Below, piece after piece: positions 1 to 59,729 of a stretch of 59,729 nucleotides of DNA. Every line of letters begins with the position of its first letter. Within the stretch, counting starts at the first letter, position 1. A program made the translations under genes and the position numbers. The stretch is from a virus (taxonomy: Duplodnaviria > Caudoviricetes). The stretch lies in IMG/VR virus record IMGVR_UViG_3300042485_001429, positions 1 through 59,729 of that record. The stretch is one strand, 5' to 3'. The notes under the pieces were generated by a model. That model saw only the letters and a program-made list of their open reading frames with translations. It was not told the DNA's origin and did no database searches.

Positions 1-108
1 AATTTAGTGGTAAAAATATTACAGTATGCTGGAATTTCAATTAGAGAAACAGAAGTTGTTTCAGCAGCTAAGTCAGAAGAGATACAAGACTCACAACAAA
101 AACAATAG
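1..108 (+). CDS. 3' end of a structural gene (head-tail connector/ring-like), truncated by window start
   Basis: Open frame NLVVKILQYAGISIRETEVVSAAKSEEIQDSQQKQ* ending at TAG 106-108, directly before the tail genes. Confidence 0.6.
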   Translation, partial: NLVVKILQYAGISIRETEVVSAAKSEEIQDSQQKQ

Positions 109-111
109 TAG

Positions 112-1020
112 ATGCCATATATAAATAATTACCAGTACTACAAAAATAACGGAGCTATTCCTGAAGATGAAAATTGGGGGTCGTATCAGTATGTTAGCCT
201 GTCTGACATTGTTAACAACTTCATGTTGATGTATGTGGGCAATGATAAACTTGTAAACAATGTTGATAGATACACCATTCTTTTTCATGCAAAAAGATCT
301 ATACAGGAGCTAAACTATGACGCATTAAGAAACATAAAGGTCTTAGAATTACAGCTTGGAACTGAGCTAAAGATGATCATGCCTCCAGACTATGTTAGCT
401 ATGTTAGAATGTCAATGTTAATTAACGGTGTTCTTATTCCATTGGTTGAGAACAGAACCGTCATGTCAGCTACGGCTTACCTACAGGACAATAACTTAGA
501 CATTGTATTTGACTCTAACGGAGAGATTGTAACGGGTACATCAAAGCTTGACATCCTTAGAGGAGACAACATGTTGTACACTGGTGGAGGAATATACAAT
601 AATCAGATGGGATACTGCTGTGATGGTCAATGGTACTTTAATTATAGCATTGGCTCAAGGTATGGCATGAACACTGAAGACGCAAACATGAACCCTAAGT
701 TCACAATCAATAAGGAGTCTGGGGTTATTGATTTTTCATCTGGAGTTGAGAATGCATTTATTGTTCTTGAGTATATTTCAGATGGCATGGAAAATGGTGA
801 CTCAACAAAAATTACTATAAATAAATTAGCAGAGGAGTACGTGTATAACTACTTAAAGTGGGCTGTATTAAATAACAAATATGGCGTACAGGAATACATA
901 GTAGCGAGAGCTAAAAAAGAAAAAAGTGCAACGTTAAGGAATACAAAAATTCGATTAAGTAATATGCACCCATCAAGATTGTTGATGAGTTTAGCTGGTA
1001 AAGATAAGTGGATTAAATAA
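112..1020 (+). CDS. Putative tail tubular/adaptor (ring) protein
   Basis: 302 aa; lies between the capsid region and the tail stabilisation gene, as in Bacteroidota podovirus/crAss-related gene order. Confidence 0.55.
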   Translation: MPYINNYQYYKNNGAIPEDENWGSYQYVSLSDIVNNFMLMYVGNDKLVNNVDRYTILFHAKRSIQELNYDALRNIKVLELQLGTELKMIMPPDYVSYVRMSMLINGVLIPLVENRTVMSATAYLQDNNLDIVFDSNGEIVTGTSKLDILRGDNMLYTGGGIYNNQMGYCCDGQWYFNYSIGSRYGMNTEDANMNPKFTINKESGVIDFSSGVENAFIVLEYISDGMENGDSTKITINKLAEEYVYNYLKWAVLNNKYGVQEYIVARAKKEKSATLRNTKIRLSNMHPSRLLMSLAGKDKWIK

Positions 1021-1022
1021 TT

Positions 1023-4000
1023 ATGGCGGAAACTAAAAATACATTTGTTGCTGGTAAAATGAACCAGGATGTTGACGAAAGGTTATTGCCTGATGGTCAA
1101 TATAGGTTTGCAAGTAATATTACAATAGAATCAACTGGTGGCTCAAATATGGGTGCCGTACAGAACGCAAGGGGGAATACATTTTTGTTTTCTCCAAGCG
1201 ATCTTCTTATGTCTATGAATATAAACATAACCAATCCGAAGACAATTGGTGCTGTAGCATACGAACCACTTGGCCTTATTTATTGGTTTATAAGTGCTGA
1301 CAATTTTGATGGTATATTTGAGTTTAATCAAAATACTGAAGTATCATCTTTGATTTTAGGTAGCACTACTGGTCAGTTGAATTTTGACTCAGCAGCACTG
1401 ATTACAGGTGTTAATTATTTATACTCAGACAGTGGCAGTTATTTGTTTTGGACGGATAATTTGAACCCGCCAAGAAGGATAAATATCTCTAGGGTTAGGG
1501 GATACTCGATTAACGATTCAAGAATAAATATTGACATTGATGTGGTATTAAGACCACCACTAAATAGTCCATCAATACTTTTGTCTGATAATGCTGATAC
1601 TATTGAATCAAATAACTTAGAAGAAAAATTTCTTTATTTTAGTTATAGGTATAAATATATTGATAATGAGTTTAGCTCAATGTCACCATTTTCTTCCGTA
1701 GCCTTTAATTCTAAAGGTCTTTCTTTTGACCCAACTACTGGTGACAATATTGGAATGTTAAATAAAAATAATATTGTTAATATTCAATTTGAAACTGGTA
1801 ATCAGTTTGTAAAAGAAATACAGATTTTAGCAAGAGACACAAGATCATTAAATGTAGTGATAATTGAGACTCTAAACAAGAGTGACTTGAATATCCAAGA
1901 CGATAGAACTAGTAAATTTGTTTTTAGAAATAATAAAATATATGCCACACTAACGTCTGATCAGGTAACGAGGTTATTTGACAATGTACCACTGAAGGCA
2001 CTAGCACAGGATATTGCAGGAAATAGATTGGTGTATGGCAACTACACTCAATTTAGAGACGTGAGTGATATAAACTACACTGTTGATTACACTAATCTAA
2101 GTGGTTTTGTAGCAAGCGTAGGTTTGCCTAAAAGAACCTTTAGAAGTGACCGTGACTACGAGGTTGGTATTGTTTATAGTGATGAATACGGAAGGCTTAC
2201 GACTGTGTTAACGCCTAGTACTGGAAACGCCTTAAATAATAGCACTAACTCAGTTTATATACCACCAATAAAATCAAGTACGCCAAACTCATTAATAACA
2301 AGAATAACAAATTTACCTCCAAGCTGGGCTACAAATTATAGGCTATACATAAAGCAATCAAAAAAAGATTACTACAACTTGTTCCCTATATCTTTTCAAG
2401 TAAAAGGTGAGTACAGATACATACAGATTTCAGAGTCCGATAGAGATAAAGTTTCTGTTGGTGAGTACATTATATTTAAAACGGCTAACACACAACCAAC
2501 TCATACAAACAGGAAGTTTAAGGTTCTTGAGGTTGAATTTAAGGCAGCTAATTCCATAAACACTAATTCGCCTGCTGGTCTATATTTAAAAATAAAGCCA
2601 GACGCTATAAGTGCAGCATCTTTTTTGGCAGCACCAATTATGACTACTCAGCAATCTGGAGTTTTGGCAACAATAGGACAATATAATGGTAATAGTGGTT
2701 GGTGTGCGTGGGATAGTGTATTTGGAATGAGGACTCGTACACCATATGCTTTATCTGCTAATAGTTTTGTACAAAGTAATTTACATGAAAATGGTCTTTT
2801 TTATGATACCGTTCACTATAGAGCAGGGTCTAATTATTTTACAGCAAATGAAAATGATGCAGCTATATTAACAATGCAAGCTACCGCTAATGGTAAAACA
2901 TTTAAAAGAGATTTAAGACTTAAAGTAAAAATAGTAAACGATCCAGCAAATCCTAATTCAAGCGATGCCACACATTTTTCTTTAAATTCAGATGTAAATG
3001 ATCTAAATAACTGGAGCTATCCAACATCAATAACTAGCGTTCAGCCTAACGGACTTAACGTAAATGCTAATGCTAGTGCATTTATGTCTTCACAAGCCGT
3101 ACCAGTAAGATTATATTTTCCAGCAACAAATAATTATACTTTGGGAGATGTATATGTATTTAATGTTAGAGCTAGATTAAATGAAGGTAGTAATATCCGT
3201 ATTCCTTCAGCAGCTGGTGATCCTGGATTACCATTTCAATCATTTACAGGTTCTGTTCAAACTACTGTATTAGATGATAGTTGGGATGATACAGACTATG
3301 AAGGAACTTGCATAGTTGGATTTAAGGGGCCTATATATACTGGAGCTATAATAAAGATAACGTTAAAAGATTTTGAGGGGGATAGTAGTTCTACTGTTAG
3401 TCAGACACTTATTACAACAACAGTTCCATCATCAAGAATGTACCCATCATTTGAAGAGTATTGGTACGAGGAATTTATATTTTTAGAAAGTAATGATCTT
3501 GGTGTACCTGGTTATTCTAACAACAATGCTGCATTTAGGTATTGTCAGTCTTTTTCTACTTATGGTGCAATACCTACACCAGGGCAGGCTGTTGCTTTAG
3601 GTACTGCTGAGACAACATTAAATGGTATTCAAAATAACTATTATTCTACATTGTTTTATCCTGCTAACGCTGAAACAGATGGATATTGTCGTAGATCAAA
3701 GTATACAGCTGAAGCTTCTTTAACACAAGCTCAATCCCCAAGTTATATAGTTGAGACAGTACCACTTGATGTTGAAACTCCTATATTCCATGAGACAATG
3801 AGGACATATCCTATAGTTGGAGGGTTTCATAAGGTTGGCTGGCAGTACTCGTCAAATACTGAGCCAAGTCCTTTACAATATGTGCTTCAATCGAGTTATT
3901 TTCACTATTTTCAAGTTGGTCAATCAATAATTATTAACTCAATACCTGGGACTGTAACTAATGTATTTAATGGAAACGTAATACAAGTTTTAATGCTTTC

Positions 4001-5081
4001 CGCTATACCTGCTGGTGCAGGAACAGTCTTAATGGAAGGAGAGGTAGATCAATCAAGCTCATCAGCTGCAAGTGTAATATTAAATAACATATCTGAAAAT
4101 ACTGACTTTAATGCGTTCTGTTATGGTAATGGACTAGAGTCATATAGAATTAGAGATTCATTTAATAACTCAACAATGAAGTACAGCATAAGAGCAAGTA
4201 CTGTTATTGAAGATTATGAGCAAGAAGATAAGTTTGCGTCATTAACCTACAGCGGAATTTTTCGTGGTGACTCATCGATAAATAGGTTCAATGAATTTAA
4301 TTTATCTCTAGCTAATTTCAAGAATCTTGACAAAGAATATGGATCTGTACAAAAAATATACACTAGAGACTCTGATTTATTGGTATTACATCAAGACAAA
4401 ATAACGTCTGTTTTATTTGGTAAAAACTTATTAGTAGATGCTTTAGGTGGTGGTCAGGTCGCATCAATCCCAGAGGTTCTTGGGAATCAGGTTCCATATC
4501 CATTAGACAATGGTATCAGTAACGACCCATCAAGCTTTGCAGTTAATTCAAGTAATTTGTATTTTACAGATGCAAAAAGAGGAGTTGTTTTAGAGATGAT
4601 GAGTGGGCAGAATATTATTGAAATTTCATCAAACGGGATGAAAAATGCATTTAGAGATATTCTTACTGGAAATCTAAACAAACAAAAAATAGGTGCATAC
4701 GATCCTTACCATAAGATGTATACGCTGACTACAAATGGTGAGTCTAATGAGCCATGCTATTTGAATATAAGTAGCCTTTCAACAAATCTTGCATGGGATG
4801 GATTTCAACAATATAACATTGAATTATTTGACATTAGTTCAAATAGCGAATGGATCATAGAGTTAATTGATACGGGTCACGGTACTGACTGGTTAACACT
4901 TAATTTTTATAGTGGTACTGGTAATTCTAGTATAATGGGTAATGTAACAATAATAGCAGGTGTTTTACCAAGGAATATGACAGTAAGAGTTAGTTATTGT
5001 GGATTTATTGTTAATCATACCGTTACCCAAACTAAATTAACCCCAATTGAAGACACTTCAATTATAATTAGACCAAAATAA
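1023..5081 (+). CDS. Tail stabilisation/nozzle protein (P22 gp10-like), N-terminal part
   Basis: 1352 aa; N-term TFVAGKMNQDVDER, LFWTDNLNPPRRIN, GNRLVYGNY, YFTDAKRGVVL, GAYDPY motifs typical of this family. Confidence 0.7.
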   Translation: MAETKNTFVAGKMNQDVDERLLPDGQYRFASNITIESTGGSNMGAVQNARGNTFLFSPSDLLMSMNINITNPKTIGAVAYEPLGLIYWFISADNFDGIFEFNQNTEVSSLILGSTTGQLNFDSAALITGVNYLYSDSGSYLFWTDNLNPPRRINISRVRGYSINDSRINIDIDVVLRPPLNSPSILLSDNADTIESNNLEEKFLYFSYRYKYIDNEFSSMSPFSSVAFNSKGLSFDPTTGDNIGMLNKNNIVNIQFETGNQFVKEIQILARDTRSLNVVIIETLNKSDLNIQDDRTSKFVFRNNKIYATLTSDQVTRLFDNVPLKALAQDIAGNRLVYGNYTQFRDVSDINYTVDYTNLSGFVASVGLPKRTFRSDRDYEVGIVYSDEYGRLTTVLTPSTGNALNNSTNSVYIPPIKSSTPNSLITRITNLPPSWATNYRLYIKQSKKDYYNLFPISFQVKGEYRYIQISESDRDKVSVGEYIIFKTANTQPTHTNRKFKVLEVEFKAANSINTNSPAGLYLKIKPDAISAASFLAAPIMTTQQSGVLATIGQYNGNSGWCAWDSVFGMRTRTPYALSANSFVQSNLHENGLFYDTVHYRAGSNYFTANENDAAILTMQATANGKTFKRDLRLKVKIVNDPANPNSSDATHFSLNSDVNDLNNWSYPTSITSVQPNGLNVNANASAFMSSQAVPVRLYFPATNNYTLGDVYVFNVRARLNEGSNIRIPSAAGDPGLPFQSFTGSVQTTVLDDSWDDTDYEGTCIVGFKGPIYTGAIIKITLKDFEGDSSSTVSQTLITTTVPSSRMYPSFEEYWYEEFIFLESNDLGVPGYSNNNAAFRYCQSFSTYGAIPTPGQAVALGTAETTLNGIQNNYYSTLFYPANAETDGYCRRSKYTAEASLTQAQSPSYIVETVPLDVETPIFHETMRTYPIVGGFHKVGWQYSSNTEPSPLQYVLQSSYFHYFQVGQSIIINSIPGTVTNVFNGNVIQVLMLSAIPAGAGTVLMEGEVDQSSSSAASVILNNISENTDFNAFCYGNGLESYRIRDSFNNSTMKYSIRASTVIEDYEQEDKFASLTYSGIFRGDSSINRFNEFNLSLANFKNLDKEYGSVQKIYTRDSDLLVLHQDKITSVLFGKNLLVDALGGGQVASIPEVLGNQVPYPLDNGISNDPSSFAVNSSNLYFTDAKRGVVLEMMSGQNIIEISSNGMKNAFRDILTGNLNKQKIGAYDPYHKMYTLTTNGESNEPCYLNISSLSTNLAWDGFQQYNIELFDISSNSEWIIELIDTGHGTDWLTLNFYSGTGNSSIMGNVTIIAGVLPRNMTVRVSYCGFIVNHTVTQTKLTPIEDTSIIIRPK

Positions 5082-5087
5082 TATAGA

Positions 5088-7712
5088 ATGGAAACACTAA
5101 ACCAATCAATTGAACTTTCAGGACAGCCAACAAAAGAGATAGACAATGTAATTTCTACAGATTCAAGTATTGCATTATTTGATTCTTATACTGGACAAAA
5201 AATTGTTGATCTAGCACCGTCTAACGGGCAGGTAGTTACAATTAAAAGCGGTGGAACAGGGACAACAAAAGAGTTGGCCCCTTCATTAAATAATAAGCTT
5301 TATTACCTTGTTTCAGACATAAAGTATGATGCTTCTCAAACAGATGAGATAATATCTTTAGCTACTGAAATACCTGTTGTTTTAACTAGTGGAATTTTTA
5401 TTGGTGAGTTTACATTTTTAAATCCAAATAACTATGAAAATGCATATTTTTTATGGGACTATTCAGATAAAATATTAAACTCTGCGTCATACATTGGAAT
5501 GACTAGCAATAGGTCCATGTTAATTAGTTTTAATAATAATGCTGGTAGATGTGGTATTGATTATAAGGTAGCATCTAAACCAACTAGATTTCAGTTTATA
5601 GTAGACGGAGAGATTCAAGAAGACACTGGTTATGTAGGACTAAATACACTACAAAATTATGATGACTTAATTGCTGCTGGTGTATTACCTAGTGAGATAT
5701 CTCTTTCATCACCATACAATGGTTTGGTAAATAATGGAACGGGAAAGATAATTACTGTAAAAAATATAGGAGCTCTAGATGCTTCTGTAGTTGTATCATC
5801 ACCATTTAGTACGTCATCATGGACAATAAAAAAAATAAATCCATACACAACATCTTTTAGCATAAATCCAACGAAAGACAACACACCTTGTGGCAAGTCT
5901 ACAACTAATACTTATCTTCATAATGGAGCAAATCTGACACCAGTTATTGGAGACATTATCTATTCTATAAGTAATGTTGCATTTATTGGAGAGAGCTTAA
6001 ACTACTATATTGGAAATAGTATATTTATAAATATAGATAATGACGGTGTAGTTACAAATATAGACGACTGTTATTCAGATGGGCCATTTGCAGTTCCGTA
6101 TATATATGAAGGTGATATTGTTTTTTCTAATAATGAAGTTATTAAAAGACCAGTTAACGCAATAGGAAATCCAACATCTTGGACTTTAGTTTCAAGCAGT
6201 CCAGTTTCACAATCAATATATTCTAATGGAGTCTGGAATATAGATGAAAATACAGCAAAGGGGCAATATGTAATAACAATCAATGCAACCAATTCTTTTG
6301 GTACAAGTCCAAACAAGACTATTAATGTAAGCGTTCCTGATTTAGCGGTCACTAGACCAGTAGAGATGGATATAAAAGATATTCACTACGATACTACTGG
6401 AATATGCAGTTCTTCTGGAAAAGTTATTACTACCATGTTTTTTTCGGGGCCAGATCAATTTCAACAATTACCAAGCAAGGGAAGTTTTATTTATCACGAT
6501 AGTGAAGGATTAACACCATTTAATGGTGGAGGTTTTTGGTACCATCAAGCAGAGGTAGCATTAAAGATAAGTGCTATTGGATCGGTAATAGATACGCATA
6601 ATTGTGGTGGAACTACGACTACTACGACTACAACGACTACTTTACCAGCAGGTACTTATTACAATGCTAGGTCATGTATTGACCCATCTGTAGAGATCAC
6701 TCTATTAGACACACTAAGCCAGGGTATAGTCGTTGGAAATGTAGTTAAGACGGCTGTTGACTTAAATTGTTGGACCATACTTTCTGTTATATCTGGTGTT
6801 TATCCATATAAATTAATCGTAAGTTCTGCTGTAAAGTATGTAAGCTGTAGTGCGTGTACTACTATTAGCACTACTACAACTACTACTACAACAACAACTG
6901 CACCGACATTTACATCTTTTTCATTAGCTCCAAATACACTATCAAGTAGTGCTTATAGTAGCTGTGTCTTTGCATCTCCAACATACATCACTCATTATCA
7001 TAACGGAACGGCAACGCTTCCAATAGTTGGTGATTTTGTGTATACAAACAACACTGGAACTACAGCATTTGATGGTCAGTTTAAGTGGTACATAATGTTG
7101 AATGTTGTAAAGTTTGCTGTAAATATATCAAACACTGGTCAGGTAATAAATGTTATTGCGTGCTCAACAGCTACAACTACTACTACAACTACAACTATAC
7201 CATTAAGAAAGTGTTTAGCCACAAGGTGTGATAATGGAGCAATAAGTAAAATACTATCATACACTAATATAAACACTTTGCCTGTAGGCACAGTATTGAA
7301 TGATCAGTTTGGATTCTGCTATACAATAACAAATGCAACGGCTGTTGGTACAGCATATTCTGGCGTTAATTTTCTGTATAATAAATGCTCCGACTGCTTG
7401 TCTAGGACAACTACAACAAGTACTAGCACAACCACAACTACAACAAGTACTAGCACTACTACGACTACAACAACTGCTCCACCAGTATTTAAGGGTGTTC
7501 TTGCATTTGTTGATATAAAAGACAGTGGGTGTTTGATTGGTGTATTTGGTGACTACTACAGCAACGGTCCAATATTTGTTAACCCATATATCTTATATAC
7601 TGACGAAGCTAAAACTATAGTAGCTCCTGCTGGTAAGTATAGATACTTGATCAATAAGCAGGGTGCTGAATGGAATGGTAGTTCTTGGGTTAATCCATTT
7701 TCTTGCGTATGA
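5088..7712 (+). CDS. Virion/tail-associated protein with repeated Cys-containing modules and poly-Thr linkers
   Basis: 874 aa; repeated YHNG..LP..GD.Y...G...F.G modules and four Thr tracts. Confidence 0.6.
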   Translation: METLNQSIELSGQPTKEIDNVISTDSSIALFDSYTGQKIVDLAPSNGQVVTIKSGGTGTTKELAPSLNNKLYYLVSDIKYDASQTDEIISLATEIPVVLTSGIFIGEFTFLNPNNYENAYFLWDYSDKILNSASYIGMTSNRSMLISFNNNAGRCGIDYKVASKPTRFQFIVDGEIQEDTGYVGLNTLQNYDDLIAAGVLPSEISLSSPYNGLVNNGTGKIITVKNIGALDASVVVSSPFSTSSWTIKKINPYTTSFSINPTKDNTPCGKSTTNTYLHNGANLTPVIGDIIYSISNVAFIGESLNYYIGNSIFINIDNDGVVTNIDDCYSDGPFAVPYIYEGDIVFSNNEVIKRPVNAIGNPTSWTLVSSSPVSQSIYSNGVWNIDENTAKGQYVITINATNSFGTSPNKTINVSVPDLAVTRPVEMDIKDIHYDTTGICSSSGKVITTMFFSGPDQFQQLPSKGSFIYHDSEGLTPFNGGGFWYHQAEVALKISAIGSVIDTHNCGGTTTTTTTTTTLPAGTYYNARSCIDPSVEITLLDTLSQGIVVGNVVKTAVDLNCWTILSVISGVYPYKLIVSSAVKYVSCSACTTISTTTTTTTTTTAPTFTSFSLAPNTLSSSAYSSCVFASPTYITHYHNGTATLPIVGDFVYTNNTGTTAFDGQFKWYIMLNVVKFAVNISNTGQVINVIACSTATTTTTTTTIPLRKCLATRCDNGAISKILSYTNINTLPVGTVLNDQFGFCYTITNATAVGTAYSGVNFLYNKCSDCLSRTTTTSTSTTTTTTSTSTTTTTTTAPPVFKGVLAFVDIKDSGCLIGVFGDYYSNGPIFVNPYILYTDEAKTIVAPAGKYRYLINKQGAEWNGSSWVNPFSCV
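6612..7475 (+). repeat. Four ACN-codon poly-Thr/Ser tracts (about 6612-6641, 6859-6899, 7173-7196, 7407-7475)
   Basis: Imperfect (ACW)n arrays in frame; acaactacaacaagtactagcac occurs twice in the last tract. Confidence 0.85.
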
Positions 7713-8629
7713 TGAACTTGAGAATGATTTCAGCACAGCCAGCTATTGATTACTATACTTGGCAGGTTGAGGTTTACCTTACAAACTTTATTTCTCTTGG
7801 ATACAATGGAAATAATATTGATGTTGTTGCAGGTTACGAGGGTTCTGTTCCAGATTCATGGAGAAAATTACAGCAAAAATTTCCATATGTAAGGTTCTTC
7901 TTTTACGAAGACACGATGGGGGAATGCAGATACTTACCAGCAATTCAGGCACACCTATTAAAAAAACATTTTAAGGAGCACCCATACCTAAGTGAAGAGG
8001 CTATATTCTTTCATGATGCTGACTTTGTATTTACAAGGTACATGGACTTCTCAAAGTTTTTAAACGATGACAAATGGTACTTCTCAGACACTATTTCATA
8101 CATCGGCTACGATTATATAATGAGCAAGGGAGAAGAGGTCTTAGACGCAATGTGTGACATTATAGGAATAGACAAGTCGGTAGTTAAGGACAATCAATTA
8201 AACAGTGGTGGAGCACAGAAGTTATTTAAAAATATTGACTACAAGTACTGGGAAATGGTAGAGGAATACTCAAATAAACTACACGACAAGCTATCAAACA
8301 TGCAGCACGTAAAGAAAAATGAAGACCCATATGGGATCCAGTCTTGGACGGCAAGCATGTGGGCAGAGCTATGGACTGGTTGGAAGCTAGGTCATCAGGT
8401 TGTTGTTCCGCCAGAGTTTGATTTTTGTTGGGCTACATGTCCATCATCTAGGTGGGAAGAGGTTTATTTCTTCCACAATGCTGGTGTACCATCATCCAAT
8501 CAGGGCATGTTTTATAAGGCTCAGTACATGGACAAGCTTCCGTTTAATGAGGGGTTAGAGCTGTCTGATTCTAGGTGCTCTTACATGTACTACAATATTA
8601 TTGAGTCTGTCGATAGTTGTTTGATTTAA
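7709..8629 (+). CDS. Putative GT-A glycosyltransferase (resembles peptidyl-Ser/Hyp O-glycosyltransferases)
   Basis: DxD motif FFHDADFVF, GGAQ, WTASMWA, FHNAG; ATGA overlap with the upstream stop. Confidence 0.6.
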   Translation: MMNLRMISAQPAIDYYTWQVEVYLTNFISLGYNGNNIDVVAGYEGSVPDSWRKLQQKFPYVRFFFYEDTMGECRYLPAIQAHLLKKHFKEHPYLSEEAIFFHDADFVFTRYMDFSKFLNDDKWYFSDTISYIGYDYIMSKGEEVLDAMCDIIGIDKSVVKDNQLNSGGAQKLFKNIDYKYWEMVEEYSNKLHDKLSNMQHVKKNEDPYGIQSWTASMWAELWTGWKLGHQVVVPPEFDFCWATCPSSRWEEVYFFHNAGVPSSNQGMFYKAQYMDKLPFNEGLELSDSRCSYMYYNIIESVDSCLI

Positions 8630-8635
8630 TTTTCG

Positions 8636-8643
8636 TAAATTTG
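8636..8643 (+). promoter_or_regulatory. Bacteroidota primary-sigma -7 element
   Basis: TAAATTTG matches TAnnTTTG; intergenic, ATG at 8648. Confidence 0.6.
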
Positions 8644-8647
8644 CTGT

Positions 8648-9364
8648 ATGCCGTCAAGCACAATAACATATTCTGACAACACTAGTGGTTGGACATCTTT
8701 TTGGAATTACTATCCAGACTGGATGATTGGGTTAAGCAATGTATTTTATAGCTGGAAGGATGGAAGCCTATATCAACACAACCTGACTGACACTCGGTGT
8801 GTTTTTTATGGTACACAGGTGTCATCAATTGTAAAGACAATATTTAATGAGGACCCATTTACCACTAAAATGTTTAAGTCAGTAAGCTTAGATTCAACAA
8901 GTCCATGGACGGCAACACTTAATACTGATTTAGATAGTGGATCAATTGACTCTACTGAATATGTTGAAAAGGAGGGGACATGGTTTGGTTACGCAAGAGC
9001 TTCAAGTAGTACTTCAAATAGTTTAAATTTATTGTCCACTCAAGGTGTTGGCTCTATATCAACAGTGTCAGGTGCTACAGCTACATTTGGATTTAATATA
9101 ACTACAAGATTGGGTGTTGGAGACAGGGTGTATGTAAACAATTCAGTTATTGGAACCATTGTTAGTGCTACTGCAACAACAATAACAATAACTGGAGGTG
9201 TATTTACGGGTCTTGCTGGAGGTTATGTTAGGATTGAAAAAAATTCAATCGCTGAGTCTTATGGACTACGTGGATATTATATGGACATTGAGCTTGAAAT
9301 AACTTCACAAAGTGAAGTAGAATTATTTTCAATATCTAGTTCTTTATTTAAAAGTTATATGTAA
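8648..9364 (+). CDS. Tail stabilisation protein C-terminal module encoded as a separate gene
   Basis: TITYSD..SGWTSFWNYYPDWM, KMFKSVSL, EKEGTWF, GLRGYY motifs. Confidence 0.6.
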   Translation: MPSSTITYSDNTSGWTSFWNYYPDWMIGLSNVFYSWKDGSLYQHNLTDTRCVFYGTQVSSIVKTIFNEDPFTTKMFKSVSLDSTSPWTATLNTDLDSGSIDSTEYVEKEGTWFGYARASSSTSNSLNLLSTQGVGSISTVSGATATFGFNITTRLGVGDRVYVNNSVIGTIVSATATTITITGGVFTGLAGGYVRIEKNSIAESYGLRGYYMDIELEITSQSEVELFSISSSLFKSYM

Positions 9365-9765
9365 TGGAATTTAGAATGTTAAATGAATCAGACTATGACA
9401 CATTTTGTTCATGGTGGAAGGCCTGGAGGTGGACACCTCCTTCTGTAGATTCTTTACCTGAAAATGGTTTAGGTGGGGTGATGGTGTCAAGCAATGGCGT
9501 TGAAGTTTGTGGGGGATTTGTTTACCTAACAAACTCAAAGACAGCTTGGATTGAATTTATAGTATCAGACTTTAACTACAGAGAGAAAGACAGACAGGAG
9601 GCTATACTATACCTGATAAACATATTGATAGAATTGGTTAAAGATTCTGGAGACTACAAGTACATATACACATCATTAAAGAATGAAAGCCTTATAAATA
9701 CATACGCAAGTTGTGGATTTGTAAAGGGCAGTGCTAGGTGCACAGAAATGATTAAGACATTATAG
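9364..9765 (+). CDS. GNAT-like protein preceding the ejection genes
   Basis: 133 aa; GFVYLTNSKTAWIEFIVS and TYASCGF; position equivalent to podovirus internal virion protein A. Confidence 0.5.
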   Translation: MEFRMLNESDYDTFCSWWKAWRWTPPSVDSLPENGLGGVMVSSNGVEVCGGFVYLTNSKTAWIEFIVSDFNYREKDRQEAILYLINILIELVKDSGDYKYIYTSLKNESLINTYASCGFVKGSARCTEMIKTL

Positions 9766-9777
9766 GATTTTTTTTAG

Positions 9778-9785
9778 TAACTTTG
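9778..9785 (+). promoter_or_regulatory. Bacteroidota -7 promoter element
   Basis: Intergenic TAACTTTG upstream of 9797. Confidence 0.6.
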
Positions 9786-9796
9786 AATAAAAAAAA

Positions 9797-10540
9797 ATGG
9801 CAGCAGTAACAGGAGCAGCAATAGCAGTCGCAGGACTTGGAATGAGTGCAGCACAGGCTATTAAGTCAAGCAAGGACATGAAGACGGCAGCTAATGCAGC
9901 TCAAGCAGCTAAGAATGATTTAGCAAAAATAAGCGAAACAAACGCATTTAAGCAGGTTCAAGTTCCAACACTTGGCCTTAATTTAGCACAACAATCTCAG
10001 GCACAAAGAAGTGCATCAGCATTGTCAGCAGTACAAAGTGCTGGTGCTGAAGGGGTTATTGGTGGAGTTGGACAGATCATGCAAGCAGGAAACGAGCAAG
10101 ACTTACAGTTAGCAGCACAGGCTGACGAGGCAAAATTCAGAAGAGATGCCATGCAGGCAGAGGCTCAGATGGGTATAAATGCTAGAAAGCAAGAGAGAGA
10201 GTTTCTGATTGGTTCAAATGAATTACAATCAGAAAACATGAAAAGAGCATACGCAGAGGAAAATAGAAATGCTGCGATAACGGGAATGTTTGGATTAGCA
10301 GGAGATGCTATTACATCTGGAGCTGATTCCAAATTATTTGGTGGAGAGCAATCATTCTTTGGAAAAACTAAAAAAAGTACAGTCCCTAATGCAACAGCTA
10401 CAAATGTTAATGTAACCCCTACAGCTACAGGTAAGTATGCAGATATGGTTGCAGCTCTAAGTCCATATCTAAAATCATTAGAGGAGGCTAACTCTTTAAA
10501 AGAACAGTTTTCTAAAGGATATTTTAATTATAAAAGATAA
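9797..10540 (+). CDS. Internal virion/ejection protein (small)
   Basis: Ala/Gly/Gln-rich helical protein with hydrophobic N-terminus; T7 gp14-like position. Confidence 0.6.
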   Translation: MAAVTGAAIAVAGLGMSAAQAIKSSKDMKTAANAAQAAKNDLAKISETNAFKQVQVPTLGLNLAQQSQAQRSASALSAVQSAGAEGVIGGVGQIMQAGNEQDLQLAAQADEAKFRRDAMQAEAQMGINARKQEREFLIGSNELQSENMKRAYAEENRNAAITGMFGLAGDAITSGADSKLFGGEQSFFGKTKKSTVPNATATNVNVTPTATGKYADMVAALSPYLKSLEEANSLKEQFSKGYFNYKR

Positions 10541-10548
10541 AGGAAACT

Positions 10549-11973
10549 ATGGCTACTAACAACTACTTCGGATATATACCACCATCAACCACCCTAGACT
10601 GGGCTAAGTTGACTGGTGGTCTTGTTGATACAATAACTGGAATTTCAGATGAACGTAAACAACAAAGAGACGAGCTAGACAAAATAAATATTGACAACCA
10701 GAAAGTAGTTTCAGCTGTTGATAGTTATTCTAACCAGACTCTTAATGAATTTGTTCTATCTACCTCTGTTGATGCCAGGGCGGTAATGAGCGAATGGTAC
10801 AGACAACTTAAAAACAGAGAGATTACAGCTGCCGAATATAAGAACAGGAATAACAATCTAATGACAAACTGGGCGGCACTTGGTACGTCAGCAAAAACAT
10901 TAAATTCAAGAATACAGGAAGCTACAAAAAGGGCATACACACAAGATGAGAATGGTGAATATATAGCAAGTGACGAGGAGCTATTTAAAATAGGCCAGAT
11001 GGCAGAATACGCAGATCTAAAAAATAAAAAATCATTTATAGATCCACAAACAGGCAACCTAATGACTGGTGTACTTGATCCAGAAACAGGACAGGTAGAT
11101 CCAAATAGCCTTGTGACTGGTGTTGCTATGAATAACCCTGAAAATATACAGGTGAATAAACTCAAGGTAGATAAAATTATTTCAGAGTACGTAAGAACTA
11201 TAGGAGATTATTCATTAAAAACTGGACTGACAACTATTAGTGGAAATGCAACAAATCCTCAGGTTGCAAAAGTAAAGGCTAGTATTATTGCTAGTATCAT
11301 GAACAATCCATCAGGTACTGCAAGTGTTCTTGCTGACAATACAACTGATGATGTTCAATTCTATAGTGGCACTAAACAAAGAGATCAGCTGATAACAGAC
11401 ATGATTAAAAAACAAAATGAAACTCGTTTGTATGAGGAAAAACCACCAATGACAGATGAGGAAACACAAAAGTTTGTTAATGAAAATAGTTGGATGATGA
11501 TTCAGATGTCAAGAGATGGAAATGGCGTAATGCGTCCTAATTTAACTCCAGATCAAGAAGAAAAAGCTAGACTAATTATTTTAGGAAAAATAGACGCACA
11601 ACTAGATTATAAGAAAGATGTAGGAACCGCTACAGCTAAAGATCCAGCTAAAAATAATACTAAAGATAATACTAAAGAAAATACTAGAGGTGGACTTACT
11701 GACGCTCAAATAAATGCTAAAAACAAGGGTGCTGAAATAAAACGAATAATGATGTCTGGTAAAAATATAAAACAACAATTAGAAGATGCTTCTGGTGGTG
11801 ATTATTATTTTAAGTGGGAAAATGGTGGATGGAGTGCATATGATGAAGATCCAAACAATCAAGGAGCAAAACCAAAATATAAAGGACTAAAAAAAGCAGC
11901 TGATATGTGGAAAATATTCAGTACTGCATCACAAGAACAATACTACAAGAATGGTACAACACAATTTAATTAA
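10549..11973 (+). CDS. Internal virion/ejection protein (medium)
   Basis: 474 aa, helical, between the small and giant ejection genes. Confidence 0.55.
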   Translation: MATNNYFGYIPPSTTLDWAKLTGGLVDTITGISDERKQQRDELDKINIDNQKVVSAVDSYSNQTLNEFVLSTSVDARAVMSEWYRQLKNREITAAEYKNRNNNLMTNWAALGTSAKTLNSRIQEATKRAYTQDENGEYIASDEELFKIGQMAEYADLKNKKSFIDPQTGNLMTGVLDPETGQVDPNSLVTGVAMNNPENIQVNKLKVDKIISEYVRTIGDYSLKTGLTTISGNATNPQVAKVKASIIASIMNNPSGTASVLADNTTDDVQFYSGTKQRDQLITDMIKKQNETRLYEEKPPMTDEETQKFVNENSWMMIQMSRDGNGVMRPNLTPDQEEKARLIILGKIDAQLDYKKDVGTATAKDPAKNNTKDNTKENTRGGLTDAQINAKNKGAEIKRIMMSGKNIKQQLEDASGGDYYFKWENGGWSAYDEDPNNQGAKPKYKGLKKAADMWKIFSTASQEQYYKNGTTQFN

Positions 11974-11976
11974 AAT

Positions 11977-14900
11977 ATGAACGCTAAATATAAAAACCTA
12001 TACCAAGAATTAGTATCAAGAGATCTAACTAGCCTTGATGAGGATTTGTTTTATAATGAATACTCAACAAATGACCAAAAATTTGGAGAACTATACTCGT
12101 ATTTAGAGTCTGAGGGACTGACTAGTCTAGATCCAGAGACGTTTAAGTCCGAGTATCTTACTGACACTCCCGTTGAAAAAAAAAATCCAGACGTTACGGA
12201 ATTACCCTTGGAGACTGGTTCATCGGAGCGATTTACGGACCAAACGACTGAAGACCCATCAAGGGATGCTTGGAATAGACCAAAAGGTGATAAATGGTTT
12301 GGGTTTAATCCAGATACAAAAAAATATACTGAAGGTCCAAATAAAGGTTTAACTGGTAGTGACGTATTTTCTAATTCAGGGGCTTATATTCTTGAAAGTA
12401 ATCCAGAAGTTTTATATAAAAGAAATGGACAACATTGGCTTAAACAAGTCGGTGGTAAATATGTTCCTCTAACAAAAGGAGACATTCAAGCTAGAGAAAA
12501 AATACTAAACGAGCAAGCTGTTAAGGCAAGTCAGTTTCAGATTGATTGGATTAAAAACAACCCAAAAGAAGTTAAAATAGAGTATCAAGACATACCTGAC
12601 GATAAAATGGAACAGAAGTTTCCAGGCATAACTAAGATAACAAAAGAGGAAACGAAAAGATGGCAGGAAGAGAATAAAAAAAAACCTGTTGACACTAGAA
12701 AACCTACCTCAGAAACAATTGAATTAGCAATTGTAGGGGAAAAAATTTATGATCTTCAAGAAGAGCAATCTAAAAAAGAATTTTACGAAAGTCCTGTAAC
12801 ATCTGAATCATTTACATATTGGCTAGACGCTACTGGAAAGCCAAGACAGGGCTTAGATCCAGTTAAAAGTCAACAAGCATTAGATTTTGCAAAGAGACTT
12901 ATAGGTGAACCTGAGCTGGCACAGCTATCAAAAATAGATAAACTAGGTAAAATAAACCTTAACGTCCCATCTGCTGATAAATTTTTAAACAAAGAATTTT
13001 ATAACTCAAATTTTAGTTTTGAGCAGGATGGTAATGAATTAATAATTAACTCATACCTTCCAGGAGCAAAAAATAATGAAGGAGATATTGAAAATACTAT
13101 ATCAATTGATCTGTCTGGTAAAAATTCAGGGGCTACAATAAAACAATTCTTAAGAGATAATTTATTTTACAAGGTAGATGTAGACAGACTTAATAAGGCT
13201 TCAGAAAATACGGAAAACTATATTGATTTTATACTTTCATCTAGCGATAAGCTAAAAATGACAGACGATAGAAAAAATAAAATTCGTGATTGGCAGCAAC
13301 AAGAATCTGCGGTAATCGAGGCGGATATTCAAAGAAATGACTTAAATAATCTAGATAAGGAAATTAAATTGTATGAAAGTGCAGTATTGTCATTTAATAA
13401 AAAAGTTGCGTCTGGAAAAATGACTCAACAAGAATTTGATAAAGAAAATGATAACATATCAAATCAATACAAAGGCATACTTAAAAAACAAGAAATATCA
13501 TCAGGTCTACTAGAAAGAACAAAAAGACTTGAAGAAGCACAAAATCTACTTGAAATAACCTATCCAATAGAAGCAAAGGGAAGTATTTTAGGATCACAAT
13601 TACGAACTTTTGTGCAAAGTGTTGTTGCAACTCCCTTAAAAACGGGATTAGATATTAGTTTAGCTGCTGGGAACCTTATGATGGGGGATGAAAAATTTGC
13701 CAAATTTATAGATGGAAATTACGATGTTAAAAAATCAAGGGGATTAACTGATGCTGAAATAGCGAATAGTGCACAGGCTAAAGTAAAAGAACTTAATATT
13801 GGATTAACTGATTTAGCTCTTACTCAGGTAACAGGGACTAATAAAGAATACTATCAAGATCCAAATAACAGTAAGATTTTTCAAGCACTAAATGCCGTTG
13901 TAGAAAGTGTTGGTACAGCAGTAAGTGGTGGTGGTTCAAAAGCTTTAACAACAGCTGCATTCTTCTCTTTGTCTTACAATGCGATGGAAGATCAAATGAG
14001 AGGACCAGACTTTGATCACTTAACTGAAAACGAAAAGAAATTAATATCAGTTCCATATGGTCTTGTTATAGGTCAAATGGAAAAATTTGGATTTAAGGTT
14101 GCTGCTGGTGCTGGAAAAAATCCGCTATTTAATAAATTTGCTAACTCTGTCATAACAACAGCATTTAAAGGTTTACCTAAAAACGCTGGATTAGTAGAGT
14201 TAAATTCAGCAATACAAAAAAATATAGGTGCATCAATAGCCAAGGGCTTGATTAAAGTTGTAGGTGGAGGTGTTTCTGAGGGTAGTGTTGAATTTGGACA
14301 ACAAATATTTGAGGGTGTTGAAAAGTTTGCAGTAAACGAAATATTAAAGAACGATAACTTTAACCAGGAGTACTTTAAAGACGGTCAGGACCTAACAAAG
14401 GAAGGTGGATGGAAGACCTTAATAGACCAAGGATGGGATGCATTTAAGCTTGGTTTCTTGGCTGGTGGAATGACCACTGGTGGCAGCATGGTTAAAAATA
14501 ATATTGTAGATATAGGTTCTAATAATAAATTTGATATATATAAAAATCTTGTTTTAAATAAGGAGGCAAGAGAAGGATGGATAGCTAGTATACAAAAAGA
14601 AAAAGAGAATGGAACTATTTCATTTGAAGAAATGAACAAGAAGACGGACGAAATAAACAGATCATACTCTACACTAATAAAAATACCAGCTTCATTAACT
14701 ACACAGTCTCAAAGAGAAGCTTTTTCTTTACTACAAGAAAGAGAAAATATAGAAAACGAAATAAAAGATAAGGAACCTAATCTAGTAGTAAAGGAAACAA
14801 ATAGAATAAAAGAAATAAACGAAGCACTAAAAACAACATCAGAAAATGCCACTAAAGAAGACAACATCCAGCAACAAGAAGGTACAGCAGAAGGCGGTAT

Positions 14901-17900
14901 CAGCGAATATCAGGGAACTGGTGAAGGACAACCAGAAGTCGGGGTCAGCGAAGGGGGACAACGGGAAACCACGGTCAATGAAGCAGATAGTGGCGATAGC
15001 ACTGTCGCAAGCAAAGTACAGCAAGAAGAGCAAGTAGCAGCCTACAGAGCTGAAGAACAGGCTGAACTTATTAAGGCCATACCTAAAATAGAGAGCTACA
15101 AAGTAAATGGTGAGATAGATAAAACTCTCATGCCAAAAACTGTATTGGCTAAGTATAATAGTATATACAACAAGTATGACAACTTAATAAGTCCTCTATT
15201 AGAGCCTACAGCTGAAGTAGTAATCGATAAGCCTGTTATAACAACCAACACAACGGCTGAGGTAGAGAGAGTTAAATCTCTTACACCTGATTCAGAAGAC
15301 GGTGCCACATTCAATATTGACGGAACCAAGTACGAGGGTGTTGGTTTAGTTGTTCCAGTTGATAGCATGAACACTACAACAGAAGAATTGACTCCAGAAA
15401 TGGTAGCCGACTTTGTTGCAGAACGTCAAGAAATGATTGGTGATGCTGGTGTCGTTAAGGCTGGAATATATAAGTTTCCTAATAGCAATCAAGTATCAAT
15501 TGACCTTAGCGTTGTGGTTCCTGAAACATCAAGAGAACAAGCACTTGAGTTTGCAAGACTTGCTGGTCAGGAATCATTATTTGATCTAGCAACATTTGAA
15601 AATATTAAGACTGGAGCAACTGGTGAGAACCCTATGAGCTTTAGTCCAGAGCAGCACAGAGAAATATCTAAGGCGTTAAAGGAAGGAAAAATACCCAATG
15701 TATTTGGCACTACAGCTAAGACAACAAACAACTTACTAACAAAAGAAAACATTAAGGAAGTTGAAACAAAACAAACTACGCCTAAAAATAAGTTGATTGT
15801 GAAAGCCGCTAAAATGGTTTTAAATGCGATCCCTGGAGTTAAGATATACATGCACAACAATGGCCAAGAAATGGCTAGTGCTATTGAGGCATCAAAGAAA
15901 CAATTAACAAAAGAAGAAAAGACTGGGCTTACAGAATCAAGCGGTCTATATGTAGACGGTGATATTCATATTAACCTAGAGTCTGCAACTATTGGTACGG
16001 TGTATCATGAAGCATTTCATGCGTTGATTGAAAAAAACGGAATGAAGTCTGGGTCAATATTATTGATGGCAAAGGGCCTTAAAAATATTATATCTGACAA
16101 AGGTATTAAACAAAGATTAGATGATTTTGTATCTCAATACAATGAAGATGAAAAGGCAGAAGAATACATATCAGAGCTTGGTGGAATACTATCTGAGGCA
16201 GAGCAAGAATTAACTACAACAAAGCTACAGCAATTCAAAACATTGATAAATAATATCGCTAAGAAGCTAGGGTTGCCAGTTATATTTTCTGCATCAGCAA
16301 CTGCACAAGACGCTGCTGACTTTATTAATACCATGTCTAAGAAACTTAGGACTGGGGAAAATATACTTGCAGATGGATTTCAAACAAATATAATTTCTAA
16401 TAAAATAAAATCACAGATACCTGTAAAAGTAAATAAAAATCAAAAATTAACTTTTGTAAAGCAATCAGATATAATAGATATAAAATCTTTAGTTGACGAT
16501 ATTGTATCTAAAAATGAAACAGTATGGTTTTGGGTAGCTGACCAATTAGGTAGAGGAATTTATTTTGATAGTGTAATAGATGGAAATCATTACTTAGATG
16601 CTGGTCCATCATATGCACTTGATCCAGAAAATAGATCAAAAAACATAATATGGGCTAGTGGAGCAAATCCAAAAACTTTAAATAATAATATAGATCGTAG
16701 TGATTATATATTTATTATTAGTGGTTCACCACAGCTATCAAAGTTATTCAATAAAAAAGTATCTGGAATAGTAAGATCTAGAATAGAAGATAAAGTTGAT
16801 TTTAATGAATTTAAAAATAGTATACTAAATTCAAAGCCAACAAAACAAATTTTAAATATAATAAAGAAATATAATTCTTATGATGAATTGTTTAATGGTT
16901 CAGATAGGAAAGCTGTTTTAATTTCTATAAATGAACAAAAATCAAAGAACACTAAATTAAACAAAGTGTTAGAGTCATATGATGCATTTATAGATCTAAA
17001 CGAATTAAGAGATGGATTTTATAAAGAGAATGATTTTAAACTAGGCGATGTAATGCTAGTTTTAAAGCCAGAAAAAATAGGTGATAAATCAAACCATTCT
17101 ACATATGAAACTGATATCATTGGATCTGTAGTAGGTGTTCCAGATCTAGTTATTAATTCTTTTGATTTAATGACAGATGAAGTAAAGAATAAATATAAAA
17201 ATAATTTAGAGCGAGTACAACAACAACAGATAGTTGCTCCATATGGAATGGGTGTAAAAAATATATCCAAAATAAAATTCCGAAAGAATAAGACCGATAA
17301 ACTTACAGCACCAGTAGCTGGTAACAAGCTATTTAACGAGCCATTAAAACAGGCACTTGACATAGCAAAGTCGTACATGAAGTCAATAGGAATGGAATAC
17401 ACACCTGTTGAAAAGATAACAAAGCTAGACGAAGGCCTATCTAAAAGGATATCTGACGCTTACGATAAGATGAAAGATGATCCTACTGATCCTGAAGTAA
17501 AGGCCGCTTATGAGGCAATGGCTAAGGAGACCTTAGATCAGTATGACGCTATAACAGCAAAGGGATATAATCTAGAGATAAACAACAACGAGCCATACTC
17601 TTCTTCTGAGGACATGATAAATGATCTTAGAGACAACAATAGAATGAAGATATTCTCAACAGAGTCTGGATTTGGCGATACGCCAATTACTGAAAAACAA
17701 AGAGAAGAAAATATATTATTAAAAGACTCTGGTAGAAAGGACGCAAATGGAGAGACATTGCTAATAAATGATGTATTTAGATTTGTGCATGACTTCTTTG
17801 GTCACGCTAAACTAGGTAATAGTTTTGGTCCAATAGGAGAAGAAAATGCATGGAGAGTTCACTCTGAGATGTATTCACCAGAAGCTAAAAAAGCTATGAC

Positions 17901-20900
17901 ATCTGAAACAAGAGGTCAAAATAGTTTTGTTAATTTTAGTGGTGTTAATGACGCTGCGTTTAAGAAGAGAGACAAAGCAAGACAACTTCGTAAGGAAGGC
18001 AAGATAGATCAGGCCAACCAGATGGTTGGAGAGGTGTACGATGAGATGAAGTTTGCAGATCAAAAGATTGGTCTGTTGCCTAGCTTTGCAGTAGAAGAAG
18101 GAGCTCCATCTAAGATTAAGTTCCAGAAGACTCAACAAGAAACAAGGATGGACAGTGAGGCTGAAGCTATATTTAAAAAATCATTAGACCGTGGAGTAGC
18201 TTGGAATACCGCTATTCAGAATGTAATAGACTACATACAAATATCAAAGTGGTATGAAGATGCAAGCGACATAGACAGAGAGCAAAAAATAAGAGACTTT
18301 AGACAATCTAAAAAACAGAAACTAAAAAAGGCTCCATCTGTAGCTAAGATAATGGGAACACCTAAGCCAAGCACCGTAACAGTAACAGAAAAGACTGCAC
18401 TTAAAGATCAGATTAGACTTGAGGCAAGAGCTGCTAGGGAGGCTAAGGTTGACCTTAACCAAAAAAGAAAGTTGCTGTCAACTGCAATAAAGGGTCTAGT
18501 AAAACTTGGAAGATTAAATACAAAGCAAGCAGGAATAATAATTGCTAGGGTTGGATATGTAAACCTTGACAACCAAGTTATGGTTGATAGACTTGCAGAA
18601 TATGCTGCTAAGGTATTTGAAAAGGCAGACTATCAAGATACATTGTCTAGAGCTTTTTCATTTAGAAAAGAAATTAGAAAATTACTTAAGGGAGACATAC
18701 AGGCCGAGGTAGTTGGTATGGCCAAGAAGTTTAGCAAGATAGACCCATCAATGGTAGATGATATCGAGAAATACCTAGACATGGCAGAAATTGTTAAGAA
18801 TGCAATTAAGCCGTCTAAAGTAAATAATAAAAAACTTGATGTAAATATGAGAGAGTCAATGAATATTGATTCAGTATCAGAATTTACAAATGATGCAATA
18901 GAAAATCAAGAAAGAATATTAAAAGAAGAACTACTTGCTGTGCACAGTGAATTAGTTGATGCTGGAGTAATAGATGATAAAATGTCGTTAAGCGAAATAG
19001 AATTAATTATAAACTCACTAAAAGAAAAAGAAGAAGACGCTAATTATAAGGCAGACATACTAACATTTTTATCAAAGAGAATAGACACAATGTCTGCAAT
19101 AATAAAAGACATTCTTACATATAAGATTAATCCAATGACTGGTGAAGAGGTAGATCTAACTGAGAAAAATATTGACCTTATCTCTAGGATGCTTAACATT
19201 GATATAAATAACGTGTCTATTAAAGAGGCAATATTTATTGCTGAGGCAATGGATAACTTTATAAACAATAACATAACAAGCTCTGTTGAGGCGGTAATAG
19301 AAAAACATGAGGGTGTAACTGAGTTAGAAAACTTAATAGCTGACAAGGTTGTCGCTAGTCCACTTAGAAAATACTTTAGTACTTATGCAGGACAACTTTT
19401 CTCTGAACAAGTTGCATCAATGCCAATACTATTTGAAAAACTATTTGTAGGTGCAAAGAAAGGACTTATGATAGCTAAAAAAATGGGTTGGACTGCATTA
19501 ATAAATGGAGTAAACAAAGCAGAAAAAATATTTAATACTACTGTTGATGTATACTTTAAGCAATATTCAAAAACAAAGCCAAATGGTAAAAGTTTCAACG
19601 ATGCTGAAAATGTTTATGAAAGAGGTATGCTTGCATTCTTAAGTAGAAATGTATCAGGAACTGTAACACAACAATCAGAAGAGCTTAAAAGAAGAGTAGA
19701 GGTACTAAAAGAAAGCGTTAAAAGTCTATTAGAAGGATCCAGTAAGGAGCAAAAAATGGGTGAACTATACCAAAAGGTATACGACAAGCTTAACATAGAG
19801 TCTGGAGATATTGATGTTATACGTGCTAACGTAGATAAAATTAATAGATCTGCTGTTGGTTGGTGGATAAATCAGTGGGGAACTACATATAATGACCTGT
19901 CAGACATAAGTCTTTCTGTTTATAATACAGTGCTTAGTAGTGATACTTCATACACCACAGACAGATATAAATTATTAGCTAAATCGACTTCAAAAGAAAT
20001 AATTGATCCTAAAACTGGGTCATTTGGTAGAGATATAGAAATTCTAGACATGAATAAGGCAGGAGTTATAATGCCGTCTACGAGACCATCTGCATCAGCA
20101 GTATCAAATGCAAGTAGATATATTAGCCTAGATTTTGATGTTAACAATACATCTGCATACAAAGGAGCACTTATTGATATAAATACAGCTGCTGCAATAA
20201 GAAAAATAGATGGTTTTATAAACTCAAAAAAATTAGCTAAATTAATTCCAATAGAAGAGGACAGAGAGATATTTACAGGAAGAATAAGAGACTACATACA
20301 GGCCGCTAAAAACAAGATGCCTGTACAATCTGACAAAATGAGGTTACTCGATCAGCTCACTAATTTCCTTGGTGGAATTGGTGTAGCTAAAGCATTAGGT
20401 GGTATTGATCAAGTTGTAAAACAAACACTTCCAATTGCATTAAGTACAATTGTAAACTCTGGAAGATTTGATCTTGTTATGCCAGGATCAAGTGCAAGTG
20501 TATGGATCGATTCATTAGGGATGGCAATATCCAACCGTGGTCAAGAATCACAATCAACAATTGAATCAGTTGACAGAAGGTTAGAAAAAGCAGCTGGACT
20601 TATTGATAAATCAGCAAATGCTTTTGTAGACATACAGCAGTTTTGGTTAAAGTATTTTTTATCTAAGCCAGATGTATTCATCGCTAAGTCTTCATTTATT
20701 TCTTACTACAAGCAGTACCTATCAAATAACAATCAAAGTACAGATATTGATTGGGCTACACATAATGTCAATCAAGATGCGGCAGACTACGCAATGACAA
20801 TGGTAGACAGACAGCAAAATATATCTGATACTAAAATGGCTGGTAAAATATTCAGCTCTCAAAATTCTACAACAAAGATCATGAGAAAAATATTCTTACC

Positions 20901-21957
20901 TTTTGCATCATTCTCATTAAATCAAAAATCTAGAATGGTATCAGATATTAAGGTTCTAGGAATTAATAGTGGTGCATCAAAGCAGGACAAAATGATAGCT
21001 CTTAGATCTTTAGCATCTCTTCCATTTGAAATGGCGTTATATCAATCTATGAGTTTAGCTATACGTCTTGGATACCTTGCTATTGCAAAGGGAATAGTTG
21101 GAGCAATTGCAGATGACGATGATGAGGAAAAAGAAAAATTATTGGGCATGGAGGTATCTAAGGAGATGAAGAATGCAACAAAATATCCGTTAAGATCTAT
21201 GATTACAGATTTTCTTTCTCCAGCACCAGTGCTTGATAATTTAGTAGTTGGTGGAGCAAATGCTTTACTACGTCAATCAGAAGATAAGGAAATGATAGAT
21301 GATGCAGTATCCAAAAAGAATCTAATGCTTGAGGTTTTAGGAAAAGATAAAATGGATGAAGATCAAAAAGAAAAGTTTATTAAAAAATTTAAAAAAGATC
21401 ACGAGTATCAATTGTTTAATGATGAACAAAAATCATGGGGCACAATAGGTATTGGTACAGATTTGTATATAGAAATAATGGATAATGCAAAAACAGCGAC
21501 TACAGGAAAATATACTCAAGACTACATGGGAAATGAGTCAGAAAGATTCTTGCTTCCAAAAGATCAAGAGAACATTCAAAATGCCGTTATATTTGAAGCT
21601 TTGTTTGCATTAGGAATAGTTCCACGTGATGTCAATACCGTAACAAAGAACATAATAAAGTTATCAAAGAAGAACTCCTTAACAGAAAATCAATTTGAAA
21701 AATACAAGGCTGTTGGAAAAGAGACTGGTAGCAAGGTAACTGGATGGAAGATGGATCTGACTAAATCAAAATCAAAATTAGAGACAACAGTTTCCGAGAT
21801 TGAATGGATTGAAAAAAATGGAGGGTTAACTGAAAAGCAGGGCAAAGAGTATGTAAAACTTTCAGCAGCATTTGATGAGGTTTTATATAGAGATCTACAA
21901 AAAATTCAATCTGGAAAAACAGCTGATCAGATAATTAACTCTTACTCAAAAAAGTAG
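11977..21957 (+). CDS. Giant polyvalent virion/ejection protein
   Basis: 3326 aa; zincin HEAFH (16006-16020), HDFFGH module (17788-17805), long helical C-terminal region. Confidence 0.75.
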   Translation: MNAKYKNLYQELVSRDLTSLDEDLFYNEYSTNDQKFGELYSYLESEGLTSLDPETFKSEYLTDTPVEKKNPDVTELPLETGSSERFTDQTTEDPSRDAWNRPKGDKWFGFNPDTKKYTEGPNKGLTGSDVFSNSGAYILESNPEVLYKRNGQHWLKQVGGKYVPLTKGDIQAREKILNEQAVKASQFQIDWIKNNPKEVKIEYQDIPDDKMEQKFPGITKITKEETKRWQEENKKKPVDTRKPTSETIELAIVGEKIYDLQEEQSKKEFYESPVTSESFTYWLDATGKPRQGLDPVKSQQALDFAKRLIGEPELAQLSKIDKLGKINLNVPSADKFLNKEFYNSNFSFEQDGNELIINSYLPGAKNNEGDIENTISIDLSGKNSGATIKQFLRDNLFYKVDVDRLNKASENTENYIDFILSSSDKLKMTDDRKNKIRDWQQQESAVIEADIQRNDLNNLDKEIKLYESAVLSFNKKVASGKMTQQEFDKENDNISNQYKGILKKQEISSGLLERTKRLEEAQNLLEITYPIEAKGSILGSQLRTFVQSVVATPLKTGLDISLAAGNLMMGDEKFAKFIDGNYDVKKSRGLTDAEIANSAQAKVKELNIGLTDLALTQVTGTNKEYYQDPNNSKIFQALNAVVESVGTAVSGGGSKALTTAAFFSLSYNAMEDQMRGPDFDHLTENEKKLISVPYGLVIGQMEKFGFKVAAGAGKNPLFNKFANSVITTAFKGLPKNAGLVELNSAIQKNIGASIAKGLIKVVGGGVSEGSVEFGQQIFEGVEKFAVNEILKNDNFNQEYFKDGQDLTKEGGWKTLIDQGWDAFKLGFLAGGMTTGGSMVKNNIVDIGSNNKFDIYKNLVLNKEAREGWIASIQKEKENGTISFEEMNKKTDEINRSYSTLIKIPASLTTQSQREAFSLLQERENIENEIKDKEPNLVVKETNRIKEINEALKTTSENATKEDNIQQQEGTAEGGISEYQGTGEGQPEVGVSEGGQRETTVNEADSGDSTVASKVQQEEQVAAYRAEEQAELIKAIPKIESYKVNGEIDKTLMPKTVLAKYNSIYNKYDNLISPLLEPTAEVVIDKPVITTNTTAEVERVKSLTPDSEDGATFNIDGTKYEGVGLVVPVDSMNTTTEELTPEMVADFVAERQEMIGDAGVVKAGIYKFPNSNQVSIDLSVVVPETSREQALEFARLAGQESLFDLATFENIKTGATGENPMSFSPEQHREISKALKEGKIPNVFGTTAKTTNNLLTKENIKEVETKQTTPKNKLIVKAAKMVLNAIPGVKIYMHNNGQEMASAIEASKKQLTKEEKTGLTESSGLYVDGDIHINLESATIGTVYHEAFHALIEKNGMKSGSILLMAKGLKNIISDKGIKQRLDDFVSQYNEDEKAEEYISELGGILSEAEQELTTTKLQQFKTLINNIAKKLGLPVIFSASATAQDAADFINTMSKKLRTGENILADGFQTNIISNKIKSQIPVKVNKNQKLTFVKQSDIIDIKSLVDDIVSKNETVWFWVADQLGRGIYFDSVIDGNHYLDAGPSYALDPENRSKNIIWASGANPKTLNNNIDRSDYIFIISGSPQLSKLFNKKVSGIVRSRIEDKVDFNEFKNSILNSKPTKQILNIIKKYNSYDELFNGSDRKAVLISINEQKSKNTKLNKVLESYDAFIDLNELRDGFYKENDFKLGDVMLVLKPEKIGDKSNHSTYETDIIGSVVGVPDLVINSFDLMTDEVKNKYKNNLERVQQQQIVAPYGMGVKNISKIKFRKNKTDKLTAPVAGNKLFNEPLKQALDIAKSYMKSIGMEYTPVEKITKLDEGLSKRISDAYDKMKDDPTDPEVKAAYEAMAKETLDQYDAITAKGYNLEINNNEPYSSSEDMINDLRDNNRMKIFSTESGFGDTPITEKQREENILLKDSGRKDANGETLLINDVFRFVHDFFGHAKLGNSFGPIGEENAWRVHSEMYSPEAKKAMTSETRGQNSFVNFSGVNDAAFKKRDKARQLRKEGKIDQANQMVGEVYDEMKFADQKIGLLPSFAVEEGAPSKIKFQKTQQETRMDSEAEAIFKKSLDRGVAWNTAIQNVIDYIQISKWYEDASDIDREQKIRDFRQSKKQKLKKAPSVAKIMGTPKPSTVTVTEKTALKDQIRLEARAAREAKVDLNQKRKLLSTAIKGLVKLGRLNTKQAGIIIARVGYVNLDNQVMVDRLAEYAAKVFEKADYQDTLSRAFSFRKEIRKLLKGDIQAEVVGMAKKFSKIDPSMVDDIEKYLDMAEIVKNAIKPSKVNNKKLDVNMRESMNIDSVSEFTNDAIENQERILKEELLAVHSELVDAGVIDDKMSLSEIELIINSLKEKEEDANYKADILTFLSKRIDTMSAIIKDILTYKINPMTGEEVDLTEKNIDLISRMLNIDINNVSIKEAIFIAEAMDNFINNNITSSVEAVIEKHEGVTELENLIADKVVASPLRKYFSTYAGQLFSEQVASMPILFEKLFVGAKKGLMIAKKMGWTALINGVNKAEKIFNTTVDVYFKQYSKTKPNGKSFNDAENVYERGMLAFLSRNVSGTVTQQSEELKRRVEVLKESVKSLLEGSSKEQKMGELYQKVYDKLNIESGDIDVIRANVDKINRSAVGWWINQWGTTYNDLSDISLSVYNTVLSSDTSYTTDRYKLLAKSTSKEIIDPKTGSFGRDIEILDMNKAGVIMPSTRPSASAVSNASRYISLDFDVNNTSAYKGALIDINTAAAIRKIDGFINSKKLAKLIPIEEDREIFTGRIRDYIQAAKNKMPVQSDKMRLLDQLTNFLGGIGVAKALGGIDQVVKQTLPIALSTIVNSGRFDLVMPGSSASVWIDSLGMAISNRGQESQSTIESVDRRLEKAAGLIDKSANAFVDIQQFWLKYFLSKPDVFIAKSSFISYYKQYLSNNNQSTDIDWATHNVNQDAADYAMTMVDRQQNISDTKMAGKIFSSQNSTTKIMRKIFLPFASFSLNQKSRMVSDIKVLGINSGASKQDKMIALRSLASLPFEMALYQSMSLAIRLGYLAIAKGIVGAIADDDDEEKEKLLGMEVSKEMKNATKYPLRSMITDFLSPAPVLDNLVVGGANALLRQSEDKEMIDDAVSKKNLMLEVLGKDKMDEDQKEKFIKKFKKDHEYQLFNDEQKSWGTIGIGTDLYIEIMDNAKTATTGKYTQDYMGNESERFLLPKDQENIQNAVIFEALFALGIVPRDVNTVTKNIIKLSKKNSLTENQFEKYKAVGKETGSKVTGWKMDLTKSKSKLETTVSEIEWIEKNGGLTEKQGKEYVKLSAAFDEVLYRDLQKIQSGKTADQIINSYSKK
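12176..12251 (+). other. Candidate -1 frameshift/slippage site (A10) with short -1 frame extension
   Basis: G AAAAAAAAAA T at 12175-12186; -1 frame reads KSRRYGITLGDWFIGAIYGPND* (TGA 12249-12251). Confidence 0.4.
14846..15037 (+). CDS. Small basic protein nested in the +1 frame of the giant gene
   Basis: MPLKK...SANIRELVK...KQIVAIALSQAK resembles a widespread stand-alone small phage protein; A-rich start context. Confidence 0.7.
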   Translation: MPLKKTTSSNKKVQQKAVSANIRELVKDNQKSGSAKGDNGKPRSMKQIVAIALSQAKYSKKSK

Positions 21958-23096
21958 GGCTTAATATTTTTTCTATCTGAAAACTTACTGATGTTTTGAA
22001 CGACAAAGCCAGACCTACCCTTCTTGAAGTTTGTCTGCACCCACTCTGAACTAGGTGAGAATGCTGGATAATTAAAGTAGTCAAACTCATCAGAGGTACA
22101 CATGTCAAACAGACACTGGTGTGAGTCTCCCTTGCTGAACTCAATGTACTTACAAGACCTCAACTCATTGTTGTGTCTTATGTACTGAGATATTTTTTCA
22201 GAAGACCTTGGGTCTAGCTGTGGCTTAAATCCAAACTTTAAATTTCTAGAATCTTTTCCATGGCTTATGATAAATCCATGGTCCCCTATGATATAAAAAT
22301 TTATGAACTTCTGATGGTTGATAACTTCAACGTTTGAATGTTTAAAGTCAACGATTTGTTTAAATGCTGAGTTAACTATGTATCCAAATGCTCCAGCGTG
22401 ATTGTCCTCACAGATGTTGTTACAGGTTATGTGCTTGTAGTGTTTAGATAGTTCGTCTATTAGTCTAACCTTTGCCTTTAGACCAGCCTCAAATGACTCT
22501 TCGTTGGTCATGTTCTGGGGCAGTTTGTGGCCCTTACGTGTCGTTTCTCCGTCCCAACCATCCATGTAGTCACCGAGCTCATCTAAGATCAGTATATCGC
22601 TAGTTTTATTCTCTAGTATAAAGTCAATCATCTCGTCAATTCTATCGTTTAATACAACATGATTCCAGTCTGCTGGATACAAGGCAAGACCCTTACGGCT
22701 TGCGTCCATACCAACGTGCACATCGGTCCATATTACCCGATCAAAGTCATAAGACTTAGGTGGCTTAATTTTTTTAACTGCAACATGATCTGCCATGCAC
22801 TCAGATATAATCTTATCAAAGTTTATCTCAGTAACATTAAAGTTAGGGTTTCTAATAAAAAGTGACGCCTCCTTAGACTTCAACCACATGTATGGTACGG
22901 TTGATTGATCAATGTTTAAAGATTCACAAGCATCACGAAGACCTTTCTTTTTAATAAGCCTAGAGATTTGCATTCTTAATGCTTCTGGTTCTAGGTCGTT
23001 TAGTGGGAATTCTTTTTTTATTATTCGAGATATCTCGGTAATGTTTTGAGTTGTATTATCATACAGCTCAAGTGCTCTGTTATGGAATGTATTCAT
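21942..23096 (-). CDS. Calcineurin-like metallophosphoesterase with N-terminal HTH-like region
   Basis: TDVHVG, GDYMDG, DNH, SHG, GDSH motifs. Confidence 0.75.
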   Translation of the reverse strand: MNTFHNRALELYDNTTQNITEISRIIKKEFPLNDLEPEALRMQISRLIKKKGLRDACESLNIDQSTVPYMWLKSKEASLFIRNPNFNVTEINFDKIISECMADHVAVKKIKPPKSYDFDRVIWTDVHVGMDASRKGLALYPADWNHVVLNDRIDEMIDFILENKTSDILILDELGDYMDGWDGETTRKGHKLPQNMTNEESFEAGLKAKVRLIDELSKHYKHITCNNICEDNHAGAFGYIVNSAFKQIVDFKHSNVEVINHQKFINFYIIGDHGFIISHGKDSRNLKFGFKPQLDPRSSEKISQYIRHNNELRSCKYIEFSKGDSHQCLFDMCTSDEFDYFNYPAFSPSSEWVQTNFKKGRSGFVVQNISKFSDRKNIKPYFFE

Positions 23097-23247
23097 GAGT
23101 TTTTTGGAGGTCCTTTAGGACTTTAATTAAATTTAAAATATTAGATTTTAATTCTTCATTTTCATCGTCCATTAACGCTTCGTAAATGCAACAACTTAGG
23201 TCGTTGATTTCATCCATTACCCCGTTAACGTAATTAACATTACTCAT
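23080..23247 (-). CDS. Small hypothetical protein (55 aa, MSNVNYVNG...)
   Basis: Manual translation; fills the gap, overlaps the next start, follows a -7 promoter. Confidence 0.6.
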   Translation of the reverse strand: MSNVNYVNGVMDEINDLSCCIYEALMDDENEELKSNILNLIKVLKDLQKTHEYIP

Positions 23248-23252
23248 ATATG

Positions 23253-23260
23253 CAAAGTTA
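23253..23260 (-). promoter_or_regulatory. Bacteroidota -7 promoter element
   Basis: TAACTTTG on the minus strand just upstream of ATG 23247. Confidence 0.6.
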
Positions 23261-23291
23261 TGTATTTTTTTTATTCAAAACACAAAAAAAA

Positions 23292-23573
23292 TTATAATTC
23301 TGTAAGCCAAGATCTAAATGTGTTGCCCATATGGACAACCTCCTGATAGAAATCTTCTACCTCTTTATCATTTTCTTGCTCAATTTTTAAATAAATAGTG
23401 TTGCCAAGCTTCTCTACCTCTGCAATAAATTCATTACCAGATTTTTTGATAAGTCGCTTGTATAGCTGGGGGTACGTGTCCCTGATATCCTCCATGAAGT
23501 CCATCATCACTGGCAAAATACCTACCAAGGCAGCCAGTTTTTTTTCGCTCGTTATAGATTTTTTTTTCGTCAT
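23292..23573 (-). CDS. Hypothetical protein
   Basis: 93-aa ORF in the minus-strand operon. Confidence 0.6.
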   Translation of the reverse strand: MTKKKSITSEKKLAALVGILPVMMDFMEDIRDTYPQLYKRLIKKSGNEFIAEVEKLGNTIYLKIEQENDKEVEDFYQEVVHMGNTFRSWLTEL

Positions 23574-23859
23574 CGCTTAAGTTATTAAAAGTATATTTTA
23601 TTGGTTTCAACATTTCTTCTTCACTATGAAAGTCTTCCTCTTTCTTGTATCCAAACTCACCCCTGCTAACACTTAGTTTTATTATATTATAAAGGTTTAG
23701 GTGTACCGTGACCTCGGGGATATTGTATTTTTTACCGATCTGTTTTAAAGTCCACCCATCCTCTACAAGTTTTCTAATGTTCTCACTCTCCCTCGTTAAC
23801 GTCAAAGTATGCCTCACCATTATACCAACAGGCCTTGGCTCCGTGTTTTTTGATTTCAT
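23434..23859 (-). CDS. HTH-containing hypothetical protein (start uncertain)
   Basis: GWTLKQIGKKYNIPEVTV HTH-like segment. Confidence 0.5.
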   Translation of the reverse strand: MKSKNTEPRPVGIMVRHTLTLTRESENIRKLVEDGWTLKQIGKKYNIPEVTVHLNLYNIIKLSVSRGEFGYKKEEDFHSEEEMLKPIKYTFNNLSDDEKKIYNERKKTGCLGRYFASDDGLHGGYQGHVPPAIQATYQKIW

Positions 23860-24052
23860 TCATCCTATATATTTGTAGTGGTCTTGGCTTCTGCCCTTTC
23901 TTTTTAACCTCAATAAATTCAACGTTAGAATCTTTAGGTATCGCTAGTAGATCGGGTATCCCTGGCTTATTTGTTACAGATAGTTTTATGACATAGTAAC
24001 CCTCGGTCTCAAGTTTCTTTATTAGTTTCGACTGGATCTGTTGCTCGGTCAT
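23783..24052 (-). CDS. VRR-NUC-like nuclease/resolvase
   Basis: TEQQIQ...GIPDL...FIEVK...PLQ PD-(D/E)XK signature. Confidence 0.85.
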   Translation of the reverse strand: MTEQQIQSKLIKKLETEGYYVIKLSVTNKPGIPDLLAIPKDSNVEFIEVKKKGQKPRPLQIYRMNEIKKHGAKACWYNGEAYFDVNEGE

Positions 24053-24269
24053 TAAATACTGTATAATAGCTACTTAAATATGGTAGAACTTTATTAATGT
24101 TTGCAAATCTAACAAAGTTCATGTCAATATCCAAAACTTTTATCTCTTTTATTTTTATACAGTCTCCATCAAGTTCATACTTTGATATCTCCAATACATT
24201 TATTGGAGGAGTTTCTAGGTCAAACTTATCTATTAAAAGCTTGACCATCGGGTCGTTAAGTAATTTCAT
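24009..24269 (-). CDS. Hypothetical protein
   Basis: 86-aa ORF coupled to its neighbours. Confidence 0.55.
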   Translation of the reverse strand: MKLLNDPMVKLLIDKFDLETPPINVLEISKYELDGDCIKIKEIKVLDIDMNFVRFANINKVLPYLSSYYTVFNDRATDPVETNKET

Positions 24270-25488
24270 AGTCCTTTTTAAAAATGTTTACGGTGTATTT
24301 TTTCTTTGCCTTCACGGCCTTATATATCTTATCTTCAATTCCACCCTCAGCAAATATCCAGTATATCTTATTGAATAAACGGTCCATGGTGGTCATACGG
24401 TCTCTCGCCTGCCAGAATGATGTTGCAGAAAAGTCGATGTTATAAAAGACCAAGTACTCTGCGTTCTTTAAAGATATACCCTCCCTACCACTAACGATCT
24501 GTAGGGCTATAGACTTGTTGCTGGAGTTGAACTCCTCGATGTCTGATGTCAAGTTTTCTGCACCATAAACTTGACTTAGTGCATTGAATTCTTCTTTAAA
24601 CTTGTAGAATATACCAATCTTTGCGGTCGCAAATTGCGACTTGATAAACTCAGCCTTAGTCAGATCAAGTACCATAGAGTTGCCAGTCTCAAACTTACAG
24701 GTTCCGCTGTATAGTTGGTGTAGCTTCTGCATTAACTTTGCAGGAGTGTCTCCCAATATTACCTCGTTGTTACCCTCGACAACTAAGTCTGACTTCAGCT
24801 TTTTACATATGCTGTATGTAACTGGTTTCATCTTTAGGTGTATTATCTCTTCCTCTATCTCTGAAGAAAATCCAGCCTCACTCTGAGTGAATGTTATCAT
24901 GTACTGAGAAACAACAGACATAATCTTTGACTCTATTCCCTTTGAATAGTCATTGACGAGCATGCTGTTTATCTTTCTTTGATACTTCATCACGTAGTCA
25001 TCTGCCCACCTATAGAAGTTTGCATAGCCCCTAAATGGTGAGTAGATACTTATCCAAAACTGATGGTACATCTGAGAGAAGCTCTCTGGTGTTGGTGTAC
25101 CTGACAATAAAATAAGTGGTATGCTTGAGTACCTATACTTAAATTGCTTGGCACCAAGTGATGGCTTAGGAAATGATCCAAACCTGTGTGACTCATCATG
25201 TACCACTAAGTCAAAGCTACCATCAACCTTATGTATTGATTCGTTGTTTGATACTACTAGTTCAAAGTACTCAGAGTATCCAAAGTTATCGTAGTCGTCT
25301 TGGATACTCTTTATAGCTTTTTTCTTTGTCATAAAGAGAACCCTTAACGCACCATATAACTTTGCTGTTTCAAATGAGGTCAGAGTCTTTCCAGTTCTAA
25401 CCTCCATGCTTAGGTAGACTATTTTCTTTAGTCTCAGTATCTCTACTGCCCTATTCGCTATGTCTATTTGATATTCACGAAGCATCAT
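24256..25488 (-). CDS. SF2 (SNF2-like) DNA helicase
   Basis: LREYQ, RTGKT, DESH, SGTP, GREGISL, QARDR motifs. Confidence 0.9.
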   Translation of the reverse strand: MMLREYQIDIANRAVEILRLKKIVYLSMEVRTGKTLTSFETAKLYGALRVLFMTKKKAIKSIQDDYDNFGYSEYFELVVSNNESIHKVDGSFDLVVHDESHRFGSFPKPSLGAKQFKYRYSSIPLILLSGTPTPESFSQMYHQFWISIYSPFRGYANFYRWADDYVMKYQRKINSMLVNDYSKGIESKIMSVVSQYMITFTQSEAGFSSEIEEEIIHLKMKPVTYSICKKLKSDLVVEGNNEVILGDTPAKLMQKLHQLYSGTCKFETGNSMVLDLTKAEFIKSQFATAKIGIFYKFKEEFNALSQVYGAENLTSDIEEFNSSNKSIALQIVSGREGISLKNAEYLVFYNIDFSATSFWQARDRMTTMDRLFNKIYWIFAEGGIEDKIYKAVKAKKKYTVNIFKKDYEIT

Positions 25489-25762
25489 CCTGTAGTTTTT
25501 GAATCCAGTATTTTACCTCAACTATTGTCTCAGCATTTATAGTCTTGTCGAGTTTTAACAGGCTCCTTCTAAGAACTCTAAGGCTGTCTAATGGAACGTA
25601 GGGCAATACATCAGACGCTCCAGTTATATATTCGTAAGCAACACGATAGTCGTTACAGGTATCTGATAGCTCAGCCTGTCTTTTTGTGCCACTTCTAGAC
25701 AATTGAAATAACTTCTTTGTTATCTCCCATCTTTCCTTGATAATAAAACTTGAGTATTCCAT
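25475..25762 (-). CDS. Hypothetical protein
   Basis: 95-aa ORF between primase and helicase. Confidence 0.55.
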   Translation of the reverse strand: MEYSSFIIKERWEITKKLFQLSRSGTKRQAELSDTCNDYRVAYEYITGASDVLPYVPLDSLRVLRRSLLKLDKTINAETIVEVKYWIQKLQDDAS

Positions 25763-25764
25763 AG

Positions 25765-28089
25765 TTAAAAGTTTAAGAGTAAATTTTCATCTTTCTTTAA
25801 TATAAATTCTATCGTCTTACCAAGTGCGTTTCTTGATATGTTAGGCTTGGTACCAAACGCAAAATCACCGTAGCAGTCTATCCACCTATAAAATTTGTTG
25901 TGAGATATCTTGTACTTGCCGTACTGACCCCAGTCTGGGTACTGTATAGAGAAGTCGTTGTACAGCTCCTGACCTAAAGACACAGCGTTTAGCCTTGTCA
26001 TGTAGTTGTCGGAACCAGTACACCACTCCCAGAAATCACCAGACGTTTCAGCGATAAACTTTCGTGTAGCAAGATTCTTAAACTCGCTTCTAGATAGTCC
26101 ACTAGACAGATAGAACTGTAGGTTTTGGATCATGTAGTTGTCAAAATTGTTCCACTCCTCGTCAGACCATCCAGTGAATAGCATGTGACCAAACTCACTC
26201 TCAGGAGTAAAGGACTTGGTGTAGTACTGCTTGAACTCAAGGTCCCACTTCCTTCTCTCAAATGAATTTCCTGCACCCTTGATCGCATAGTTTGTAGTTA
26301 TAACAATCTTTGGAGAGTATTCAAATGGGATGTGTATCTCGTCCTTGTTCTTCTTCTCAAGTGTTATTCCCTCAGTAATGATAGAGAACAACTTCTCGAA
26401 GTCAAAGTTACGTGCAACGTCATCAAAGACAAGTGTCTGCGTGTCTACCTGTACCCTTTGGTATGGGAAAGACTTCTGAAAACTAAATCCCTTGCCATCT
26501 ATAATAACCATCTTTTTCATGTGGCTTATAGACTTTACAAAGATACCCTTACCAGTACCACCCTCTGGATTATCGCTGATCACCTCGTCATTTAATATAA
26601 CCGCTGGTGAGTAGCTGGCTGGCTTGTGGCTGTGCATGAGGTAACCAAGTGTTGACTCCATAGACTTTAAACGCTCAGTGTTGTCGCCAGAAATATTTTT
26701 AATAAACACCCTAAACTCACAATCAACAACGCTTGACTTACTGAAGTCCCTGTTTATCTTTTGCTTCTCCCAAACATGGCCCGTAAGTTTTTTGTAGTCA
26801 ATACTAAATATATCATCCCGTGTAACCTTGACTGCACAGTTCTGATAGTACAGGTAAGCCTCGTCAGGAGTGTCAACCATAAACTCAGGCTCAATCTTTG
26901 CAACATAATTTAAGAAGGTCTCTTGAAAAAACTTAGTGTTCATAGCAAAGAAATTATATATAGACATGTCGTCTATAGCTAACAACTTCTCTAGCACAAA
27001 GTCCTTTATCATGTCCTCGTTAACATCGCTGATGGTATTGTTGACAACTCTAACAAAGACAAAGTTGTTTGATCCAACTGGGTAGTACTTATAGAACCCA
27101 TTTTTCTGTAAGTACAACCTAAATAAATGTGGGACCAAGTCAACCTTGCCCTTGCTAGATTTTGTCCAAAATTCATCTTCATTAATAGTAACGAATTCTG
27201 ATCCATCTACCTCAGATGCTGGGGCACCATTTAATATCTTATTCTTAATGGTGGCAATCTTTTCAGAATCCTCAAAAAACTTAGTATTGAATGATGCCTT
27301 GTTTCGATATGCACTAGATACTATTTGTGGTATCTCTCTAGCCATATCACCAGCAGTGTCATAAGACATAAGTACTAGTGTTGATAACGACTCTGAAATT
27401 CCATACTCGTTGTGTGCAGAGGCCAGTATGTATAGATTATTATTTCTCGACCCACTGACCATGCCATAGTTCTTCTCCCACCAAATAGACAGCCTCTTTG
27501 TGATGTCGTCCTCGTTTACGATAGTTATTGTTTTTACTAATGGCTTTTTATATTCTGGATCCTTCTCCATCTCATACCAAACCAAAGACAATTCATTAAC
27601 ATGGATATCAGGGTCATAGGACTCATAACACACCCTGCTTATGTTCTTGCAAGACACATCAAACTCCTTACAAAAGAAATGCTTCTGTAGTGACAGAAAA
27701 TATTTCTTATGGTTCATAGGGTCTTTTGGTATGCGGACCAACGCCTTCAGTCCATCACCAGATGGAGAGGTAAACACAGAGTATACATACTTATCGTTTA
27801 TCAATTCTAATCTTTTGTCCTCTATGTTTCCATCAAAACCATCGAAGTCTAAACAAATAAATCCACTGTGATCAACGATAGAGTTGTCTGCCCTCTTAGA
27901 GAAGGTGCCAGAAAAACATATCGCTGGCAACAACTTCTTCTTCTCGTTACGCATGTCTTTGTTTGTCTCAGACCTTACTAACTCAACGATGTCCTTTGAC
28001 TTGCCAGATCTTATCCTGTCTAGTGCAACATTGATGTCACGGTAGAATGGAGAAGATGTATCACTGATTGATTTAAAGTATGTTATCAT
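25765..28089 (-). CDS. Primase-helicase (BT4734/VirE N-terminal prim-pol, PriCT, SF3/D5-like helicase)
   Basis: KKLLPAICFSG, LDFD, SPSGDGLK, GSRNNNL, GGTGKG, FDD, ITTNY. Confidence 0.85.
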   Translation of the reverse strand: MITYFKSISDTSSPFYRDINVALDRIRSGKSKDIVELVRSETNKDMRNEKKKLLPAICFSGTFSKRADNSIVDHSGFICLDFDGFDGNIEDKRLELINDKYVYSVFTSPSGDGLKALVRIPKDPMNHKKYFLSLQKHFFCKEFDVSCKNISRVCYESYDPDIHVNELSLVWYEMEKDPEYKKPLVKTITIVNEDDITKRLSIWWEKNYGMVSGSRNNNLYILASAHNEYGISESLSTLVLMSYDTAGDMAREIPQIVSSAYRNKASFNTKFFEDSEKIATIKNKILNGAPASEVDGSEFVTINEDEFWTKSSKGKVDLVPHLFRLYLQKNGFYKYYPVGSNNFVFVRVVNNTISDVNEDMIKDFVLEKLLAIDDMSIYNFFAMNTKFFQETFLNYVAKIEPEFMVDTPDEAYLYYQNCAVKVTRDDIFSIDYKKLTGHVWEKQKINRDFSKSSVVDCEFRVFIKNISGDNTERLKSMESTLGYLMHSHKPASYSPAVILNDEVISDNPEGGTGKGIFVKSISHMKKMVIIDGKGFSFQKSFPYQRVQVDTQTLVFDDVARNFDFEKLFSIITEGITLEKKNKDEIHIPFEYSPKIVITTNYAIKGAGNSFERRKWDLEFKQYYTKSFTPESEFGHMLFTGWSDEEWNNFDNYMIQNLQFYLSSGLSRSEFKNLATRKFIAETSGDFWEWCTGSDNYMTRLNAVSLGQELYNDFSIQYPDWGQYGKYKISHNKFYRWIDCYGDFAFGTKPNISRNALGKTIEFILKKDENLLLNF

Positions 28090-28099
28090 TTATTATATT

Positions 28100-28354
28100 T
28101 TATTGATTAGATAATTCTTCACTATATTCTACATTACCAATCGATATTAAATCCAAATCGGCAAATCGGCTTGAGGAGTATCCATGCCACATTAAACCAT
28201 TTTTAGTAGTTCCTTTGTTCCTTATTCCAGATATAATAAACACCCTCTGTTCATAAGAATTTATAAATTCATTCATGACACGGTACTCCCTACCATTCAC
28301 AATCTCTGCCCCTTCTGGTAATTTTTTGTCATTAATACAAACTACTTTCTTCAT
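28100..28354 (-). CDS. Hypothetical protein
   Basis: 84-aa ORF. Confidence 0.6.
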   Translation of the reverse strand: MKKVVCINDKKLPEGAEIVNGREYRVMNEFINSYEQRVFIISGIRNKGTTKNGLMWHGYSSSRFADLDLISIGNVEYSEELSNQ

Positions 28355-28355
28355 G

Positions 28356-28586
28356 TTAGTCTAAGTTTAAATTATATTCATTCAATATCTCTCTTATAGC
28401 ATCTCTTACTTTATCAGCCATGTCCCTCTCTTCAGATGTAGCTTCTCGTCTTTCAAAGGAACCATGCTTTGTTGCACTTCTGAGAAGTTGGTCTAAGTCC
28501 CACATGGCTAATTTCCACTTGTATCCATCTAAGGCCGTCCTTGCATCGTCTTGTTCTTCAAATTCATACTCAATAATTACTTTCAT
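28356..28586 (-). CDS. Hypothetical protein
   Basis: 76-aa ORF, coupled to neighbours. Confidence 0.65.
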   Translation of the reverse strand: MKVIIEYEFEEQDDARTALDGYKWKLAMWDLDQLLRSATKHGSFERREATSEERDMADKVRDAIREILNEYNLNLD

Positions 28587-28978
28587 TTGTCCAGTTTTTT
28601 AGTTAATAAACTATCTCTATATGCTATCTCTTTCCTAATTAAATCAAGGTGCCAATCAACACCACCATAGTCAAGTACTGCCTCTAGGTAGTCATCATCC
28701 ATGTCAGCTATTGCTATCCAAGTTAGTGGGTCTTTACCATCCTTACCTCTGCTACCTCTCGTTGCATGTTGTCTGACAACCTCAAAGTCATCGTCTTCAT
28801 AAACATAATAAAGTTCAATCTTTGTCATGTCCATTGCACCATACCTACCATATTCATTACCTCCATCTGCCATAGCATCATTGGGGCAACTACACGTTAC
28901 ATAGTCATGCCTGTGTCTACTTACTAATACCTCATTACACTCAAGGCATTTTACTGAATTATATACTATCTGTCTCAT
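28583..28978 (-). CDS. Zn-finger-like phage protein
   Basis: CLEC...SRHRHDYVTCSC...DGG. Confidence 0.65.
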   Translation of the reverse strand: MRQIVYNSVKCLECNEVLVSRHRHDYVTCSCPNDAMADGGNEYGRYGAMDMTKIELYYVYEDDDFEVVRQHATRGSRGKDGKDPLTWIAIADMDDDYLEAVLDYGGVDWHLDLIRKEIAYRDSLLTKKLDK

Positions 28979-29022
28979 TTTTATAAGTTTTACTTGTTAA
29001 TTATTAGTTTTACAGTATAAGT

Positions 29023-29235
29023 TTATTTATTACGAGATACCCTGATCCAAAATTTATTTACTTTGTGTAATCCTAATTGTGAATTTAATTTTCTTGTTTC
29101 TTTATTTTGCATTCTTCCAGGTGTTACAACCCATACATCATCATTCCCATCAAATATCTTTATGTTTTGATTACGTAAATATTCTGAGATGTCCTTCATA
29201 GCAATTCTGGCTGAACATTTGTGTTTTGGTTTCAT
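29023..29235 (-). CDS. Hypothetical protein
   Basis: 70-aa ORF. Confidence 0.5.
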   Translation of the reverse strand: MKPKHKCSARIAMKDISEYLRNQNIKIFDGNDDVWVVTPGRMQNKETRKLNSQLGLHKVNKFWIRVSRNK

Positions 29236-29344
29236 ATCATTTCTATTTAATTAATGTGGCAATTTTTGCCACTTATCCTTTATCAAACTGTCTCATATAT
29301 TAGCTAAATTTGGGACAAATAGTTGTTAATAGCTAACATATTAG

Positions 29345-29722
29345 CTACATTCCTTTTGCAATTATCTTTAGCACTTCTAACCTCTCCTCATCTGTTAGTC
29401 TAGCAGGTAGCTCATACTCATCCTTGTTGTCCAACCTGCACTGCTCTACTTCTTCCCATAATGACTGAATATCATAACAAATAGGTTTTCCGTCATTAGT
29501 AGTTGCTTGGTCAATTGTTCCAACAGGGTCTCTCTCCCATAGATACCAACTAATCCAATCTGCTCCTTCTTTACCGTAGTAAACTTGACATAAAATCTCT
29601 ATCACTGAGGTATAATTATCTGAGAAATTAATAGTGTCTATATCTAATACATACAATGCATGTTCCTTGTCTGATTGTTTCCTAAGTCTATTTAAGATTT
29701 CTGTAAATACTTCTAGTTTCAT
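29345..29722 (-). CDS. Hypothetical protein
   Basis: 125-aa ORF with DWISWYLWE motif. Confidence 0.6.
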   Translation of the reverse strand: MKLEVFTEILNRLRKQSDKEHALYVLDIDTINFSDNYTSVIEILCQVYYGKEGADWISWYLWERDPVGTIDQATTNDGKPICYDIQSLWEEVEQCRLDNKDEYELPARLTDEERLEVLKIIAKGM

Positions 29723-29925
29723 AGTTTCTCTATTTCTTGTTTAACTTCATTCCAATAAGTTACTTCAGCTTGTGAATCATTGTAAAATGACGCTACTTTT
29801 AATATCTCATCTACTGCTATCAAGGCACATTGTTTGCTCCAATAATTTCTTTTTTCAATATTAGATTGGAATAAACAATACCAATAACTATCGTATAAAT
29901 CTTTTGCTTTCTCTTGTGGTGTCAT
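29719..29925 (-). CDS. Conserved small Bacteroidota-phage protein
   Basis: MTPQEKA...KQCALIAVDEI...YWNEVKQEIEKL. Confidence 0.65.
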   Translation of the reverse strand: MTPQEKAKDLYDSYWYCLFQSNIEKRNYWSKQCALIAVDEILKVASFYNDSQAEVTYWNEVKQEIEKL

Positions 29926-30359
29926 AGTTTTATTTTTTTTGGTGTTGCATCTAATATTTTAGATAGCTCATTAATTACTTCCTCGCTTGTTTCTTTTATT
30001 ATTGAAACACGTCTTTTAAATGCATTAGATTGTATAAAATCATCTATAGATATTTCTGATGAACATACAATAATTATTTTTGGAGATATATAAAATGATT
30101 CTTCATATGGCTTTTCTACCTTTACACCTTCAGCCATACTGCTATATATACCGTCTATATGTGATGCATCATCACAATCATCAATTATTATTAATTCAGT
30201 GTTTAAGTTACAAGAACGATAAAGAAACGGTCTATCATGCCTCCAATTTTTTCCTGAAATCCAAGTAACATTTTCTTTTTTATAAGAACTAGCTATCTCT
30301 TTAGCCTTCATTGTTTTTCCACTGTCGGCTTTACCTATTATTACTGTTATTTTATCCAT
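29922..30359 (-). CDS. Stand-alone P-loop NTPase (SF3/AAA-like)
   Basis: GKADSGKT Walker A, IIIDD Walker B, AFKRR. Confidence 0.7.
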   Translation of the reverse strand: MDKITVIIGKADSGKTMKAKEIASSYKKENVTWISGKNWRHDRPFLYRSCNLNTELIIIDDCDDASHIDGIYSSMAEGVKVEKPYEESFYISPKIIIVCSSEISIDDFIQSNAFKRRVSIIKETSEEVINELSKILDATPKKIKL

Positions 30360-30468
30360 TGTTTTGCTTTTAAAGGTTAGTTAATCGGGAATATGATTGA
30401 TTTAAGGAATATTTCGAATTATTACCTATTTAAAGCATATATTACAAAAATGATGGTTTTTGTAAACT

Positions 30469-30657
30469 TTATTTAGCATTATCCCTATAGTCTATTATAA
30501 AACCAATGGCTACAATAATGTTCATGCCACAGGACATTAGTATCTCATGGATGTCAGCATACACATTTGTTGAAAGATGTACATGACCTACCATCCAAAA
30601 AGGTATGGACAAGTTTTGGCTTATCCATACCAATAGATATTTTGTGAAATGTTTCAG
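30469..30657 (-). CDS. Small membrane protein with apparent CTG start (62 aa)
   Basis: Manual translation LKHFTKYLLVWISQNLSIPFWMVGHVH...IGFIIDY; in-frame stop upstream at 30670-30672. Confidence 0.5.
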   Translation of the reverse strand: MKHFTKYLLVWISQNLSIPFWMVGHVHLSTNVYADIHEILMSCGMNIIVAIGFIIDYRDNAK

Positions 30658-30658
30658 T

Positions 30659-31111
30659 TTACTTAGTACTTATAAAACTAATAGCTGATGTACTTCCACT
30701 CATACTAAAAGAATATATTTCAGATCCACAAATTGAATCGTTTATTCTAATTTTAAGTGTGCTACAAGTTTTAAAGGCCTGTAAAATATCAGTATTAGCA
30801 AGTAAATTGTCAAGTATATAAACTGTTTCTTTATCTGAACTTATTGAGCCATCTACACTAAATTTCTTTGCTACTCCATTAATCATAAAAGCTAAATCTA
30901 TTGTTGGGGATTCATCACAATAATAACCTCCTGCCATATAAAAATATATCTCGTTATCAATATTTCCTAATCCAAGATAATCTATAGTTGAAGAATTTGC
31001 GTAACAATAACGATAAGGTTCATCGAAATCATTTTTTACATTTTTGTTTACCCATTGAGCATTTGCATTTAAACACAACATTACTCCTACACTCATCAAT
31101 AATTTTTTCAT
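30659..31111 (-). CDS. Exported/periplasmic protein
   Basis: Sec signal MKKLL...NANA-Q, with the Gln +1 typical of Bacteroidota. Confidence 0.65.
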   Translation of the reverse strand: MKKLLMSVGVMLCLNANAQWVNKNVKNDFDEPYRYCYANSSTIDYLGLGNIDNEIYFYMAGGYYCDESPTIDLAFMINGVAKKFSVDGSISSDKETVYILDNLLANTDILQAFKTCSTLKIRINDSICGSEIYSFSMSGSTSAISFISTK

Positions 31112-31122
31112 TTTGTTTTATT

Positions 31123-31326
31123 TTAATTGTTATACAATAATTCTTTTAAGAGCCTATTTTCTTCTAGTAATTCATGGCACGACTCAGCGTCCTTGTACAT
31201 GTATATGCTAGAAATTAGACCCAATACTAGACCTATTACTATTCCTATTAAGGCTGAAATATACTCCTGTCTTTTTTCTTTTTCTTTTACCTCTTGAGTA
31301 ATTCTTCCCTTGATTATTTCTTTCAT
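31123..31326 (-). CDS. Single-pass membrane protein
   Basis: Hydrophobic ISALIGIVIGLVLGLISSIYM. Confidence 0.6.
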   Translation of the reverse strand: MKEIIKGRITQEVKEKEKRQEYISALIGIVIGLVLGLISSIYMYKDAESCHELLEENRLLKELLYNN

Positions 31327-31535
31327 TTGATTTCTTTTTTTAATCGTTCAACGTAAAGAGTAGCGTCCATAAGCTCCTCCTGTAGATGCGTAAGCCAGTC
31401 TAATGGACTTAGGTCCGTTCTGTCAAGTGTGGTGTTGTATTTTTTGATTCCAGATGTCGATCTTCCTTTGAATGATTCTATTACCGAATCTACAATACTA
31501 TCTTGCCCATGGCTGAAGTTTGATTCCCATTTCAT
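31323..31535 (-). CDS. Small helical protein, possibly MazG-like
   Basis: GIKKYNTTLDRTDL..WLTHLQEELMDATLY. Confidence 0.5.
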   Translation of the reverse strand: MKWESNFSHGQDSIVDSVIESFKGRSTSGIKKYNTTLDRTDLSPLDWLTHLQEELMDATLYVERLKKEIK

Positions 31536-31555
31536 TTAATTAGATTTTAGATTTT

Positions 31556-31593
31556 TAAAAAAAAGGGTAGGCTATCCCATAAGATACCTACCC
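31556..31593 (-). terminator. Intrinsic terminator
   Basis: Stem GGGTAGG/CCTACCC followed by a U-tract on the minus strand. Confidence 0.7.
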
Positions 31594-31642
31594 AGAGTTT
31601 TTTCCAATTATGGTTGGTTAACCTCAGAAACTCTAACTGAAC

Positions 31643-31828
31643 CTATGAATTATCAGATTGATCGTTCAAGTCCATCCACATACCAATGTAAAATGGAGCA
31701 AAAATCCAACCCGTAATGATCGATAAGAATAAAAGCATAAAGAACTCAAATGCAGTTGCTTGATTCTTAAATGATACACCAAATGTAAACATCCCTGAAA
31801 ACATAAGGTAAAATAATAGCCACTCCAT
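31643..31828 (-). CDS. Small two-TM membrane protein
   Basis: 61 aa, strongly hydrophobic. Confidence 0.6.
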   Translation of the reverse strand: MEWLLFYLMFSGMFTFGVSFKNQATAFEFFMLLFLSIITGWIFAPFYIGMWMDLNDQSDNS

Positions 31829-32163
31829 TAGAATGGTAGGTCCTCCTCGACCTTTTCTTCTGGTGCAACAGCTGTTGGACTCTCTTGTGTGGTCTCAATT
31901 CTCCATGCCTCAAGTGTGTTGAAGTACTTCACATCACCAGTTGGACTCGTCCACTCTCTACCACGCAAGTTAAATGACACCTCGACAGACATACCCTCCT
32001 TCAAATTGGTTAGCTCGTCACACTTGTCTTGCATAACTTGAAATGAGATTTGTTGTGGGTACATGTCATCAATAGATGTTAGTACAAAATCACGCTTGCG
32101 AAACTTGTCATTGATGACATTCGTCTCGCCAATCATCTTAATTGTTCCTTTAATTTTAAACAT
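31828..32163 (-). CDS. Single-stranded DNA-binding protein (DUF3127-like)
   Basis: FRKRDFVL, YPQ.I.FQ, FNLRGREW, YFNTLEAW, acidic tail ending DLPF. Confidence 0.85.
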   Translation of the reverse strand: MFKIKGTIKMIGETNVINDKFRKRDFVLTSIDDMYPQQISFQVMQDKCDELTNLKEGMSVEVSFNLRGREWTSPTGDVKYFNTLEAWRIETTQESPTAVAPEEKVEEDLPF

Positions 32164-32920
32164 TTTTGTTTTTTAATAAATTAGAATAAAAAATTGCATA
32201 CTTCTCGGCAGTAGCTAGCCGTTTGTCCATCTTGACAATGTCTTTATCTGTAAGTTCAACGCTAAACACAGTGGCCCTCAAGTTGTCGTCTAGGTGCTCC
32301 ATGTAGTGTAGGCTGTCGTCCTCATAATCAGGCTTCAACTCCTCAGGTGTGGTGGTAAGAATAAATGCTACCTCGCCATTACACCATTTATCGCCAGTCA
32401 TCTTAGTCATAATATAGAGATAATGTTTTACTTGCCACTCATAGTTTGGGTCGTAGGCCTGCTCAATAGTCTTGGGAAAAGTCTTTTTCGACCAAGAGGA
32501 CTTTATGTCGATTATCTTCTTATTCTCACAATCAACAATGTCAGGATGACCAACCGATATACCATGCGATATGTGGTAGTACTTATCAAACTCAGCTTGT
32601 TTATGGTAGTTAGTAAAGAAAATCCTATTGTATATGTCAATAGATTCTTGCTCAACGTCCCATCCCTTTTGAGTCTTAGGGTTTGAAAATGATTCAGTGT
32701 ACCCATAGAACTCCCTATTGATGTACTCCTCGATAAGGGTCTTTGCACCCTTGCTCAGTTGAACCTCTCCTGCTTTTTGTTGCAGTTGGTCACGCTTAAT
32801 TGCTTGAGCACTAGTAAGTTTAATCTTTGATAGCAGTTCGTCAAGTTGGGCTTGCTGTATGTCAGTCAACCCATCGTCCCCCATAAATAACGGGGAGCAC
32901 GATGATGACCTAATCTTCAT
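32156..32920 (-). CDS. PD-(D/E)XK exonuclease (YqaJ/lambda-exo-like)
   Basis: IRSS, GHPD, IDIKSSW, YEWQ..HY. Confidence 0.75.
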   Translation of the reverse strand: MKIRSSSCSPLFMGDDGLTDIQQAQLDELLSKIKLTSAQAIKRDQLQQKAGEVQLSKGAKTLIEEYINREFYGYTESFSNPKTQKGWDVEQESIDIYNRIFFTNYHKQAEFDKYYHISHGISVGHPDIVDCENKKIIDIKSSWSKKTFPKTIEQAYDPNYEWQVKHYLYIMTKMTGDKWCNGEVAFILTTTPEELKPDYEDDSLHYMEHLDDNLRATVFSVELTDKDIVKMDKRLATAEKYAIFYSNLLKNKNV

Positions 32921-33392
32921 TTGTAAACATTTTAATTTGATCAGCCGTCAGTGTGTACTGCTTCTGAATCTTCTCGATCGTAGTACGCCCCGACTTTACA
33001 GACTCAACAGCTACGGGTAGCTTCTCGTCAGGTAGTGATGGTAGCTCCTTCTTTGGCAAGGGTCGTGTGCTGAATCTCAGTGCGTCAACCATGCCTTGAG
33101 GACTCTTTACCTTCTCGACAGACAATACTATCTGCTTGGAGGTGTAGTCGTCAGGGTTGAATGAATTAAAGAATGTCTCCAACCTCTTGAAATTTGTTCT
33201 GTTAGAGACCATGCTCTTCTCAAATTCCTTGAGCTTGATGAACACCTTGTCCTCCTTGCCCATCTCACCAACCATTACGTCTTGGTATATCTTTTCAATT
33301 GTTACGATAGTGGGCTCGTACTTCCCGTTGACCTCCAAGTCCCAACTTCCTAGGTACTTGTTGTCCTTCATTAAATTTCTCCAGTGTGACAT
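32910..33392 (-). CDS. Hypothetical recombination/ssDNA-binding protein
   Basis: 160 aa adjacent to the exonuclease and SSB; function inferred from position only. Confidence 0.45.
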   Translation of the reverse strand: MSHWRNLMKDNKYLGSWDLEVNGKYEPTIVTIEKIYQDVMVGEMGKEDKVFIKLKEFEKSMVSNRTNFKRLETFFNSFNPDDYTSKQIVLSVEKVKSPQGMVDALRFSTRPLPKKELPSLPDEKLPVAVESVKSGRTTIEKIQKQYTLTADQIKMFTNED

Positions 33393-33405
33393 ATTTGATT
33401 TTTTT

Positions 33406-33798
33406 TTACAAATTTGATAATAATTTATTGAATTCCAAGCGAAAATCTACATTTTTTTTTAACAATTCCTCTCTCTTCCTTAAGATAATGTCTATCTGAG
33501 TAGTGTTGTTGTCTAAAATTGCATGTCTCATTAGGCCGTTGTAGTACTCTATCCTATTGTCGTTAGTTTGGATGTTTACCATGACAACCCCCGATTCCCA
33601 TCCCATATTTTCAAATATGTGTAGCTGTTCAGGGGTTATGTCATCGTAACTATCAGTATACGTCATCGTGTTCTTGACAACAATACTTTCGTCTTTGGTG
33701 AATCTCTCAATCTTCACCCCTCGGTCGATGTACCACTCGCTGTATGCGGTGCGGTACAAAGACCGACTTGGCTTACTTACGTCTTCCCAAGCTTTCAT
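33406..33798 (-). CDS. Hypothetical protein
   Basis: 130-aa ORF. Confidence 0.6.
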   Translation of the reverse strand: MKAWEDVSKPSRSLYRTAYSEWYIDRGVKIERFTKDESIVVKNTMTYTDSYDDITPEQLHIFENMGWESGVVMVNIQTNDNRIEYYNGLMRHAILDNNTTQIDIILRKREELLKKNVDFRLEFNKLLSNL

Positions 33799-34190
33799 TT
33801 AATCGGTTCAAAGTAGTAATTGAATACCTCTCCATCAGCTGTTTTGCTTTCCCTTACCAACATGGTTTCGTTGTTTGGTATGATGTGTACCTCCAAGATG
33901 TAACCACCGACTGGACGATTTGCAATAAATAAGACCGCCGCATCGTTCTCATTTCTAATTGTAAAGGATAATAAGACCTCCTCGTCCTTGTAAAGTTCTT
34001 GGTACAAGTCCTTGTAAAAGAACCCGTTGGCCTCGACCACTTCAAAGTAGATGTCTAGAGCGTCCTGTAAATTGTTGAAAACCATGTACTTTATGTTGCC
34101 CTCTGATGCCTTGAATCTATTTAGTCCAAGGGTCTGTGAGCTTGCGTCAATCGATAGCATCACAGCTACCGCAAAAATTATTTTTTTCAT
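33795..34190 (-). CDS. Exported protein
   Basis: Sec signal MKKIIFAVAVMLSIDASS-Q. Confidence 0.6.
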   Translation of the reverse strand: MKKIIFAVAVMLSIDASSQTLGLNRFKASEGNIKYMVFNNLQDALDIYFEVVEANGFFYKDLYQELYKDEEVLLSFTIRNENDAAVLFIANRPVGGYILEVHIIPNNETMLVRESKTADGEVFNYYFEPIK

Positions 34191-34336
34191 TCGTAAAAAA
34201 GTTTTAATAAGTTAATAAAAGCCCAAGCACAGCAAAATAATGTTATCGGAAATAATATTATCGCACTAAGTGTTGGGTACATTAAATTTCTCCTTAGCAA
34301 TAAAAATACTACTAATAGAATCGCTATTGGTATCAT
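34187..34336 (-). CDS. Small membrane protein (49 aa)
   Basis: Manual translation MIPIAILLVVFLLLRR...; ATGA overlap with 34190. Confidence 0.5.
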   Translation of the reverse strand: MIPIAILLVVFLLLRRNLMYPTLSAIILFPITLFCCAWAFINLLKLFYE

Positions 34337-34344
34337 AGGCGTTG

Positions 34345-34608
34345 TTATCTTACACCGCTTGCATATATAGACTTGAATTCATTGAATGACTTTATTCCGC
34401 CACCCTTTGACTTGATTATGTCGTCAGGTGTCACGTCATCAATGTATAGGTGAGGTAGCCTCATTAATACGTTGTGAAGTCTTCTGCTTACTGCATTCTT
34501 GCATAGCCATTCGTTTACTAGCATACGCTTCTTGATCTGTCTGTGGTATTTTTCGACAACGTCTAACGATTGGATGTACTCATCCCTCGTAACTTTGGTC
34601 TTTAGCAT
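34345..34608 (-). CDS. RNA polymerase alpha-CTD-like protein
   Basis: VSRRLHNVL...DDIIKSKGGGIKSFNEF resembles alphaCTD LSVR..N.L...L....G.KS..E. Confidence 0.55.
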   Translation of the reverse strand: MLKTKVTRDEYIQSLDVVEKYHRQIKKRMLVNEWLCKNAVSRRLHNVLMRLPHLYIDDVTPDDIIKSKGGGIKSFNEFKSIYASGVR

Positions 34609-34735
34609 GTATGTATATTATGTTGTTAATACTCGTACCGACCTTTCGTAATACGTCACGGTAACTTGACGCTTCAATTGTTATGCCCGTACACAAGCCC
34701 TCGCTTATGTAGTAGCACACGTGGTATTGCTTCAT
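34580..34735 (-). CDS. Small hypothetical protein (51 aa)
   Basis: Manual translation MKQYHVCYYISEG... Confidence 0.5.
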   Translation of the reverse strand: MKQYHVCYYISEGLCTGITIEASSYRDVLRKVGTSINNIIYIHAKDQSYEG

Positions 34736-34995
34736 CATACTTCTACTTCTATTTTAGTTATTAATTGTTTCTCGTAATATCGGTCTGTTGAGCTATATGC
34801 TTGGATGATGTAGCTCAGCCACTCTAACTTCGTGCCGAACTCCGAGCGTAACTTATAGTCGAAGTGTATGTCGAATGTCTCTGATGAAAATGTTACAGGC
34901 AACCACTCGTCCAATTGGTCGAAATAAATTGTCTGCGTTTCAACCCCGTGAGTGATGTCTACGCATCGTAAGGTTGGATAGATTATTGCTTTCAT
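34735..34995 (-). CDS. Hypothetical protein
   Basis: 86-aa ORF. Confidence 0.55.
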   Translation of the reverse strand: MKAIIYPTLRCVDITHGVETQTIYFDQLDEWLPVTFSSETFDIHFDYKLRSEFGTKLEWLSYIIQAYSSTDRYYEKQLITKIEVEV

Positions 34996-34996
34996 A

Positions 34997-35275
34997 ATGT
35001 TAAGAATGTTAGAAATGAATAAAAAATGTTAAGTTGAAATGAAATCAACATAGTTGAATCCCTTATGGTAGCTAGGTTAATGTTAGAATGTTAATTTTTA
35101 CTCTATAGAATGAAAAAAAAAATATATATATATATAATAGTACATATACTATGATTAATTTTCTACGCTAGTTTTGGGTGAAAAATCAACATTCCAACAT
35201 AACATATTGATAGATAGTGTTTTAAGTGAAAAAAATCAACATTAAATCAACATAAACCAACATTTGTTAGCATTT
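34997..35275. other. Putative replication origin with inverted iterons
   Basis: ATGTTA repeats on the left and (C)AACAT repeats on the right of an A-tract/(AT)n core. Confidence 0.6.
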
Positions 35276-35286
35276 GGTAAGTTTTT

Positions 35287-35380
35287 GAATTAAGAAACAA
35301 GAAACATACCTATACGAGGGGGGATGTATAAGTTTTACCAACACCCCCCTTATAAGCAATACTATGTTGATTCTTAATTC
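35287..35380. repeat. Long imperfect hairpin next to the origin
   Basis: GAATTAAGAA/TTCTTAATTC outer stem; AGGGGGG/CCCCCCT inner stem. Confidence 0.7.
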
Positions 35381-35383
35381 GGT

Positions 35384-35521
35384 TTATAGGTTACAAAAAA
35401 AATCTTCCTCAACAAATACTGTCGAGCTGAATTCATCTTTTAATTGGTCGATTGTCATACCCTCTCTGTCGGATAATTCAAGCAACTCTTCTTCGGTCAA
35501 TTGGTCTATTGTTCTGTACAT
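35384..35521 (-). CDS. Small acidic protein (45 aa)
   Basis: Manual translation MYRTIDQLTEEELLELS... Confidence 0.55.
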   Translation of the reverse strand: MYRTIDQLTEEELLELSDREGMTIDQLKDEFSSTVFVEEDFFCNL

Positions 35522-35685
35522 GGTTTTAGGTTTTTAAATGTGGTTTGTATTTCTTGTAGGTCTTTGTCTTCTATCAACGAGGTCATCGTCTCTATTATTA
35601 GGTATAGTTGGAATGTCGACCTGTCGTCTAAGTCCCTCTGCTTTTCTAAAAAGTCTAGGGTCGTCTGTCTGTGGTTCACAATCAT
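35506..35685 (-). CDS. Small hypothetical protein (59 aa)
   Basis: Manual translation MIVNHRQTTLDF... Confidence 0.45.
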   Translation of the reverse strand: MIVNHRQTTLDFLEKQRDLDDRSTFQLYLIIETMTSLIEDKDLQEIQTTFKNLKPCTEQ

Positions 35686-35688
35686 CGT

Positions 35689-35913
35689 CTAGAATGTTAG
35701 CTTGTCGAATTCTTGGTACATGTCTACATAATCTAAAGGAAATCTATCCTTTAGTGCTTGTAACAAACTATCGTTATCGTACTCCTCGTATCCGTCCCTC
35801 TCTGCGTTTACAAGTGGGGTTATTACCTCAACGATTTGGTCATCGTCTAAGGTTGTCACTAGGTAGAAGTCCTCTTCTGACCATGCTGATGTGTTGATTC
35901 TAATTACTCTCAT
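35689..35913 (-). CDS. Acidic early protein
   Basis: 74-aa ORF. Confidence 0.6.
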   Translation of the reverse strand: MRVIRINTSAWSEEDFYLVTTLDDDQIVEVITPLVNAERDGYEEYDNDSLLQALKDRFPLDYVDMYQEFDKLTF

Positions 35914-35915
35914 GG

Positions 35916-36125
35916 TTATTTAATTTTATCGGTTATTACTTCTATTGCTACACGTATTCCATATTGGATTTCTCCCATTATGTGTTCGTTAGTCAAAGCC
36001 ATATTTAGTACTGATTGCTTTTCATTGTCAGTTAGGCTGTCGTTATCTACATCTTGAATGCTCCATAAATTGTCTACGTAATATCCTGCATTACGTAATA
36101 CTTCTTTTGCTTGTTCTGTTGTCAT
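35916..36125 (-). CDS. Early hypothetical protein
   Basis: 69-aa ORF preceded by the AAACCTAGAA motif. Confidence 0.65.
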   Translation of the reverse strand: MTTEQAKEVLRNAGYYVDNLWSIQDVDNDSLTDNEKQSVLNMALTNEHIMGEIQYGIRVAIEVITDKIK

Positions 36126-36151
36126 AATTTCTAGGTTTTATAGGTTAATAA

Positions 36152-36292
36152 TTATTTTATTTTTACAATTGTATAGGGTCTAGACCAACATAAGTCTAAC
36201 CATTTTTTTGCATCACTAATACTTTCAAATGTGCCCGTAATAATTTCTCTCGTAATACCGTGAAGTCTTATAATACATTTTTGTTTTTTCAT
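36152..36292 (-). CDS. Small early protein (MKKQKCII...)
   Basis: Start chosen from the upstream AAAACCTAGAACTT motif. Confidence 0.55.
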   Translation of the reverse strand: MKKQKCIIRLHGITREIITGTFESISDAKKWLDLCWSRPYTIVKIK

Positions 36293-36305
36293 AAGTTCTA
36301 GGTTT

Positions 36306-36572
36306 TTAAAGTTCATACTCGTTTCCATTATCGTCATAGTACACGTCCTCGTCAATCTCTTCCCACTCAGTGTAGTAGTAAAACTCCTCCTCGTAGTAAT
36401 GGTCTAACATTAATTTGTCTGATTTGAAATTTAGGTCTTCTTCTTCAGCAACACCTTTCAACCATTTGATTAAGTGTTCTTTCTCAGAGAAGTATAGGTC
36501 ACCTGCTCCAACAACATATCCATCGTTCATACCACGTCCCGTAGCATCACATTTTCTTGCATATCTTTCCAT
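36306..36572 (-). CDS. Acidic early protein
   Basis: 88 aa; ARKCDATGRGMNDGY and Glu/Tyr-rich tail. Confidence 0.65.
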   Translation of the reverse strand: MERYARKCDATGRGMNDGYVVGAGDLYFSEKEHLIKWLKGVAEEEDLNFKSDKLMLDHYYEEEFYYYTEWEEIDEDVYYDDNGNEYEL

Positions 36573-36585
36573 AAGTTCTAAGGTT

Positions 36586-36852
36586 TTATTGAGAACATAA
36601 TTCCCACGTGTTCATTGTTAATAATTTTTTCTTTGTTAATCCTAATGACTTCAAAATAAATTTTGCAAGCCTCATGTTTACCTTTGGGTCATCAAGTTCA
36701 CCGCTTCCTATTTGTTGTACGATATAGGATGGAGACATACCCAATACCCTTGAGCAAAACTTTACGTCCTGCCCAAGGTAGAATTCTTTTTCGTCAACAC
36801 ACAACGTCCAGTTGTGGTCGAAGCCGTAGCTACTTGTGATTTGTACTTTCAT
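36586..36852 (-). CDS. Early hypothetical protein (MKVQITSS...)
   Basis: ATG at 36852 follows the stop of the upstream small ORF. Confidence 0.6.
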   Translation of the reverse strand: MKVQITSSYGFDHNWTLCVDEKEFYLGQDVKFCSRVLGMSPSYIVQQIGSGELDDPKVNMRLAKFILKSLGLTKKKLLTMNTWELCSQ

Positions 36853-36856
36853 TTTG

Positions 36857-36970
36857 TTAAATGTATAGGTGAGGTACACCCTCAAGAATAATTATTACGA
36901 CTAATCTAATTAATCCAAATCCTAAGGTACCACCTAGTGCGATAGCCCAAATACTCATTAATTTTTCCAT
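36857..36970 (-). CDS. 37-aa membrane peptide immediately downstream of the hammerhead
   Basis: MEKLMSIWAIALGGTLGFGLIRLVVIIILEGVPHLYI*. Confidence 0.6.
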   Translation of the reverse strand: MEKLMSIWAIALGGTLGFGLIRLVVIIILEGVPHLYI

Positions 36971-36987
36971 TTTGTAAGGTTTTAATT

Positions 36988-37045
36988 GGTTAAGACAGCA
37001 CCTCGTGAGTGCTGTTTCGGATATTGAATCCATCGTCAGTTAACC
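36988..37045 (-). ncRNA. Type I hammerhead ribozyme
   Basis: Minus strand: GGUUAA CUGACGA U GGAU-ucaau-AUCC GAAA CAGCAC-ucacgag-GUGCUG UC UUAACC; three perfect stems, intact core, GUC triplet. Confidence 0.93.
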
Positions 37046-37231
37046 TTTGTTAAACATTTCTTTTTTGAATCGAATCAAGTGACCCTCCTCGTACTTTAAT
37101 AGGTCGGTTAGCTTGTCTCTATCCACGTCTATTATCCCGTGTATAGGATGCTTGATATCGTTGATGCCGACAAAGTTGATGTTTCTTTTTAATTGCTCAG
37201 TGATTGTTGTTGTTCTGATTGTTCCGTTCAT
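37040..37231 (-). CDS. Early hypothetical protein
   Basis: 63 aa; its stop codon lies in hammerhead stem I. Confidence 0.6.
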   Translation of the reverse strand: MNGTIRTTTITEQLKRNINFVGINDIKHPIHGIIDVDRDKLTDLLKYEEGHLIRFKKEMFNKG

Positions 37232-37254
37232 GTTTTCTAGGGTTTAGGTTGTTG

Positions 37255-37497
37255 TTATCCGATTTGTAATTGACCATCAACGAATGATGGTTGGTATTCT
37301 CCATGTTCCGCAGTCATGTCATCTGTCTCGAAGAACGTGCTGTAACTAGCTAACTTCAATTCGTGACATGCTACTATAACCTCTGCCTCGTCACCAAAAA
37401 TTGGATGCTCGAAGAACTCTATTTCTTGACCTTGGTCGTTAATCATTTTGCCGTAGCTTGTTGGATTTTTATCCATTAATTTTTGATAGTTTAACAT
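37255..37497 (-). CDS. Early hypothetical protein
   Basis: 80 aa; FFEHPIFGD. Confidence 0.65.
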   Translation of the reverse strand: MLNYQKLMDKNPTSYGKMINDQGQEIEFFEHPIFGDEAEVIVACHELKLASYSTFFETDDMTAEHGEYQPSFVDGQLQIG

Positions 37498-37521
37498 AAT
37501 TTCTAGGGTTTAAATTGTTAG

Positions 37522-37665
37522 TTAATACCACACCTCGTCTAAGGTGTAGCTGTACTTCTTACTTACATAACTGATGAATTTGTTCATATGGTTTTCATCG
37601 TTAAATTTACGGCACATAAATACATACTTCCCGTATGCATTCATAAATTGAATTCTTGCAATCAT
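37522..37665 (-). CDS. Small early protein (47 aa)
   Basis: Manual translation MIARIQFMNAYGK... Confidence 0.55.
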   Translation of the reverse strand: MIARIQFMNAYGKYVFMCRKFNDENHMNKFISYVSKKYSYTLDEVWY

Positions 37666-37677
37666 ATTCTTACTTGT

Positions 37678-37788
37678 TTATTTCCATCCCCTTACTTTCA
37701 TTCGGGATGTTTTGATTAATACTTTGTTTAAGAAGTAGCCGATTATTTCATAGCCGTTCTCGATTCTGATGATTCTACTTTCAATCAT
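37678..37788 (-). CDS. First early ORF (36 aa)
   Basis: MIESRIIRIENGYE..., preceded by AAAACCTAGAACCC. Confidence 0.5.
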   Translation of the reverse strand: MIESRIIRIENGYEIIGYFLNKVLIKTSRMKVRGWK

Positions 37789-37812
37789 GGGTTCTAGGTT
37801 TTATTGGTTCGT

Positions 37813-38248
37813 GGTGCAGTATGTATCGCTCATATTAATTAGTCACTCTAACTGCACCTTATTGTTGTTACTTGCACCACATTTATATAGATGGAATCGA
37901 ACCACCACAAGTAGGTTATTATTTGTTTTTTTTGCCTCAAGCCTTTGGTTATGCTATTTAGCGATAGTGTTACGCACTACCTCTGTCTATTTTCGGTGTC
38001 TAACCTCCTGCTTGACCGCAGTCCCGATACTAATACCCTCGAGGGGGGAGTGACCTGTTGTAATATGGATTGCCGATTCCATTTTCAATCTATTAAGTAA
38101 GCAATCATGTTCGTTCTGAGTAGACTAATATTCCGTGCCCTTAATACTTTCATCTAGTCTATGTCATAATGACTGCTAGAACTAAGAGTCTTGTTGTTCA
38201 TCCCCATGTGTGTCGCTTGTTAATCAATCAAGGCTCGTTTGCCTCTCT
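37813..38248 (-). ncRNA. Candidate structured ncRNA / long 5' leader
   Basis: No credible minus-strand ORF; many nested inverted repeats plus a GGTTCGATTCC T-loop hairpin. Confidence 0.45.
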
Positions 38249-38254
38249 AAATAC

Positions 38255-38283
38255 TATAACGCAAGACTATTTAAAATGTTACA
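38255..38283 (-). promoter_or_regulatory. ECF-sigma-type promoter for the early arm
   Basis: TGTAAC-N16-CGTTATA on the minus strand. Confidence 0.55.
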
Positions 38284-38499
38284 ATAAAGTTGCATTTTTT
38301 TTCATTTTTTTTCATTTTCTTTAGATAAACCCACCAATATATGCTCGTAAAGTATTGATTGATTGATAGTTAATTAGTTTATTTTTTTTTCATTAAATTA
38401 TTAATATTTGTTGTTTTTTATGTTGGATTGGGTCAGCCTCCTCAGTCAGGAAGTCTAGCTGTCAAAATTTCCGTGCAGATTTTCGGGTCAGATGATCAG

Positions 38500-38741
38500 C
38501 CGACCGACCGACCGATTTGCTATTCTATTTAACATAATGTAAATTATACAGCAGATAGATTTGGTAGCTGATTAATATATATTGCTGTCGGCTGATGTGT
38601 CGTGTAGCTGACGTGCCGACCTATCGCACAATAGGTAGCTAAGGCGGTAGGGGGTAGCAATAGGTAGCTAGGGTGTGAGGGGGGTTGCCTATGAAAAGCT
38701 AGAATATCCTAACCAAAAATCCCAAATGCAGACCCCCCCCC
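38500..38741. repeat. GC-rich repeat cluster (candidate terminus/packaging region)
   Basis: (CCGA)4 38500-38515; CAATAGGTAGCTA at 38629 and 38658; G-runs; C9 at 38733-38741. Confidence 0.6.
38527..38554 (-). other. dif-like XerC/XerD recombination site
   Basis: Minus strand CTGCTGTATAA-TTTACA-TTATGTTAAAT; XerD arm identical to E. coli dif, 11-6-11 geometry. Confidence 0.8.
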
Positions 38742-38817
38742 TTGATTTTTAAATCGTTTTCCTTTTGGTCAGCTCATCGTCAAACGTATATATTACCCAC
38801 AAGTTCTAAATATTTAG

Positions 38818-38825
38818 TATATTTG
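38818..38825 (+). promoter_or_regulatory. Bacteroidota -7 promoter (TTAGTATATTTGCA class)
   Basis: The same 14-mer recurs around 39516, 40531 and 51373. Confidence 0.7.
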
Positions 38826-38851
38826 CAATATAATATAAAAAGCAAAAAGTT

Positions 38852-39247
38852 ATGAACTACGGAAAAAGAACAACAAACACAACAACACACCGTGACACAC
38901 CACTTTCTAGTACTCCAGAGCCTAAAATTACTATGTTTAAGGATCTACCTGAGGTTACTGTTAGGGCTAATGCTAAACCATTATCATTAAAGACTGTTTC
39001 TCCTGCACAATCTGCAAATGAATTAACTTGGCGGAAGAGAATGTATGAATCAAGTATTCCAAGGGGCATGCAGCAGGCTAAGAAAAAGAAAAAATGGTTG
39101 ACTGGGGATAATGCTCTATTAGGTGCAGGATTAGGCTTTACCGCAGGCGTGGCTGGAGCGATAATAGATGGTGAAATAAAGAACAGAAAATGGAAAAAAC
39201 AACACCCCCCAAGAGATTGGACCAATTTTGATCCTTTCCAGCCATAA
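38852..39247 (+). CDS. Basic protein with RTT leader and Gly-rich hydrophobic segment
   Basis: MNYGKRTTNTTT; LPEVTVRA; ALLGAGLGFTAGVAGAII. Confidence 0.6.
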   Translation: MNYGKRTTNTTTHRDTPLSSTPEPKITMFKDLPEVTVRANAKPLSLKTVSPAQSANELTWRKRMYESSIPRGMQQAKKKKKWLTGDNALLGAGLGFTAGVAGAIIDGEIKNRKWKKQHPPRDWTNFDPFQP

Positions 39248-39272
39248 ACATAATAATAAAATTTTTTAGACA

Positions 39273-39515
39273 ATGAATAATAATCGTTTAACTCGAAATA
39301 CAACAGGTAAGCCATTAGACAAGCAGAACTATAGCTCAATACCATTTAAAAACAAAGACATTGATCGCTTTAAAAAAGTAATGGTCAACTGGCCTGATAA
39401 CATCTCAAACCCTAAAAACGCAGAGTTCGTTAACGAGGTAGCATTTAATAATGGAATTAATGTTAATAAGGTTACTCAAAAAATGTTTAATGATAGATAT
39501 CTTAAAAAAGATTAG
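39273..39515 (+). CDS. Small basic protein
   Basis: Shares Y.SIPFKNKDID with the 40236 ORF. Confidence 0.6.
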   Translation: MNNNRLTRNTTGKPLDKQNYSSIPFKNKDIDRFKKVMVNWPDNISNPKNAEFVNEVAFNNGINVNKVTQKMFNDRYLKKD

Positions 39516-39523
39516 TATATTTG
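39516..39523 (+). promoter_or_regulatory. Bacteroidota -7 promoter element
   Basis: TATATTTG within TTAGTATATTTGCA. Confidence 0.7.
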
Positions 39524-39552
39524 CAGTGTATATATAAACAAAAAAAAACAAA

Positions 39553-40167
39553 ATGGCAACTAGAACAACAACAAAAACAACAAAGCCTACCCCAAATGCA
39601 AACAAGGTTAGTGTCAACACAAACAAGGTTAAGGTCAACACAAATAAGGTAGACATAAACGCTGCAAAAGTTAGAGCTAATGCTGCAAAAGTAGCGGCTA
39701 ACGCTGCAAAAGTTAAAGCTAATGCTAAAGCAGCAGCAGTAGTTACTCCAGCTAAGATTACTAAAACAACAGTAGTTACCCCTAAAAAGTTGGCTCCTAA
39801 AGTGACTCCTGTAAAAGCAAAAGCGGATACTATGCCAGTTAGAAATACTACTGCTAAAGATTATGAAATAATGACTAAGGCAAATCTGGACCGTAGGGGG
39901 CCCCTGTATGTTGGCAGTGGTCAATATGGAACTATGGCACAACGAGACTCATCTATAAATTCCATAAGTAAATTTAATACTGGAGCGAAACTAGGTTCTC
40001 GTAAAGTCACTCAATCCTCTTACTTTCCAGGTGACGAGAGACTAGCAAAAGCAGCTAAACAAAGTAAGCTTAAATATGTTCCACCAAAAAATACAAACTC
40101 TGGACCGTTACGAAATAGACCTCAAACAAAAACATCACAGGAGGAGCTATATAAGAGGTATCAATAA
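39553..40167 (+). CDS. Lys/Ala-rich basic (histone-like) protein with RTT leader
   Basis: Heptad repeats NTNKVxV and NAAKVxA. Confidence 0.65.
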   Translation: MATRTTTKTTKPTPNANKVSVNTNKVKVNTNKVDINAAKVRANAAKVAANAAKVKANAKAAAVVTPAKITKTTVVTPKKLAPKVTPVKAKADTMPVRNTTAKDYEIMTKANLDRRGPLYVGSGQYGTMAQRDSSINSISKFNTGAKLGSRKVTQSSYFPGDERLAKAAKQSKLKYVPPKNTNSGPLRNRPQTKTSQEELYKRYQ

Positions 40168-40235
40168 AACTAATGAGCATACTATTTGAAAATAAAAATG
40201 GTAGATGCGTTCGTCAATAATATATATAAAACAAA

Positions 40236-40523
40236 ATGAGAACAACAAACACAACAACAAAACCAACATTAGGAGTTGCCCGTGACGCAAACCCTGTAAA
40301 AAAGAAGCCAGAACGAGCAAATGCTAAGGGGATGACGGATTATAATTCTATACCATTTAAAAATAAGGACATTGATGTTCTTGGCAGAATGTCCGACATT
40401 GATATGTCACAGCCACCAAGAAGTAAAAAAGCTGATAGGCTTGCTAAAAAACTTGCAAATCCTAACACTTCACTTGATAAGTGGAAAAAAGTAATGATTA
40501 AATACAATAAAGAAACAGAATAA
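40236..40523 (+). CDS. Small basic protein with RTT leader
   Basis: MRTTNTTTKPT; YNSIPFKNKDID. Confidence 0.65.
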   Translation: MRTTNTTTKPTLGVARDANPVKKKPERANAKGMTDYNSIPFKNKDIDVLGRMSDIDMSQPPRSKKADRLAKKLANPNTSLDKWKKVMIKYNKETE

Positions 40524-40530
40524 TAATTAG

Positions 40531-40538
40531 TATATTTG
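40531..40538 (+). promoter_or_regulatory. Bacteroidota -7 promoter element
   Basis: TATATTTG; ATG at 40543. Confidence 0.7.
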
Positions 40539-40542
40539 CATC

Positions 40543-40677
40543 ATGAGTATACTATTTGAAAACAGAATCTGGTACGGCATCAATTTAGGGTTTGAGTTAT
40601 TCTGCCCAGACGATTTTTTTGACGAGTACCAATTAGAAATAAACATCCTTATAATAAAGATAACGGTGTTGTGGTAA
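40543..40677 (+). CDS. Small hydrophobic beta-rich protein (44 aa)
   Basis: MSILFENRIWYGINLGFELF...INILIIKITVLW*. Confidence 0.6.
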   Translation: MSILFENRIWYGINLGFELFCPDDFFDEYQLEINILIIKITVLW

Positions 40678-40711
40678 TGTCCACACACCGTTAATATTAA
40701 AATTAAATTAA

Positions 40712-42280
40712 ATGATAGTAAAAGAGATTCACTTTGGCGATGACGGCCAAAAAAAACTAAAGTCTGGCATAAAAAAGATTGCTGGAGCGGTCAAGAGCAC
40801 GATGGGTGCAAGAGGCAGGACGGTACTAATAGAGTCCGAGAATCACATTGGCGGTATAACTGTCACAAAGGACGGTGTAACGGTCGCTAGGTCGATCAAT
40901 CTTTACGATCCCACTGAAAATTTAGCTGTAATGATGATGCGACAGGCAGCTGATCGCACTGCTGTTGTTGCTGGAGACGGAACCACAACGGCAATTGTGT
41001 TGGCAGAGTCTATAATTGACAACGCTGACAATATTATCGACAGTGCCGACAATATTACGGAGGTGATACGTGAGATATCTGAGATAACGACTAAAATTTG
41101 CTCAAGGTTGAGCAAGATGTCCAAGAAATTAAGTGGAAAGAAGCTACTTGATGTTGCCACCATCTCTGCAAATAACGACAGGGAGGTTGGAAAGATGATA
41201 TCTGACACATTTGGCAAGGTAAACGTTGTTACTGTCGAGAACAGTCAGACTCCAAGCACACACGTAGAGATAATCAGTGGAATGAAGATCGATCGGGGGT
41301 TCTCTTCTAAGTACTTCATCACTGATCAAAAGAAGCAGGAGTGTGTACTTGACAATCCTTACGTATTAATCACGGACCACGAGATATCCAACATACTAAA
41401 CATAGAGAAGGTTATCGCTCATGTTATATCATCTAATAAGTCGTTACTAATTATAGGTCAGCTTAGTGCATCTGCACTAAACACGTTAAACTTGAACGTT
41501 GCACAGGGCAAGATAAAGGCCTGCAACATAATACCTCCATCGTTTGGATACAGGAGCAAGGACCTGTTGTTTGACTTGTCTGTCTCGTTGGGTGGAACAT
41601 ACTTCTCTGAGGACACTGGTGACGATCTATCTGTTATTGAGGTTGAGGACCTTGGTCGTGCTTCTAGGGTTATTGTCAACAAGGACATGACCTTATTTAT
41701 GCCGTTACCAGCTATGGCTGATGCGATAGACAAGAACATTCAGGTGTTAAAGGAATCAATTGCTGAGACTACAGACGTTAACGAGGTAAACTTTATCAAT
41801 GAGAGAATCGCAAACATGTCTGGTGGAATTGGCATCATATATGTTGGTGCACTAAGCGACATTGAGCAAAAAGAAAAGAAGGACCGTATTGACGATGCTG
41901 TGTGTGCCGTAAAAGCTGCACTAGAGGACGGAATACTTCCTGGTGGTGGAATCGCATTGATAGATGCATTTGACCTTGAGTTTCCAGATGTAAGTACAAC
42001 TGCTGAAAAGATAATGTTAAACGCTGTTGCGTCTCCATTCAAGCAGATAGTATTAAACTCTGGCAAGAATCCTGAATTAATTTTATCTGAAATGCCAATC
42101 GGTAGAAATATCGGGTATGACGTGAAGAACGAGTGCTACGGTGACATGATCGGTATGGGCATTATTGACCCAACGAAGGTGACAAGAAATGCATTGATGA
42201 ATGCTGTGTCTGTTGCAACCACAATAATGAGTACTGACGCAATAATAACAAACATAAGAGACTATGAAGGTTCTAAATAG
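40712..42280 (+). CDS. groEL: Chaperonin GroEL
   Basis: VTKDGVTVA, AGDGTTTA, GILPGGG, GIIDPTKV. Confidence 0.95.
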   Translation: MIVKEIHFGDDGQKKLKSGIKKIAGAVKSTMGARGRTVLIESENHIGGITVTKDGVTVARSINLYDPTENLAVMMMRQAADRTAVVAGDGTTTAIVLAESIIDNADNIIDSADNITEVIREISEITTKICSRLSKMSKKLSGKKLLDVATISANNDREVGKMISDTFGKVNVVTVENSQTPSTHVEIISGMKIDRGFSSKYFITDQKKQECVLDNPYVLITDHEISNILNIEKVIAHVISSNKSLLIIGQLSASALNTLNLNVAQGKIKACNIIPPSFGYRSKDLLFDLSVSLGGTYFSEDTGDDLSVIEVEDLGRASRVIVNKDMTLFMPLPAMADAIDKNIQVLKESIAETTDVNEVNFINERIANMSGGIGIIYVGALSDIEQKEKKDRIDDAVCAVKAALEDGILPGGGIALIDAFDLEFPDVSTTAEKIMLNAVASPFKQIVLNSGKNPELILSEMPIGRNIGYDVKNECYGDMIGMGIIDPTKVTRNALMNAVSVATTIMSTDAIITNIRDYEGSK

Positions 42281-42521
42281 ATTTATATTAATAGAGAGGG
42301 TATTCGAGCAGAGAGAGTCCAAGAGTGGATTAATACTCAGCGGTGACGACTCAAAGGACATGCGTTACCACAAGGCAACAGTCATAGAGACTGGTGTTAA
42401 TATAGATGGAATATCTAGTGGTGACGTTATACTATTTGACAAGGTATCTGGTCACGATGTGCTTATAGGCGACCAAAGGATGTCGGTGATTCAGGAGAAG
42501 GACGTTGTTTGCGTTCTTTAA
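42264..42521 (+). CDS. groES: Co-chaperonin GroES
   Basis: KSGLIL mobile loop, GDVILFDK, IQEKDVV; overlaps the groEL end. Confidence 0.9.
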   Translation: MKVLNRFILIERVFEQRESKSGLILSGDDSKDMRYHKATVIETGVNIDGISSGDVILFDKVSGHDVLIGDQRMSVIQEKDVVCVL

Positions 42522-42978
42522 GTTTATTGTTAAATCTTTTGACGGCTATAGCCACTGTTTTTTGTGAAAAGGTGGCTGTCTGATTATAGATCCGTAGGTT
42601 TGTCTCAGGGAACATGTCTATACCGAGCAGCTTTTTATGCATCCCAGACACCATCTTTTTAGCCATTGGGGAAAGCTCGAATAGTTCAGCCTCACCAAAT
42701 CCCTTTGTCCTCCACTTTGATATGAATCCATATCTATACAGCCTGTTGAATCTATCCTTGTCCCATGGCATGAAGTTGGCGTACTCTCTAAATGTAGTTC
42801 TGTTGAATAGGTGTTCACCATATAGGTAGAGTATCATCTCAAGGTCGTTGACCTTTTTTATGTCGTACTCGTACATTGTAAACTTACGAACCAGCCCCCA
42901 ATTCTTAAGGAAGTCATGCTTAACCTCTGACCTAACTACGATTTCTTTTTTTTGTTTTCTTATTCTTCTTTGAATCAT
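42463..42978 (-). CDS. Putative winged-helix DNA-binding protein, oriented against the late arm
   Basis: 171 aa; LEMILYL, FNRLYRYGFI, LFELSPMAK wHTH-like pattern. Confidence 0.55.
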   Translation of the reverse strand: MIQRRIRKQKKEIVVRSEVKHDFLKNWGLVRKFTMYEYDIKKVNDLEMILYLYGEHLFNRTTFREYANFMPWDKDRFNRLYRYGFISKWRTKGFGEAELFELSPMAKKMVSGMHKKLLGIDMFPETNLRIYNQTATFSQKTVAIAVKRFNNKLKERKQRPSPESPTSFGRL

Positions 42979-42984
42979 TTTGAT

Positions 42985-43011
42985 TATATTTGCATTATAA
43001 TATCAAAGATA
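42985..43011. promoter_or_regulatory. Overlapping oppositely oriented -7 promoters
   Basis: TATATTTG (+) 42985-42992 and TATCTTTG (-) 43011-43004. Confidence 0.6.
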
Positions 43012-43019
43012 ATAAAAAA

Positions 43020-43490
43020 ATGAGAAAAAACGGAGAGTCAAAAGGATTTTCTCAAGAAGAGAAAGACGCAATGCCAATGAAAAATGCGGCTATTGATAAA
43101 TTAAATTCTCTTCTTAGGCAACAAAAAATAGAGTCAGGCTACAAAAAAGTAAATGACGATGAGTTAATGAATCCATATGCAGAAGGATTATCAGGAAGAG
43201 CAGTGAACCTTGAGAACCGTATAATTAACTTAGAAGAAAAAGACAATATGCCAATGAAGAATTCGGCTATTGATATATTTAACAAGAAGCGTTACGGTAT
43301 TTCTAGAGAATTTGACGGACAGGAAGTACCTGGTACACTAACTGTTAGACCTACTATTTCTGGTGGTACTGTTGAGACTGAGAGGTTTAATATGCCTGGA
43401 GGCGGAACAAGTATGTCAAGAACTAGAATGAACGATAAGGGGCAACCTGTTAGAAGAGTTGTAAAAGATAAAAAAATCAATAAAAAGTGA
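43020..43490 (+). CDS. Basic protein with internal duplication
   Basis: EEKD(A/N)MPMKN(A/S)AID occurs twice. Confidence 0.6.
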   Translation: MRKNGESKGFSQEEKDAMPMKNAAIDKLNSLLRQQKIESGYKKVNDDELMNPYAEGLSGRAVNLENRIINLEEKDNMPMKNSAIDIFNKKRYGISREFDGQEVPGTLTVRPTISGGTVETERFNMPGGGTSMSRTRMNDKGQPVRRVVKDKKINKK

Positions 43491-44059
43491 AAGACCCTCG
43501 ATTAGAGCGAGCTGGAGATTTAATAGGTAGTTTTATCTTAAAATCTACAGAGCTTGTAGGTAAGAATAAGGTATGGGATTGTTTTTGTATTTGTGGAAAT
43601 GTAAAAAGATTTTGGAAATTTTCAGCTATAAGTAGACAAAAAACATGTGGTTGTGGTACAGATTCATCTGGTCTTTCATCAAAACAAGCAAGATCAATGA
43701 AATCAAGAATGCAAGGTTATAAGAATGGAGCTAAAAAAAGAAATTTTGAATGGTTATTATCTTATGATGATTTTGTTAATATAAGTACTAAACCTTGTTT
43801 TTATTGTGGTTCAAATCCTAATAAATGGGATTGTATGACAAATGCTCCTTCATTACAAAAAGATAGTCCAAATGTTAATCCAAAAGATTATGTGATATAT
43901 TTTACAGGAGTAGATAGATATAATAATCAATTGGGTTATACTATTGAAAATTCATTACCTTGTTGTAAAAACTGTAATAGATCTAAAAGTGATTTATCTT
44001 TTGATGATTTTAAAGAACATATTAAAAAAGTATATAAATGGCTATACCACCAAGAATAA
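43487..44059 (+). mobile_element. Free-standing HNH-type homing endonuclease
   Basis: WDCFCICGN, TCGC, CFYCG, GVDRYNNQLGY..EN..PCCKNCN..K; AT-rich. Confidence 0.8.
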
Positions 44060-44352
44060 AAACAACAATTGAGAGATTAAATTTAGAGGGTATTAATAAA
44101 CCAAAAAAAACACCTTCGCATCCAACTAAAAGTCATGTAGTTATGGCTAAAGATGGTGACTCTTATAAACTTTTACGTTTTGGTCAGCAGGGAGTAAAGA
44201 CCAATCAGACGGCTGGTCAGCGTGAGGCGTTTAAGAGCCGTCATGCAAAGAACATATCTAAGGGAAAGATGAGTGCTGCATATTGGGCAGACAAGGTTAA
44301 GTGGTCACCAAGTGACACAAAGAGCCCTAGCAAAAAATGGATTAAGGGATGA
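44038..44352 (+). CDS. Conserved small basic phage protein
   Basis: NKPKKTPSHPTKSHVV, RFGQQG, FKSRH, SAAYWADKVKW. Confidence 0.75.
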   Translation: MAIPPRIKTTIERLNLEGINKPKKTPSHPTKSHVVMAKDGDSYKLLRFGQQGVKTNQTAGQREAFKSRHAKNISKGKMSAAYWADKVKWSPSDTKSPSKKWIKG

Positions 44353-44915
44353 TAAACATAGTTGATAATTTCTTAGATGATTTAACGTATATATCAACTT
44401 ACAATAAGTTATTAGATAATGATTTTGAGGAGGTAGTTGTTGGAGACAAAAGTTTTTGGGTACAGTTTAGCACTCCAGAGTTTGACAAGACTGTCCTTGA
44501 CAAAGTTAGTTCGATAGAGGGTGTAGAAAGAAAGTCTGTACTCAGTTTTTTTAGGGTGGCTACAGATGAGTTAGATACCGACTGGAGAATACACGCTGAC
44601 TCTATAATAAATGGTGAGAGACCAACCAGGGCACTTGTTTTAAATATTTCACAAAGCAAAATGACTGGACTACACGGCACCGCATTTTGGAGCCACAGAG
44701 AGTATGGTGATAGCCTACACGATGGGGTATCGTTTGAAGATTTTGACGGAATGCTTTTAAATCACTCAAATGATTTGTCTAAGTGGGAATTACAGTCTGT
44801 CGTTGGATATAAGATTAATAGAGCAGTGTGTTACCCATGCAATTACTTCCACAGCAAGTACCCGAATATCGGATGGGCAGCTGGAAGAATGGTTTATGTA
44901 ATGTTTTATAAATAA
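44349..44915 (+). CDS. 2OG-Fe(II) oxygenase-like protein
   Basis: IVDNFL, IHAD, GTAFW, NRAV.Y...YFHS, R...V.F. Confidence 0.75.
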   Translation: MINIVDNFLDDLTYISTYNKLLDNDFEEVVVGDKSFWVQFSTPEFDKTVLDKVSSIEGVERKSVLSFFRVATDELDTDWRIHADSIINGERPTRALVLNISQSKMTGLHGTAFWSHREYGDSLHDGVSFEDFDGMLLNHSNDLSKWELQSVVGYKINRAVCYPCNYFHSKYPNIGWAAGRMVYVMFYK

Positions 44916-44922
44916 ATAATAT

Positions 44923-45135
44923 ATGTTAATACTAAAAAACAAGGGACTTGGTGACACGATTGCATCAATAACAAAGGCAACGGGAATAGACAAACTAGTC
45001 GGAGAAGACTGTGGTTGTAAGCAGCGACAGCAGAAATTAAATAATCCAGATTTACTAATAAACAAAATATTTTATGGGACAAAGCAAAACATCGAAGTAC
45101 TACGAGAAGAACCCGAAGGCAGCGGAGAAGCATAG
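44923..45135 (+). CDS. Conserved small phage protein
   Basis: KGLGDTIASITKATGI...DCGCKQRQQKLN. Confidence 0.7.
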   Translation: MLILKNKGLGDTIASITKATGIDKLVGEDCGCKQRQQKLNNPDLLINKIFYGTKQNIEVLREEPEGSGEA

Positions 45136-45334
45136 GGAGTACCAGAGAGAACTAAACAAGAAGGAAGAGCAGATTAAGTACCGATCAGAACACGTGAAGG
45201 AGCGTAGGAAGCTTGGTATTGACGGAAAGGGCGGTCCTGATGTAAGTAAGAAAAAAAATGGTACCTTTGTAAAGGAAAGCCCATCGATAAACAGAGCTCG
45301 AAATGGGGCAAATGGAAAAAGTACTAAAAAATAA
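45074..45334 (+). CDS. Small basic protein (degenerate HNH-like)
   Basis: GKGGPDVS...ESPSINRARNG. Confidence 0.6.
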   Translation: MGQSKTSKYYEKNPKAAEKHREYQRELNKKEEQIKYRSEHVKERRKLGIDGKGGPDVSKKKNGTFVKESPSINRARNGANGKSTKK

Positions 45335-45340
45335 ATAGAC

Positions 45341-45613
45341 ATGGCAAATTTAAAATTACAAACTAGTGTAGCAGCGGCCGTTACACCAAGCAATACGGTA
45401 AACATACCATACCCTGGAGACAATACTGCATCACCAGATACTTCAGCGTGGCCTTGTGTCCTTTATGTAGGTGGGGCAGGAAATTTAACCGTTCTTACTG
45501 CTGGCGGTAATACCGTTACATTGGTTGGCGTTGCGGCAGGAACTTTTATTCCTATTCAGGTTGTTAGAGTTTTAACAAGTACAACAGCTACAAATATTTT
45601 AGCTCTTTGGTAA
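45341..45613 (+). CDS. Head spike-base/decoration-like protein
   Basis: AAAVTPS...LYVGGAGNL.V...GVAAGTFIPIQVVRV...ATNILAL resembles the RcGTA Rcc01079-type spike base. Confidence 0.6.
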   Translation: MANLKLQTSVAAAVTPSNTVNIPYPGDNTASPDTSAWPCVLYVGGAGNLTVLTAGGNTVTLVGVAAGTFIPIQVVRVLTSTTATNILALW

Positions 45614-45615
45614 TA

Positions 45616-46095
45616 ATGAAGTACTTAGTTATATTACTTTTATTATTGTCGTCATGCTCCTTAGAAAAAAGGCTGGCGAAGTATTGCCCACTTTGTGTGC
45701 AAAAAGATAGTACAGTAACTATAATACAGCTTAAGGATACAACCATAACAATCCCTGGTGAAACAATAACGCTAATGGACACACTTTATTGTGATTCTCT
45801 TGGTAATGTTATATCTAAATTAAGAGAGGACTTAAGGGACAAAGATGGTACTTTAGTAAGCGTACAAACTAAGATTAAAGATAATGTGTATTACACAAAA
45901 GCTAAGGTACACACAATATATAAAACAATTAAGGGCAATGATGTGTACCACACTAAGGTGGTAACTAAAACATTAAAGCCAGAGAAAATTAAGTATATCC
46001 CATGGTGGGTTAATTTCTTTGCTGTGTTAGGGGTAATACTATTTATATATATATTATATAGATTGATTAAATTATATTTACTTAAAGGGTTTTAA
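45616..46095 (+). CDS. Putative unimolecular spanin
   Basis: Lipobox LLSS-C plus C-terminal transmembrane helix. Confidence 0.65.
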
Positions 46096-46097
46096 CG

Positions 46098-49000
46098 ATG
46101 CAAATAAGTATAGGTATATCTGTAAAGGGAGCACAAACATCAGGTGCATCAGGTGCACCTGTTAATACTGTAATACCTGTAATCTCAGGAACTACTACAA
46201 TAAGCAGTGTTCTTACATCAACAACAGGAACTTGGACTAACTCACCTACTAGTTATGCATACCAATGGAGAAGAAATGGATCGCCAATAGCAAGTGCCAC
46301 AGCCTCTACTTATACATTAGTTGCTAATGATTCAGCAGCAGCCATAACTTGCACAGTAACGGCTATAAATGCTTCGGGTAGTAGTGCACAGACATCCAAT
46401 ACAATTACAGCAGATACCTATTCACCTGTACTTACTTCTGCACCTGTAATATCAGGATCTACTGCTTTAGGAGGTGTGTTATCATCAACAACAGGTACTT
46501 GGACAGGAATACCTACGATTACTTATGCATACCAATGGAGAAGGGGTGCAACAGATATACCAAGTGCTACATCTTCTACCTACACTTTAGTAGTAGCAGA
46601 TTCTGCACAAAACATAACTTGCAGAGTAACTGCAACGAATTCAGCAGGATCAAATAATGTACTATCTAATACAATTACTGCACAAACCTATACAGCACCT
46701 TCTAATGTAGGTGCACCTGTAATTAGTGGTACAACTACTTTAGGTAGCACATTAACATCAACAACAGGGACTTTTACAGGCAATCCAACACCTACTTATG
46801 CATACCAATGGAAGCGAGGGGCTACTAACATAGGCACTAATTCATCAACTTATGTTTTAGTTTCAGCAGACTCAGCGGCAGCCATAACTTGTGTTGTTAC
46901 TGCTACGAATGCATTGGGAAGTTCAAGTGCAACGTCTAATACAATTACAGCAGATACTTACGCAGCACCTGTAAATTCGTCACCACCTTTAATTAGTGGT
47001 ACAACTACAATAGGTAGTCTTTTGACATCTACTTTAGGTGGTTGGCTTAACTTACCTACTAGTTATGCCTTCCAATGGAAAAGAAATACAATTGATATAC
47101 CAAGTGCCACAACATCTACTTATACATTAGTTCAAGCAGACTCGGCAAGTGCAATTACTTGTGTAGTTACTGCTACTAATGCTTTTGGCTCAACACCATC
47201 AACATCTAACACACTTACTACACCAACATATGCTACTGCATTTACATCAACGTGGGCTGTAACCGCAGGTGAAACTATAACCTTACCATATGAGGTTGCA
47301 GGTACATACTCAGGTACTATTGATTGGGGTGACAGCACGACAAGTGTAAATAGTTATGCTAACAGAACGCACACTTACGCAACAGCAGGTACTTACACTA
47401 TTTCAATCACAGGAGTAACTACAGGCTTTAGATTTAACAATACAGGAAGTAAAGCTAACATCAGCACCATTACAAATTGGGGTACTTTAAGATTAGGGAA
47501 TAGTGGCAATTATTTCCATGGTTGTTCAATCTTAACTTTAACTACAGTTGTAGGAACACTAGACTTGACAGGAACAACGGATTTTACTAATATGTTTAAT
47601 AGTTGTAGTTCACTTACAACTGTTAACGGTATTAATTCTTGGAATACATCAGCAGTTACAAGTATTGATAACATGTTTGCAAGTTGCGGTAACTTTAACC
47701 AAGCATTAACATTTAACACAGCATCAGTTACGAGCATGCAAGGTATGTTTATTGATTGCATAAACTTTAATTCTTCATTAACATTTACTACAGGAGCAGT
47801 TACTGATATGTCAACTATGTTTAACGGTGCAACAGCATTTGATGGTTTACTAACATTTACAAGTACAGCATCAGTTACAAGTATGCAAGCTATGTTTTTT
47901 AATTGTCCTAACTTTAATAAAGCATTGTCTTTTAACACAGTAGCAGTTACTAATATGTCTTTTATGTTTGGAGGAGCTTCTGCATTCAATCAAGACATAA
48001 GTTCTTGGAATACAGTAGCAGTTACTAATATGTCTTTTATGTTTTTTGGAGCTTCTGCATTTAATCAAAACATAGGTTCTTGGGACACAGCATCGGTTAC
48101 AAGTATGGCTCAAATGTTTTTTGGAGCTTCTGTATTTAATCAAGACATAGGTTCTTGGGACACAGTGGCAGTTACAGATATGAGTAATATGTTTAATGGT
48201 GCTTCTGCATTCAATCAAGACATAGGTTCTTGGAGCGTGGTAAATGTTACAAACTTTACAAACTTTATGGCAAGTAAAACAAAAGTAACATTCTCTGCCG
48301 CTAATTTATCTGCTATTTATAATGGTTGGAGTGCAAGTGGAGTGTCCCCAAGCATTGCTATAAGTTTTGGTACTGCTGAATACACAGCAGCAGGAGCAGC
48401 AGGAAAAGCAGTATTAGTAGCAGCACCAAATAATTGGACAATAACAGACGGAGGGCAGGAACCTACTGCATTCACATCAACGTGGCTTGTAACAGCAGGG
48501 GAAACTATTACGTTGCCTTATGAGGTTACAGGTACATATTCAGGAACGATAGATTGGGGAGATTCAAGCACATCTACTAATAGCTATGCAAATAGAACAC
48601 ATACCTATGTAGGTGCGGGTACTTACACTATTTCAATCACAGGTGTAACTACAGGCTTCAGATTTAACAATACAGGTAGTAAACTTAATATCAGAACTAT
48701 TACAAATTGGGGTACTTTAAAATTAGGGAATAGTGGAAGTTATTTTTATGGTTGTTCAAATTTAACTTTAACTACAGTTGCAGGAACACTAGACTTAACA
48801 GGCACAAACGATTTTATTAATATGTTTAATAGTTGTAGTTCACTTACAACTGTTAATGGAATTAATTCTTGGAACACAGGAGCAGTTACAAATATGCTTG
48901 GTATGTTTCAAAATTGCAGTAACTTTAACCAAGCATTATCATTTAACACAGCATCAGTACAAAATATGCAAAGTATGTTTAATAATGATGTAAACTTTAA

Positions 49001-49532
49001 TTCTTCATTAACATTTAATACAGGTTTAGTAAATAATATGAGTTTTCTGTTTTTTGGGTGTTCTCAACTTAATACTGCACCAACATTTACAAGTACAGCA
49101 GCAGTTACGAACATGCAAAGTATGTTTAGAGCCTGTATTAACTTTAACAAACCATTGACACTTAACACATCTTCAGTTAATTTTATGACGAATATGTTTA
49201 ACGGTGCAACAGCATTTAATCAAAATATAGGTACTTGGAACACAGTAGCAGTTACGAGCATGCAAGGTATGTTTAACGGTGCAACAGCATTTAATCAAAA
49301 CATAGGTTCTTGGAATGTGGCTAATGTTACAAACTTTACAGACTTTATGGTTACTAAAACCCCTGCAACTTTCTCTACTACCAACTTAGATGCAATATAT
49401 AATGGATGGGTAACAGTTCAATCAAGTAGAACAATAACATTTGGAACAGCAAAATATTCAGCAGCAGGAGTTGCAGGAAGAAATTATTTAACAACAACAA
49501 AATTATGGACAATAACAGATGGAGGGCTTTAA
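46098..49532 (+). CDS. Head fibre/adhesin: 4 Ig-like repeats plus 2x (PKD-like + BspA/DUF285 repeats)
   Basis: P.ISG......LTST.G.W....YAYQW repeats; IDWGD; WNT..VT.M..MF..ASAFNQ.I 25-aa repeats. Confidence 0.8.
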
Positions 49533-49533
49533 T

Positions 49534-49746
49534 ATGAGATACTATATAGTTTACAACAATGACAAAGTAATATTCTATTATGACGAATTAATAGAAGACC
49601 AATTCTTGGTAACAGGACTTGAAGAAACATTTATAACTGAAGATAAGCAGGAGTTTATTGATAAGTTAAAGAATGATTTTAACGTTGATTATACGGAAGA
49701 AGAAGTTCCTCCTGTGCCTATAAATACGGAAGAACTAGACTTATGA
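49534..49746 (+). CDS. Small acidic protein, possible fibre chaperone
   Basis: MRYYIVYN... directly after the fibre gene. Confidence 0.55.
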   Translation: MRYYIVYNNDKVIFYYDELIEDQFLVTGLEETFITEDKQEFIDKLKNDFNVDYTEEEVPPVPINTEELDL

Positions 49747-50204
49747 GAGCACAACTATCTTTATTAATAATGTCTGTCCAATCACAGCTATTGACACTTA
49801 TATCTATATGCCTTGCATTTTTTATACCAATATCTGGTATACTGCTAATGATTGGAGTACTTATTATTTTTGATACTGTTGCAGGAATCTGGAAGGCCAA
49901 GAAGCTAGGAGAGAAGATTACATCTAGAAGACTATCTGCCATCATTAGTAAGTTAGCATTATACGAATTAACGGTAATAATGTTTTTCTTGATTGATAGA
50001 TTTATTCTCAATGATATCATACTCATTTTTTTCAGTGTACCATTTATGTTGACAAAGGTGGTTGCACTAGTGTTATCCAGCATCGAGGTGATGTCTATCA
50101 ATGAGTCATGGAAGCAAGTCCACCAGCTGGACCTATGGCAAAGTGCTAAACTTCTTTTTGCCAGAGCGAAGGAAATAAAGGACGATATAAATAAACTGAA
50201 ATGA
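49743..50204 (+). CDS. Holin
   Basis: Multiple TMs; DTVAGIWKA, ITSRRL, EVMSINES. Confidence 0.8.
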   Translation: MRAQLSLLIMSVQSQLLTLISICLAFFIPISGILLMIGVLIIFDTVAGIWKAKKLGEKITSRRLSAIISKLALYELTVIMFFLIDRFILNDIILIFFSVPFMLTKVVALVLSSIEVMSINESWKQVHQLDLWQSAKLLFARAKEIKDDINKLK

Positions 50205-50791
50205 TATACACTAGAGAGCAAATAGAGAAAGCTGTAAAGGCTAAAGGATATGTATACTTTTCAGGTGCTAAAGACTATGATGTAAATATTGTAGGAGTAA
50301 GAAACTCAGAACCAGGTCAAAAGGTAACTAATATCTTTGATGATAAGATGACCCTATCTTATAGAGTAGATGGTAAATGGTTTTATCATGAATGGGACAA
50401 CACTACTGAGCCAGGCAAGAAGGGAGTAATGCAATTCCATAATTCTAAAGGAGTTGCAAGATTAGTTCCAGGACAATACAGAGGAGCTTATGCTGTATCT
50501 AAGCACCAAGGAAAGTATGAAGCATTATGTCAAAGATTATCAGATGTGACTGTATGGAGAGATGGTAATAAAGACATGATATTTGATGAGGTTAAAACTG
50601 ATACTGGAATGTTTGGAATTAACATACACAAGGCAGGGACTGTTTCAAGCTTTGTAGAAAACTGGTCAGAAGGATGTCAGGTATTTAAAAGAACTAAGGA
50701 CTTTAATGAGTTTATGGCTATAATTAATAAAGCTAAAGACTTTCATGGCAATCATTTTACATTAACATTGATTGAATCAAATGACATTTAA
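50201..50791 (+). CDS. Putative endolysin (YkuD/L,D-transpeptidase-like His/Cys)
   Basis: GINIHKAG...WSEGCQV; coupled to the holin. Confidence 0.65.
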   Translation: MIYTREQIEKAVKAKGYVYFSGAKDYDVNIVGVRNSEPGQKVTNIFDDKMTLSYRVDGKWFYHEWDNTTEPGKKGVMQFHNSKGVARLVPGQYRGAYAVSKHQGKYEALCQRLSDVTVWRDGNKDMIFDEVKTDTGMFGINIHKAGTVSSFVENWSEGCQVFKRTKDFNEFMAIINKAKDFHGNHFTLTLIESNDI

Positions 50792-50814
50792 AAAAAATAT
50801 GTAAATTTGTAATA

Positions 50815-50949
50815 ATGAAAAAGCAATTAGAATCTAGTAAAAGAATAGTGCGATTTGTTAGTCGTCCAGGTGTTCATGCTAAGAGCAAGACATCAAAGTT
50901 AAAGACATCAAGGAATTATAAAAAAAAATATAAAGGACAAGGGAAATGA
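50815..50949 (+). CDS. 44-aa highly basic peptide
   Basis: RPGVHAKSKTSK...NYKKKYKGQGK; follows TAAATTTG at 50802-50809. Confidence 0.7.
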   Translation: MKKQLESSKRIVRFVSRPGVHAKSKTSKLKTSRNYKKKYKGQGK

Positions 50950-51368
50950 AAATAAATAGCTATAACAATTCAACGCCAACAACAAGTACTACATTAATTG
51001 GATCAGACAGTACGGGAGAGACATTTAATTTTACTGTTCAATCAGTCTTTGACTTAATATACAGTGGTGTATTAAATGTTAACGCTTCTGTTGTTGCAAC
51101 AAATTCACTAACATCTGCCACAATTACTAGCACAAATACATACTTTACTGGCACAGTTGCTGGAGCTAGTTTTGCAATAACTTTTCCAGCTGCAAATTCC
51201 AACTTAAATGGTATAAAGTACACAGTAATGTCCACATTTGCAAGACCTACTACAACATGGATATCTACTGGTGCTACCTTTGTTGGTGCACCTGCTGCAT
51301 TAGTAGCAGATACCCCAGTATGTTTTCAGTACAATCACTCTGACCTTAAGTGGTATAGATCATTATAA
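50946..51368 (+). CDS. Putative structural protein
   Basis: 140 aa, Thr/Ser-rich; LIGSD...TFNFT. Confidence 0.55.
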   Translation: MKINSYNNSTPTTSTTLIGSDSTGETFNFTVQSVFDLIYSGVLNVNASVVATNSLTSATITSTNTYFTGTVAGASFAITFPAANSNLNGIKYTVMSTFARPTTTWISTGATFVGAPAALVADTPVCFQYNHSDLKWYRSL

Positions 51369-51372
51369 TTAG

Positions 51373-51380
51373 TATATTTG
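51373..51380 (+). promoter_or_regulatory. Bacteroidota -7 promoter element
   Basis: TTAGTATATTTGCA upstream of the packaging operon. Confidence 0.7.
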
Positions 51381-51398
51381 CATAATAAATTTAATAAA

Positions 51399-51635
51399 AT
51401 GAAAAAAATAAAAAAAGAGGAGCTCTCTAAGTTAGTTGAGCTTAACACAAACTTTCGGGAATTAAAGTTCCAATTGGCAGACATTGAGGTTACCTTCAAT
51501 AGACTAAAAAGCCAAAAAATCGCTACACTTTCAAATCTTGAAACAGCAGCCTTTGATCTATCGTCTTATCAGGATGAGATAATTAAGGAGTATGGAGACA
51601 TTAAAGTAAATCTACAGACAGGTGAATATAATTAG
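51399..51635 (+). CDS. Coiled-coil hypothetical protein
   Basis: KEYGDIKVNLQTGEY C-terminus. Confidence 0.65.
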   Translation: MKKIKKEELSKLVELNTNFRELKFQLADIEVTFNRLKSQKIATLSNLETAAFDLSSYQDEIIKEYGDIKVNLQTGEYN

Positions 51636-51843
51636 AAAAGTGTCTATTGGCCCTGACTACATGAAGTGCATGCACTATATGTTAGGGCAAGAAGTTCTTG
51701 ATAGAACTTGGGTAATAGATTCCATACTAAAGGATGACTCTGGATCAATATCTATATGGATAATTAAATCTGGAGAAATAATTAAGTGGAAAACTTTTTC
51801 TAGTAACGTTCCAACATCAATAGAGTTTAAAATAGATTTTTAA
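51622..51843 (+). CDS. Conserved hypothetical protein
   Basis: IRKVSIGPDY...MHY..GQ. Confidence 0.65.
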   Translation: MNIIRKVSIGPDYMKCMHYMLGQEVLDRTWVIDSILKDDSGSISIWIIKSGEIIKWKTFSSNVPTSIEFKIDF

Positions 51844-52403
51844 TGAAGTCACCATACTGTTTTATCATCAAGCCAGTTGATGGAAAGCGGTACGATAATA
51901 TAAGAACTTACGGAGGTAAGCCATTTGTCATAAGCTCATCACAGGAGGACCACAAATCTACAAATAGGTTTGCTGAGGTAATATGCACACCAATGTACTA
52001 CACTGGACCAATAATGCCAGGAGACATAGTCGTTGTTCATCACAACACATTTAAGTTTTACTACGACATGAAGGGTAGACAAAAGAGTAGCTGGAACTAC
52101 TTGTTTGACGACTTATTTATTGTTCAGGACGATCAACTGTACCTTTACAAGTCAGGTGAATCTGATTGGATGGCACCGTCACCATTTTGTTTTGTGAAGC
52201 CAATCCCATCTGAGGATAAGGTGTTCTCATCTTTGGGCAGCCTTGAGGAATTGTGGGGTGAACTAATCTTTACCAATAATGAATTAGAGGGCGTATCTGT
52301 TGGAGATGTAGTTTCATTTACTCCAGACAGCGAGTATGAGTTTAAGATAAACGGTGATTTAGTTTACAGAATGTACAACAGGAACATATGTCTAAAAAAA
52401 TAG
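51843..52403 (+). CDS. Tandem GroES-like-domain protein
   Basis: Two repeats FIIKP...PGDIVVV and FVKP...VGDVVSF. Confidence 0.55.
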   Translation: MKSPYCFIIKPVDGKRYDNIRTYGGKPFVISSSQEDHKSTNRFAEVICTPMYYTGPIMPGDIVVVHHNTFKFYYDMKGRQKSSWNYLFDDLFIVQDDQLYLYKSGESDWMAPSPFCFVKPIPSEDKVFSSLGSLEELWGELIFTNNELEGVSVGDVVSFTPDSEYEFKINGDLVYRMYNRNICLKK

Positions 52404-52663
52404 AGATACTTGAGGCTGGTAAGAAGGCTATTGACGAGCTTATTAAGGTTCTGATGGAGCCAATTATTACTCATGCTGAGGACGACCTTACAGCTGATAA
52501 ATTGAAAAATGCAGCATCTGCTAAAAAGTTAGCCTTTGATGATGCACTATCTATGCTACATAAGATTGAGGAGGAGGAGAACAAAGATAAAAATGTAGAC
52601 ATCGTTAAGATTGATCATGGAAGGCAAGGATTTGCCGAAGGAAGAGCTAAGAATGGAAAATAA
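52388..52663 (+). CDS. Putative terminase small subunit
   Basis: Small helical protein directly upstream of TerL. Confidence 0.45.
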   Translation: MSKKIEILEAGKKAIDELIKVLMEPIITHAEDDLTADKLKNAASAKKLAFDDALSMLHKIEEEENKDKNVDIVKIDHGRQGFAEGRAKNGK

Positions 52664-54872
52664 CTTATACAGGGTTGTTTTAGATCAAGTTCCTAAAAGT
52701 GTTGTAACTACAAGGAATAAAAAGAAAGCATGGTCTTACGGATACAGCAGTGACTATGACTTTGTTGTAATATCTAAGGACGGTACTATAGGTGAGATAT
52801 ACGAAATAGGAGGCCTAAAGGTTGCACTTCCAAGCACCCCAACCAAGGTAGACAACTTTAATAATGTTTGGACTCCAAAAGAATACCCTGAAGAACTACA
52901 AAAAATAAAAACTATTTTTGATTGGAATAGGAGGGACAATATTTTTAAGTCACGGTATATAGACTTAGTCGAGGGTGAGTTTGACAAGAGGGAGTATGGG
53001 TATTGGTTTATGAATAATAACACCCCTACCTACGTGACTGGTAGTCATTACATGTACTTACAGTGGACAAAGATAGACGTAGGACTTCCTGATTTTCGTG
53101 AGTCAAACAGGATATTTTATATTTTCTGGGAGGCTTGTAAGGCTGACGCTAGATCTTTTGGTATGTGCTACCTAAAGAACAGACGTTCTGGATTTTCTTT
53201 TATGAGCTCGTCTGAGTCTTGTAGCACTGGTACTATAGTGCGTGACTCTAGAATTGGTATACTATCTAAGACAGGTTCTGATGCAAAAAAAATGTTTACT
53301 GATAAGGTTGTTCCGATAATACGTAACTACCCATTTTTCTTTAAGCCTATTCAAGACGGTATGGACAATCCAAAGACTGAGCTTGCGTTTAGGGTTCCAG
53401 CTTCAAAGATTACAAGAAGGAACATGGACGATGAAAAGACTGAAGAGATTGATGGTCTTGATACTACGATTGACTGGAAGAATACTGCTGACAATAGTTA
53501 TGACGGTGAAAAATTACTATTGCTAGTTCATGACGAATCTGGAAAGTGGGAGAAGCCTGAAAACATTCTAAACAATTGGCGTGTAACAAAGACCTGTCTT
53601 AGATTGGGATCAAAGATTGTAGGTAAGTGTATGATGGGATCAACGTCAAATGCATTGTCTAAGGGTGGTGATAACTTTAAGAAACTATTTAACGATAGCA
53701 ACCCTGCATCACGATCTGCCAATGGTCAGACCAAGCAGGGATTGTATTCTTTATTTATACCAATGGAATGGAATATTGAGGGGTACATTGATAGGTACGG
53801 ATGGCCAGTTTTTGAAGACCCAAAAACACCAGTTATTGGAATGGACGGAGAAAAAATAACCAACGGTGTTATTACTTGGTGGACAAACGAGGTTACTGCA
53901 TTGAAGTCTGATGCTGACGCACTAAATGAATTTTATCGGCAGTTTCCAAGGACGGAGTCTCATGCATTTAGGGATGAGTCAAAGCAGTCATTATTTAACT
54001 TGACAAAGATATACCAACAGATTGACTATAACGACTCATTAATAAAGGATAGAGTCTTAACTAGGGGTTATTTCCACTGGAAGGACGGTAAGCCAGACAC
54101 GACTGTTGTATGGACCCCAGATCAGAAGGGTAGATTTCTTGTGTCATGGATACCAGAGCAAAACAAAAGAAACAACGTAATAGACAGAAAGGGATTAAAG
54201 TATCCTGGAAATGAAAACATTGGCTCGTTTGGGTGTGACCCGTATGACATATCTGGTGTTGTAGGTGGTGGTGGATCAAATGGTGCCCTTCATGGAATGA
54301 CTAAATTTCACATGGAAAACGCTCCAACAAATGAATTTTTTTTAGAGTATATAGCACGGCCTCAGACAGCGGAGATATTCTTTGAGGATGTTCTTATGGC
54401 ATGTGTATTTTATGGTATGCCAATACTAATTGAGAACAATAAGCAGCGACTACTGTATCACTTTAAAAATAGAGGGTACAGACCATTCTCAATTAATCGT
54501 CCAGACAAACACTACAGCAAGCTCTCTAAGACAGAGATAGAGCTCGGTGGTATACCTAACTCATCTGAGGATGTAAAACAAGCCCATGCGGCAGCTATTG
54601 GCTCTTACATTGAAGAATACGTTGGTTTGGATCTTGAGGGAACATACCGTGACCAAGACTCTATGGGGTCTATGTATTTTATAAAAACCCTTGAAGATTG
54701 GGCTAGGTTTGATATAAACAACAGGACAAAGCACGATGCCTCAATTAGTTCTGGTCTTGCAATTATGTCTACAAAAAAGTACATCGTTAATCAAGAGAAA
54801 ACAAATACAAAAATAAGTATTAAATTTGCAAGATACGATAATACAGGCAACCGAAGCGAAATAAAAAAATAA
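52653..54872 (+). CDS. terL: Terminase large subunit
   Basis: KNRRSGFS Walker A, LLVHDE Walker B, GCDPYD RNase H-like nuclease. Confidence 0.9.
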   Translation: MENNLYRVVLDQVPKSVVTTRNKKKAWSYGYSSDYDFVVISKDGTIGEIYEIGGLKVALPSTPTKVDNFNNVWTPKEYPEELQKIKTIFDWNRRDNIFKSRYIDLVEGEFDKREYGYWFMNNNTPTYVTGSHYMYLQWTKIDVGLPDFRESNRIFYIFWEACKADARSFGMCYLKNRRSGFSFMSSSESCSTGTIVRDSRIGILSKTGSDAKKMFTDKVVPIIRNYPFFFKPIQDGMDNPKTELAFRVPASKITRRNMDDEKTEEIDGLDTTIDWKNTADNSYDGEKLLLLVHDESGKWEKPENILNNWRVTKTCLRLGSKIVGKCMMGSTSNALSKGGDNFKKLFNDSNPASRSANGQTKQGLYSLFIPMEWNIEGYIDRYGWPVFEDPKTPVIGMDGEKITNGVITWWTNEVTALKSDADALNEFYRQFPRTESHAFRDESKQSLFNLTKIYQQIDYNDSLIKDRVLTRGYFHWKDGKPDTTVVWTPDQKGRFLVSWIPEQNKRNNVIDRKGLKYPGNENIGSFGCDPYDISGVVGGGGSNGALHGMTKFHMENAPTNEFFLEYIARPQTAEIFFEDVLMACVFYGMPILIENNKQRLLYHFKNRGYRPFSINRPDKHYSKLSKTEIELGGIPNSSEDVKQAHAAAIGSYIEEYVGLDLEGTYRDQDSMGSMYFIKTLEDWARFDINNRTKHDASISSGLAIMSTKKYIVNQEKTNTKISIKFARYDNTGNRSEIKK

Positions 54873-57301
54873 TGGATAAACCATCAGTTTTAATACAACA
54901 ACGATCATTCCCCAACCAGAACGCAACCGATGAAGAAAAAGCAACAATTGAATATGGCTTAAAGGTAGCAAAGGCAATTGAGGGAGAGTGGTTTAAAAAA
55001 AATACAAATAGTTGTAGGTTCTACAATCAATGGGGCAATTACCATACACTTAGATTATACGCTAGGGGTGAACAACCAACTCAAAAATATAAAAACGAGT
55101 TATCTATAGATGGAGACCTGTCTCACTTAAACCTTGACTGGTCGCCAATACCTATTATTCCGAAGTTTGTTGACATTGTTGTCAACGGAATGTCTGACAG
55201 ACTATTTACAATTAAGGCTGAGGCTCAGGATGTTATGTCTGCTGAACAAAAGAATATGTTTCAGGACATGATCGAGTCAGACATGATCGCAAAAGACTTC
55301 CTTAATCTAACTAAGTCTGAATTTGGAGTTGATGCATTTAATATTGACCCAAATGAATTACCAGAAAATGATGAGGAATTATCGTTGTACATGCAACTTA
55401 AGTATAAGCCTAGCATTGAAATTGCTGAAGAAATAGCAATAGATACTATACTTAAGATGAATGACTATTCAGAAACAAGGAGCCTTATCGATTACGATAT
55501 GACTACAATTGGTCTTGGCGTAGCAAAGCATTCATTTTTAATTAATGATGGTGTAAACATTGAGTATGTAGACCCTGCTAACTGGATACATAGCTACACT
55601 GAAAAGCCTGATTTTTCTGACTGTTATTATTTCGGAGAGGTAAAGATGGTCCACTATACTGAACTAAGAAAGATCAATCCAAACTTAACAGATGAAGAAT
55701 TAACTGAGATAAGAAACGCTAGTTCTGCTTGGTATGATTATTTTCCAATAATAAAAACGTATCAGGACGATGCTTTTTTAAATGAAGTCGTAACACTACT
55801 TTATGTTAACTACAAGACAGACATGAAGTTTGTTTGGAAGAAAAAAATATTAGAGAACGGTGGCGAAAAGGTAATAAGAAAAGATTCATCATTTAATCCT
55901 CCAGTTGAGGAAGGGATGATGTACGAGAAGATAGAGTCTGTTAAGGATGTGTGGTACGATGGTATATTAGTTGGTGGATCTAACAAGATGATAAAGTGGG
56001 AGATGATGAAAAACATGGTCCGACCAAAGTCAGCTTCACAGAACGCTATGCCTAATTATATTGCATACGCACCTAGAATGTACAAAGGAAATGTTGAGTC
56101 TCTTGTTAAGAGAATGATACCATTTGCAGATCAGATACAACTAACACACCTTAAGTTACAACAGGTAATGGCTAGAATTGTTCCAGATGGAGTCTTTATT
56201 GACGCTGACGGAATAAATGAAGTTGACTTGGGTACAGGTGCAGCATACAATCCAGAAGATGCATTAAAGATGTACTTCCAAACTGGTAGTGTAATAGGAA
56301 GAAGCTATACTCAAGATGGTGATTTCAATAATGCTAGAATCCCTATTCAGGAGTTAAATACAAATAGTGGTCAGTCTAAGATGGCTGCACTTATTGGTAA
56401 CTACAATCATAACTTAAGCATGATTCGTGACGTTACTGGAATAAATGAGGCTAGAGATGGATCGACACCTAATCCAGACGCACTAGTTGGAATACAGAAG
56501 ATGGCTGCACTAAGCTCTAATACAGCGACAAGGCACATACTAGAGGCTGGTCTATCTATAACAAGAAGATTAGCAACGTGTATATCATTAAGAATTGGTG
56601 ACATACTTGAGTACTCTGACTTTGTTGAGGAGTTCTCTATGCAGATAGGAAAGTATAACGTTGGTATTCTTGATGAGATAAAAGAATTATATCTACATGA
56701 CTTTGGAATATTTATAGAGATATCTCCAGACGAAGAACAAAAACTAAACCTAGAAAAGAACATACAGATTGCACTACAACAGCAAACAATTGACTTAGAA
56801 GATGCTATTGACATTAGAATGATCAATAACATGAAGCTAGCAAATGAGATGCTTAAGGTTAAGCGTAGAAAAAGAATGGAGACACAGCAGAAGCAAAAGC
56901 AAGAAGAGATGCAGATGCAAGGCCAGATGAACATGCAGTCACAACAAGCGGCAGCAGAACAGAAGGCACAGTTATTCCAACTCGAGGCTCAGGCTAAAAT
57001 GCAGATAAAAGAAGCTGAAGCAAACTACGCTATAAAAACAATGCAGGCTGAAGTTGAAGCAAAGAGATCCTTAATGGAGTTAGAATTTGAGTACAACATG
57101 CAATTAAAAGGTATTGAGGTAGACGGAATGTTAACAAGAGATAAAGACAAAGAGAAGGCTAAGGATAAAAGAGTTGACCTTCAGGCTACTAGACAGTCTG
57201 ACTTAATTAACCAAAGAAAAAATAACTTGCCGCCAATGAACTTTGAAAGCACTGAAGATTCGTTAGATGGATTTGATTTAGAATCTTTTAATCCTAGATA
57301 A
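54872..57301 (+). CDS. Portal protein
   Basis: 809 aa after TerL; PIIPKFVDIVV, RDVTGINEARDG, Gln-rich C-terminal coil. Confidence 0.85.
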   Translation: MDKPSVLIQQRSFPNQNATDEEKATIEYGLKVAKAIEGEWFKKNTNSCRFYNQWGNYHTLRLYARGEQPTQKYKNELSIDGDLSHLNLDWSPIPIIPKFVDIVVNGMSDRLFTIKAEAQDVMSAEQKNMFQDMIESDMIAKDFLNLTKSEFGVDAFNIDPNELPENDEELSLYMQLKYKPSIEIAEEIAIDTILKMNDYSETRSLIDYDMTTIGLGVAKHSFLINDGVNIEYVDPANWIHSYTEKPDFSDCYYFGEVKMVHYTELRKINPNLTDEELTEIRNASSAWYDYFPIIKTYQDDAFLNEVVTLLYVNYKTDMKFVWKKKILENGGEKVIRKDSSFNPPVEEGMMYEKIESVKDVWYDGILVGGSNKMIKWEMMKNMVRPKSASQNAMPNYIAYAPRMYKGNVESLVKRMIPFADQIQLTHLKLQQVMARIVPDGVFIDADGINEVDLGTGAAYNPEDALKMYFQTGSVIGRSYTQDGDFNNARIPIQELNTNSGQSKMAALIGNYNHNLSMIRDVTGINEARDGSTPNPDALVGIQKMAALSSNTATRHILEAGLSITRRLATCISLRIGDILEYSDFVEEFSMQIGKYNVGILDEIKELYLHDFGIFIEISPDEEQKLNLEKNIQIALQQQTIDLEDAIDIRMINNMKLANEMLKVKRRKRMETQQKQKQEEMQMQGQMNMQSQQAAAEQKAQLFQLEAQAKMQIKEAEANYAIKTMQAEVEAKRSLMELEFEYNMQLKGIEVDGMLTRDKDKEKAKDKRVDLQATRQSDLINQRKNNLPPMNFESTEDSLDGFDLESFNPR

Positions 57302-57303
57302 TA

Positions 57304-57633
57304 ATGAACAAAAGAACAACAACAAAAACAACAAAAGATCCTATTAACGTGACCCCATCTTTAATGGGTTCATATAGTGGGAGTAATGAGGATTTTGGTA
57401 GTGTCGGATTAGGGGGTGGAAATAGCATGTTTAATGTAAATGCGAGCAAGGCTTTTTATAGAGGTGGTATGGGATCGCATTATGATGCGTCAATTAATAT
57501 ACCAATTAAAAAAAGTACGCTTACGATTGGAGGAAACATAGATACTGACAATACGGGTTCTTTTAATTATGGTGCAAACGTTGGTTTAACTATTCCAATA
57601 GCCTTAAAAACAAAGAAGAAAAAAAAATTGTAA
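57304..57633 (+). CDS. RTT-leader protein with amphipathic beta-strands
   Basis: MNKRTTTKTTKDP; NYGANVGLTIPI; basic tail. Confidence 0.55.
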   Translation: MNKRTTTKTTKDPINVTPSLMGSYSGSNEDFGSVGLGGGNSMFNVNASKAFYRGGMGSHYDASINIPIKKSTLTIGGNIDTDNTGSFNYGANVGLTIPIALKTKKKKKL

Positions 57634-57638
57634 CTTTG
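57631..57638 (+). promoter_or_regulatory. Bacteroidota -7 promoter for scaffold/capsid
   Basis: TAACTTTG upstream of 57660. Confidence 0.6.
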
Positions 57639-57659
57639 TAAAATATTAAATTAAATAAA

Positions 57660-58739
57660 ATGGAAGGTGAATTTAAAGTAAGAGCTGTTGAGTTTGAAGA
57701 AAAGTCAGCAGTTGAGATTGAAGAAAAATTGCTTAAGGAACACGAAGAGAAATTAAACCCTACAAGTGAACCACAAGAGCAAGTAAATATTACAGAAGTT
57801 CCTGAGGTAGATATTGATGAAAATAAAATCATATCTTACTTAGGAAAAAGATACAACAAGGAGATATCATCTCTTGATGATATATGGGAACAGAGACAGG
57901 TAAATGAAGAACTACCTGAAGACGTTTCAGCATTCTTGAAGTATAAAAAAGAAACAGGTCGAGGGATAAATGATTTTATGAATCTTAGTAAAGATTATAA
58001 TTCAATGGACCAAGACACTTTGCTTTTTGATTTTTATAAAGAACAAAACAAGGAGCTAGACTCTGATGATGTTCGTTGGGAGATTCAAAATAAGTTCTCT
58101 TTTGATGAGGACTTTGATGATGAAAAAGACGTAAAAAGAAAACAAGTAGCAAAGAAAAAAGAGCTTGCCAAAGCTAAAGAGTATTTTAACAACTTAAAAG
58201 AACAGTACAAAGTGCCACTTGAGTCAGGTGATTCTTTTGTTCCACAAGAAGAAAAAGATGCTTATAAAGCTTACAAGGAATATAGAGAAACCACAACTGC
58301 AAGCGAGCAGGATCAGGAGCGTAGATCTAAGTATTTTGCTGATAAAACAAATGAATTGTTTTCTGACAAATTTGAAGGTTTCAAGTTTAGTATAGACGAA
58401 GACAAGAAGTTAGTTTACAAGCCAGCTGAATCACAAGAACTATTGAAGGAGCAGTCTACATTAAAGAACTTTATAAACAAGTTTTTAAATGATGATGGCT
58501 ACCTACAAGACGCTGAGATGTTCCATCGTTCTATAGCTGTTGCCTCTAACCCAGAGAAGTTTGCCAAATTCTTTTATGAAAAAGGTAAATCTGAAGCGGT
58601 AGAAGGTGTTGCAAGAGAGTCTAAAAATATAGATATGACTCGTAATGCAACGTCTATAACACCAACTCAAGGGTTTCAGGTAAGATCGGTAGATGCGGAT
58701 CGTGGAAATAGATTAGTAATTAGAAAAAATAAAACTTAG
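57660..58739 (+). CDS. Putative capsid scaffolding protein
   Basis: Acidic helical 359 aa between portal and capsid. Confidence 0.65.
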   Translation: MEGEFKVRAVEFEEKSAVEIEEKLLKEHEEKLNPTSEPQEQVNITEVPEVDIDENKIISYLGKRYNKEISSLDDIWEQRQVNEELPEDVSAFLKYKKETGRGINDFMNLSKDYNSMDQDTLLFDFYKEQNKELDSDDVRWEIQNKFSFDEDFDDEKDVKRKQVAKKKELAKAKEYFNNLKEQYKVPLESGDSFVPQEEKDAYKAYKEYRETTTASEQDQERRSKYFADKTNELFSDKFEGFKFSIDEDKKLVYKPAESQELLKEQSTLKNFINKFLNDDGYLQDAEMFHRSIAVASNPEKFAKFFYEKGKSEAVEGVARESKNIDMTRNATSITPTQGFQVRSVDADRGNRLVIRKNKT

Positions 58740-58744
58740 AAATT

Positions 58745-59729
58745 ATGGCTGGATCAATAGCAGCGAGTCCAGGGGTAGCGATTACTCCTAGCTCAGTAAA
58801 GGCAACATTGCCAACAAATTATATTACAAACTTTGACTTCTTGAATCAGTATCTTCCTGATACATATGAGCAAGAATTTGAGCGTTACGGTAATAGATCA
58901 ATCGCATCATTCTTACGTATGGTTGGTGCAGAACTTCCTTCTAACTCTGACATGATTAAATGGTCAGAACAAGGTCGTTTACATACAAAGTATACAAATG
59001 TTATCCCATCGTCAGCAGCAGGTTCAGATACCGCTATTTTTACAATGGCAACAACAAGTCCTGCTACAGTATGTAACTTTAGACTTAATCAAACTGTATT
59101 TATTTCATCTCAAAGTGTAGCTGCTAATTCTGCAAGAGGAGTTATTAGTGCAGTTGCAGCTAACGGATCTACATTTGATGTTAAATTTTATAATGCATCT
59201 GGTTCACCATTTACAATCACTACTGAGCTTGTAACTGTATTTGTTTACGGTTCTGAATTTCAGAAAGGTGTTGCTGGAATGTCAGGAAGCAACGAATCAC
59301 AAGACTTGTACTTTGACAATAAGCCAATTATCATTAAAGATAAGTATGAAGTTTCTGGTTCTGATATGGCACAAGTTGGATGGGTTGAGGTAACTACTGA
59401 AAATGGAGCTGCTGGGTACTTATGGTACATCAAGTCAGAGCACGAGACTCGTCTACGTTTTGATGATTATCTAGAAATGGCTATGGTTGAAGGCGTTCGT
59501 GCTGAAACAGCATCTGACGCATTAGCTTACTTGTCTCCATCTAGTGCATCTGCTCCAGGTGCTGCTGCTGGTTCAACGGCTGCTGGTACAATGGGTATGT
59601 TCAGTGCTATTGAAACTCGTGGTAATGTATGGTCTGGAGGTAATCCAACTGCATTATCTGATTTTGATTCAATTGTACAACGTCTTGACAAGCAAGGAGC
59701 TATTGCTGAAAACGCATTGTTCTTAAATC
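58745..59729 (+). CDS. Major capsid protein (truncated by window end)
   Basis: MAGSIAASPG...QYLPDTYEQEFERYGNR...WSEQGRLH; frame runs toward the window end; position after the scaffold. Confidence 0.8.
   Translation, partial: MAGSIAASPGVAITPSSVKATLPTNYITNFDFLNQYLPDTYEQEFERYGNRSIASFLRMVGAELPSNSDMIKWSEQGRLHTKYTNVIPSSAAGSDTAIFTMATTSPATVCNFRLNQTVFISSQSVAANSARGVISAVAANGSTFDVKFYNASGSPFTITTELVTVFVYGSEFQKGVAGMSGSNESQDLYFDNKPIIIKDKYEVSGSDMAQVGWVEVTTENGAAGYLWYIKSEHETRLRFDDYLEMAMVEGVRAETASDALAYLSPSSASAPGAAAGSTAAGTMGMFSAIETRGNVWSGGNPTALSDFDSIVQRLDKQGAIAENALFLN

Follow-up and report, generated by a model that had tools for sequence, protein, structure and literature searches.

The window, meaning the whole 59,729-nucleotide stretch analysed here (positions 1 to 59,729 of IMG/VR record IMGVR_UViG_3300042485_001429), carries a 10-kb giant gene at the end of its virion structural module (Table 1). 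The genes beside the giant match PHROG families annotated as 'virion structural protein'. The sole PHROG match of the giant itself is phrog_3170, a family of unknown function, over residues 1788-1989; a Pfam search with the whole protein returned no family at E ≤ 0.01, and none was significant when it was searched in four pieces. An HExxH-like motif is seen in its translation, and gp18 of Flavobacterium elemoviruses, which is weakly related to the giant, carries the annotation 'structural protein'.

Table 1. Features of the giant gene and of the gene nested within it (positions in the window).
Feature	Coordinates	Strand	Description
Giant ORF	11977..21957	+	3326 aa; closes the virion structural module; hosts the nested gene
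Conservation island and GC spike	14803..15029	+	GC about 0.50 against 0.34 for the gene; delimited by blastn
Nested-gene start region (-30..+30)	14816..14875	+	Purine/A-rich, no Shine-Dalgarno sequence, predicted fully unstructured
Small-frame TAA	14828..14830	+	Five codons ahead of the ATG; upstream bound of the nested ORF
Giant-frame overlap reading	14845..15039	+	Codons 957-1021; acidic, Gly/Gln/Thr-rich, low-hydrophobicity linker
Nested gene	14846..15037	+	ATG to TAG; 63 aa; DUF6496 / phrog_2423 family

Inside the giant gene lies a second, complete ORF with its own start and stop codons, as the first-pass annotation had claimed, and it is placed in the +1 frame of its host ((14846 - 11977) mod 3 = 1). 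The small frame is open from 14831 onward, and the 3' end of the nested ORF is an A/G-rich Lys tract. In this 99%-complete genome the nested-gene family is present in a single copy (family profile E = 3.7e-32). The contrast in charge that had been proposed for the two products holds: the small product contains 16 Lys and Arg against 3 Asp and Glu, whereas the giant-frame reading of the same bases contains 3 and 14, respectively. Hydrophobic residues account for 14% of this giant-frame reading compared with 31% of the whole giant. Physical contact between the two charge-complementary products is putative only; complex prediction for the small protein and the giant linker gave a score of 0.01, which speaks neither for nor against such contact. 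The AF2 model of the 63-residue protein (pLDDT 85) has two helices, at residues 11-29 and 45-55. A Foldseek search of the PDB with this model found no match (best E 5.3), and a search of a viral structure library found only unnamed small phage proteins at E ≥ 0.24.

The first-pass annotation had also noted a likeness to a stand-alone phage protein, and this was borne out by short homologues and by two profile families. In a sequence search of a database of 5.8 billion entries, 42 short proteins were found at E ≤ 0.01 (best 2.6e-27), and nine of them carry a precomputed PF20106 assignment (phmmer E 6.9e-21 to 8.9e-10), so that the nested protein is directly homologous to PF20106-annotated proteins. 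Its own match to Pfam DUF6496 (PF20106) has an E-value of 1.2e-4 and aligns residues 12-57 with profile positions 4-48 of 58; at 22.8 bits it falls 1.2 bits short of the Pfam gathering cut-off (24 bits). Of the 43 close relatives in the alignment, only 19 match this family at E ≤ 1e-3, the best at 5.2e-7. The phrog_2423 profile matches residues 1-63 over profile positions 1-44 of 52 (E 1.9e-5, 25.6 bits), and relatives and fused forms match it at 1e-9 to 1e-18. Judged by its sequence, the nested protein is a borderline, divergent subfamily of DUF6496. The nearest ESM Atlas clusters are viral, with PF20106 on 15-17% of their members, and the family comprises 948 clusters at 50% identity (E ≤ 1e-3), mostly of 40-90 residues and matching from residue 1. 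A search of the NCBIfam profiles with the nested protein gave no match, and neither blastn nor tblastn against 50,697 GenBank phage records, with the low-complexity filter on, found a match to the region or the peptide. The literature collection searched for 'DUF6496' or 'PF20106' names the family nowhere. A scan of bacterial genomes found seven family loci, all on MAG contigs, and therefore indicates no firm host.

With the small phage and bacterial proteins of DUF6496 / phrog_2423 the nested protein shares its length class, the MPLKK-type N terminus, the NIREL motif and the R..QI.AIA helix. It differs from ordinary DUF6496 members in its genetic setting: they stand alone as genes or form N-terminal domains in frame, their codon usage is ordinary and their -1 frame holds 1-13 stops, whereas the nested copy has been recoded and lies out of frame with its host. 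Among 48 longer forms are proteins in which the module sits in frame at the N terminus, joined to InPase (P0092) or ART-PolyVal (P0087).

When the 10-kb gene was compared with its relatives by blastn, the aligned segments began at 14803-14841 and ended at 15013-15029, and in 10 loci this island is the sole detectable similarity. The GC maximum of the giant gene falls on the island in 19 of 20 giants. A six-frame scan of the nearest GenBank relatives, which took in the first 50 of the 60.85 kb of MW202828.1 and 15.7 kb of the elemovirus NC_055854.1, found giant genes present and no match to the family. Of the 237 viral relatives found, 80 loci were kept for examination; in 25 the gene is embedded, and the remaining 55 have it as an ordinary gene standing alone. 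In each of the 25 embedded loci the ORF lies at +1 within an ORF of 756-3862 residues, and there, as in the window, both frames are open and the small gene's start and stop are kept. The relatives' upstream small-frame stop sits 1-19 codons ahead of the ATG. The first-pass annotation had named a lack of stand-alone homologues, together with +1-frame stops in close relatives, as evidence against its reading; instead, stand-alone homologues were found, and in 25 of 25 giants the +1 frame is uninterrupted and has both its ATG and its stop. In all 25 loci the small frame is identical to the window to a degree that equals or exceeds that of the giant frame (for example 68 versus 42 and 67 versus 34), and the flanks of the nested gene mostly show 20-37% identity to relatives. 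For the giants of loci L023, L033 and L051/L053, the flanks have no kinship to the main family detectable by BLASTP (1e-5) or HMM searches. Fast divergence is a possible source of these unrelated-looking flanks.

In the free tree, nesting requires six state changes, four of them forced by well-supported branches of the 56-column alignment. In an AU test on the same 56 columns, a single clade of all embedded copies was not rejected (p = 0.27). Nesting may have had a single origin, or it may have arisen or disappeared repeatedly. The suggestion that acidic linkers of giant proteins generally hide such genes stands for the DUF6496 family alone: among 116 alternative-frame ORFs of at least 45 codons in 20 giants, judged by eye, only the 20 DUF6496 ORFs were protein-like, and the others looked like off-frame noise. 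Likewise, the expectation that annotators discard the nested ORF is only partly correct, as some pipelines predicted close relatives as proteins (P0003-P0007).

The pattern of substitution reveals which frame is constrained. Counted by parsimony, the small frame has 2.46, 1.70 and 3.92 changes per site at its positions 1, 2 and 3 (p = 3.6e-13), whereas the same changes assigned to giant-frame positions 1, 2 and 3 give 3.97, 2.53 and 1.73, the giant wobble base being the least variable position within the overlap. In the two flanks the giant frame has the normal pattern (5.64, 4.34 and 6.75; 4.47, 3.65 and 5.73). The comparison shows that purifying selection acts in the small frame, not in the giant frame, across the overlap.

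The host frame is nevertheless under selection to stay open. Giant-frame stops are absent from the embedded copies, whereas the stand-alone copies average 6.4 and none of the 55 is stop-free (a count that includes one mis-delimited locus, L062). Third-position T occurs in embedded copies at 0 of 589 stop-risk sites and 25 of 897 other sites, compared with 29.0% and 27.6% in stand-alone copies. Lys is written AAG rather than AAA in a ratio of 282:75 in embedded copies (79% AAG), 198:360 in stand-alone copies (35%) and 128:217 in the rest of the giant; the preference for AAG makes the giant frame read Glu. When the small peptide was re-drawn with synonymous codons, not one of 20,000 draws left the giant frame open, and the mean number of stops was 7.7; when the giant peptide was re-drawn, the +1 frame was open in 4.9% of 20,000. 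The overlap is more than a chance event: among the giant's 3256 windows of 70 codons, just five leave the +1 frame open. The acidic linker had been described as a by-product of the basic ORF. It does look like the secondary reading, but not a passive one, for the synonymous codons of the small gene keep the giant frame both open and acidic.

The RNA around the nested start is predicted to be the least structured of 201 internal ATGs, with an MFE of 0.0 kcal/mol against means of -7.99 for the internal ATGs and -3.09 for 33 gene starts, 31 of which are more structured. Its unpaired probability (0.873) is the highest of all, and in 19 relatives the same trend is seen, with the embedded ATG ranking 1-16 among 126-272 internal ATGs. 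This suggests internal initiation, although part of the weak structure follows from the T depletion of the overlap, which makes it less than fully independent evidence. The phage's genes have A-rich leaders and no Shine-Dalgarno sequences. A crude position-weight model built from the 33 gene starts did not single out the embedded ATG, which scored -4.53 (rank 115 of 201 internal ATGs), below 29 of the 33 gene starts. A Bacteroidota-type TAnnTTTG (-7) promoter motif was found within 300 nt upstream in five of 26 loci, at differing positions and thus not conserved. Metatranscriptome contigs cover the region, and contigs from the RNA libraries of four runs span parts of 14575-16000; such contigs can show neither a transcript end nor translation and may include DNA carry-over, and their depth and ends reflect strain mixtures, so that no transcript start can be claimed from them.

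That a real gene is nested in the giant gene, as first proposed, is supported by the stand-alone homologues, the nesting conserved in 25 of 25 loci and selection in the small frame. We consider it likely that the nested ORF is a functional and older gene, that the linker is a younger read-through frame, that both are maintained and that the small protein is made by internal initiation. Two lines of evidence point to this polarity. The embedded copies are recoded and the stand-alone copies are full of giant-frame stops, which argues that the small gene is older and the linker younger. In addition, the frame with the wider distribution is taken as ancestral in the part of a review on overlapping genes that bears on polarity (PMC8227390), and by this phylogenetic criterion the small gene would be the ancestral one. 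The small gene would then encode a basic two-helix DUF6496 / phrog_2423 protein, one base out of frame in the giant, while the approximately 64 giant codons crossing it would be a younger read-through that forms a disordered acidic linker joining the N- and C-terminal parts of the giant. The small frame is conserved in its amino-acid sequence, and the giant frame is kept open and hydrophilic or acidic through the synonymous codon choice of the small gene. Most likely, the small protein is made by ribosomes that initiate independently within the giant's mRNA, at the ATG of the small gene; this ATG lies in an A/purine-rich, structure-free stretch as would be expected for Shine-Dalgarno-independent (Bacteroidota-type) translation.

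Three other explanations were weighed. Programmed frameshifting without a separate protein is improbable. Here, a +1 shift near 14831-14860 would join the N-terminal part of the giant to a DUF6496 tail; alternatively, translation would start at the nested ATG and a -1 shift near its end would yield DUF6496 followed by the C-terminal 2300 residues. The latter product would mimic the large proteins that carry DUF6496 in frame at their N terminus elsewhere, and both the poor position-weight score of the nested start context and the A/G-rich Lys tract that closes the ORF are in keeping with a shift. However, all 26 copies retain the ATG and an MPLKK-type N terminus like that of the stand-alone proteins, the upstream small-frame stop leaves a very short shift window, and the position of the stop codon varies, as do the sequences of the shift window and the 3' end, among which no common slippery motif was seen.

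It is more improbable still that the giant ORF is not one protein but three genes, the small gene lying between an upstream and a downstream one and the frame-0 read-through being unused. The N- and C-terminal parts do recombine independently around the island, and in locus L020 the host ORF has only 756 residues and stops 65 codons past the nested gene, with separate genes after it. Yet frame-0 stops are absent in 26 of 26 copies, T is missing from all 589 stop-creating third positions and none of 20,000 neutral re-codings is open; this recoding has no explanation unless the read-through is selected, which counts against a split giant. The last alternative, a non-functional by-product or relic in which the +1 frame is open owing to a T-poor linker and the DNA is conserved for the giant or as an RNA/DNA element, is close to refuted. 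Chance does open the +1 frame in 4.9% of re-draws of the given linker peptide, and the antisense frame is open over the same stretch too, as a composition effect. Against this, the nested ORF is homologous to a large stand-alone family and is its only copy in the genome, codon periodicity follows the small frame with the giant's wobble base most conserved, and none of the 26 copies has lost its start or stop, even at a divergence down to 61%.

Nested phage genes are already known, but the variant described here is new. In lambda, Rz1 is nested within Rz. Gene E within gene D of phiX174 is a nested overlapping gene, as set out in the relevant part of the review (PMC8227390). These pairs resemble the present one in that a complete small gene lies on the same strand in another frame and both frames are kept. 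In the classical pairs, however, the nested gene is taken as de novo, whereas here it appears to be older and is widely distributed, the new frame being a short stretch of a 10-kb host gene. Moreover, the host is a giant virion gene in a 60-kb podovirus-like genome, and not one from a compact genome whose size is under pressure. Disordered de novo frames in overprinting were reported by Rancurel et al. and by Willis and Masel, as summarised in part of the same review (PMC8227390), and our case is similar in that the ancestral frame is structured and the other is compositionally biased and probably disordered. According to that review, basic residues are over-represented in +2 de novo proteins (PMC8227390); here, the putative de novo stretch is acidic and is a linker of an existing protein, not a new protein.

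A second comparison is with the polyvalent proteins (Iyer et al. 2017, PMC5512222), in which, according to the portion of that paper dealing with these domains, InPase and ART-PolyVal are parts of capsid-packaged, injected proteins. The window's giant resembles them as a large multi-part protein encoded among virion genes, and the DUF6496 module is joined in frame to InPase or ART-PolyVal in other phages. It differs in having no detectable polyvalent domain, where a single polypeptide with at least two recognised, biochemically disparate domains defines the class, and in that the DUF6496 module is a separate reading frame and not a domain of the polypeptide as in polyvalent-type fusions. From the in-frame fusion of the same module to the N terminus of polyvalent-type proteins in other phages, we would guess, with low confidence, that the small protein is a nucleic-acid-binding or virion-associated accessory acting with large packaged or injected proteins.

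A broader and rather doubtful reading is that giant virion genes of this phage group grew by reading, in a different frame, through a neighbour gene that already existed, the island serving as protein, hinge and swap joint at once. Once engulfed, that neighbour would have persisted as the 0.2-kb segment with the strongest conservation in a 10-kb gene. There it would encode the giant's acidic hinge and also a small basic protein of its own, produced from the mRNA of the giant at a set place and time, and it would provide a homologous joint through which phages exchange the N- and C-terminal halves of their giant genes. If nesting arose repeatedly, out-of-frame absorption of a neighbour would be a general route to polyvalent or giant phage proteins.

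As nested genes go, this one is unusually well supported; standard gene callers suppress such genes, and the phages that carry it are an abundant, uncultured freshwater group. The support is quantitative, for codon-position variability is inverted, T is almost wholly lost at one codon phase, GC content spikes and the start is free of structure. A GC or T-phase anomaly combined with a stand-alone homologue offers a search recipe for more cases. The usual polarity of overprinting would be reversed, with the short nested gene old and part of the long host gene new. Finally, a widespread small-protein family is tied to large virion or injected proteins in three ways, by in-frame fusion, adjacency and out-of-frame nesting, which narrows the field for the family's function.

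The window is a whole virus record, 59,729 bases long and 99% complete. Its terminase is closest to that of an uncultured spring podovirus (69% identity); identity to Flavobacterium elemoviruses is 43.5%, with Cellulophaga phages next. Several genes of its virion module match PHROG 'virion structural protein' families. The giant ORF has no recognised domain and for this reason was not classed as a polyvalent protein. An HExxH-like motif in its translation (window about 15840-15870, giant residue about 1290) is possibly a zincin peptidase, and the region has no Pfam support. The ~350 residues directly upstream of the nested gene (window 14600-14840, giant residues about 600-950) are the best-conserved stretch of the giants' N-terminal region, with positions 580-931 of the giant HMM matching loci L059 and L020; the stretch is Gly-rich with hydrophobic runs and suggests a membrane-active or channel part.

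Features of the window discussed in the text
Feature	Coordinates	Strand	Remarks
Virion module	112-21957	+	
Giant ORF	11977-21957	+	3326 aa; last in virion module
Small ORF	14846-15037	+	63 aa, ATG to TAG; +1 frame inside giant, (14846-11977) mod 3 = 1
Antisense ORF	14839-15033	-	64 aa, TTG start
Antisense open frame	14841-15183	-	114 codons
GroEL-like chaperonin	40712-42280	+	phrog_5725, E 4.6e-127

The first-pass annotation had described a complete basic ORF, +1 inside the giant, over bases that read as acidic in frame 0, and this is exact. The small product contains 16 Lys+Arg residues against 3 Asp+Glu, whereas the giant-frame reading of the overlap, the linker, has 3 and 14, respectively, and is 14% hydrophobic versus 31% for the whole giant. 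A second copy of the small gene is absent from the window. The antisense frames open across the nested gene are most simply explained by base composition, the + strand being poor in T.

The small protein matches phrog_2423 (E 1.9e-5) and Pfam DUF6496 (E 1.2e-4; 22.8 bits, slightly below the 24-bit cut-off), with no match in NCBIfam. Among 5.8 billion proteins searched, 162 candidates yielded 42 short homologues at E<=0.01 (best 2.6e-27), nine of which carry PF20106. These matches bear out the suspected likeness to a widespread stand-alone phage protein. The 43-row alignment of the small protein and its short homologues (A1) has a common MPLKK-type N-terminus, a NIREL motif and an R..QI.AIA helix; its profile, run against 1.84 billion representatives, reached 948 clusters (50% identity) at E<=1e-3, the majority 40-90 residues long and aligned from residue 1. 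Because 19 of the 43 members reach PF20106 at E<=1e-3, the group is a divergent wing of the DUF6496/PF20106 family, names for which no mention was found in the literature searched. With A1, AlphaFold2 confidently modelled the protein (pLDDT 85) as two helices, at residues 11-29 and 45-55. No solved structure is similar to it (best E 5.3), a viral structure library returned only unnamed small phage proteins, and the nearest ESM Atlas clusters are viral, partly PF20106. The comparisons indicate that the small ORF is a member of a real, widespread family.

Scanning IMG/VR with A1 gave 237 relatives; the 80 best were retained as loci L001 onward. The stand-alone homologues anticipated for the 63-residue peptide were found in 55 of these 80, as a normal gene without a long overlapping ORF (L062 is a plain example); several have a 600-1600-residue gene directly 5' of it. 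In L039, a GroEL homologue (L039:4559-6064) lies two genes 5' of the stand-alone copy. The remaining 25 loci (L001-L018, L020, L023, L033, L035, L051, L053 and L059) hold the homologue inside a long ORF of 756 to 3862 residues, five of them cut by contig ends. Here it is always at +1, and the ATG, an MPLKK/MPLQK/MPIKK start and the stop are intact in all 25, so that the +1 frame, proposed earlier for inspection in related giants, is never broken. Two giants share a further, identical 50-codon +1 open frame (L002:13157-13309 and L008:13172-13324, at codons 1979 and 2049), whose acidic peptide is not junk-looking.

Fitch parsimony on a tree of 26 embedded sequences reveals which frame is constrained.

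Parsimony changes per site by codon position in embedded loci
Region, frame	Position 1	Position 2	Position 3	p
Overlap, small frame	2.46	1.70	3.92	3.6e-13
Overlap, giant frame	3.97	2.53	1.73	
Upstream flank, giant frame	5.64	4.34	6.75	
Downstream flank, giant frame	4.47	3.65	5.73	

Within the overlap, the least variable giant codon position is the giant's own wobble base, whereas the 120 codons on either side follow the ordinary 3>1>2 pattern in the giant frame. In every one of the 25 loci, small-frame identity to the window equals or exceeds giant-frame identity (68 vs 42% in L017, 67 vs 34% in L033, 61 vs 34% in L059), and the 150-residue flanks are mostly 20-37% identical. The DNA conservation island runs from ~14803 to 15029, with blastn HSP ends that coincide with the small ORF, and in 10 loci it is the sole blastn-detectable similarity across the whole 10-kb gene; with the giant as tblastn query, L023 and L035 matched at residues 944-1018 only. 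Amino-acid sequence is conserved only in the small frame.

The linker had been regarded as a by-product of the basic ORF. This holds in that residues are conserved only in the small frame, but codon choice argues against a passive by-product.

The small gene where embedded in a long ORF and where stand-alone
Property	Embedded	Stand-alone
Stops in giant (or equivalent) frame	0	mean 6.4; 0/55 stop-free
GC of small gene vs flanks	about 0.49 vs 0.33	same as flanks
Third-position T where T gives a giant-frame stop	0/589	29.0%
Third-position T, other sites	25/897 (2.8%)	27.6%
Lys AAG : AAA	282 : 75	198 : 360

The rest of the giant gene has a Lys AAG : AAA ratio of 128 : 217. Read one base earlier, AAG becomes GAA (Glu) and AAA would read Lys, so the acidity of the linker stems from codon choice in the small gene. 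When synonymous codons for the small peptide were drawn from giant usage, the giant frame was open in 0 of 20,000 draws (mean 7.7 stops); in the converse draw for the giant peptide, the +1 frame was open in 4.9%. In 19 of 20 complete giants, GC along the giant gene peaks at the overlap, where T at giant codon position 1 is also at its lowest. The small gene has been recoded in a way that lets the giant frame run through it, and the linker is thus not passive: the giant frame is kept open, hydrophilic and acidic.

By the phylogenetic criterion given in PMC8227390, the more widely distributed frame is ancestral; since the small frame is the more widely distributed, the small gene would be ancestral and the giant-frame stretch de novo, shifted +2 relative to it. 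The data are compatible with one nesting event or with several: a 79-row small-protein tree needs six embedded/stand-alone state changes, four forced by well-supported branches, and a single clade of embedded copies remains acceptable under the AU test (p 0.27; alignment only 56 columns). The giant flanks in L023, L033 and L051/L053 have no detectable relation to the main family (BLASTP 1e-5, HMM). In L020, the 756-residue host (L020:8116-10386), homologous to the giants' N-terminal part, traverses the small gene and ends 65 codons later, followed by separate genes of 165, 948, 267, 394, 325 and 657+ residues, which have no detectable relation to C-terminal parts elsewhere among the giants. 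The arrangement may be an intermediate or a split form. The halves of giants recombine around the island: in L006, for example, the small protein is identical to that of the window, but identity is 27% upstream of it and 91% downstream. An RNA-library contig links window 15028 with 15212 through six other letters, and so records a strain variant that diverges exactly at the nested gene's 3' end; L005 likewise parts from the window directly after the small ORF.

Bacteroidota translation uses unstructured A-rich start regions. The phage's gene leaders are A-rich and lack a Shine-Dalgarno sequence, which fits a Bacteroidota host. Around the nested ATG (-30..+30), the predicted MFE is 0.0 kcal/mol, whereas the giant's 201 internal ATGs average -7.99 and 33 gene starts -3.09; of all these sites it also has the highest unpaired probability (0.873). 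Across 19 relatives, with 126-272 internal ATGs apiece, the nested ATG falls at ranks 1-16 for low structure, and at sixth or better in 17. The T-poor overlap itself accounts for part of this low structure. A weight matrix from the 33 starts scores the nested ATG poorly (-4.53, rank 115 of 201), and the TAnnTTTG motif is not conserved upstream of the nested gene in the loci compared. Frameshift products from the nested region are possible, though nothing in the sequences of the embedded loci points to frameshifting; we infer that the small protein is probably made from its own nested ATG in an unstructured A-rich region. RNA-library contigs span this region and are no proof of a transcript end or of translation. 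In L033, a perfect Shine-Dalgarno-like AAGGAGGTG lies six bases 5' of the nested ATG inside the giant (L033:9975-10003); 0 of 14 other ORF starts sampled there have such a motif.

Among 48 longer homologues (7999 candidates scored), the small-protein module mostly forms the N-terminal domain. Some of the homologues join it to InPase (P0092) or ART-PolyVal (P0087), and some carry it C-terminally in an HNH-like or DUF5872 protein. In three proteins with a C-terminal module (P0045, P0048 and P0088), a Met-Pro-Leu/Met start motif persists at the junction, and what look like domain fusions may instead be mis-called or reflect in-frame internal starts. InPase-bearing polyvalent proteins are likely capsid-packaged and injected, according to PMC5512222. 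The module's repeated association with large proteins, virion or injected, suggests an accessory role, perhaps, as a guess, nucleic-acid-binding.

Taken at the level of sequence, the segment is real, conserved and dual-coding: an old DUF6496/phrog_2423 gene sits out of frame within a giant virion gene, with the acidic linker as the newer frame. Nested genes are already known in phages, and the present case is an unusually clear and instructive variant, its small-frame product being predicted from sequence.

Follow-up and report, generated by a model that had tools for sequence, protein, structure and literature searches.

A type I hammerhead ribozyme motif between co-directional genes of an uncultured freshwater phage and the stop codon-ribozyme-leader layout of its relatives

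Perreault et al. described in 2011 type I hammerhead ribozymes that flank genes of phages and prophages, and proposed that they cut long transcripts into single-gene mRNAs (PMC3088659). Cleavage is reported there for three tandem arrangements, and the 5′ end of a halovirus transcript was mapped near a hammerhead located 13 nt from a start codon (PMC3088659). Subsequent reviews treat the role of phage hammerheads as still open and repeat the cistron-separator role as unproven (PMC6765202; PMC6155905). Tertiary contacts between stem I and stem II are described as general in natural hammerheads (PMC2632901; PMC3088659). The element analysed here adds a member to this known class of gene-flanking phage hammerheads.

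The locus lies in an IMG/VR virus record that encodes phage proteins. The record is 59,729 bases long and complete (99% by CheckV), and the whole of it is referred to as the window. Read directly, minus-strand positions 37045-36988 form a complete type I hammerhead in which all core bases are present: C3 U4 G5 A6 N7 G8 A9, G12 A13 A14, the pair A15.1-U16.1 and an H17 that is not G, as listed in the Methods of PMC3088659. The sole deviation from the strict consensus is a U inserted after A9. The core-adjacent pairs 1.1-2.1, 10.1-11.1 and 15.1-16.1 are A-U, G-C and A-U, all standard. Both ends of the element lie in stem I, and loops close stems II and III, which is the type I topology. Its orientation is sense, between co-directional phage ORFs, as in the sense criterion of Perreault et al. 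2011. The features, all on the minus strand, are as follows.

36986..37046, minus strand: hammerhead unit including the flanking unpaired A's; 67.5 bits to the family model R1, whose seed includes the window.
37046 (5′ side) and 36987-36986 (AA, 3′ side), minus strand: unpaired A's flanking stem I, 99% conserved on each side among 148 family members.
37040..37045, minus strand: 5′ strand of stem I, GGUUAA, which pairs with 36993-36988 over 6 bp and includes the TAA at 37042-37040.
37033..37039, minus strand: catalytic core C3-A9, CUGACGA, by direct reading.
37032, minus strand: extra U between A9 and G10.1, by direct reading.
37019..37031, minus strand: stem II, 4 bp (37031-37028 with 37022-37019), of which 3 of 4 pairs covary.
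37027-37023, minus strand: loop II, 5 nt, UCAAU, with loop positions 1, 3 and 5 nearly invariant in the family.
37016..37018, minus strand: core G12 A13 A14 (GAA), by direct reading.
36995..37015, minus strand: stem III, 8 bp including A15.1-U16.1 (37015-37008 with 37002-36995); 4 of the 6 counted pairs covary.
37007-37003, minus strand: loop III, 5 nt, by direct reading and fold.
36994, minus strand: C17, with predicted cleavage 3′ of C17, between 36994 and 36993, from its position in the consensus.
36988..36993, minus strand: 3′ strand of stem I and predicted 5′-OH end of the downstream RNA, from direct reading and fold.
36971..36993, minus strand: A-rich leader of the predicted 3′ product, 23 nt, predicted to be unpaired in the released product.
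37040..37231, minus strand: upstream ORF, 63 aa, with homologues of 68-97% identity in 20 IMG/VR loci and no PHROG match.
36857..36970, minus strand: downstream hydrophobic ORF, 37 aa, with ATG at 36970; conserved in the related loci L009 and L010, no PHROG match.

The original prediction, made from the sequence of this locus, had described a complete sense-strand type I hammerhead with the core CUGACGA/GAAA, an extra U and a GUC triplet; all of these elements were found, the hammerhead is conserved in relatives, and the consensus places the predicted cut at the same position, 36994/36993. Its account of the flanking genes also holds, since the TAA that ends the 63-aa ORF sits inside the 5′ strand of stem I and the predicted 3′ product begins 23 nt before the ATG of the 37-aa ORF. 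This downstream ORF had been called a membrane peptide; the ORF itself is present at 36970-36857, and the word 'membrane' reflects a judgement by eye of its hydrophobic run. A longer ORF of 58 aa with an ATG at 37033 was rejected, as its start lies inside stem II and relatives with another stem II lack the ATG.

Folded alone, the 58 nt adopt exactly this three-way junction as their minimum free energy (MFE) structure (-16.6 kcal/mol, z -2.64). A type I descriptor that allows 0 or 1 extra base after A9, and demands at least 4 bp in stem I and at least 3 bp in each of stems II and III, has one match in the window. In dinucleotide shuffles, a loose match to the motif arose in 15 of 1000 sequences, and stems as long as those observed arose in none of 1000. 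The hammerhead motif is not a chance occurrence. In a 241-nt context, stem III is all that the MFE fold keeps of the hammerhead, and the ribozyme's 5′ half is paired to the downstream ORF; the competitor pairing joins 36900-36925 with 37020-37042 (minus strand) and involves the coding sequence of the 37-aa ORF. This competitor is not conserved, because the close relative L009 has a different stem II and the same downstream sequence. Co-transcriptional folding would favour the local hammerhead over the long-range competitor.

The original prediction had suggested Infernal with Rfam models as a check, and this check was negative although the ribozyme motif is real. At the gathering score, Rfam returned no hammerhead match in the whole window and 0 hammerhead matches in 10 related loci with many copies; relaxing the threshold to E ≤ 10 for 36900-37150 yielded no hammerhead family. 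In E-value mode L009, which lacks the extra U, gave 28.9 bits to RAGATH-1-hammerhead (RF03152; gathering score 56.3) and 21.2 bits to Hammerhead_3 (RF00008; gathering score 48.5), the latter through a mis-threaded alignment that breaks 5 of its 7 outer pairs. R1 is a covariance model built from the alignment of the 69 family members described below. Its next best hit in the window after the 67.5-bit site scores 16.1 bits and has a broken core, and no second hammerhead copy was found in the window with this model. The Rfam miss is a false negative that we take to mark a limit of the Rfam models rather than of the element.

A pattern composed of the window's stem I and core matched at least 119 IMG/VR stretches, with up to 5 copies within 1.7 kb of one contig. 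The same GGUUAA-type pattern, applied to one genome each of 185,579 species, matched 7 stretches (L248-L254), which include Pedobacter, Paraflavitalea, Fructobacillus, Halalkalibacter and several MAGs; the GGUUAA subfamily is therefore found mainly in viral contigs. Covariation was assessed in 69 distinct members, chosen for similar length from 139 distinct sequences, in which stem I, A15.1-U16.1 and the next C-G pair are fixed by the search pattern and carry no weight. In this set, 98.6% of pair cells are standard, as against 24-41% when the 3′ partners are slid, and 207 cells have changed on both sides. None of 500 shuffles reached the observed covariation score.

N7 varies in the family and the remaining core bases are fixed, with H17 being C in 162 of 181 members and A in the other 19. 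A base is inserted after A9 in 36 of the 181 members and is U in 33 of these. Judged from its distribution among the sequences, the extra U appears to be a recurrent, tolerated variant.

The idea that stem I is invariant across phages as GGUUAA/UUAACC was rejected as an artefact of the search pattern. With a second pattern, which constrained only the core and the usual shape of stem II and its loop and left stem I free, 146 non-redundant matches were obtained; 145 of them fold as complete type I hammerheads, with many covarying stem I sequences. Stem I thus covaries across this wider family, and only 6 of its 108 newly fetched loci have the GGUUAA form. What stays constant is its length, which is exactly 6 bp in 175 of 181 members of the first set and in 143 of 145 of the stem-I-free set. 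In the latter set, an unpaired A lies 5′ of stem I in 144 of 145 members and 3′ of it in all 145. Fast cleavage at cellular Mg2+ needs a tertiary contact between stem I and stem II. The fixed length of stem I, its unpaired flanks and the conserved loop II are what such a contact would require; the window has all three of these features, which are indirect evidence for a putative contact.

The ribozyme lies within a leftward block of genes that runs from ~39345 down to 21942 and begins with many small ORFs of no assigned function. Next come an exonuclease-like gene (32920-32156), a gene for a primase-like protein whose N-terminal domain is BT4734-like (28089-25765), and one for an SNF2-type helicase (25488-24256). 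When 10 neighbouring small ORFs were compared with PHROGs, two families of unknown function and one exonuclease were returned. This gene order, with small ORFs upstream of replication genes, makes the 'early operon' of the original prediction plausible; a sigma-70 promoter scan around the element lent it no support, with 11 found against 11.3 expected in shuffles. Terminators around the element were likewise at shuffle level (2 found, 2.1 expected). A stretch of ~750 nt at 38100-38850 lacks a long ORF; it contains T-rich repeats and two direct copies of a 26-nt repeat (38629-38683). Two copies of a 19-nt motif, at 38814-38832 and 39512-39530, precede rightward genes. The repeats in 38100-38850 and 39345-39553 may be promoter or origin elements.

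The rightward blocks encode a protein with a crAss muzzle-like N-terminus (1023-5081, plus strand), a weak P22-like portal, a GroEL/Cpn60-like chaperonin (40712-42280, plus strand; E 3.8e-51) and a 1144-aa protein with seven DUF285 repeats (46098-49532, plus strand; E 4.8e-133). A 3326-aa ORF at 11977-21957 (plus strand) has no Pfam match and no PDB sequence match; given its crAss muzzle-like neighbour, our guess is a giant virion protein, for example a packaged RNA polymerase. The window comes from an uncultured freshwater phage with crAss-like traits. The crAss muzzle-like domain, the BT4734-like domain and the A-rich leaders poor in Shine-Dalgarno (SD) motifs are hints of a possible Bacteroidota host; the 7 genome matches of the ribozyme pattern, however, comprise Fructobacillus, Halalkalibacter and several MAGs besides Pedobacter and Paraflavitalea.

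Nine RNA runs contain 5-14% of the sampled words. Four RNA runs were compared as Logan contigs, which derive from mosaic relatives, do not reveal RNA ends and leave uncovered stretches without meaning. One RNA-library contig (X1 record 4, ~7% divergent) bridges the site over 36956-37231. This contig could be DNA carry-over or uncut RNA of a relative, and it gives no support for complete cleavage.

Self-cleavage of hammerheads depends on Mg2+ and takes place 3′ of H17, here C17, leaving a 2′,3′-cyclic phosphate on the upstream RNA and a 5′-OH on the downstream RNA. From the observed motif, its conservation and covariation, and the order of stop codon, ribozyme, leader and ATG, we infer cleavage and a benefit to the phage, and from established hammerhead chemistry the nature of the ends. 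The element is probably an active type I hammerhead that acts within the leftward polycistronic transcript as a cistron separator, or insulator. Once transcribed, the RNA would fold into the 6-bp stem I, the 4-bp stem II with its conserved loop and the 8-bp stem III, and would cleave itself after C36994. The upstream RNA would retain the stop codon and the ribozyme body, and would finish in two hairpins and a 2′,3′-cyclic phosphate. The downstream RNA would begin with a 5′-OH and the six bases of the 3′ strand of stem I, so that an unstructured, A-rich leader of 23 nt would precede the 37-aa ORF. It is because of the type I topology that the ribozyme body and the stop codon stay on the upstream message, and translation could therefore terminate normally there, ahead of the two hairpins. 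The stability and translation of the neighbouring small genes would be uncoupled, and the downstream gene would receive a fixed leader whatever the upstream sequence. Self-processing into a downstream message with a 5′-OH, as first proposed for this locus, would follow from hammerhead chemistry and fits the layout of the family.

That layout was analysed in 148 non-redundant members of the GGUUAA subfamily, the window included, and consists of a stop codon, the ribozyme, a short A-rich leader and an ATG. An ATG-initiated ORF follows a leader of 19-24 nt in 109 of the 148 members, and in 3 members no such ORF lies within 120 nt. The leaders are A-rich and G-poor: 92% have A at position -12 and 74% have it at -3, and just 19 of 133 contain an SD-like motif. 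The ORFs that follow them are short (median 75 aa).

These leaders bring up a different purpose for cleavage, namely that a short 5′-OH leader loads ribosomes better, especially in hosts without Shine-Dalgarno pairing. We regard this as possible, though somewhat doubtful. Besides the narrow range of leader lengths, their composition and the scarcity of SD-like motifs, the predicted unpaired state of the leader is in its favour, as is the report that self-cleavage makes translation possible in RNA viruses of fungi and plants (PMC13725137). That precedent is eukaryotic, however. Leader length is also loose in the wider family, where it is 17-26 nt in only 42 of 108 loci. Moreover, stem I would lie at the far edge of the ribosome footprint, so that initiation may be just as efficient on the uncut RNA.

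The junction was also compared among related loci. A search with the upstream 63-aa protein recovered the 20 IMG/VR loci, and a hammerhead directly follows the 63-aa gene in 13 of them (L009-L012, L015, L016, L018 and L022-L027). The ribozyme is absent from the junction in the remaining 7 (L013, L014, L017, L019-L021 and L028), and is therefore dispensable there. Several of the 13 loci duplicate each other, leaving 7 distinct versions, including the window's own version, which is identical in L010. Among these relatives, stem II takes the form of three different helices, one always with the extra U and the other two without it, and stem III that of two helices related by compensating changes. 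Position N7 varies among C, A and U, and every other core base is fixed. No match to 36300-37700 was returned when the phage record collection was searched at the DNA level. On the contig of one relative, L082:250-282 (minus strand) matches the DUF805b RNA (RF02914) at 38.9 bits (gathering score 35.6), and the window has no such match.

In L009 and L010, a second hammerhead with its leader directly follows the 37-aa ORF and precedes the next gene (alignment columns ~207-277), so that the 37-aa ORF is flanked by two ribozymes in these loci. The second copy in L009 has A at position 17. In the window this stretch of ~70 nt is absent at 36853-36862 (minus strand), and a short direct repeat borders the gap. 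Between the window (37019-37032) and L009 (3200-3213), nearly identical flanks enclose a stem-loop II that differs at 6 of 13 positions and by the extra U. The pattern of differences suggests a replaced patch, that is, a possible exchange between ribozyme copies rather than stepwise change.

Another reading is that the ribozyme and its leader are a selfish or neutral cassette, spread and lost by illegitimate or short-homology recombination, which marks mosaic joints and brings little benefit to expression. Presence and absence at one junction among close relatives, the repeat-bounded absence of the second copy, the stem-loop II patch as the sole difference between the window and L009, the up to 5 copies in 1.7 kb of one contig, and the at least five different genes that follow the ribozyme at this junction all fit such a history. 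Junctions without the ribozyme are equally mosaic, however, and the catalytic bases and tertiary-contact features are strictly conserved over hundreds of copies, which points to selection on cleavage itself. We consider this reading improbable.

The upstream stop codon of the 148 members falls in the ribozyme or at most 13 nt before it in 121. The UAA of stem I serves as this stop in 45 members and the core UGA in 26; a further 14 have a UAG whose last base is the first G of stem I, and in 36 the stop lies 5-13 nt before that G. In 19 members the stop is 24-147 nt away, and 8 have no upstream ORF of at least 35 codons. In the wider family, 68 of 108 loci have a stop codon that borders on the ribozyme or reaches into it. 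The original prediction had called the processing translation-coupled, meaning that ribosomes terminating at the stem I stop would gate folding. The frequent overlap agrees with this, and stem I and the core would lie beneath a ribosome that terminates there. Tight gene packing predicts the same layout, however, and as genome compaction explains the position of the stop equally well, the analysis lends the coupling no support. Overlap is also not required, given the 27 members with a distant stop or no clear upstream ORF, and because cleavage is irreversible, ribosome occupancy can merely delay it. Coupling of this kind is quite unlikely.

It is most improbable that the element is an inactive relic or a purely structural element, its catalysis abolished by the extra U or by missing tertiary contacts: the inserted core base, the lack of an Rfam match and the competing fold in the long context would fit, but 33 of 181 members have the extra U in cores that are otherwise perfect, the ribozyme of L010 is identical, and covarying stems around 13 invariant core bases are not what a relic would show.

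The cistron separator remains our preferred reading, and it can tentatively be extended beyond this locus. In the extended form, which we put forward with reservation, a portable cassette of stop codon, ribozyme and leader would serve as a natural genetic insulator in many uncultured phages. It would provide stops in two frames (the UAA of stem I and the UGA of the core), a protective ribozyme cap at the 3′ end of the upstream RNA, and the same bare 5′-OH leader of ~19-24 nt for SD-independent initiation, and its core segments would offer short homology for swapping genes or ribozyme parts. That the ribozyme has a special role in recombination is no more than a suggestion.

The general view of phage hammerheads is left unchanged by this case. 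It does bring out a family of at least 119 IMG/VR stretches that is missed by Rfam models, which gave 0 hammerhead matches in the window and the 10 relatives scanned, and an Rfam-negative outcome is accordingly no ground to dismiss such motifs in viral contigs. The strict and simple architecture of the family makes the ideas of insulation and of leader maturation directly testable. No description of the subfamily, or of its stop-ribozyme-leader layout, was found in the literature searched; the supplementary alignments of PMC3088659, which lay outside that search, may hold it.

Among known systems, the closest are the type I hammerheads of phages and prophages of Perreault et al. (PMC3088659), which have the same core, the same open-stem-I topology and an intergenic position between co-directional genes. 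Several copies can flank single small genes there, as in the relatives L009 and L010, and the same role was proposed. Examples named in PMC3088659 are prophages of Clostridium, Azorhizobium and Agrobacterium and phage PaP3, whereas the present element belongs to an uncultured freshwater phage. HHphage of the haloviruses HF1 and HF2 also lies in a presumed early polycistronic region, 13 nt before a start codon as compared with 23 nt here (PMC3088659). A 5′ end was mapped near its cut site. HHphage has a variant core with a requirement for high Mg2+, and an archaeal host (PMC3088659), in contrast to the canonical core, but for the inserted U, of the window.

The hammerheads in the 5′ UTRs of fungal RNA viruses are likewise of type I and lie just upstream of an ORF, and their self-cleavage is linked to translation initiation (PMC13725137). 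These systems have eukaryotic hosts, RNA genomes and cap-independent initiation, and such an effect is not known from bacteria.

RAGATH-1 (RF03152) resembles the element in its type I layout and its long stem III, but its extra 5′ hairpin does not pair in L009. Together with Hammerhead_3 (RF00008) it provides the best partial Rfam matches of L009, both far below gathering, and the window gives none. The (+) hammerhead of CChMVd is a type III viroid ribozyme that serves rolling-circle processing, unlike the type I element of the window. De la Pena and Flores reportedly found in 2001 that this ribozyme tolerates an inserted base between A9 and G10.1, and that U is favourable there. The synthetic insulator RiboJ resembles the proposed function, in that a self-cleaving hammerhead placed before a gene removes the upstream context and creates a fixed 5′ end (PMC6206723). 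RiboJ is engineered and is not a family to which the window element could belong. It leaves the ribozyme body on the downstream mRNA, whereas the type I element of the window would leave the body upstream and the leader bare.

Follow-up and report, generated by a model that had tools for sequence, protein, structure and literature searches.

The phage genome analysed here carries, at 38527-38554, a 28-mer that resembles the dif site of bacterial host chromosomes and reads ATTTAACATAATGTAAATTATACAGCAG on the plus strand by direct reading. The phage very probably borrows the XerC and XerD proteins of its host, whatever the purpose, and sequence comparison suggests that the 28-mer is in all likelihood kept by selection for binding these proteins. 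As for its use, the reading that we prefer, with a probability of roughly 45%, is XerCD recombination between phage copies, by which circular or episomal forms would be monomerized in the manner of Cre-lox. Xer binding and recombination, a second phage copy as the partner, and an episomal state are what we infer from the evidence laid out below. Throughout, the window is the whole stretch of DNA that was analysed, 59,729 nucleotides in length.

The site and its setting in the phage genome

On the minus strand, 38527-38554 reads CTGCTGTATAA (XerC-type arm), TTTACA (spacer), and TTATGTTAAAT (XerD-type arm). The two 11-bp arms stand in inverted orientation around a 6-bp centre, which is the layout of an Xer core site. 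The features of the site and its neighbourhood are:

38524..38526, minus strand: AGA directly after the XerD-type arm, extending the conserved block; found in 47 of 47 relatives' sites.
38527..38537, minus strand: XerD-type arm TTATGTTAAAT; unchanged across all 47 sites of the relatives, and shared without any difference by at least 120 bacterial sites.
38538..38543, minus strand: central 6-bp region TTTACA, the would-be place of strand exchange; also found among bacterial spacers.
38544..38554, minus strand: XerC-type arm CTGCTGTATAA; inner TATAA and outer T and G conserved.
38054..38851, no strand: gene-poor, repeat-rich region of about 800 bp that holds the site, from the ORF list; no ORF of 40 aa or more overlaps the site.
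37769..38053, plus strand: left neighbour, a 94-aa ORF of no known family; 63-90% identity by tblastn in the loci of eight relatives.
38818-38825: TAnnTTTG word.
38852..39247, plus strand: right neighbour, a 131-aa ORF without family assignment; one 61-kb relative has a counterpart of 69% identity.
40712..42280, plus strand: phage GroEL, the anchor gene for comparison; phrog_5725 at 4.6e-127, and PF00118.

The initial annotation had described a perfect XerD arm, a 6-bp spacer and a XerC-like arm ending in TATAA, placed in a control region. The arms and the spacer stand as described, while the extent is better given as the conserved block 38524-38548, with TCT preceding the XerD arm. The XerC-like arm does end in TATAA; against the Bacteroidota consensus T-G-T-n-n-TATAA it keeps the T and the G, with C instead of T at the third position. 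The site does lie in an ORF-free stretch, but this stretch sits between rightward genes, about 750 bases to the right of the divergence point near 37500-37770. The region at 38054..38851 may be an origin or a control region.

From the window alone the site is insignificant, and its significance comes from comparison. In the window the XerD 11-mer occurs once exactly and eight times when one mismatch is allowed, where 5.9 occurrences would be expected, and at least as many turn up in 26 of 100 shuffles; at the same threshold there are no extra half-sites in the window beyond chance. The full 28-mer is unique in the window at up to three mismatches.

Repeats flank the site on both sides. Directly to its left is (CCGA)4, at 38500-38515, and to its right are two 26-nt GGTAGC-type repeats, at 38629-38654 and 38658-38683. 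The relatives have different tetranucleotide-type repeats on both sides of their sites (CCGA/TCGG, TAGG, and GATTGGTC), of which GATTGGTC, a word common beside the relatives' sites, shows no concentration at the site of the window. The flanking repeats may be the iterons of an origin. The TAnnTTTG word has the sequence of what we take to be the Bacteroidota -7 promoter consensus; the longer pattern TTTG-N17-23-TAnnTTTG has no match near the site, the scan for sigma-70 promoters and terminators stayed at chance level, and Rfam and tRNA searches returned nothing. A DNA search of 37000-40500 found no similarity to GenBank phages. At the protein level, the left and right neighbour genes are matched in about ten close relatives, and a 204-aa neighbour has no relatives in viral contigs. 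The cumulative GC skew of the window peaks near 22 kb and has its minimum near 38-40 kb, where the site lies; the skew tracks gene orientation in the window and therefore places neither an origin nor a terminus.

By gene content (PHROGs and Pfam) the phage is a podovirus, with the terminase at 52611-54872 and the portal at 54872-57301; a leftward block codes for primase-helicase, helicase, SSB and exonuclease. Domains of the crAss 'muzzle' type, a 3326-aa protein without a Pfam family, GroEL and a GroES-like protein were also seen (1023-5081, 8648-9364, 11977-21957, 40712-42280 and 51843-52403). The nearest GenBank entries by terminase are an uncultured 60.9-kb podovirus (69% identity) and the Flavobacterium elemo phages (43.5%), with further kin among Cellulophaga, Tenacibaculum and Maribacter phages. 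At least 8000 terminase homologues are found in public data at E <=1e-50, and the runs that contain DNA of the phage are lake and freshwater metagenomes. One relative with a 96%-identical terminase (P0003, 1080 aa) has the homing-endonuclease and intein families PF05204, PF05203 and PF14528, and appears to be an intein-bearing variant of the terminase.

The record is 59,729 bp long, linear, and estimated to be 99% complete, which leaves about 1% of the genome outside it, and among its 65 ORFs no site-specific recombinase was found with PHROGs and Pfam. A six-frame search with PF00589 and PF00239 gave no matches in the window, and the same search matched in control genomes. The description of the phage as integrase-less is thus upheld, with no integrase or resolvase in the PHROGs, Pfam or six-frame searches. 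Likewise, PHROGs and Pfam recognised no partition protein, plasmid-replication gene or repressor.

Conservation among phages and identity to bacterial dif

Relatives of the phage were compared with GroEL as the anchor. A relative of this protein is coded by 145 viral contigs, of which 80 were kept, and a site was called at up to three mismatches to a 22-base core. Of the 52 loci whose sequence reaches 2.8 kb or more upstream of groEL, 43 have the site and 9 lack it; four shorter loci also bear it, for a total of 47, and 24 of the 80 loci are too short to score. All 47 sites lie on the strand opposite to groEL, 1.2-2.7 kb upstream of it. The initial annotation had staked the site on its conservation in relatives, and the same position is indeed kept.

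The 47 sites comprise 25 distinct 32-mers, in which the XerD arm and its AGA are kept in 47 of 47, TATAA in 46 of 47, and TG at -5 and -4 in 47 of 47. The spacer takes ten forms, always 6 bp long and always ending in A (TTTGCA in 21 sites, TTTACA in 12, TATTAA in 3, TTAGCA in 3, TATCCA in 2, CTTGTA in 2, and four singletons). The flanks cannot be aligned between sub-lineages, and the groEL identities span 63-99%. Near-invariant arms, a free spacer and unalignable flanks are together the signature of an Xer site, and point to selection on two putative protein-binding arms. One sub-lineage (L216, L220, L252 and L267) additionally keeps a 27-base element adjoining the XerD arm, with the spacer and the other flank differing among its members; this element has two ATGTTAA words, which resemble half-sites of the XerD arm in inverted orientation. 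An inverted partial XerD arm is also seen beside the dif of one bacterial locus (L134).

Some relatives do without the site. Five that have none near groEL, one of them 64,170 bp long and estimated to be 100% complete, have none elsewhere and no integrase, so that in 0 of 5 has an integrase replaced dif. The cultured relatives elemoA, phi19:3, phi38:1 and Gundel_1 and the closest GenBank record, MW202828, are also without the site; matches with two mismatches number 10 in these genomes, against 8 in the reversed control. Its absence from some complete and cultured relatives makes the site an accessory gained within the freshwater lineage, and not a part of the core lytic cycle.

In bacteria, the 23-base core is found exactly in at least 120 genome stretches, with one match per stretch and unrelated flanks. 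Among the matches listed, the labels are nearly all Bacteroidota (Runella, Emticicia, Arcicella, Chitinophaga, Cyclobacteriaceae, Polaribacter, Flavicella, Chryseobacterium and others), with a few other MAG labels. In the outer XerC arm of the 120 bacterial sites listed, position -5 is T in 100, position -4 is G in 100, and position -3 is T in 104, where the window has C. Past the trailing A of the XerD arm, the bacterial consensus over 120 sites is G/A, A, A. The exact core is present as a single copy in 5 of 5 whole genomes checked, and XerD and a paralogue are encoded by all five genomes bearing it. With GC skew sampled in 20-kb windows, one chromosome (G002) changes sign from plus to minus in the interval 1.97-2.2 Mb, with the core at 1.973 Mb, and a second (G004) switches exactly at the core, at 2.884 Mb; the skew of a third (G003) is noisy, which leaves the core at the skew terminus in two of the three complete chromosomes sampled. 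This location identifies the bacterial site as the chromosomal dif. The claim of a chromosomal-type dif on the phage is therefore borne out, as its core is identical to a single-copy, terminus-located site of the host phylum.

An even sample of the phylum gave matches to both strict arms in 21 of 401 genomes, against 8 for the reversed control, and the spacers in these 21 genomes are TTTATA (8), TTAATA (4), TTTACA (4), TATATA (2) and three singletons. A looser pattern, allowing one mismatch at most, is matched by 99 of 151 Flavobacteriaceae genomes, where TGTACTATAA-TTTATA-TTATGTAAAAT predominates; its XerD arm is one base off that of the phage. Comparison to host dif, which the initial annotation had put forward for host prediction, points to a host among those Bacteroidota whose dif is of the TTATGTTAAAT type, for example Spirosomaceae, Cyclobacteriaceae, Chitinophagaceae and some Flavobacteriales. 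Kono et al. (2011; PMC3025954) predicted a dif site in all 19 of the 19 Bacteroidetes that they covered. A separate pattern was seen in one genome (G482:C31:7354-12657), where about 18 copies of a word ending in TTATGTTAAAT recur with a 252-base period; this array is probably a tandem coding repeat and not a set of Xer sites, and it shows that the XerD arm alone can arise by other routes.

The same exact 23-base core is found in 25 viral contig stretches, many with flanks unrelated to the window. In three such records, one of them 34 kb long and estimated to be 99% complete, the sole resemblance is a remote terminase or primase (26-35% identity), and two further core-bearing records have no terminase match. 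A tyrosine recombinase was found in 0 of 5 of these other dif-bearing phage records, and no ORF within 1.5 kb of the site is common to the unrelated phage groups; the host phylum is the sole thing that these groups share at the site. Plasmids of Bacteroidota (Dyadobacter, Chondrinema, Persicobacter and others) bear similar sites. With a 40-base query, GenBank phages gave no full site, and only partial matches in microviruses, Lak phages, Rheinheimera phages and an Acinetobacter filamentous phage. The accessible portions of the literature searched describe no tailed phage with a chromosomal-type dif, but only non-tailed phages, plasmids and islands.

Possible partners for a proposed recombination at the phage site

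We propose that the phage DNA would circularize in the cell, where host XerC would bind the TGTnnTATAA arm and XerD the TTATGTTAAAT arm, and that the two proteins would then recombine two phage copies of the site. Dimers or multimers arising from replication or homologous recombination would in this way be converted to monomers; the reaction could also close a terminally redundant genome, as Cre-lox does for P1. The enzyme would come from the host, as it does for the dif, cer and pdif sites of plasmids.

Recombination between phage copies is favoured by the canonical site, the drift of the spacer, the lack of an integrated form, and the plasmids of the phylum with similar sites. TTTGCA, the commonest phage spacer (21 of 47), is absent from the bacterial sites listed, although few bacterial spacers were surveyed (21 and about 100 sites) and hosts with TTTGCA may therefore be unsampled. 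Between phage copies the spacer is free to drift, whereas it is constrained if the partner is the host, and TTTGCA thus supports partners that are both phage. Counting against this reading, no partition or plasmid-replication genes are recognised, and the site is missing from some complete relatives. Since packaging in tailed phages normally starts from concatemers, a purely lytic cycle would gain nothing obvious from resolving multimers. Resolution would pay mainly for a genome that at times stays in dividing cells as an episome, which hints at, but does not prove, a carrier or plasmid-like state. Bare dif sites on E. coli plasmids recombine both ways, and need FtsK at the septum.

We consider it unlikely that the site serves integration, in which a circular phage genome would recombine with the host dif through XerCD, as in integrative mobile elements exploiting Xer (IMEX), and would give a reversible, integrase-free lysogeny at the terminus. 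The identity of the core, including its spacer, to real host dif sites would suit such a mechanism, as would the lack of a recombinase of the phage's own; integration of this kind is also proposed for small ssDNA phages of the same phylum (PMC3091885, PMC9719478). When the ORFs of 105 viral loci were compared with the flanks of 120 bacterial dif loci, 40 of which have flanks of only about 300 bases, one weak match of 29% identity was obtained, and the search for prophages at Bacteroidota dif, suggested by the initial annotation, otherwise found none. The phage terminase was found in 0 of 251 Bacteroidota genomes, with a query that does find distant viral relatives.

The sizes of assembled contigs also argue against integration, in that they stop at the size of the phage. 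No contig exceeds 65,159 bp in 119 of the 120 best terminase clusters; for the relatives, the upper limits are 61,010 bp across 79 viral loci, 72,151 bp across 80 metagenome loci and 65,113 bp across the 80 GroEL loci. The sole exception among the best 120 clusters, P0058, has a contig of 125,743 bp, about twice the genome length, and is not among the 79 viral or 80 metagenome loci. This contig could be a dimer assembly or a prophage, and in the latter case would favour integration.

In the relatives' loci inspected the site is internal and the sequence is continuous across it, which again speaks against an integrated form, and phage contigs bridge the site in lake runs (Logan contigs; record 1 of run X1, record 5 of X3 and record 19 of X5). 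No joint between phage and host is listed in the contigs of four lake runs, although contigs cannot show rare junctions. Run X5 has loose ends before 38516 and behind 38548, and our reading is that they belong to one contig carrying the dif of another organism or phage. Four viral contigs end near the site, at 35 nt (L190), 4 nt (L200), 58 nt (L220) and 67 nt (L025). By a rough estimate, four ends within 70 bases are far above random expectation and would be in line with integration; an assembly break at a shared word, adjoining strain variation, or real recombination are possible causes.

Two directly repeated canonical dif sites are, from what is known of Xer and FtsK, excised quickly, which makes stable integration unlikely. 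FtsK-activated XerCD would excise a canonical dif, while stable IMEX have deviant arms or spacers. The phage resembles IMEX in coding for no recombinase, but differs from them in that both arms and the spacer are canonical and not those of a deviating att site, and no copy integrated at a host dif between two dif-like sites was seen in the samples searched. The phage spacers TTTGCA, TATCCA and CTTGTA were also unseen in the bacteria surveyed. The proposal of the initial annotation that the phage integrates at the host dif is thus disfavoured, as neither an integrated copy nor a host junction was found among 120 dif loci, in 251 genomes or in contig sizes, P0058 excepted. Its suggestion of a cryptic temperate or plasmid-like lifestyle stays hypothetical, and the canonical dif, unlike the deviant att of stable IMEX, speaks against stable lysogeny.

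We regard as improbable a role in which the site only binds host XerC and XerD, for the placement of DNA, for stopping or engaging a motor of the FtsK/SMC type, or for the regulation of an origin or promoter. Constraint on the arms and their 6-bp spacing with a free spacer sequence is consistent with such docking, as are the repeat-rich control or origin-like region and the dispensability of the site in some relatives. However, a full two-arm site with an exact 6-bp, A-ending spacer answers to a need of catalysis and exceeds that of binding, and the half-sites in the window stay at chance level. We know of no precedent in phages for docking of Xer without recombination.

It is very improbable that the site lacks an Xer function and is passive host DNA, the target of a phage protein or a dif-like promoter, for although the 11-mer alone is insignificant in the window and elemoA, phi19:3, phi38:1, Gundel_1 and MW202828 lack the site, it stands out as a conserved island within flanks that defy alignment, over groEL identities of 63-99%, its exact core recurs in phage lineages sharing only the host phylum, its arm-versus-spacer pattern fits Xer sites, and it has neither an Rfam match nor a Bacteroidota-type promoter pattern.

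Comparison with known Xer systems

The phage site has the same 11 + 6 + 11 layout as the chromosomal dif of Bacteroidota, matches it at all 23 core bases, and keeps T and G in the outer part of the XerC arm. It differs in lying on a phage of about 60 kb and not at a chromosome terminus, and in having C in place of T as the third outer base of the XerC arm.

Recombination between phage copies, which we prefer, would be most similar in purpose to Cre-lox of phage P1, which cyclizes the injected genome and resolves dimers of the plasmid prophage. The proposed job is alike; P1 codes for its own recombinase, whereas our phage would depend on that of the host, and its existence as a plasmid prophage is only proposed. 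The Xer sites of plasmids (cer, psi and the pdif sites of Acinetobacter) likewise provide a core site by which an extrachromosomal replicon depends on host XerCD. The cer and psi sites need accessory sequences of about 180 bp and have altered spacers, and pdif sites pair around cargo. In contrast, the phage has a single canonical site; its flanks are repeat-rich but lineage-specific, and no shared accessory element or ORF that could give selectivity for resolution is seen across lineages.

It is possible, if doubtful, that a very abundant freshwater lineage of seemingly lytic podophages without an integrase, and at least three other lineages of Bacteroidota phages, borrow XerCD-dif as their Cre-lox, with a hidden non-lytic phase (an episome or a transient insertion at the terminus) that is invisible to annotation, and with the site as a crossover point as well. 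If so, any two phages with the same spacer could recombine, and a fixed crossover point would swap the replication and structural halves of their genomes. If XerCD acts on the site, a strictly lytic annotation may hide a persistent state that depends on the host, and this would matter for models of viruses and hosts in lakes and seas and for the prediction of lifestyle. The arm and spacer type also offers a handle on the host, narrowing it within the Bacteroidota.

Use of host Xer is textbook knowledge for filamentous phages, some small ssDNA and double-jelly-roll phages, plasmids and islands; among the IMEX of Vibrio, CTXphi, VGJphi and TLCphi use it. Within the host phylum of our phage, two reports describe the Bacteroidetes microvirus proviruses BMV1-7 (PMC3091885) and the PhiCjT23-like prophages of Flavobacterium (PMC9719478), both integrated between two dif-like sites. 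The phage has in common with IMEX the lack of its own recombinase and a dif-like site in a non-coding region, and shares the host phylum of BMV1-7 and PhiCjT23. These elements are small ssDNA or filamentous phages found integrated, whereas here we have a 60-kb tailed dsDNA phage with a canonical dif, for which no integrated copy was found. In a Flavobacteriaceae genome of our survey (G460), two dif-like sites lie 4.1 kb from each other on one strand (C23:42551-42577 and 46639-46665), and this pair could be a small Xer-dependent integrated element.
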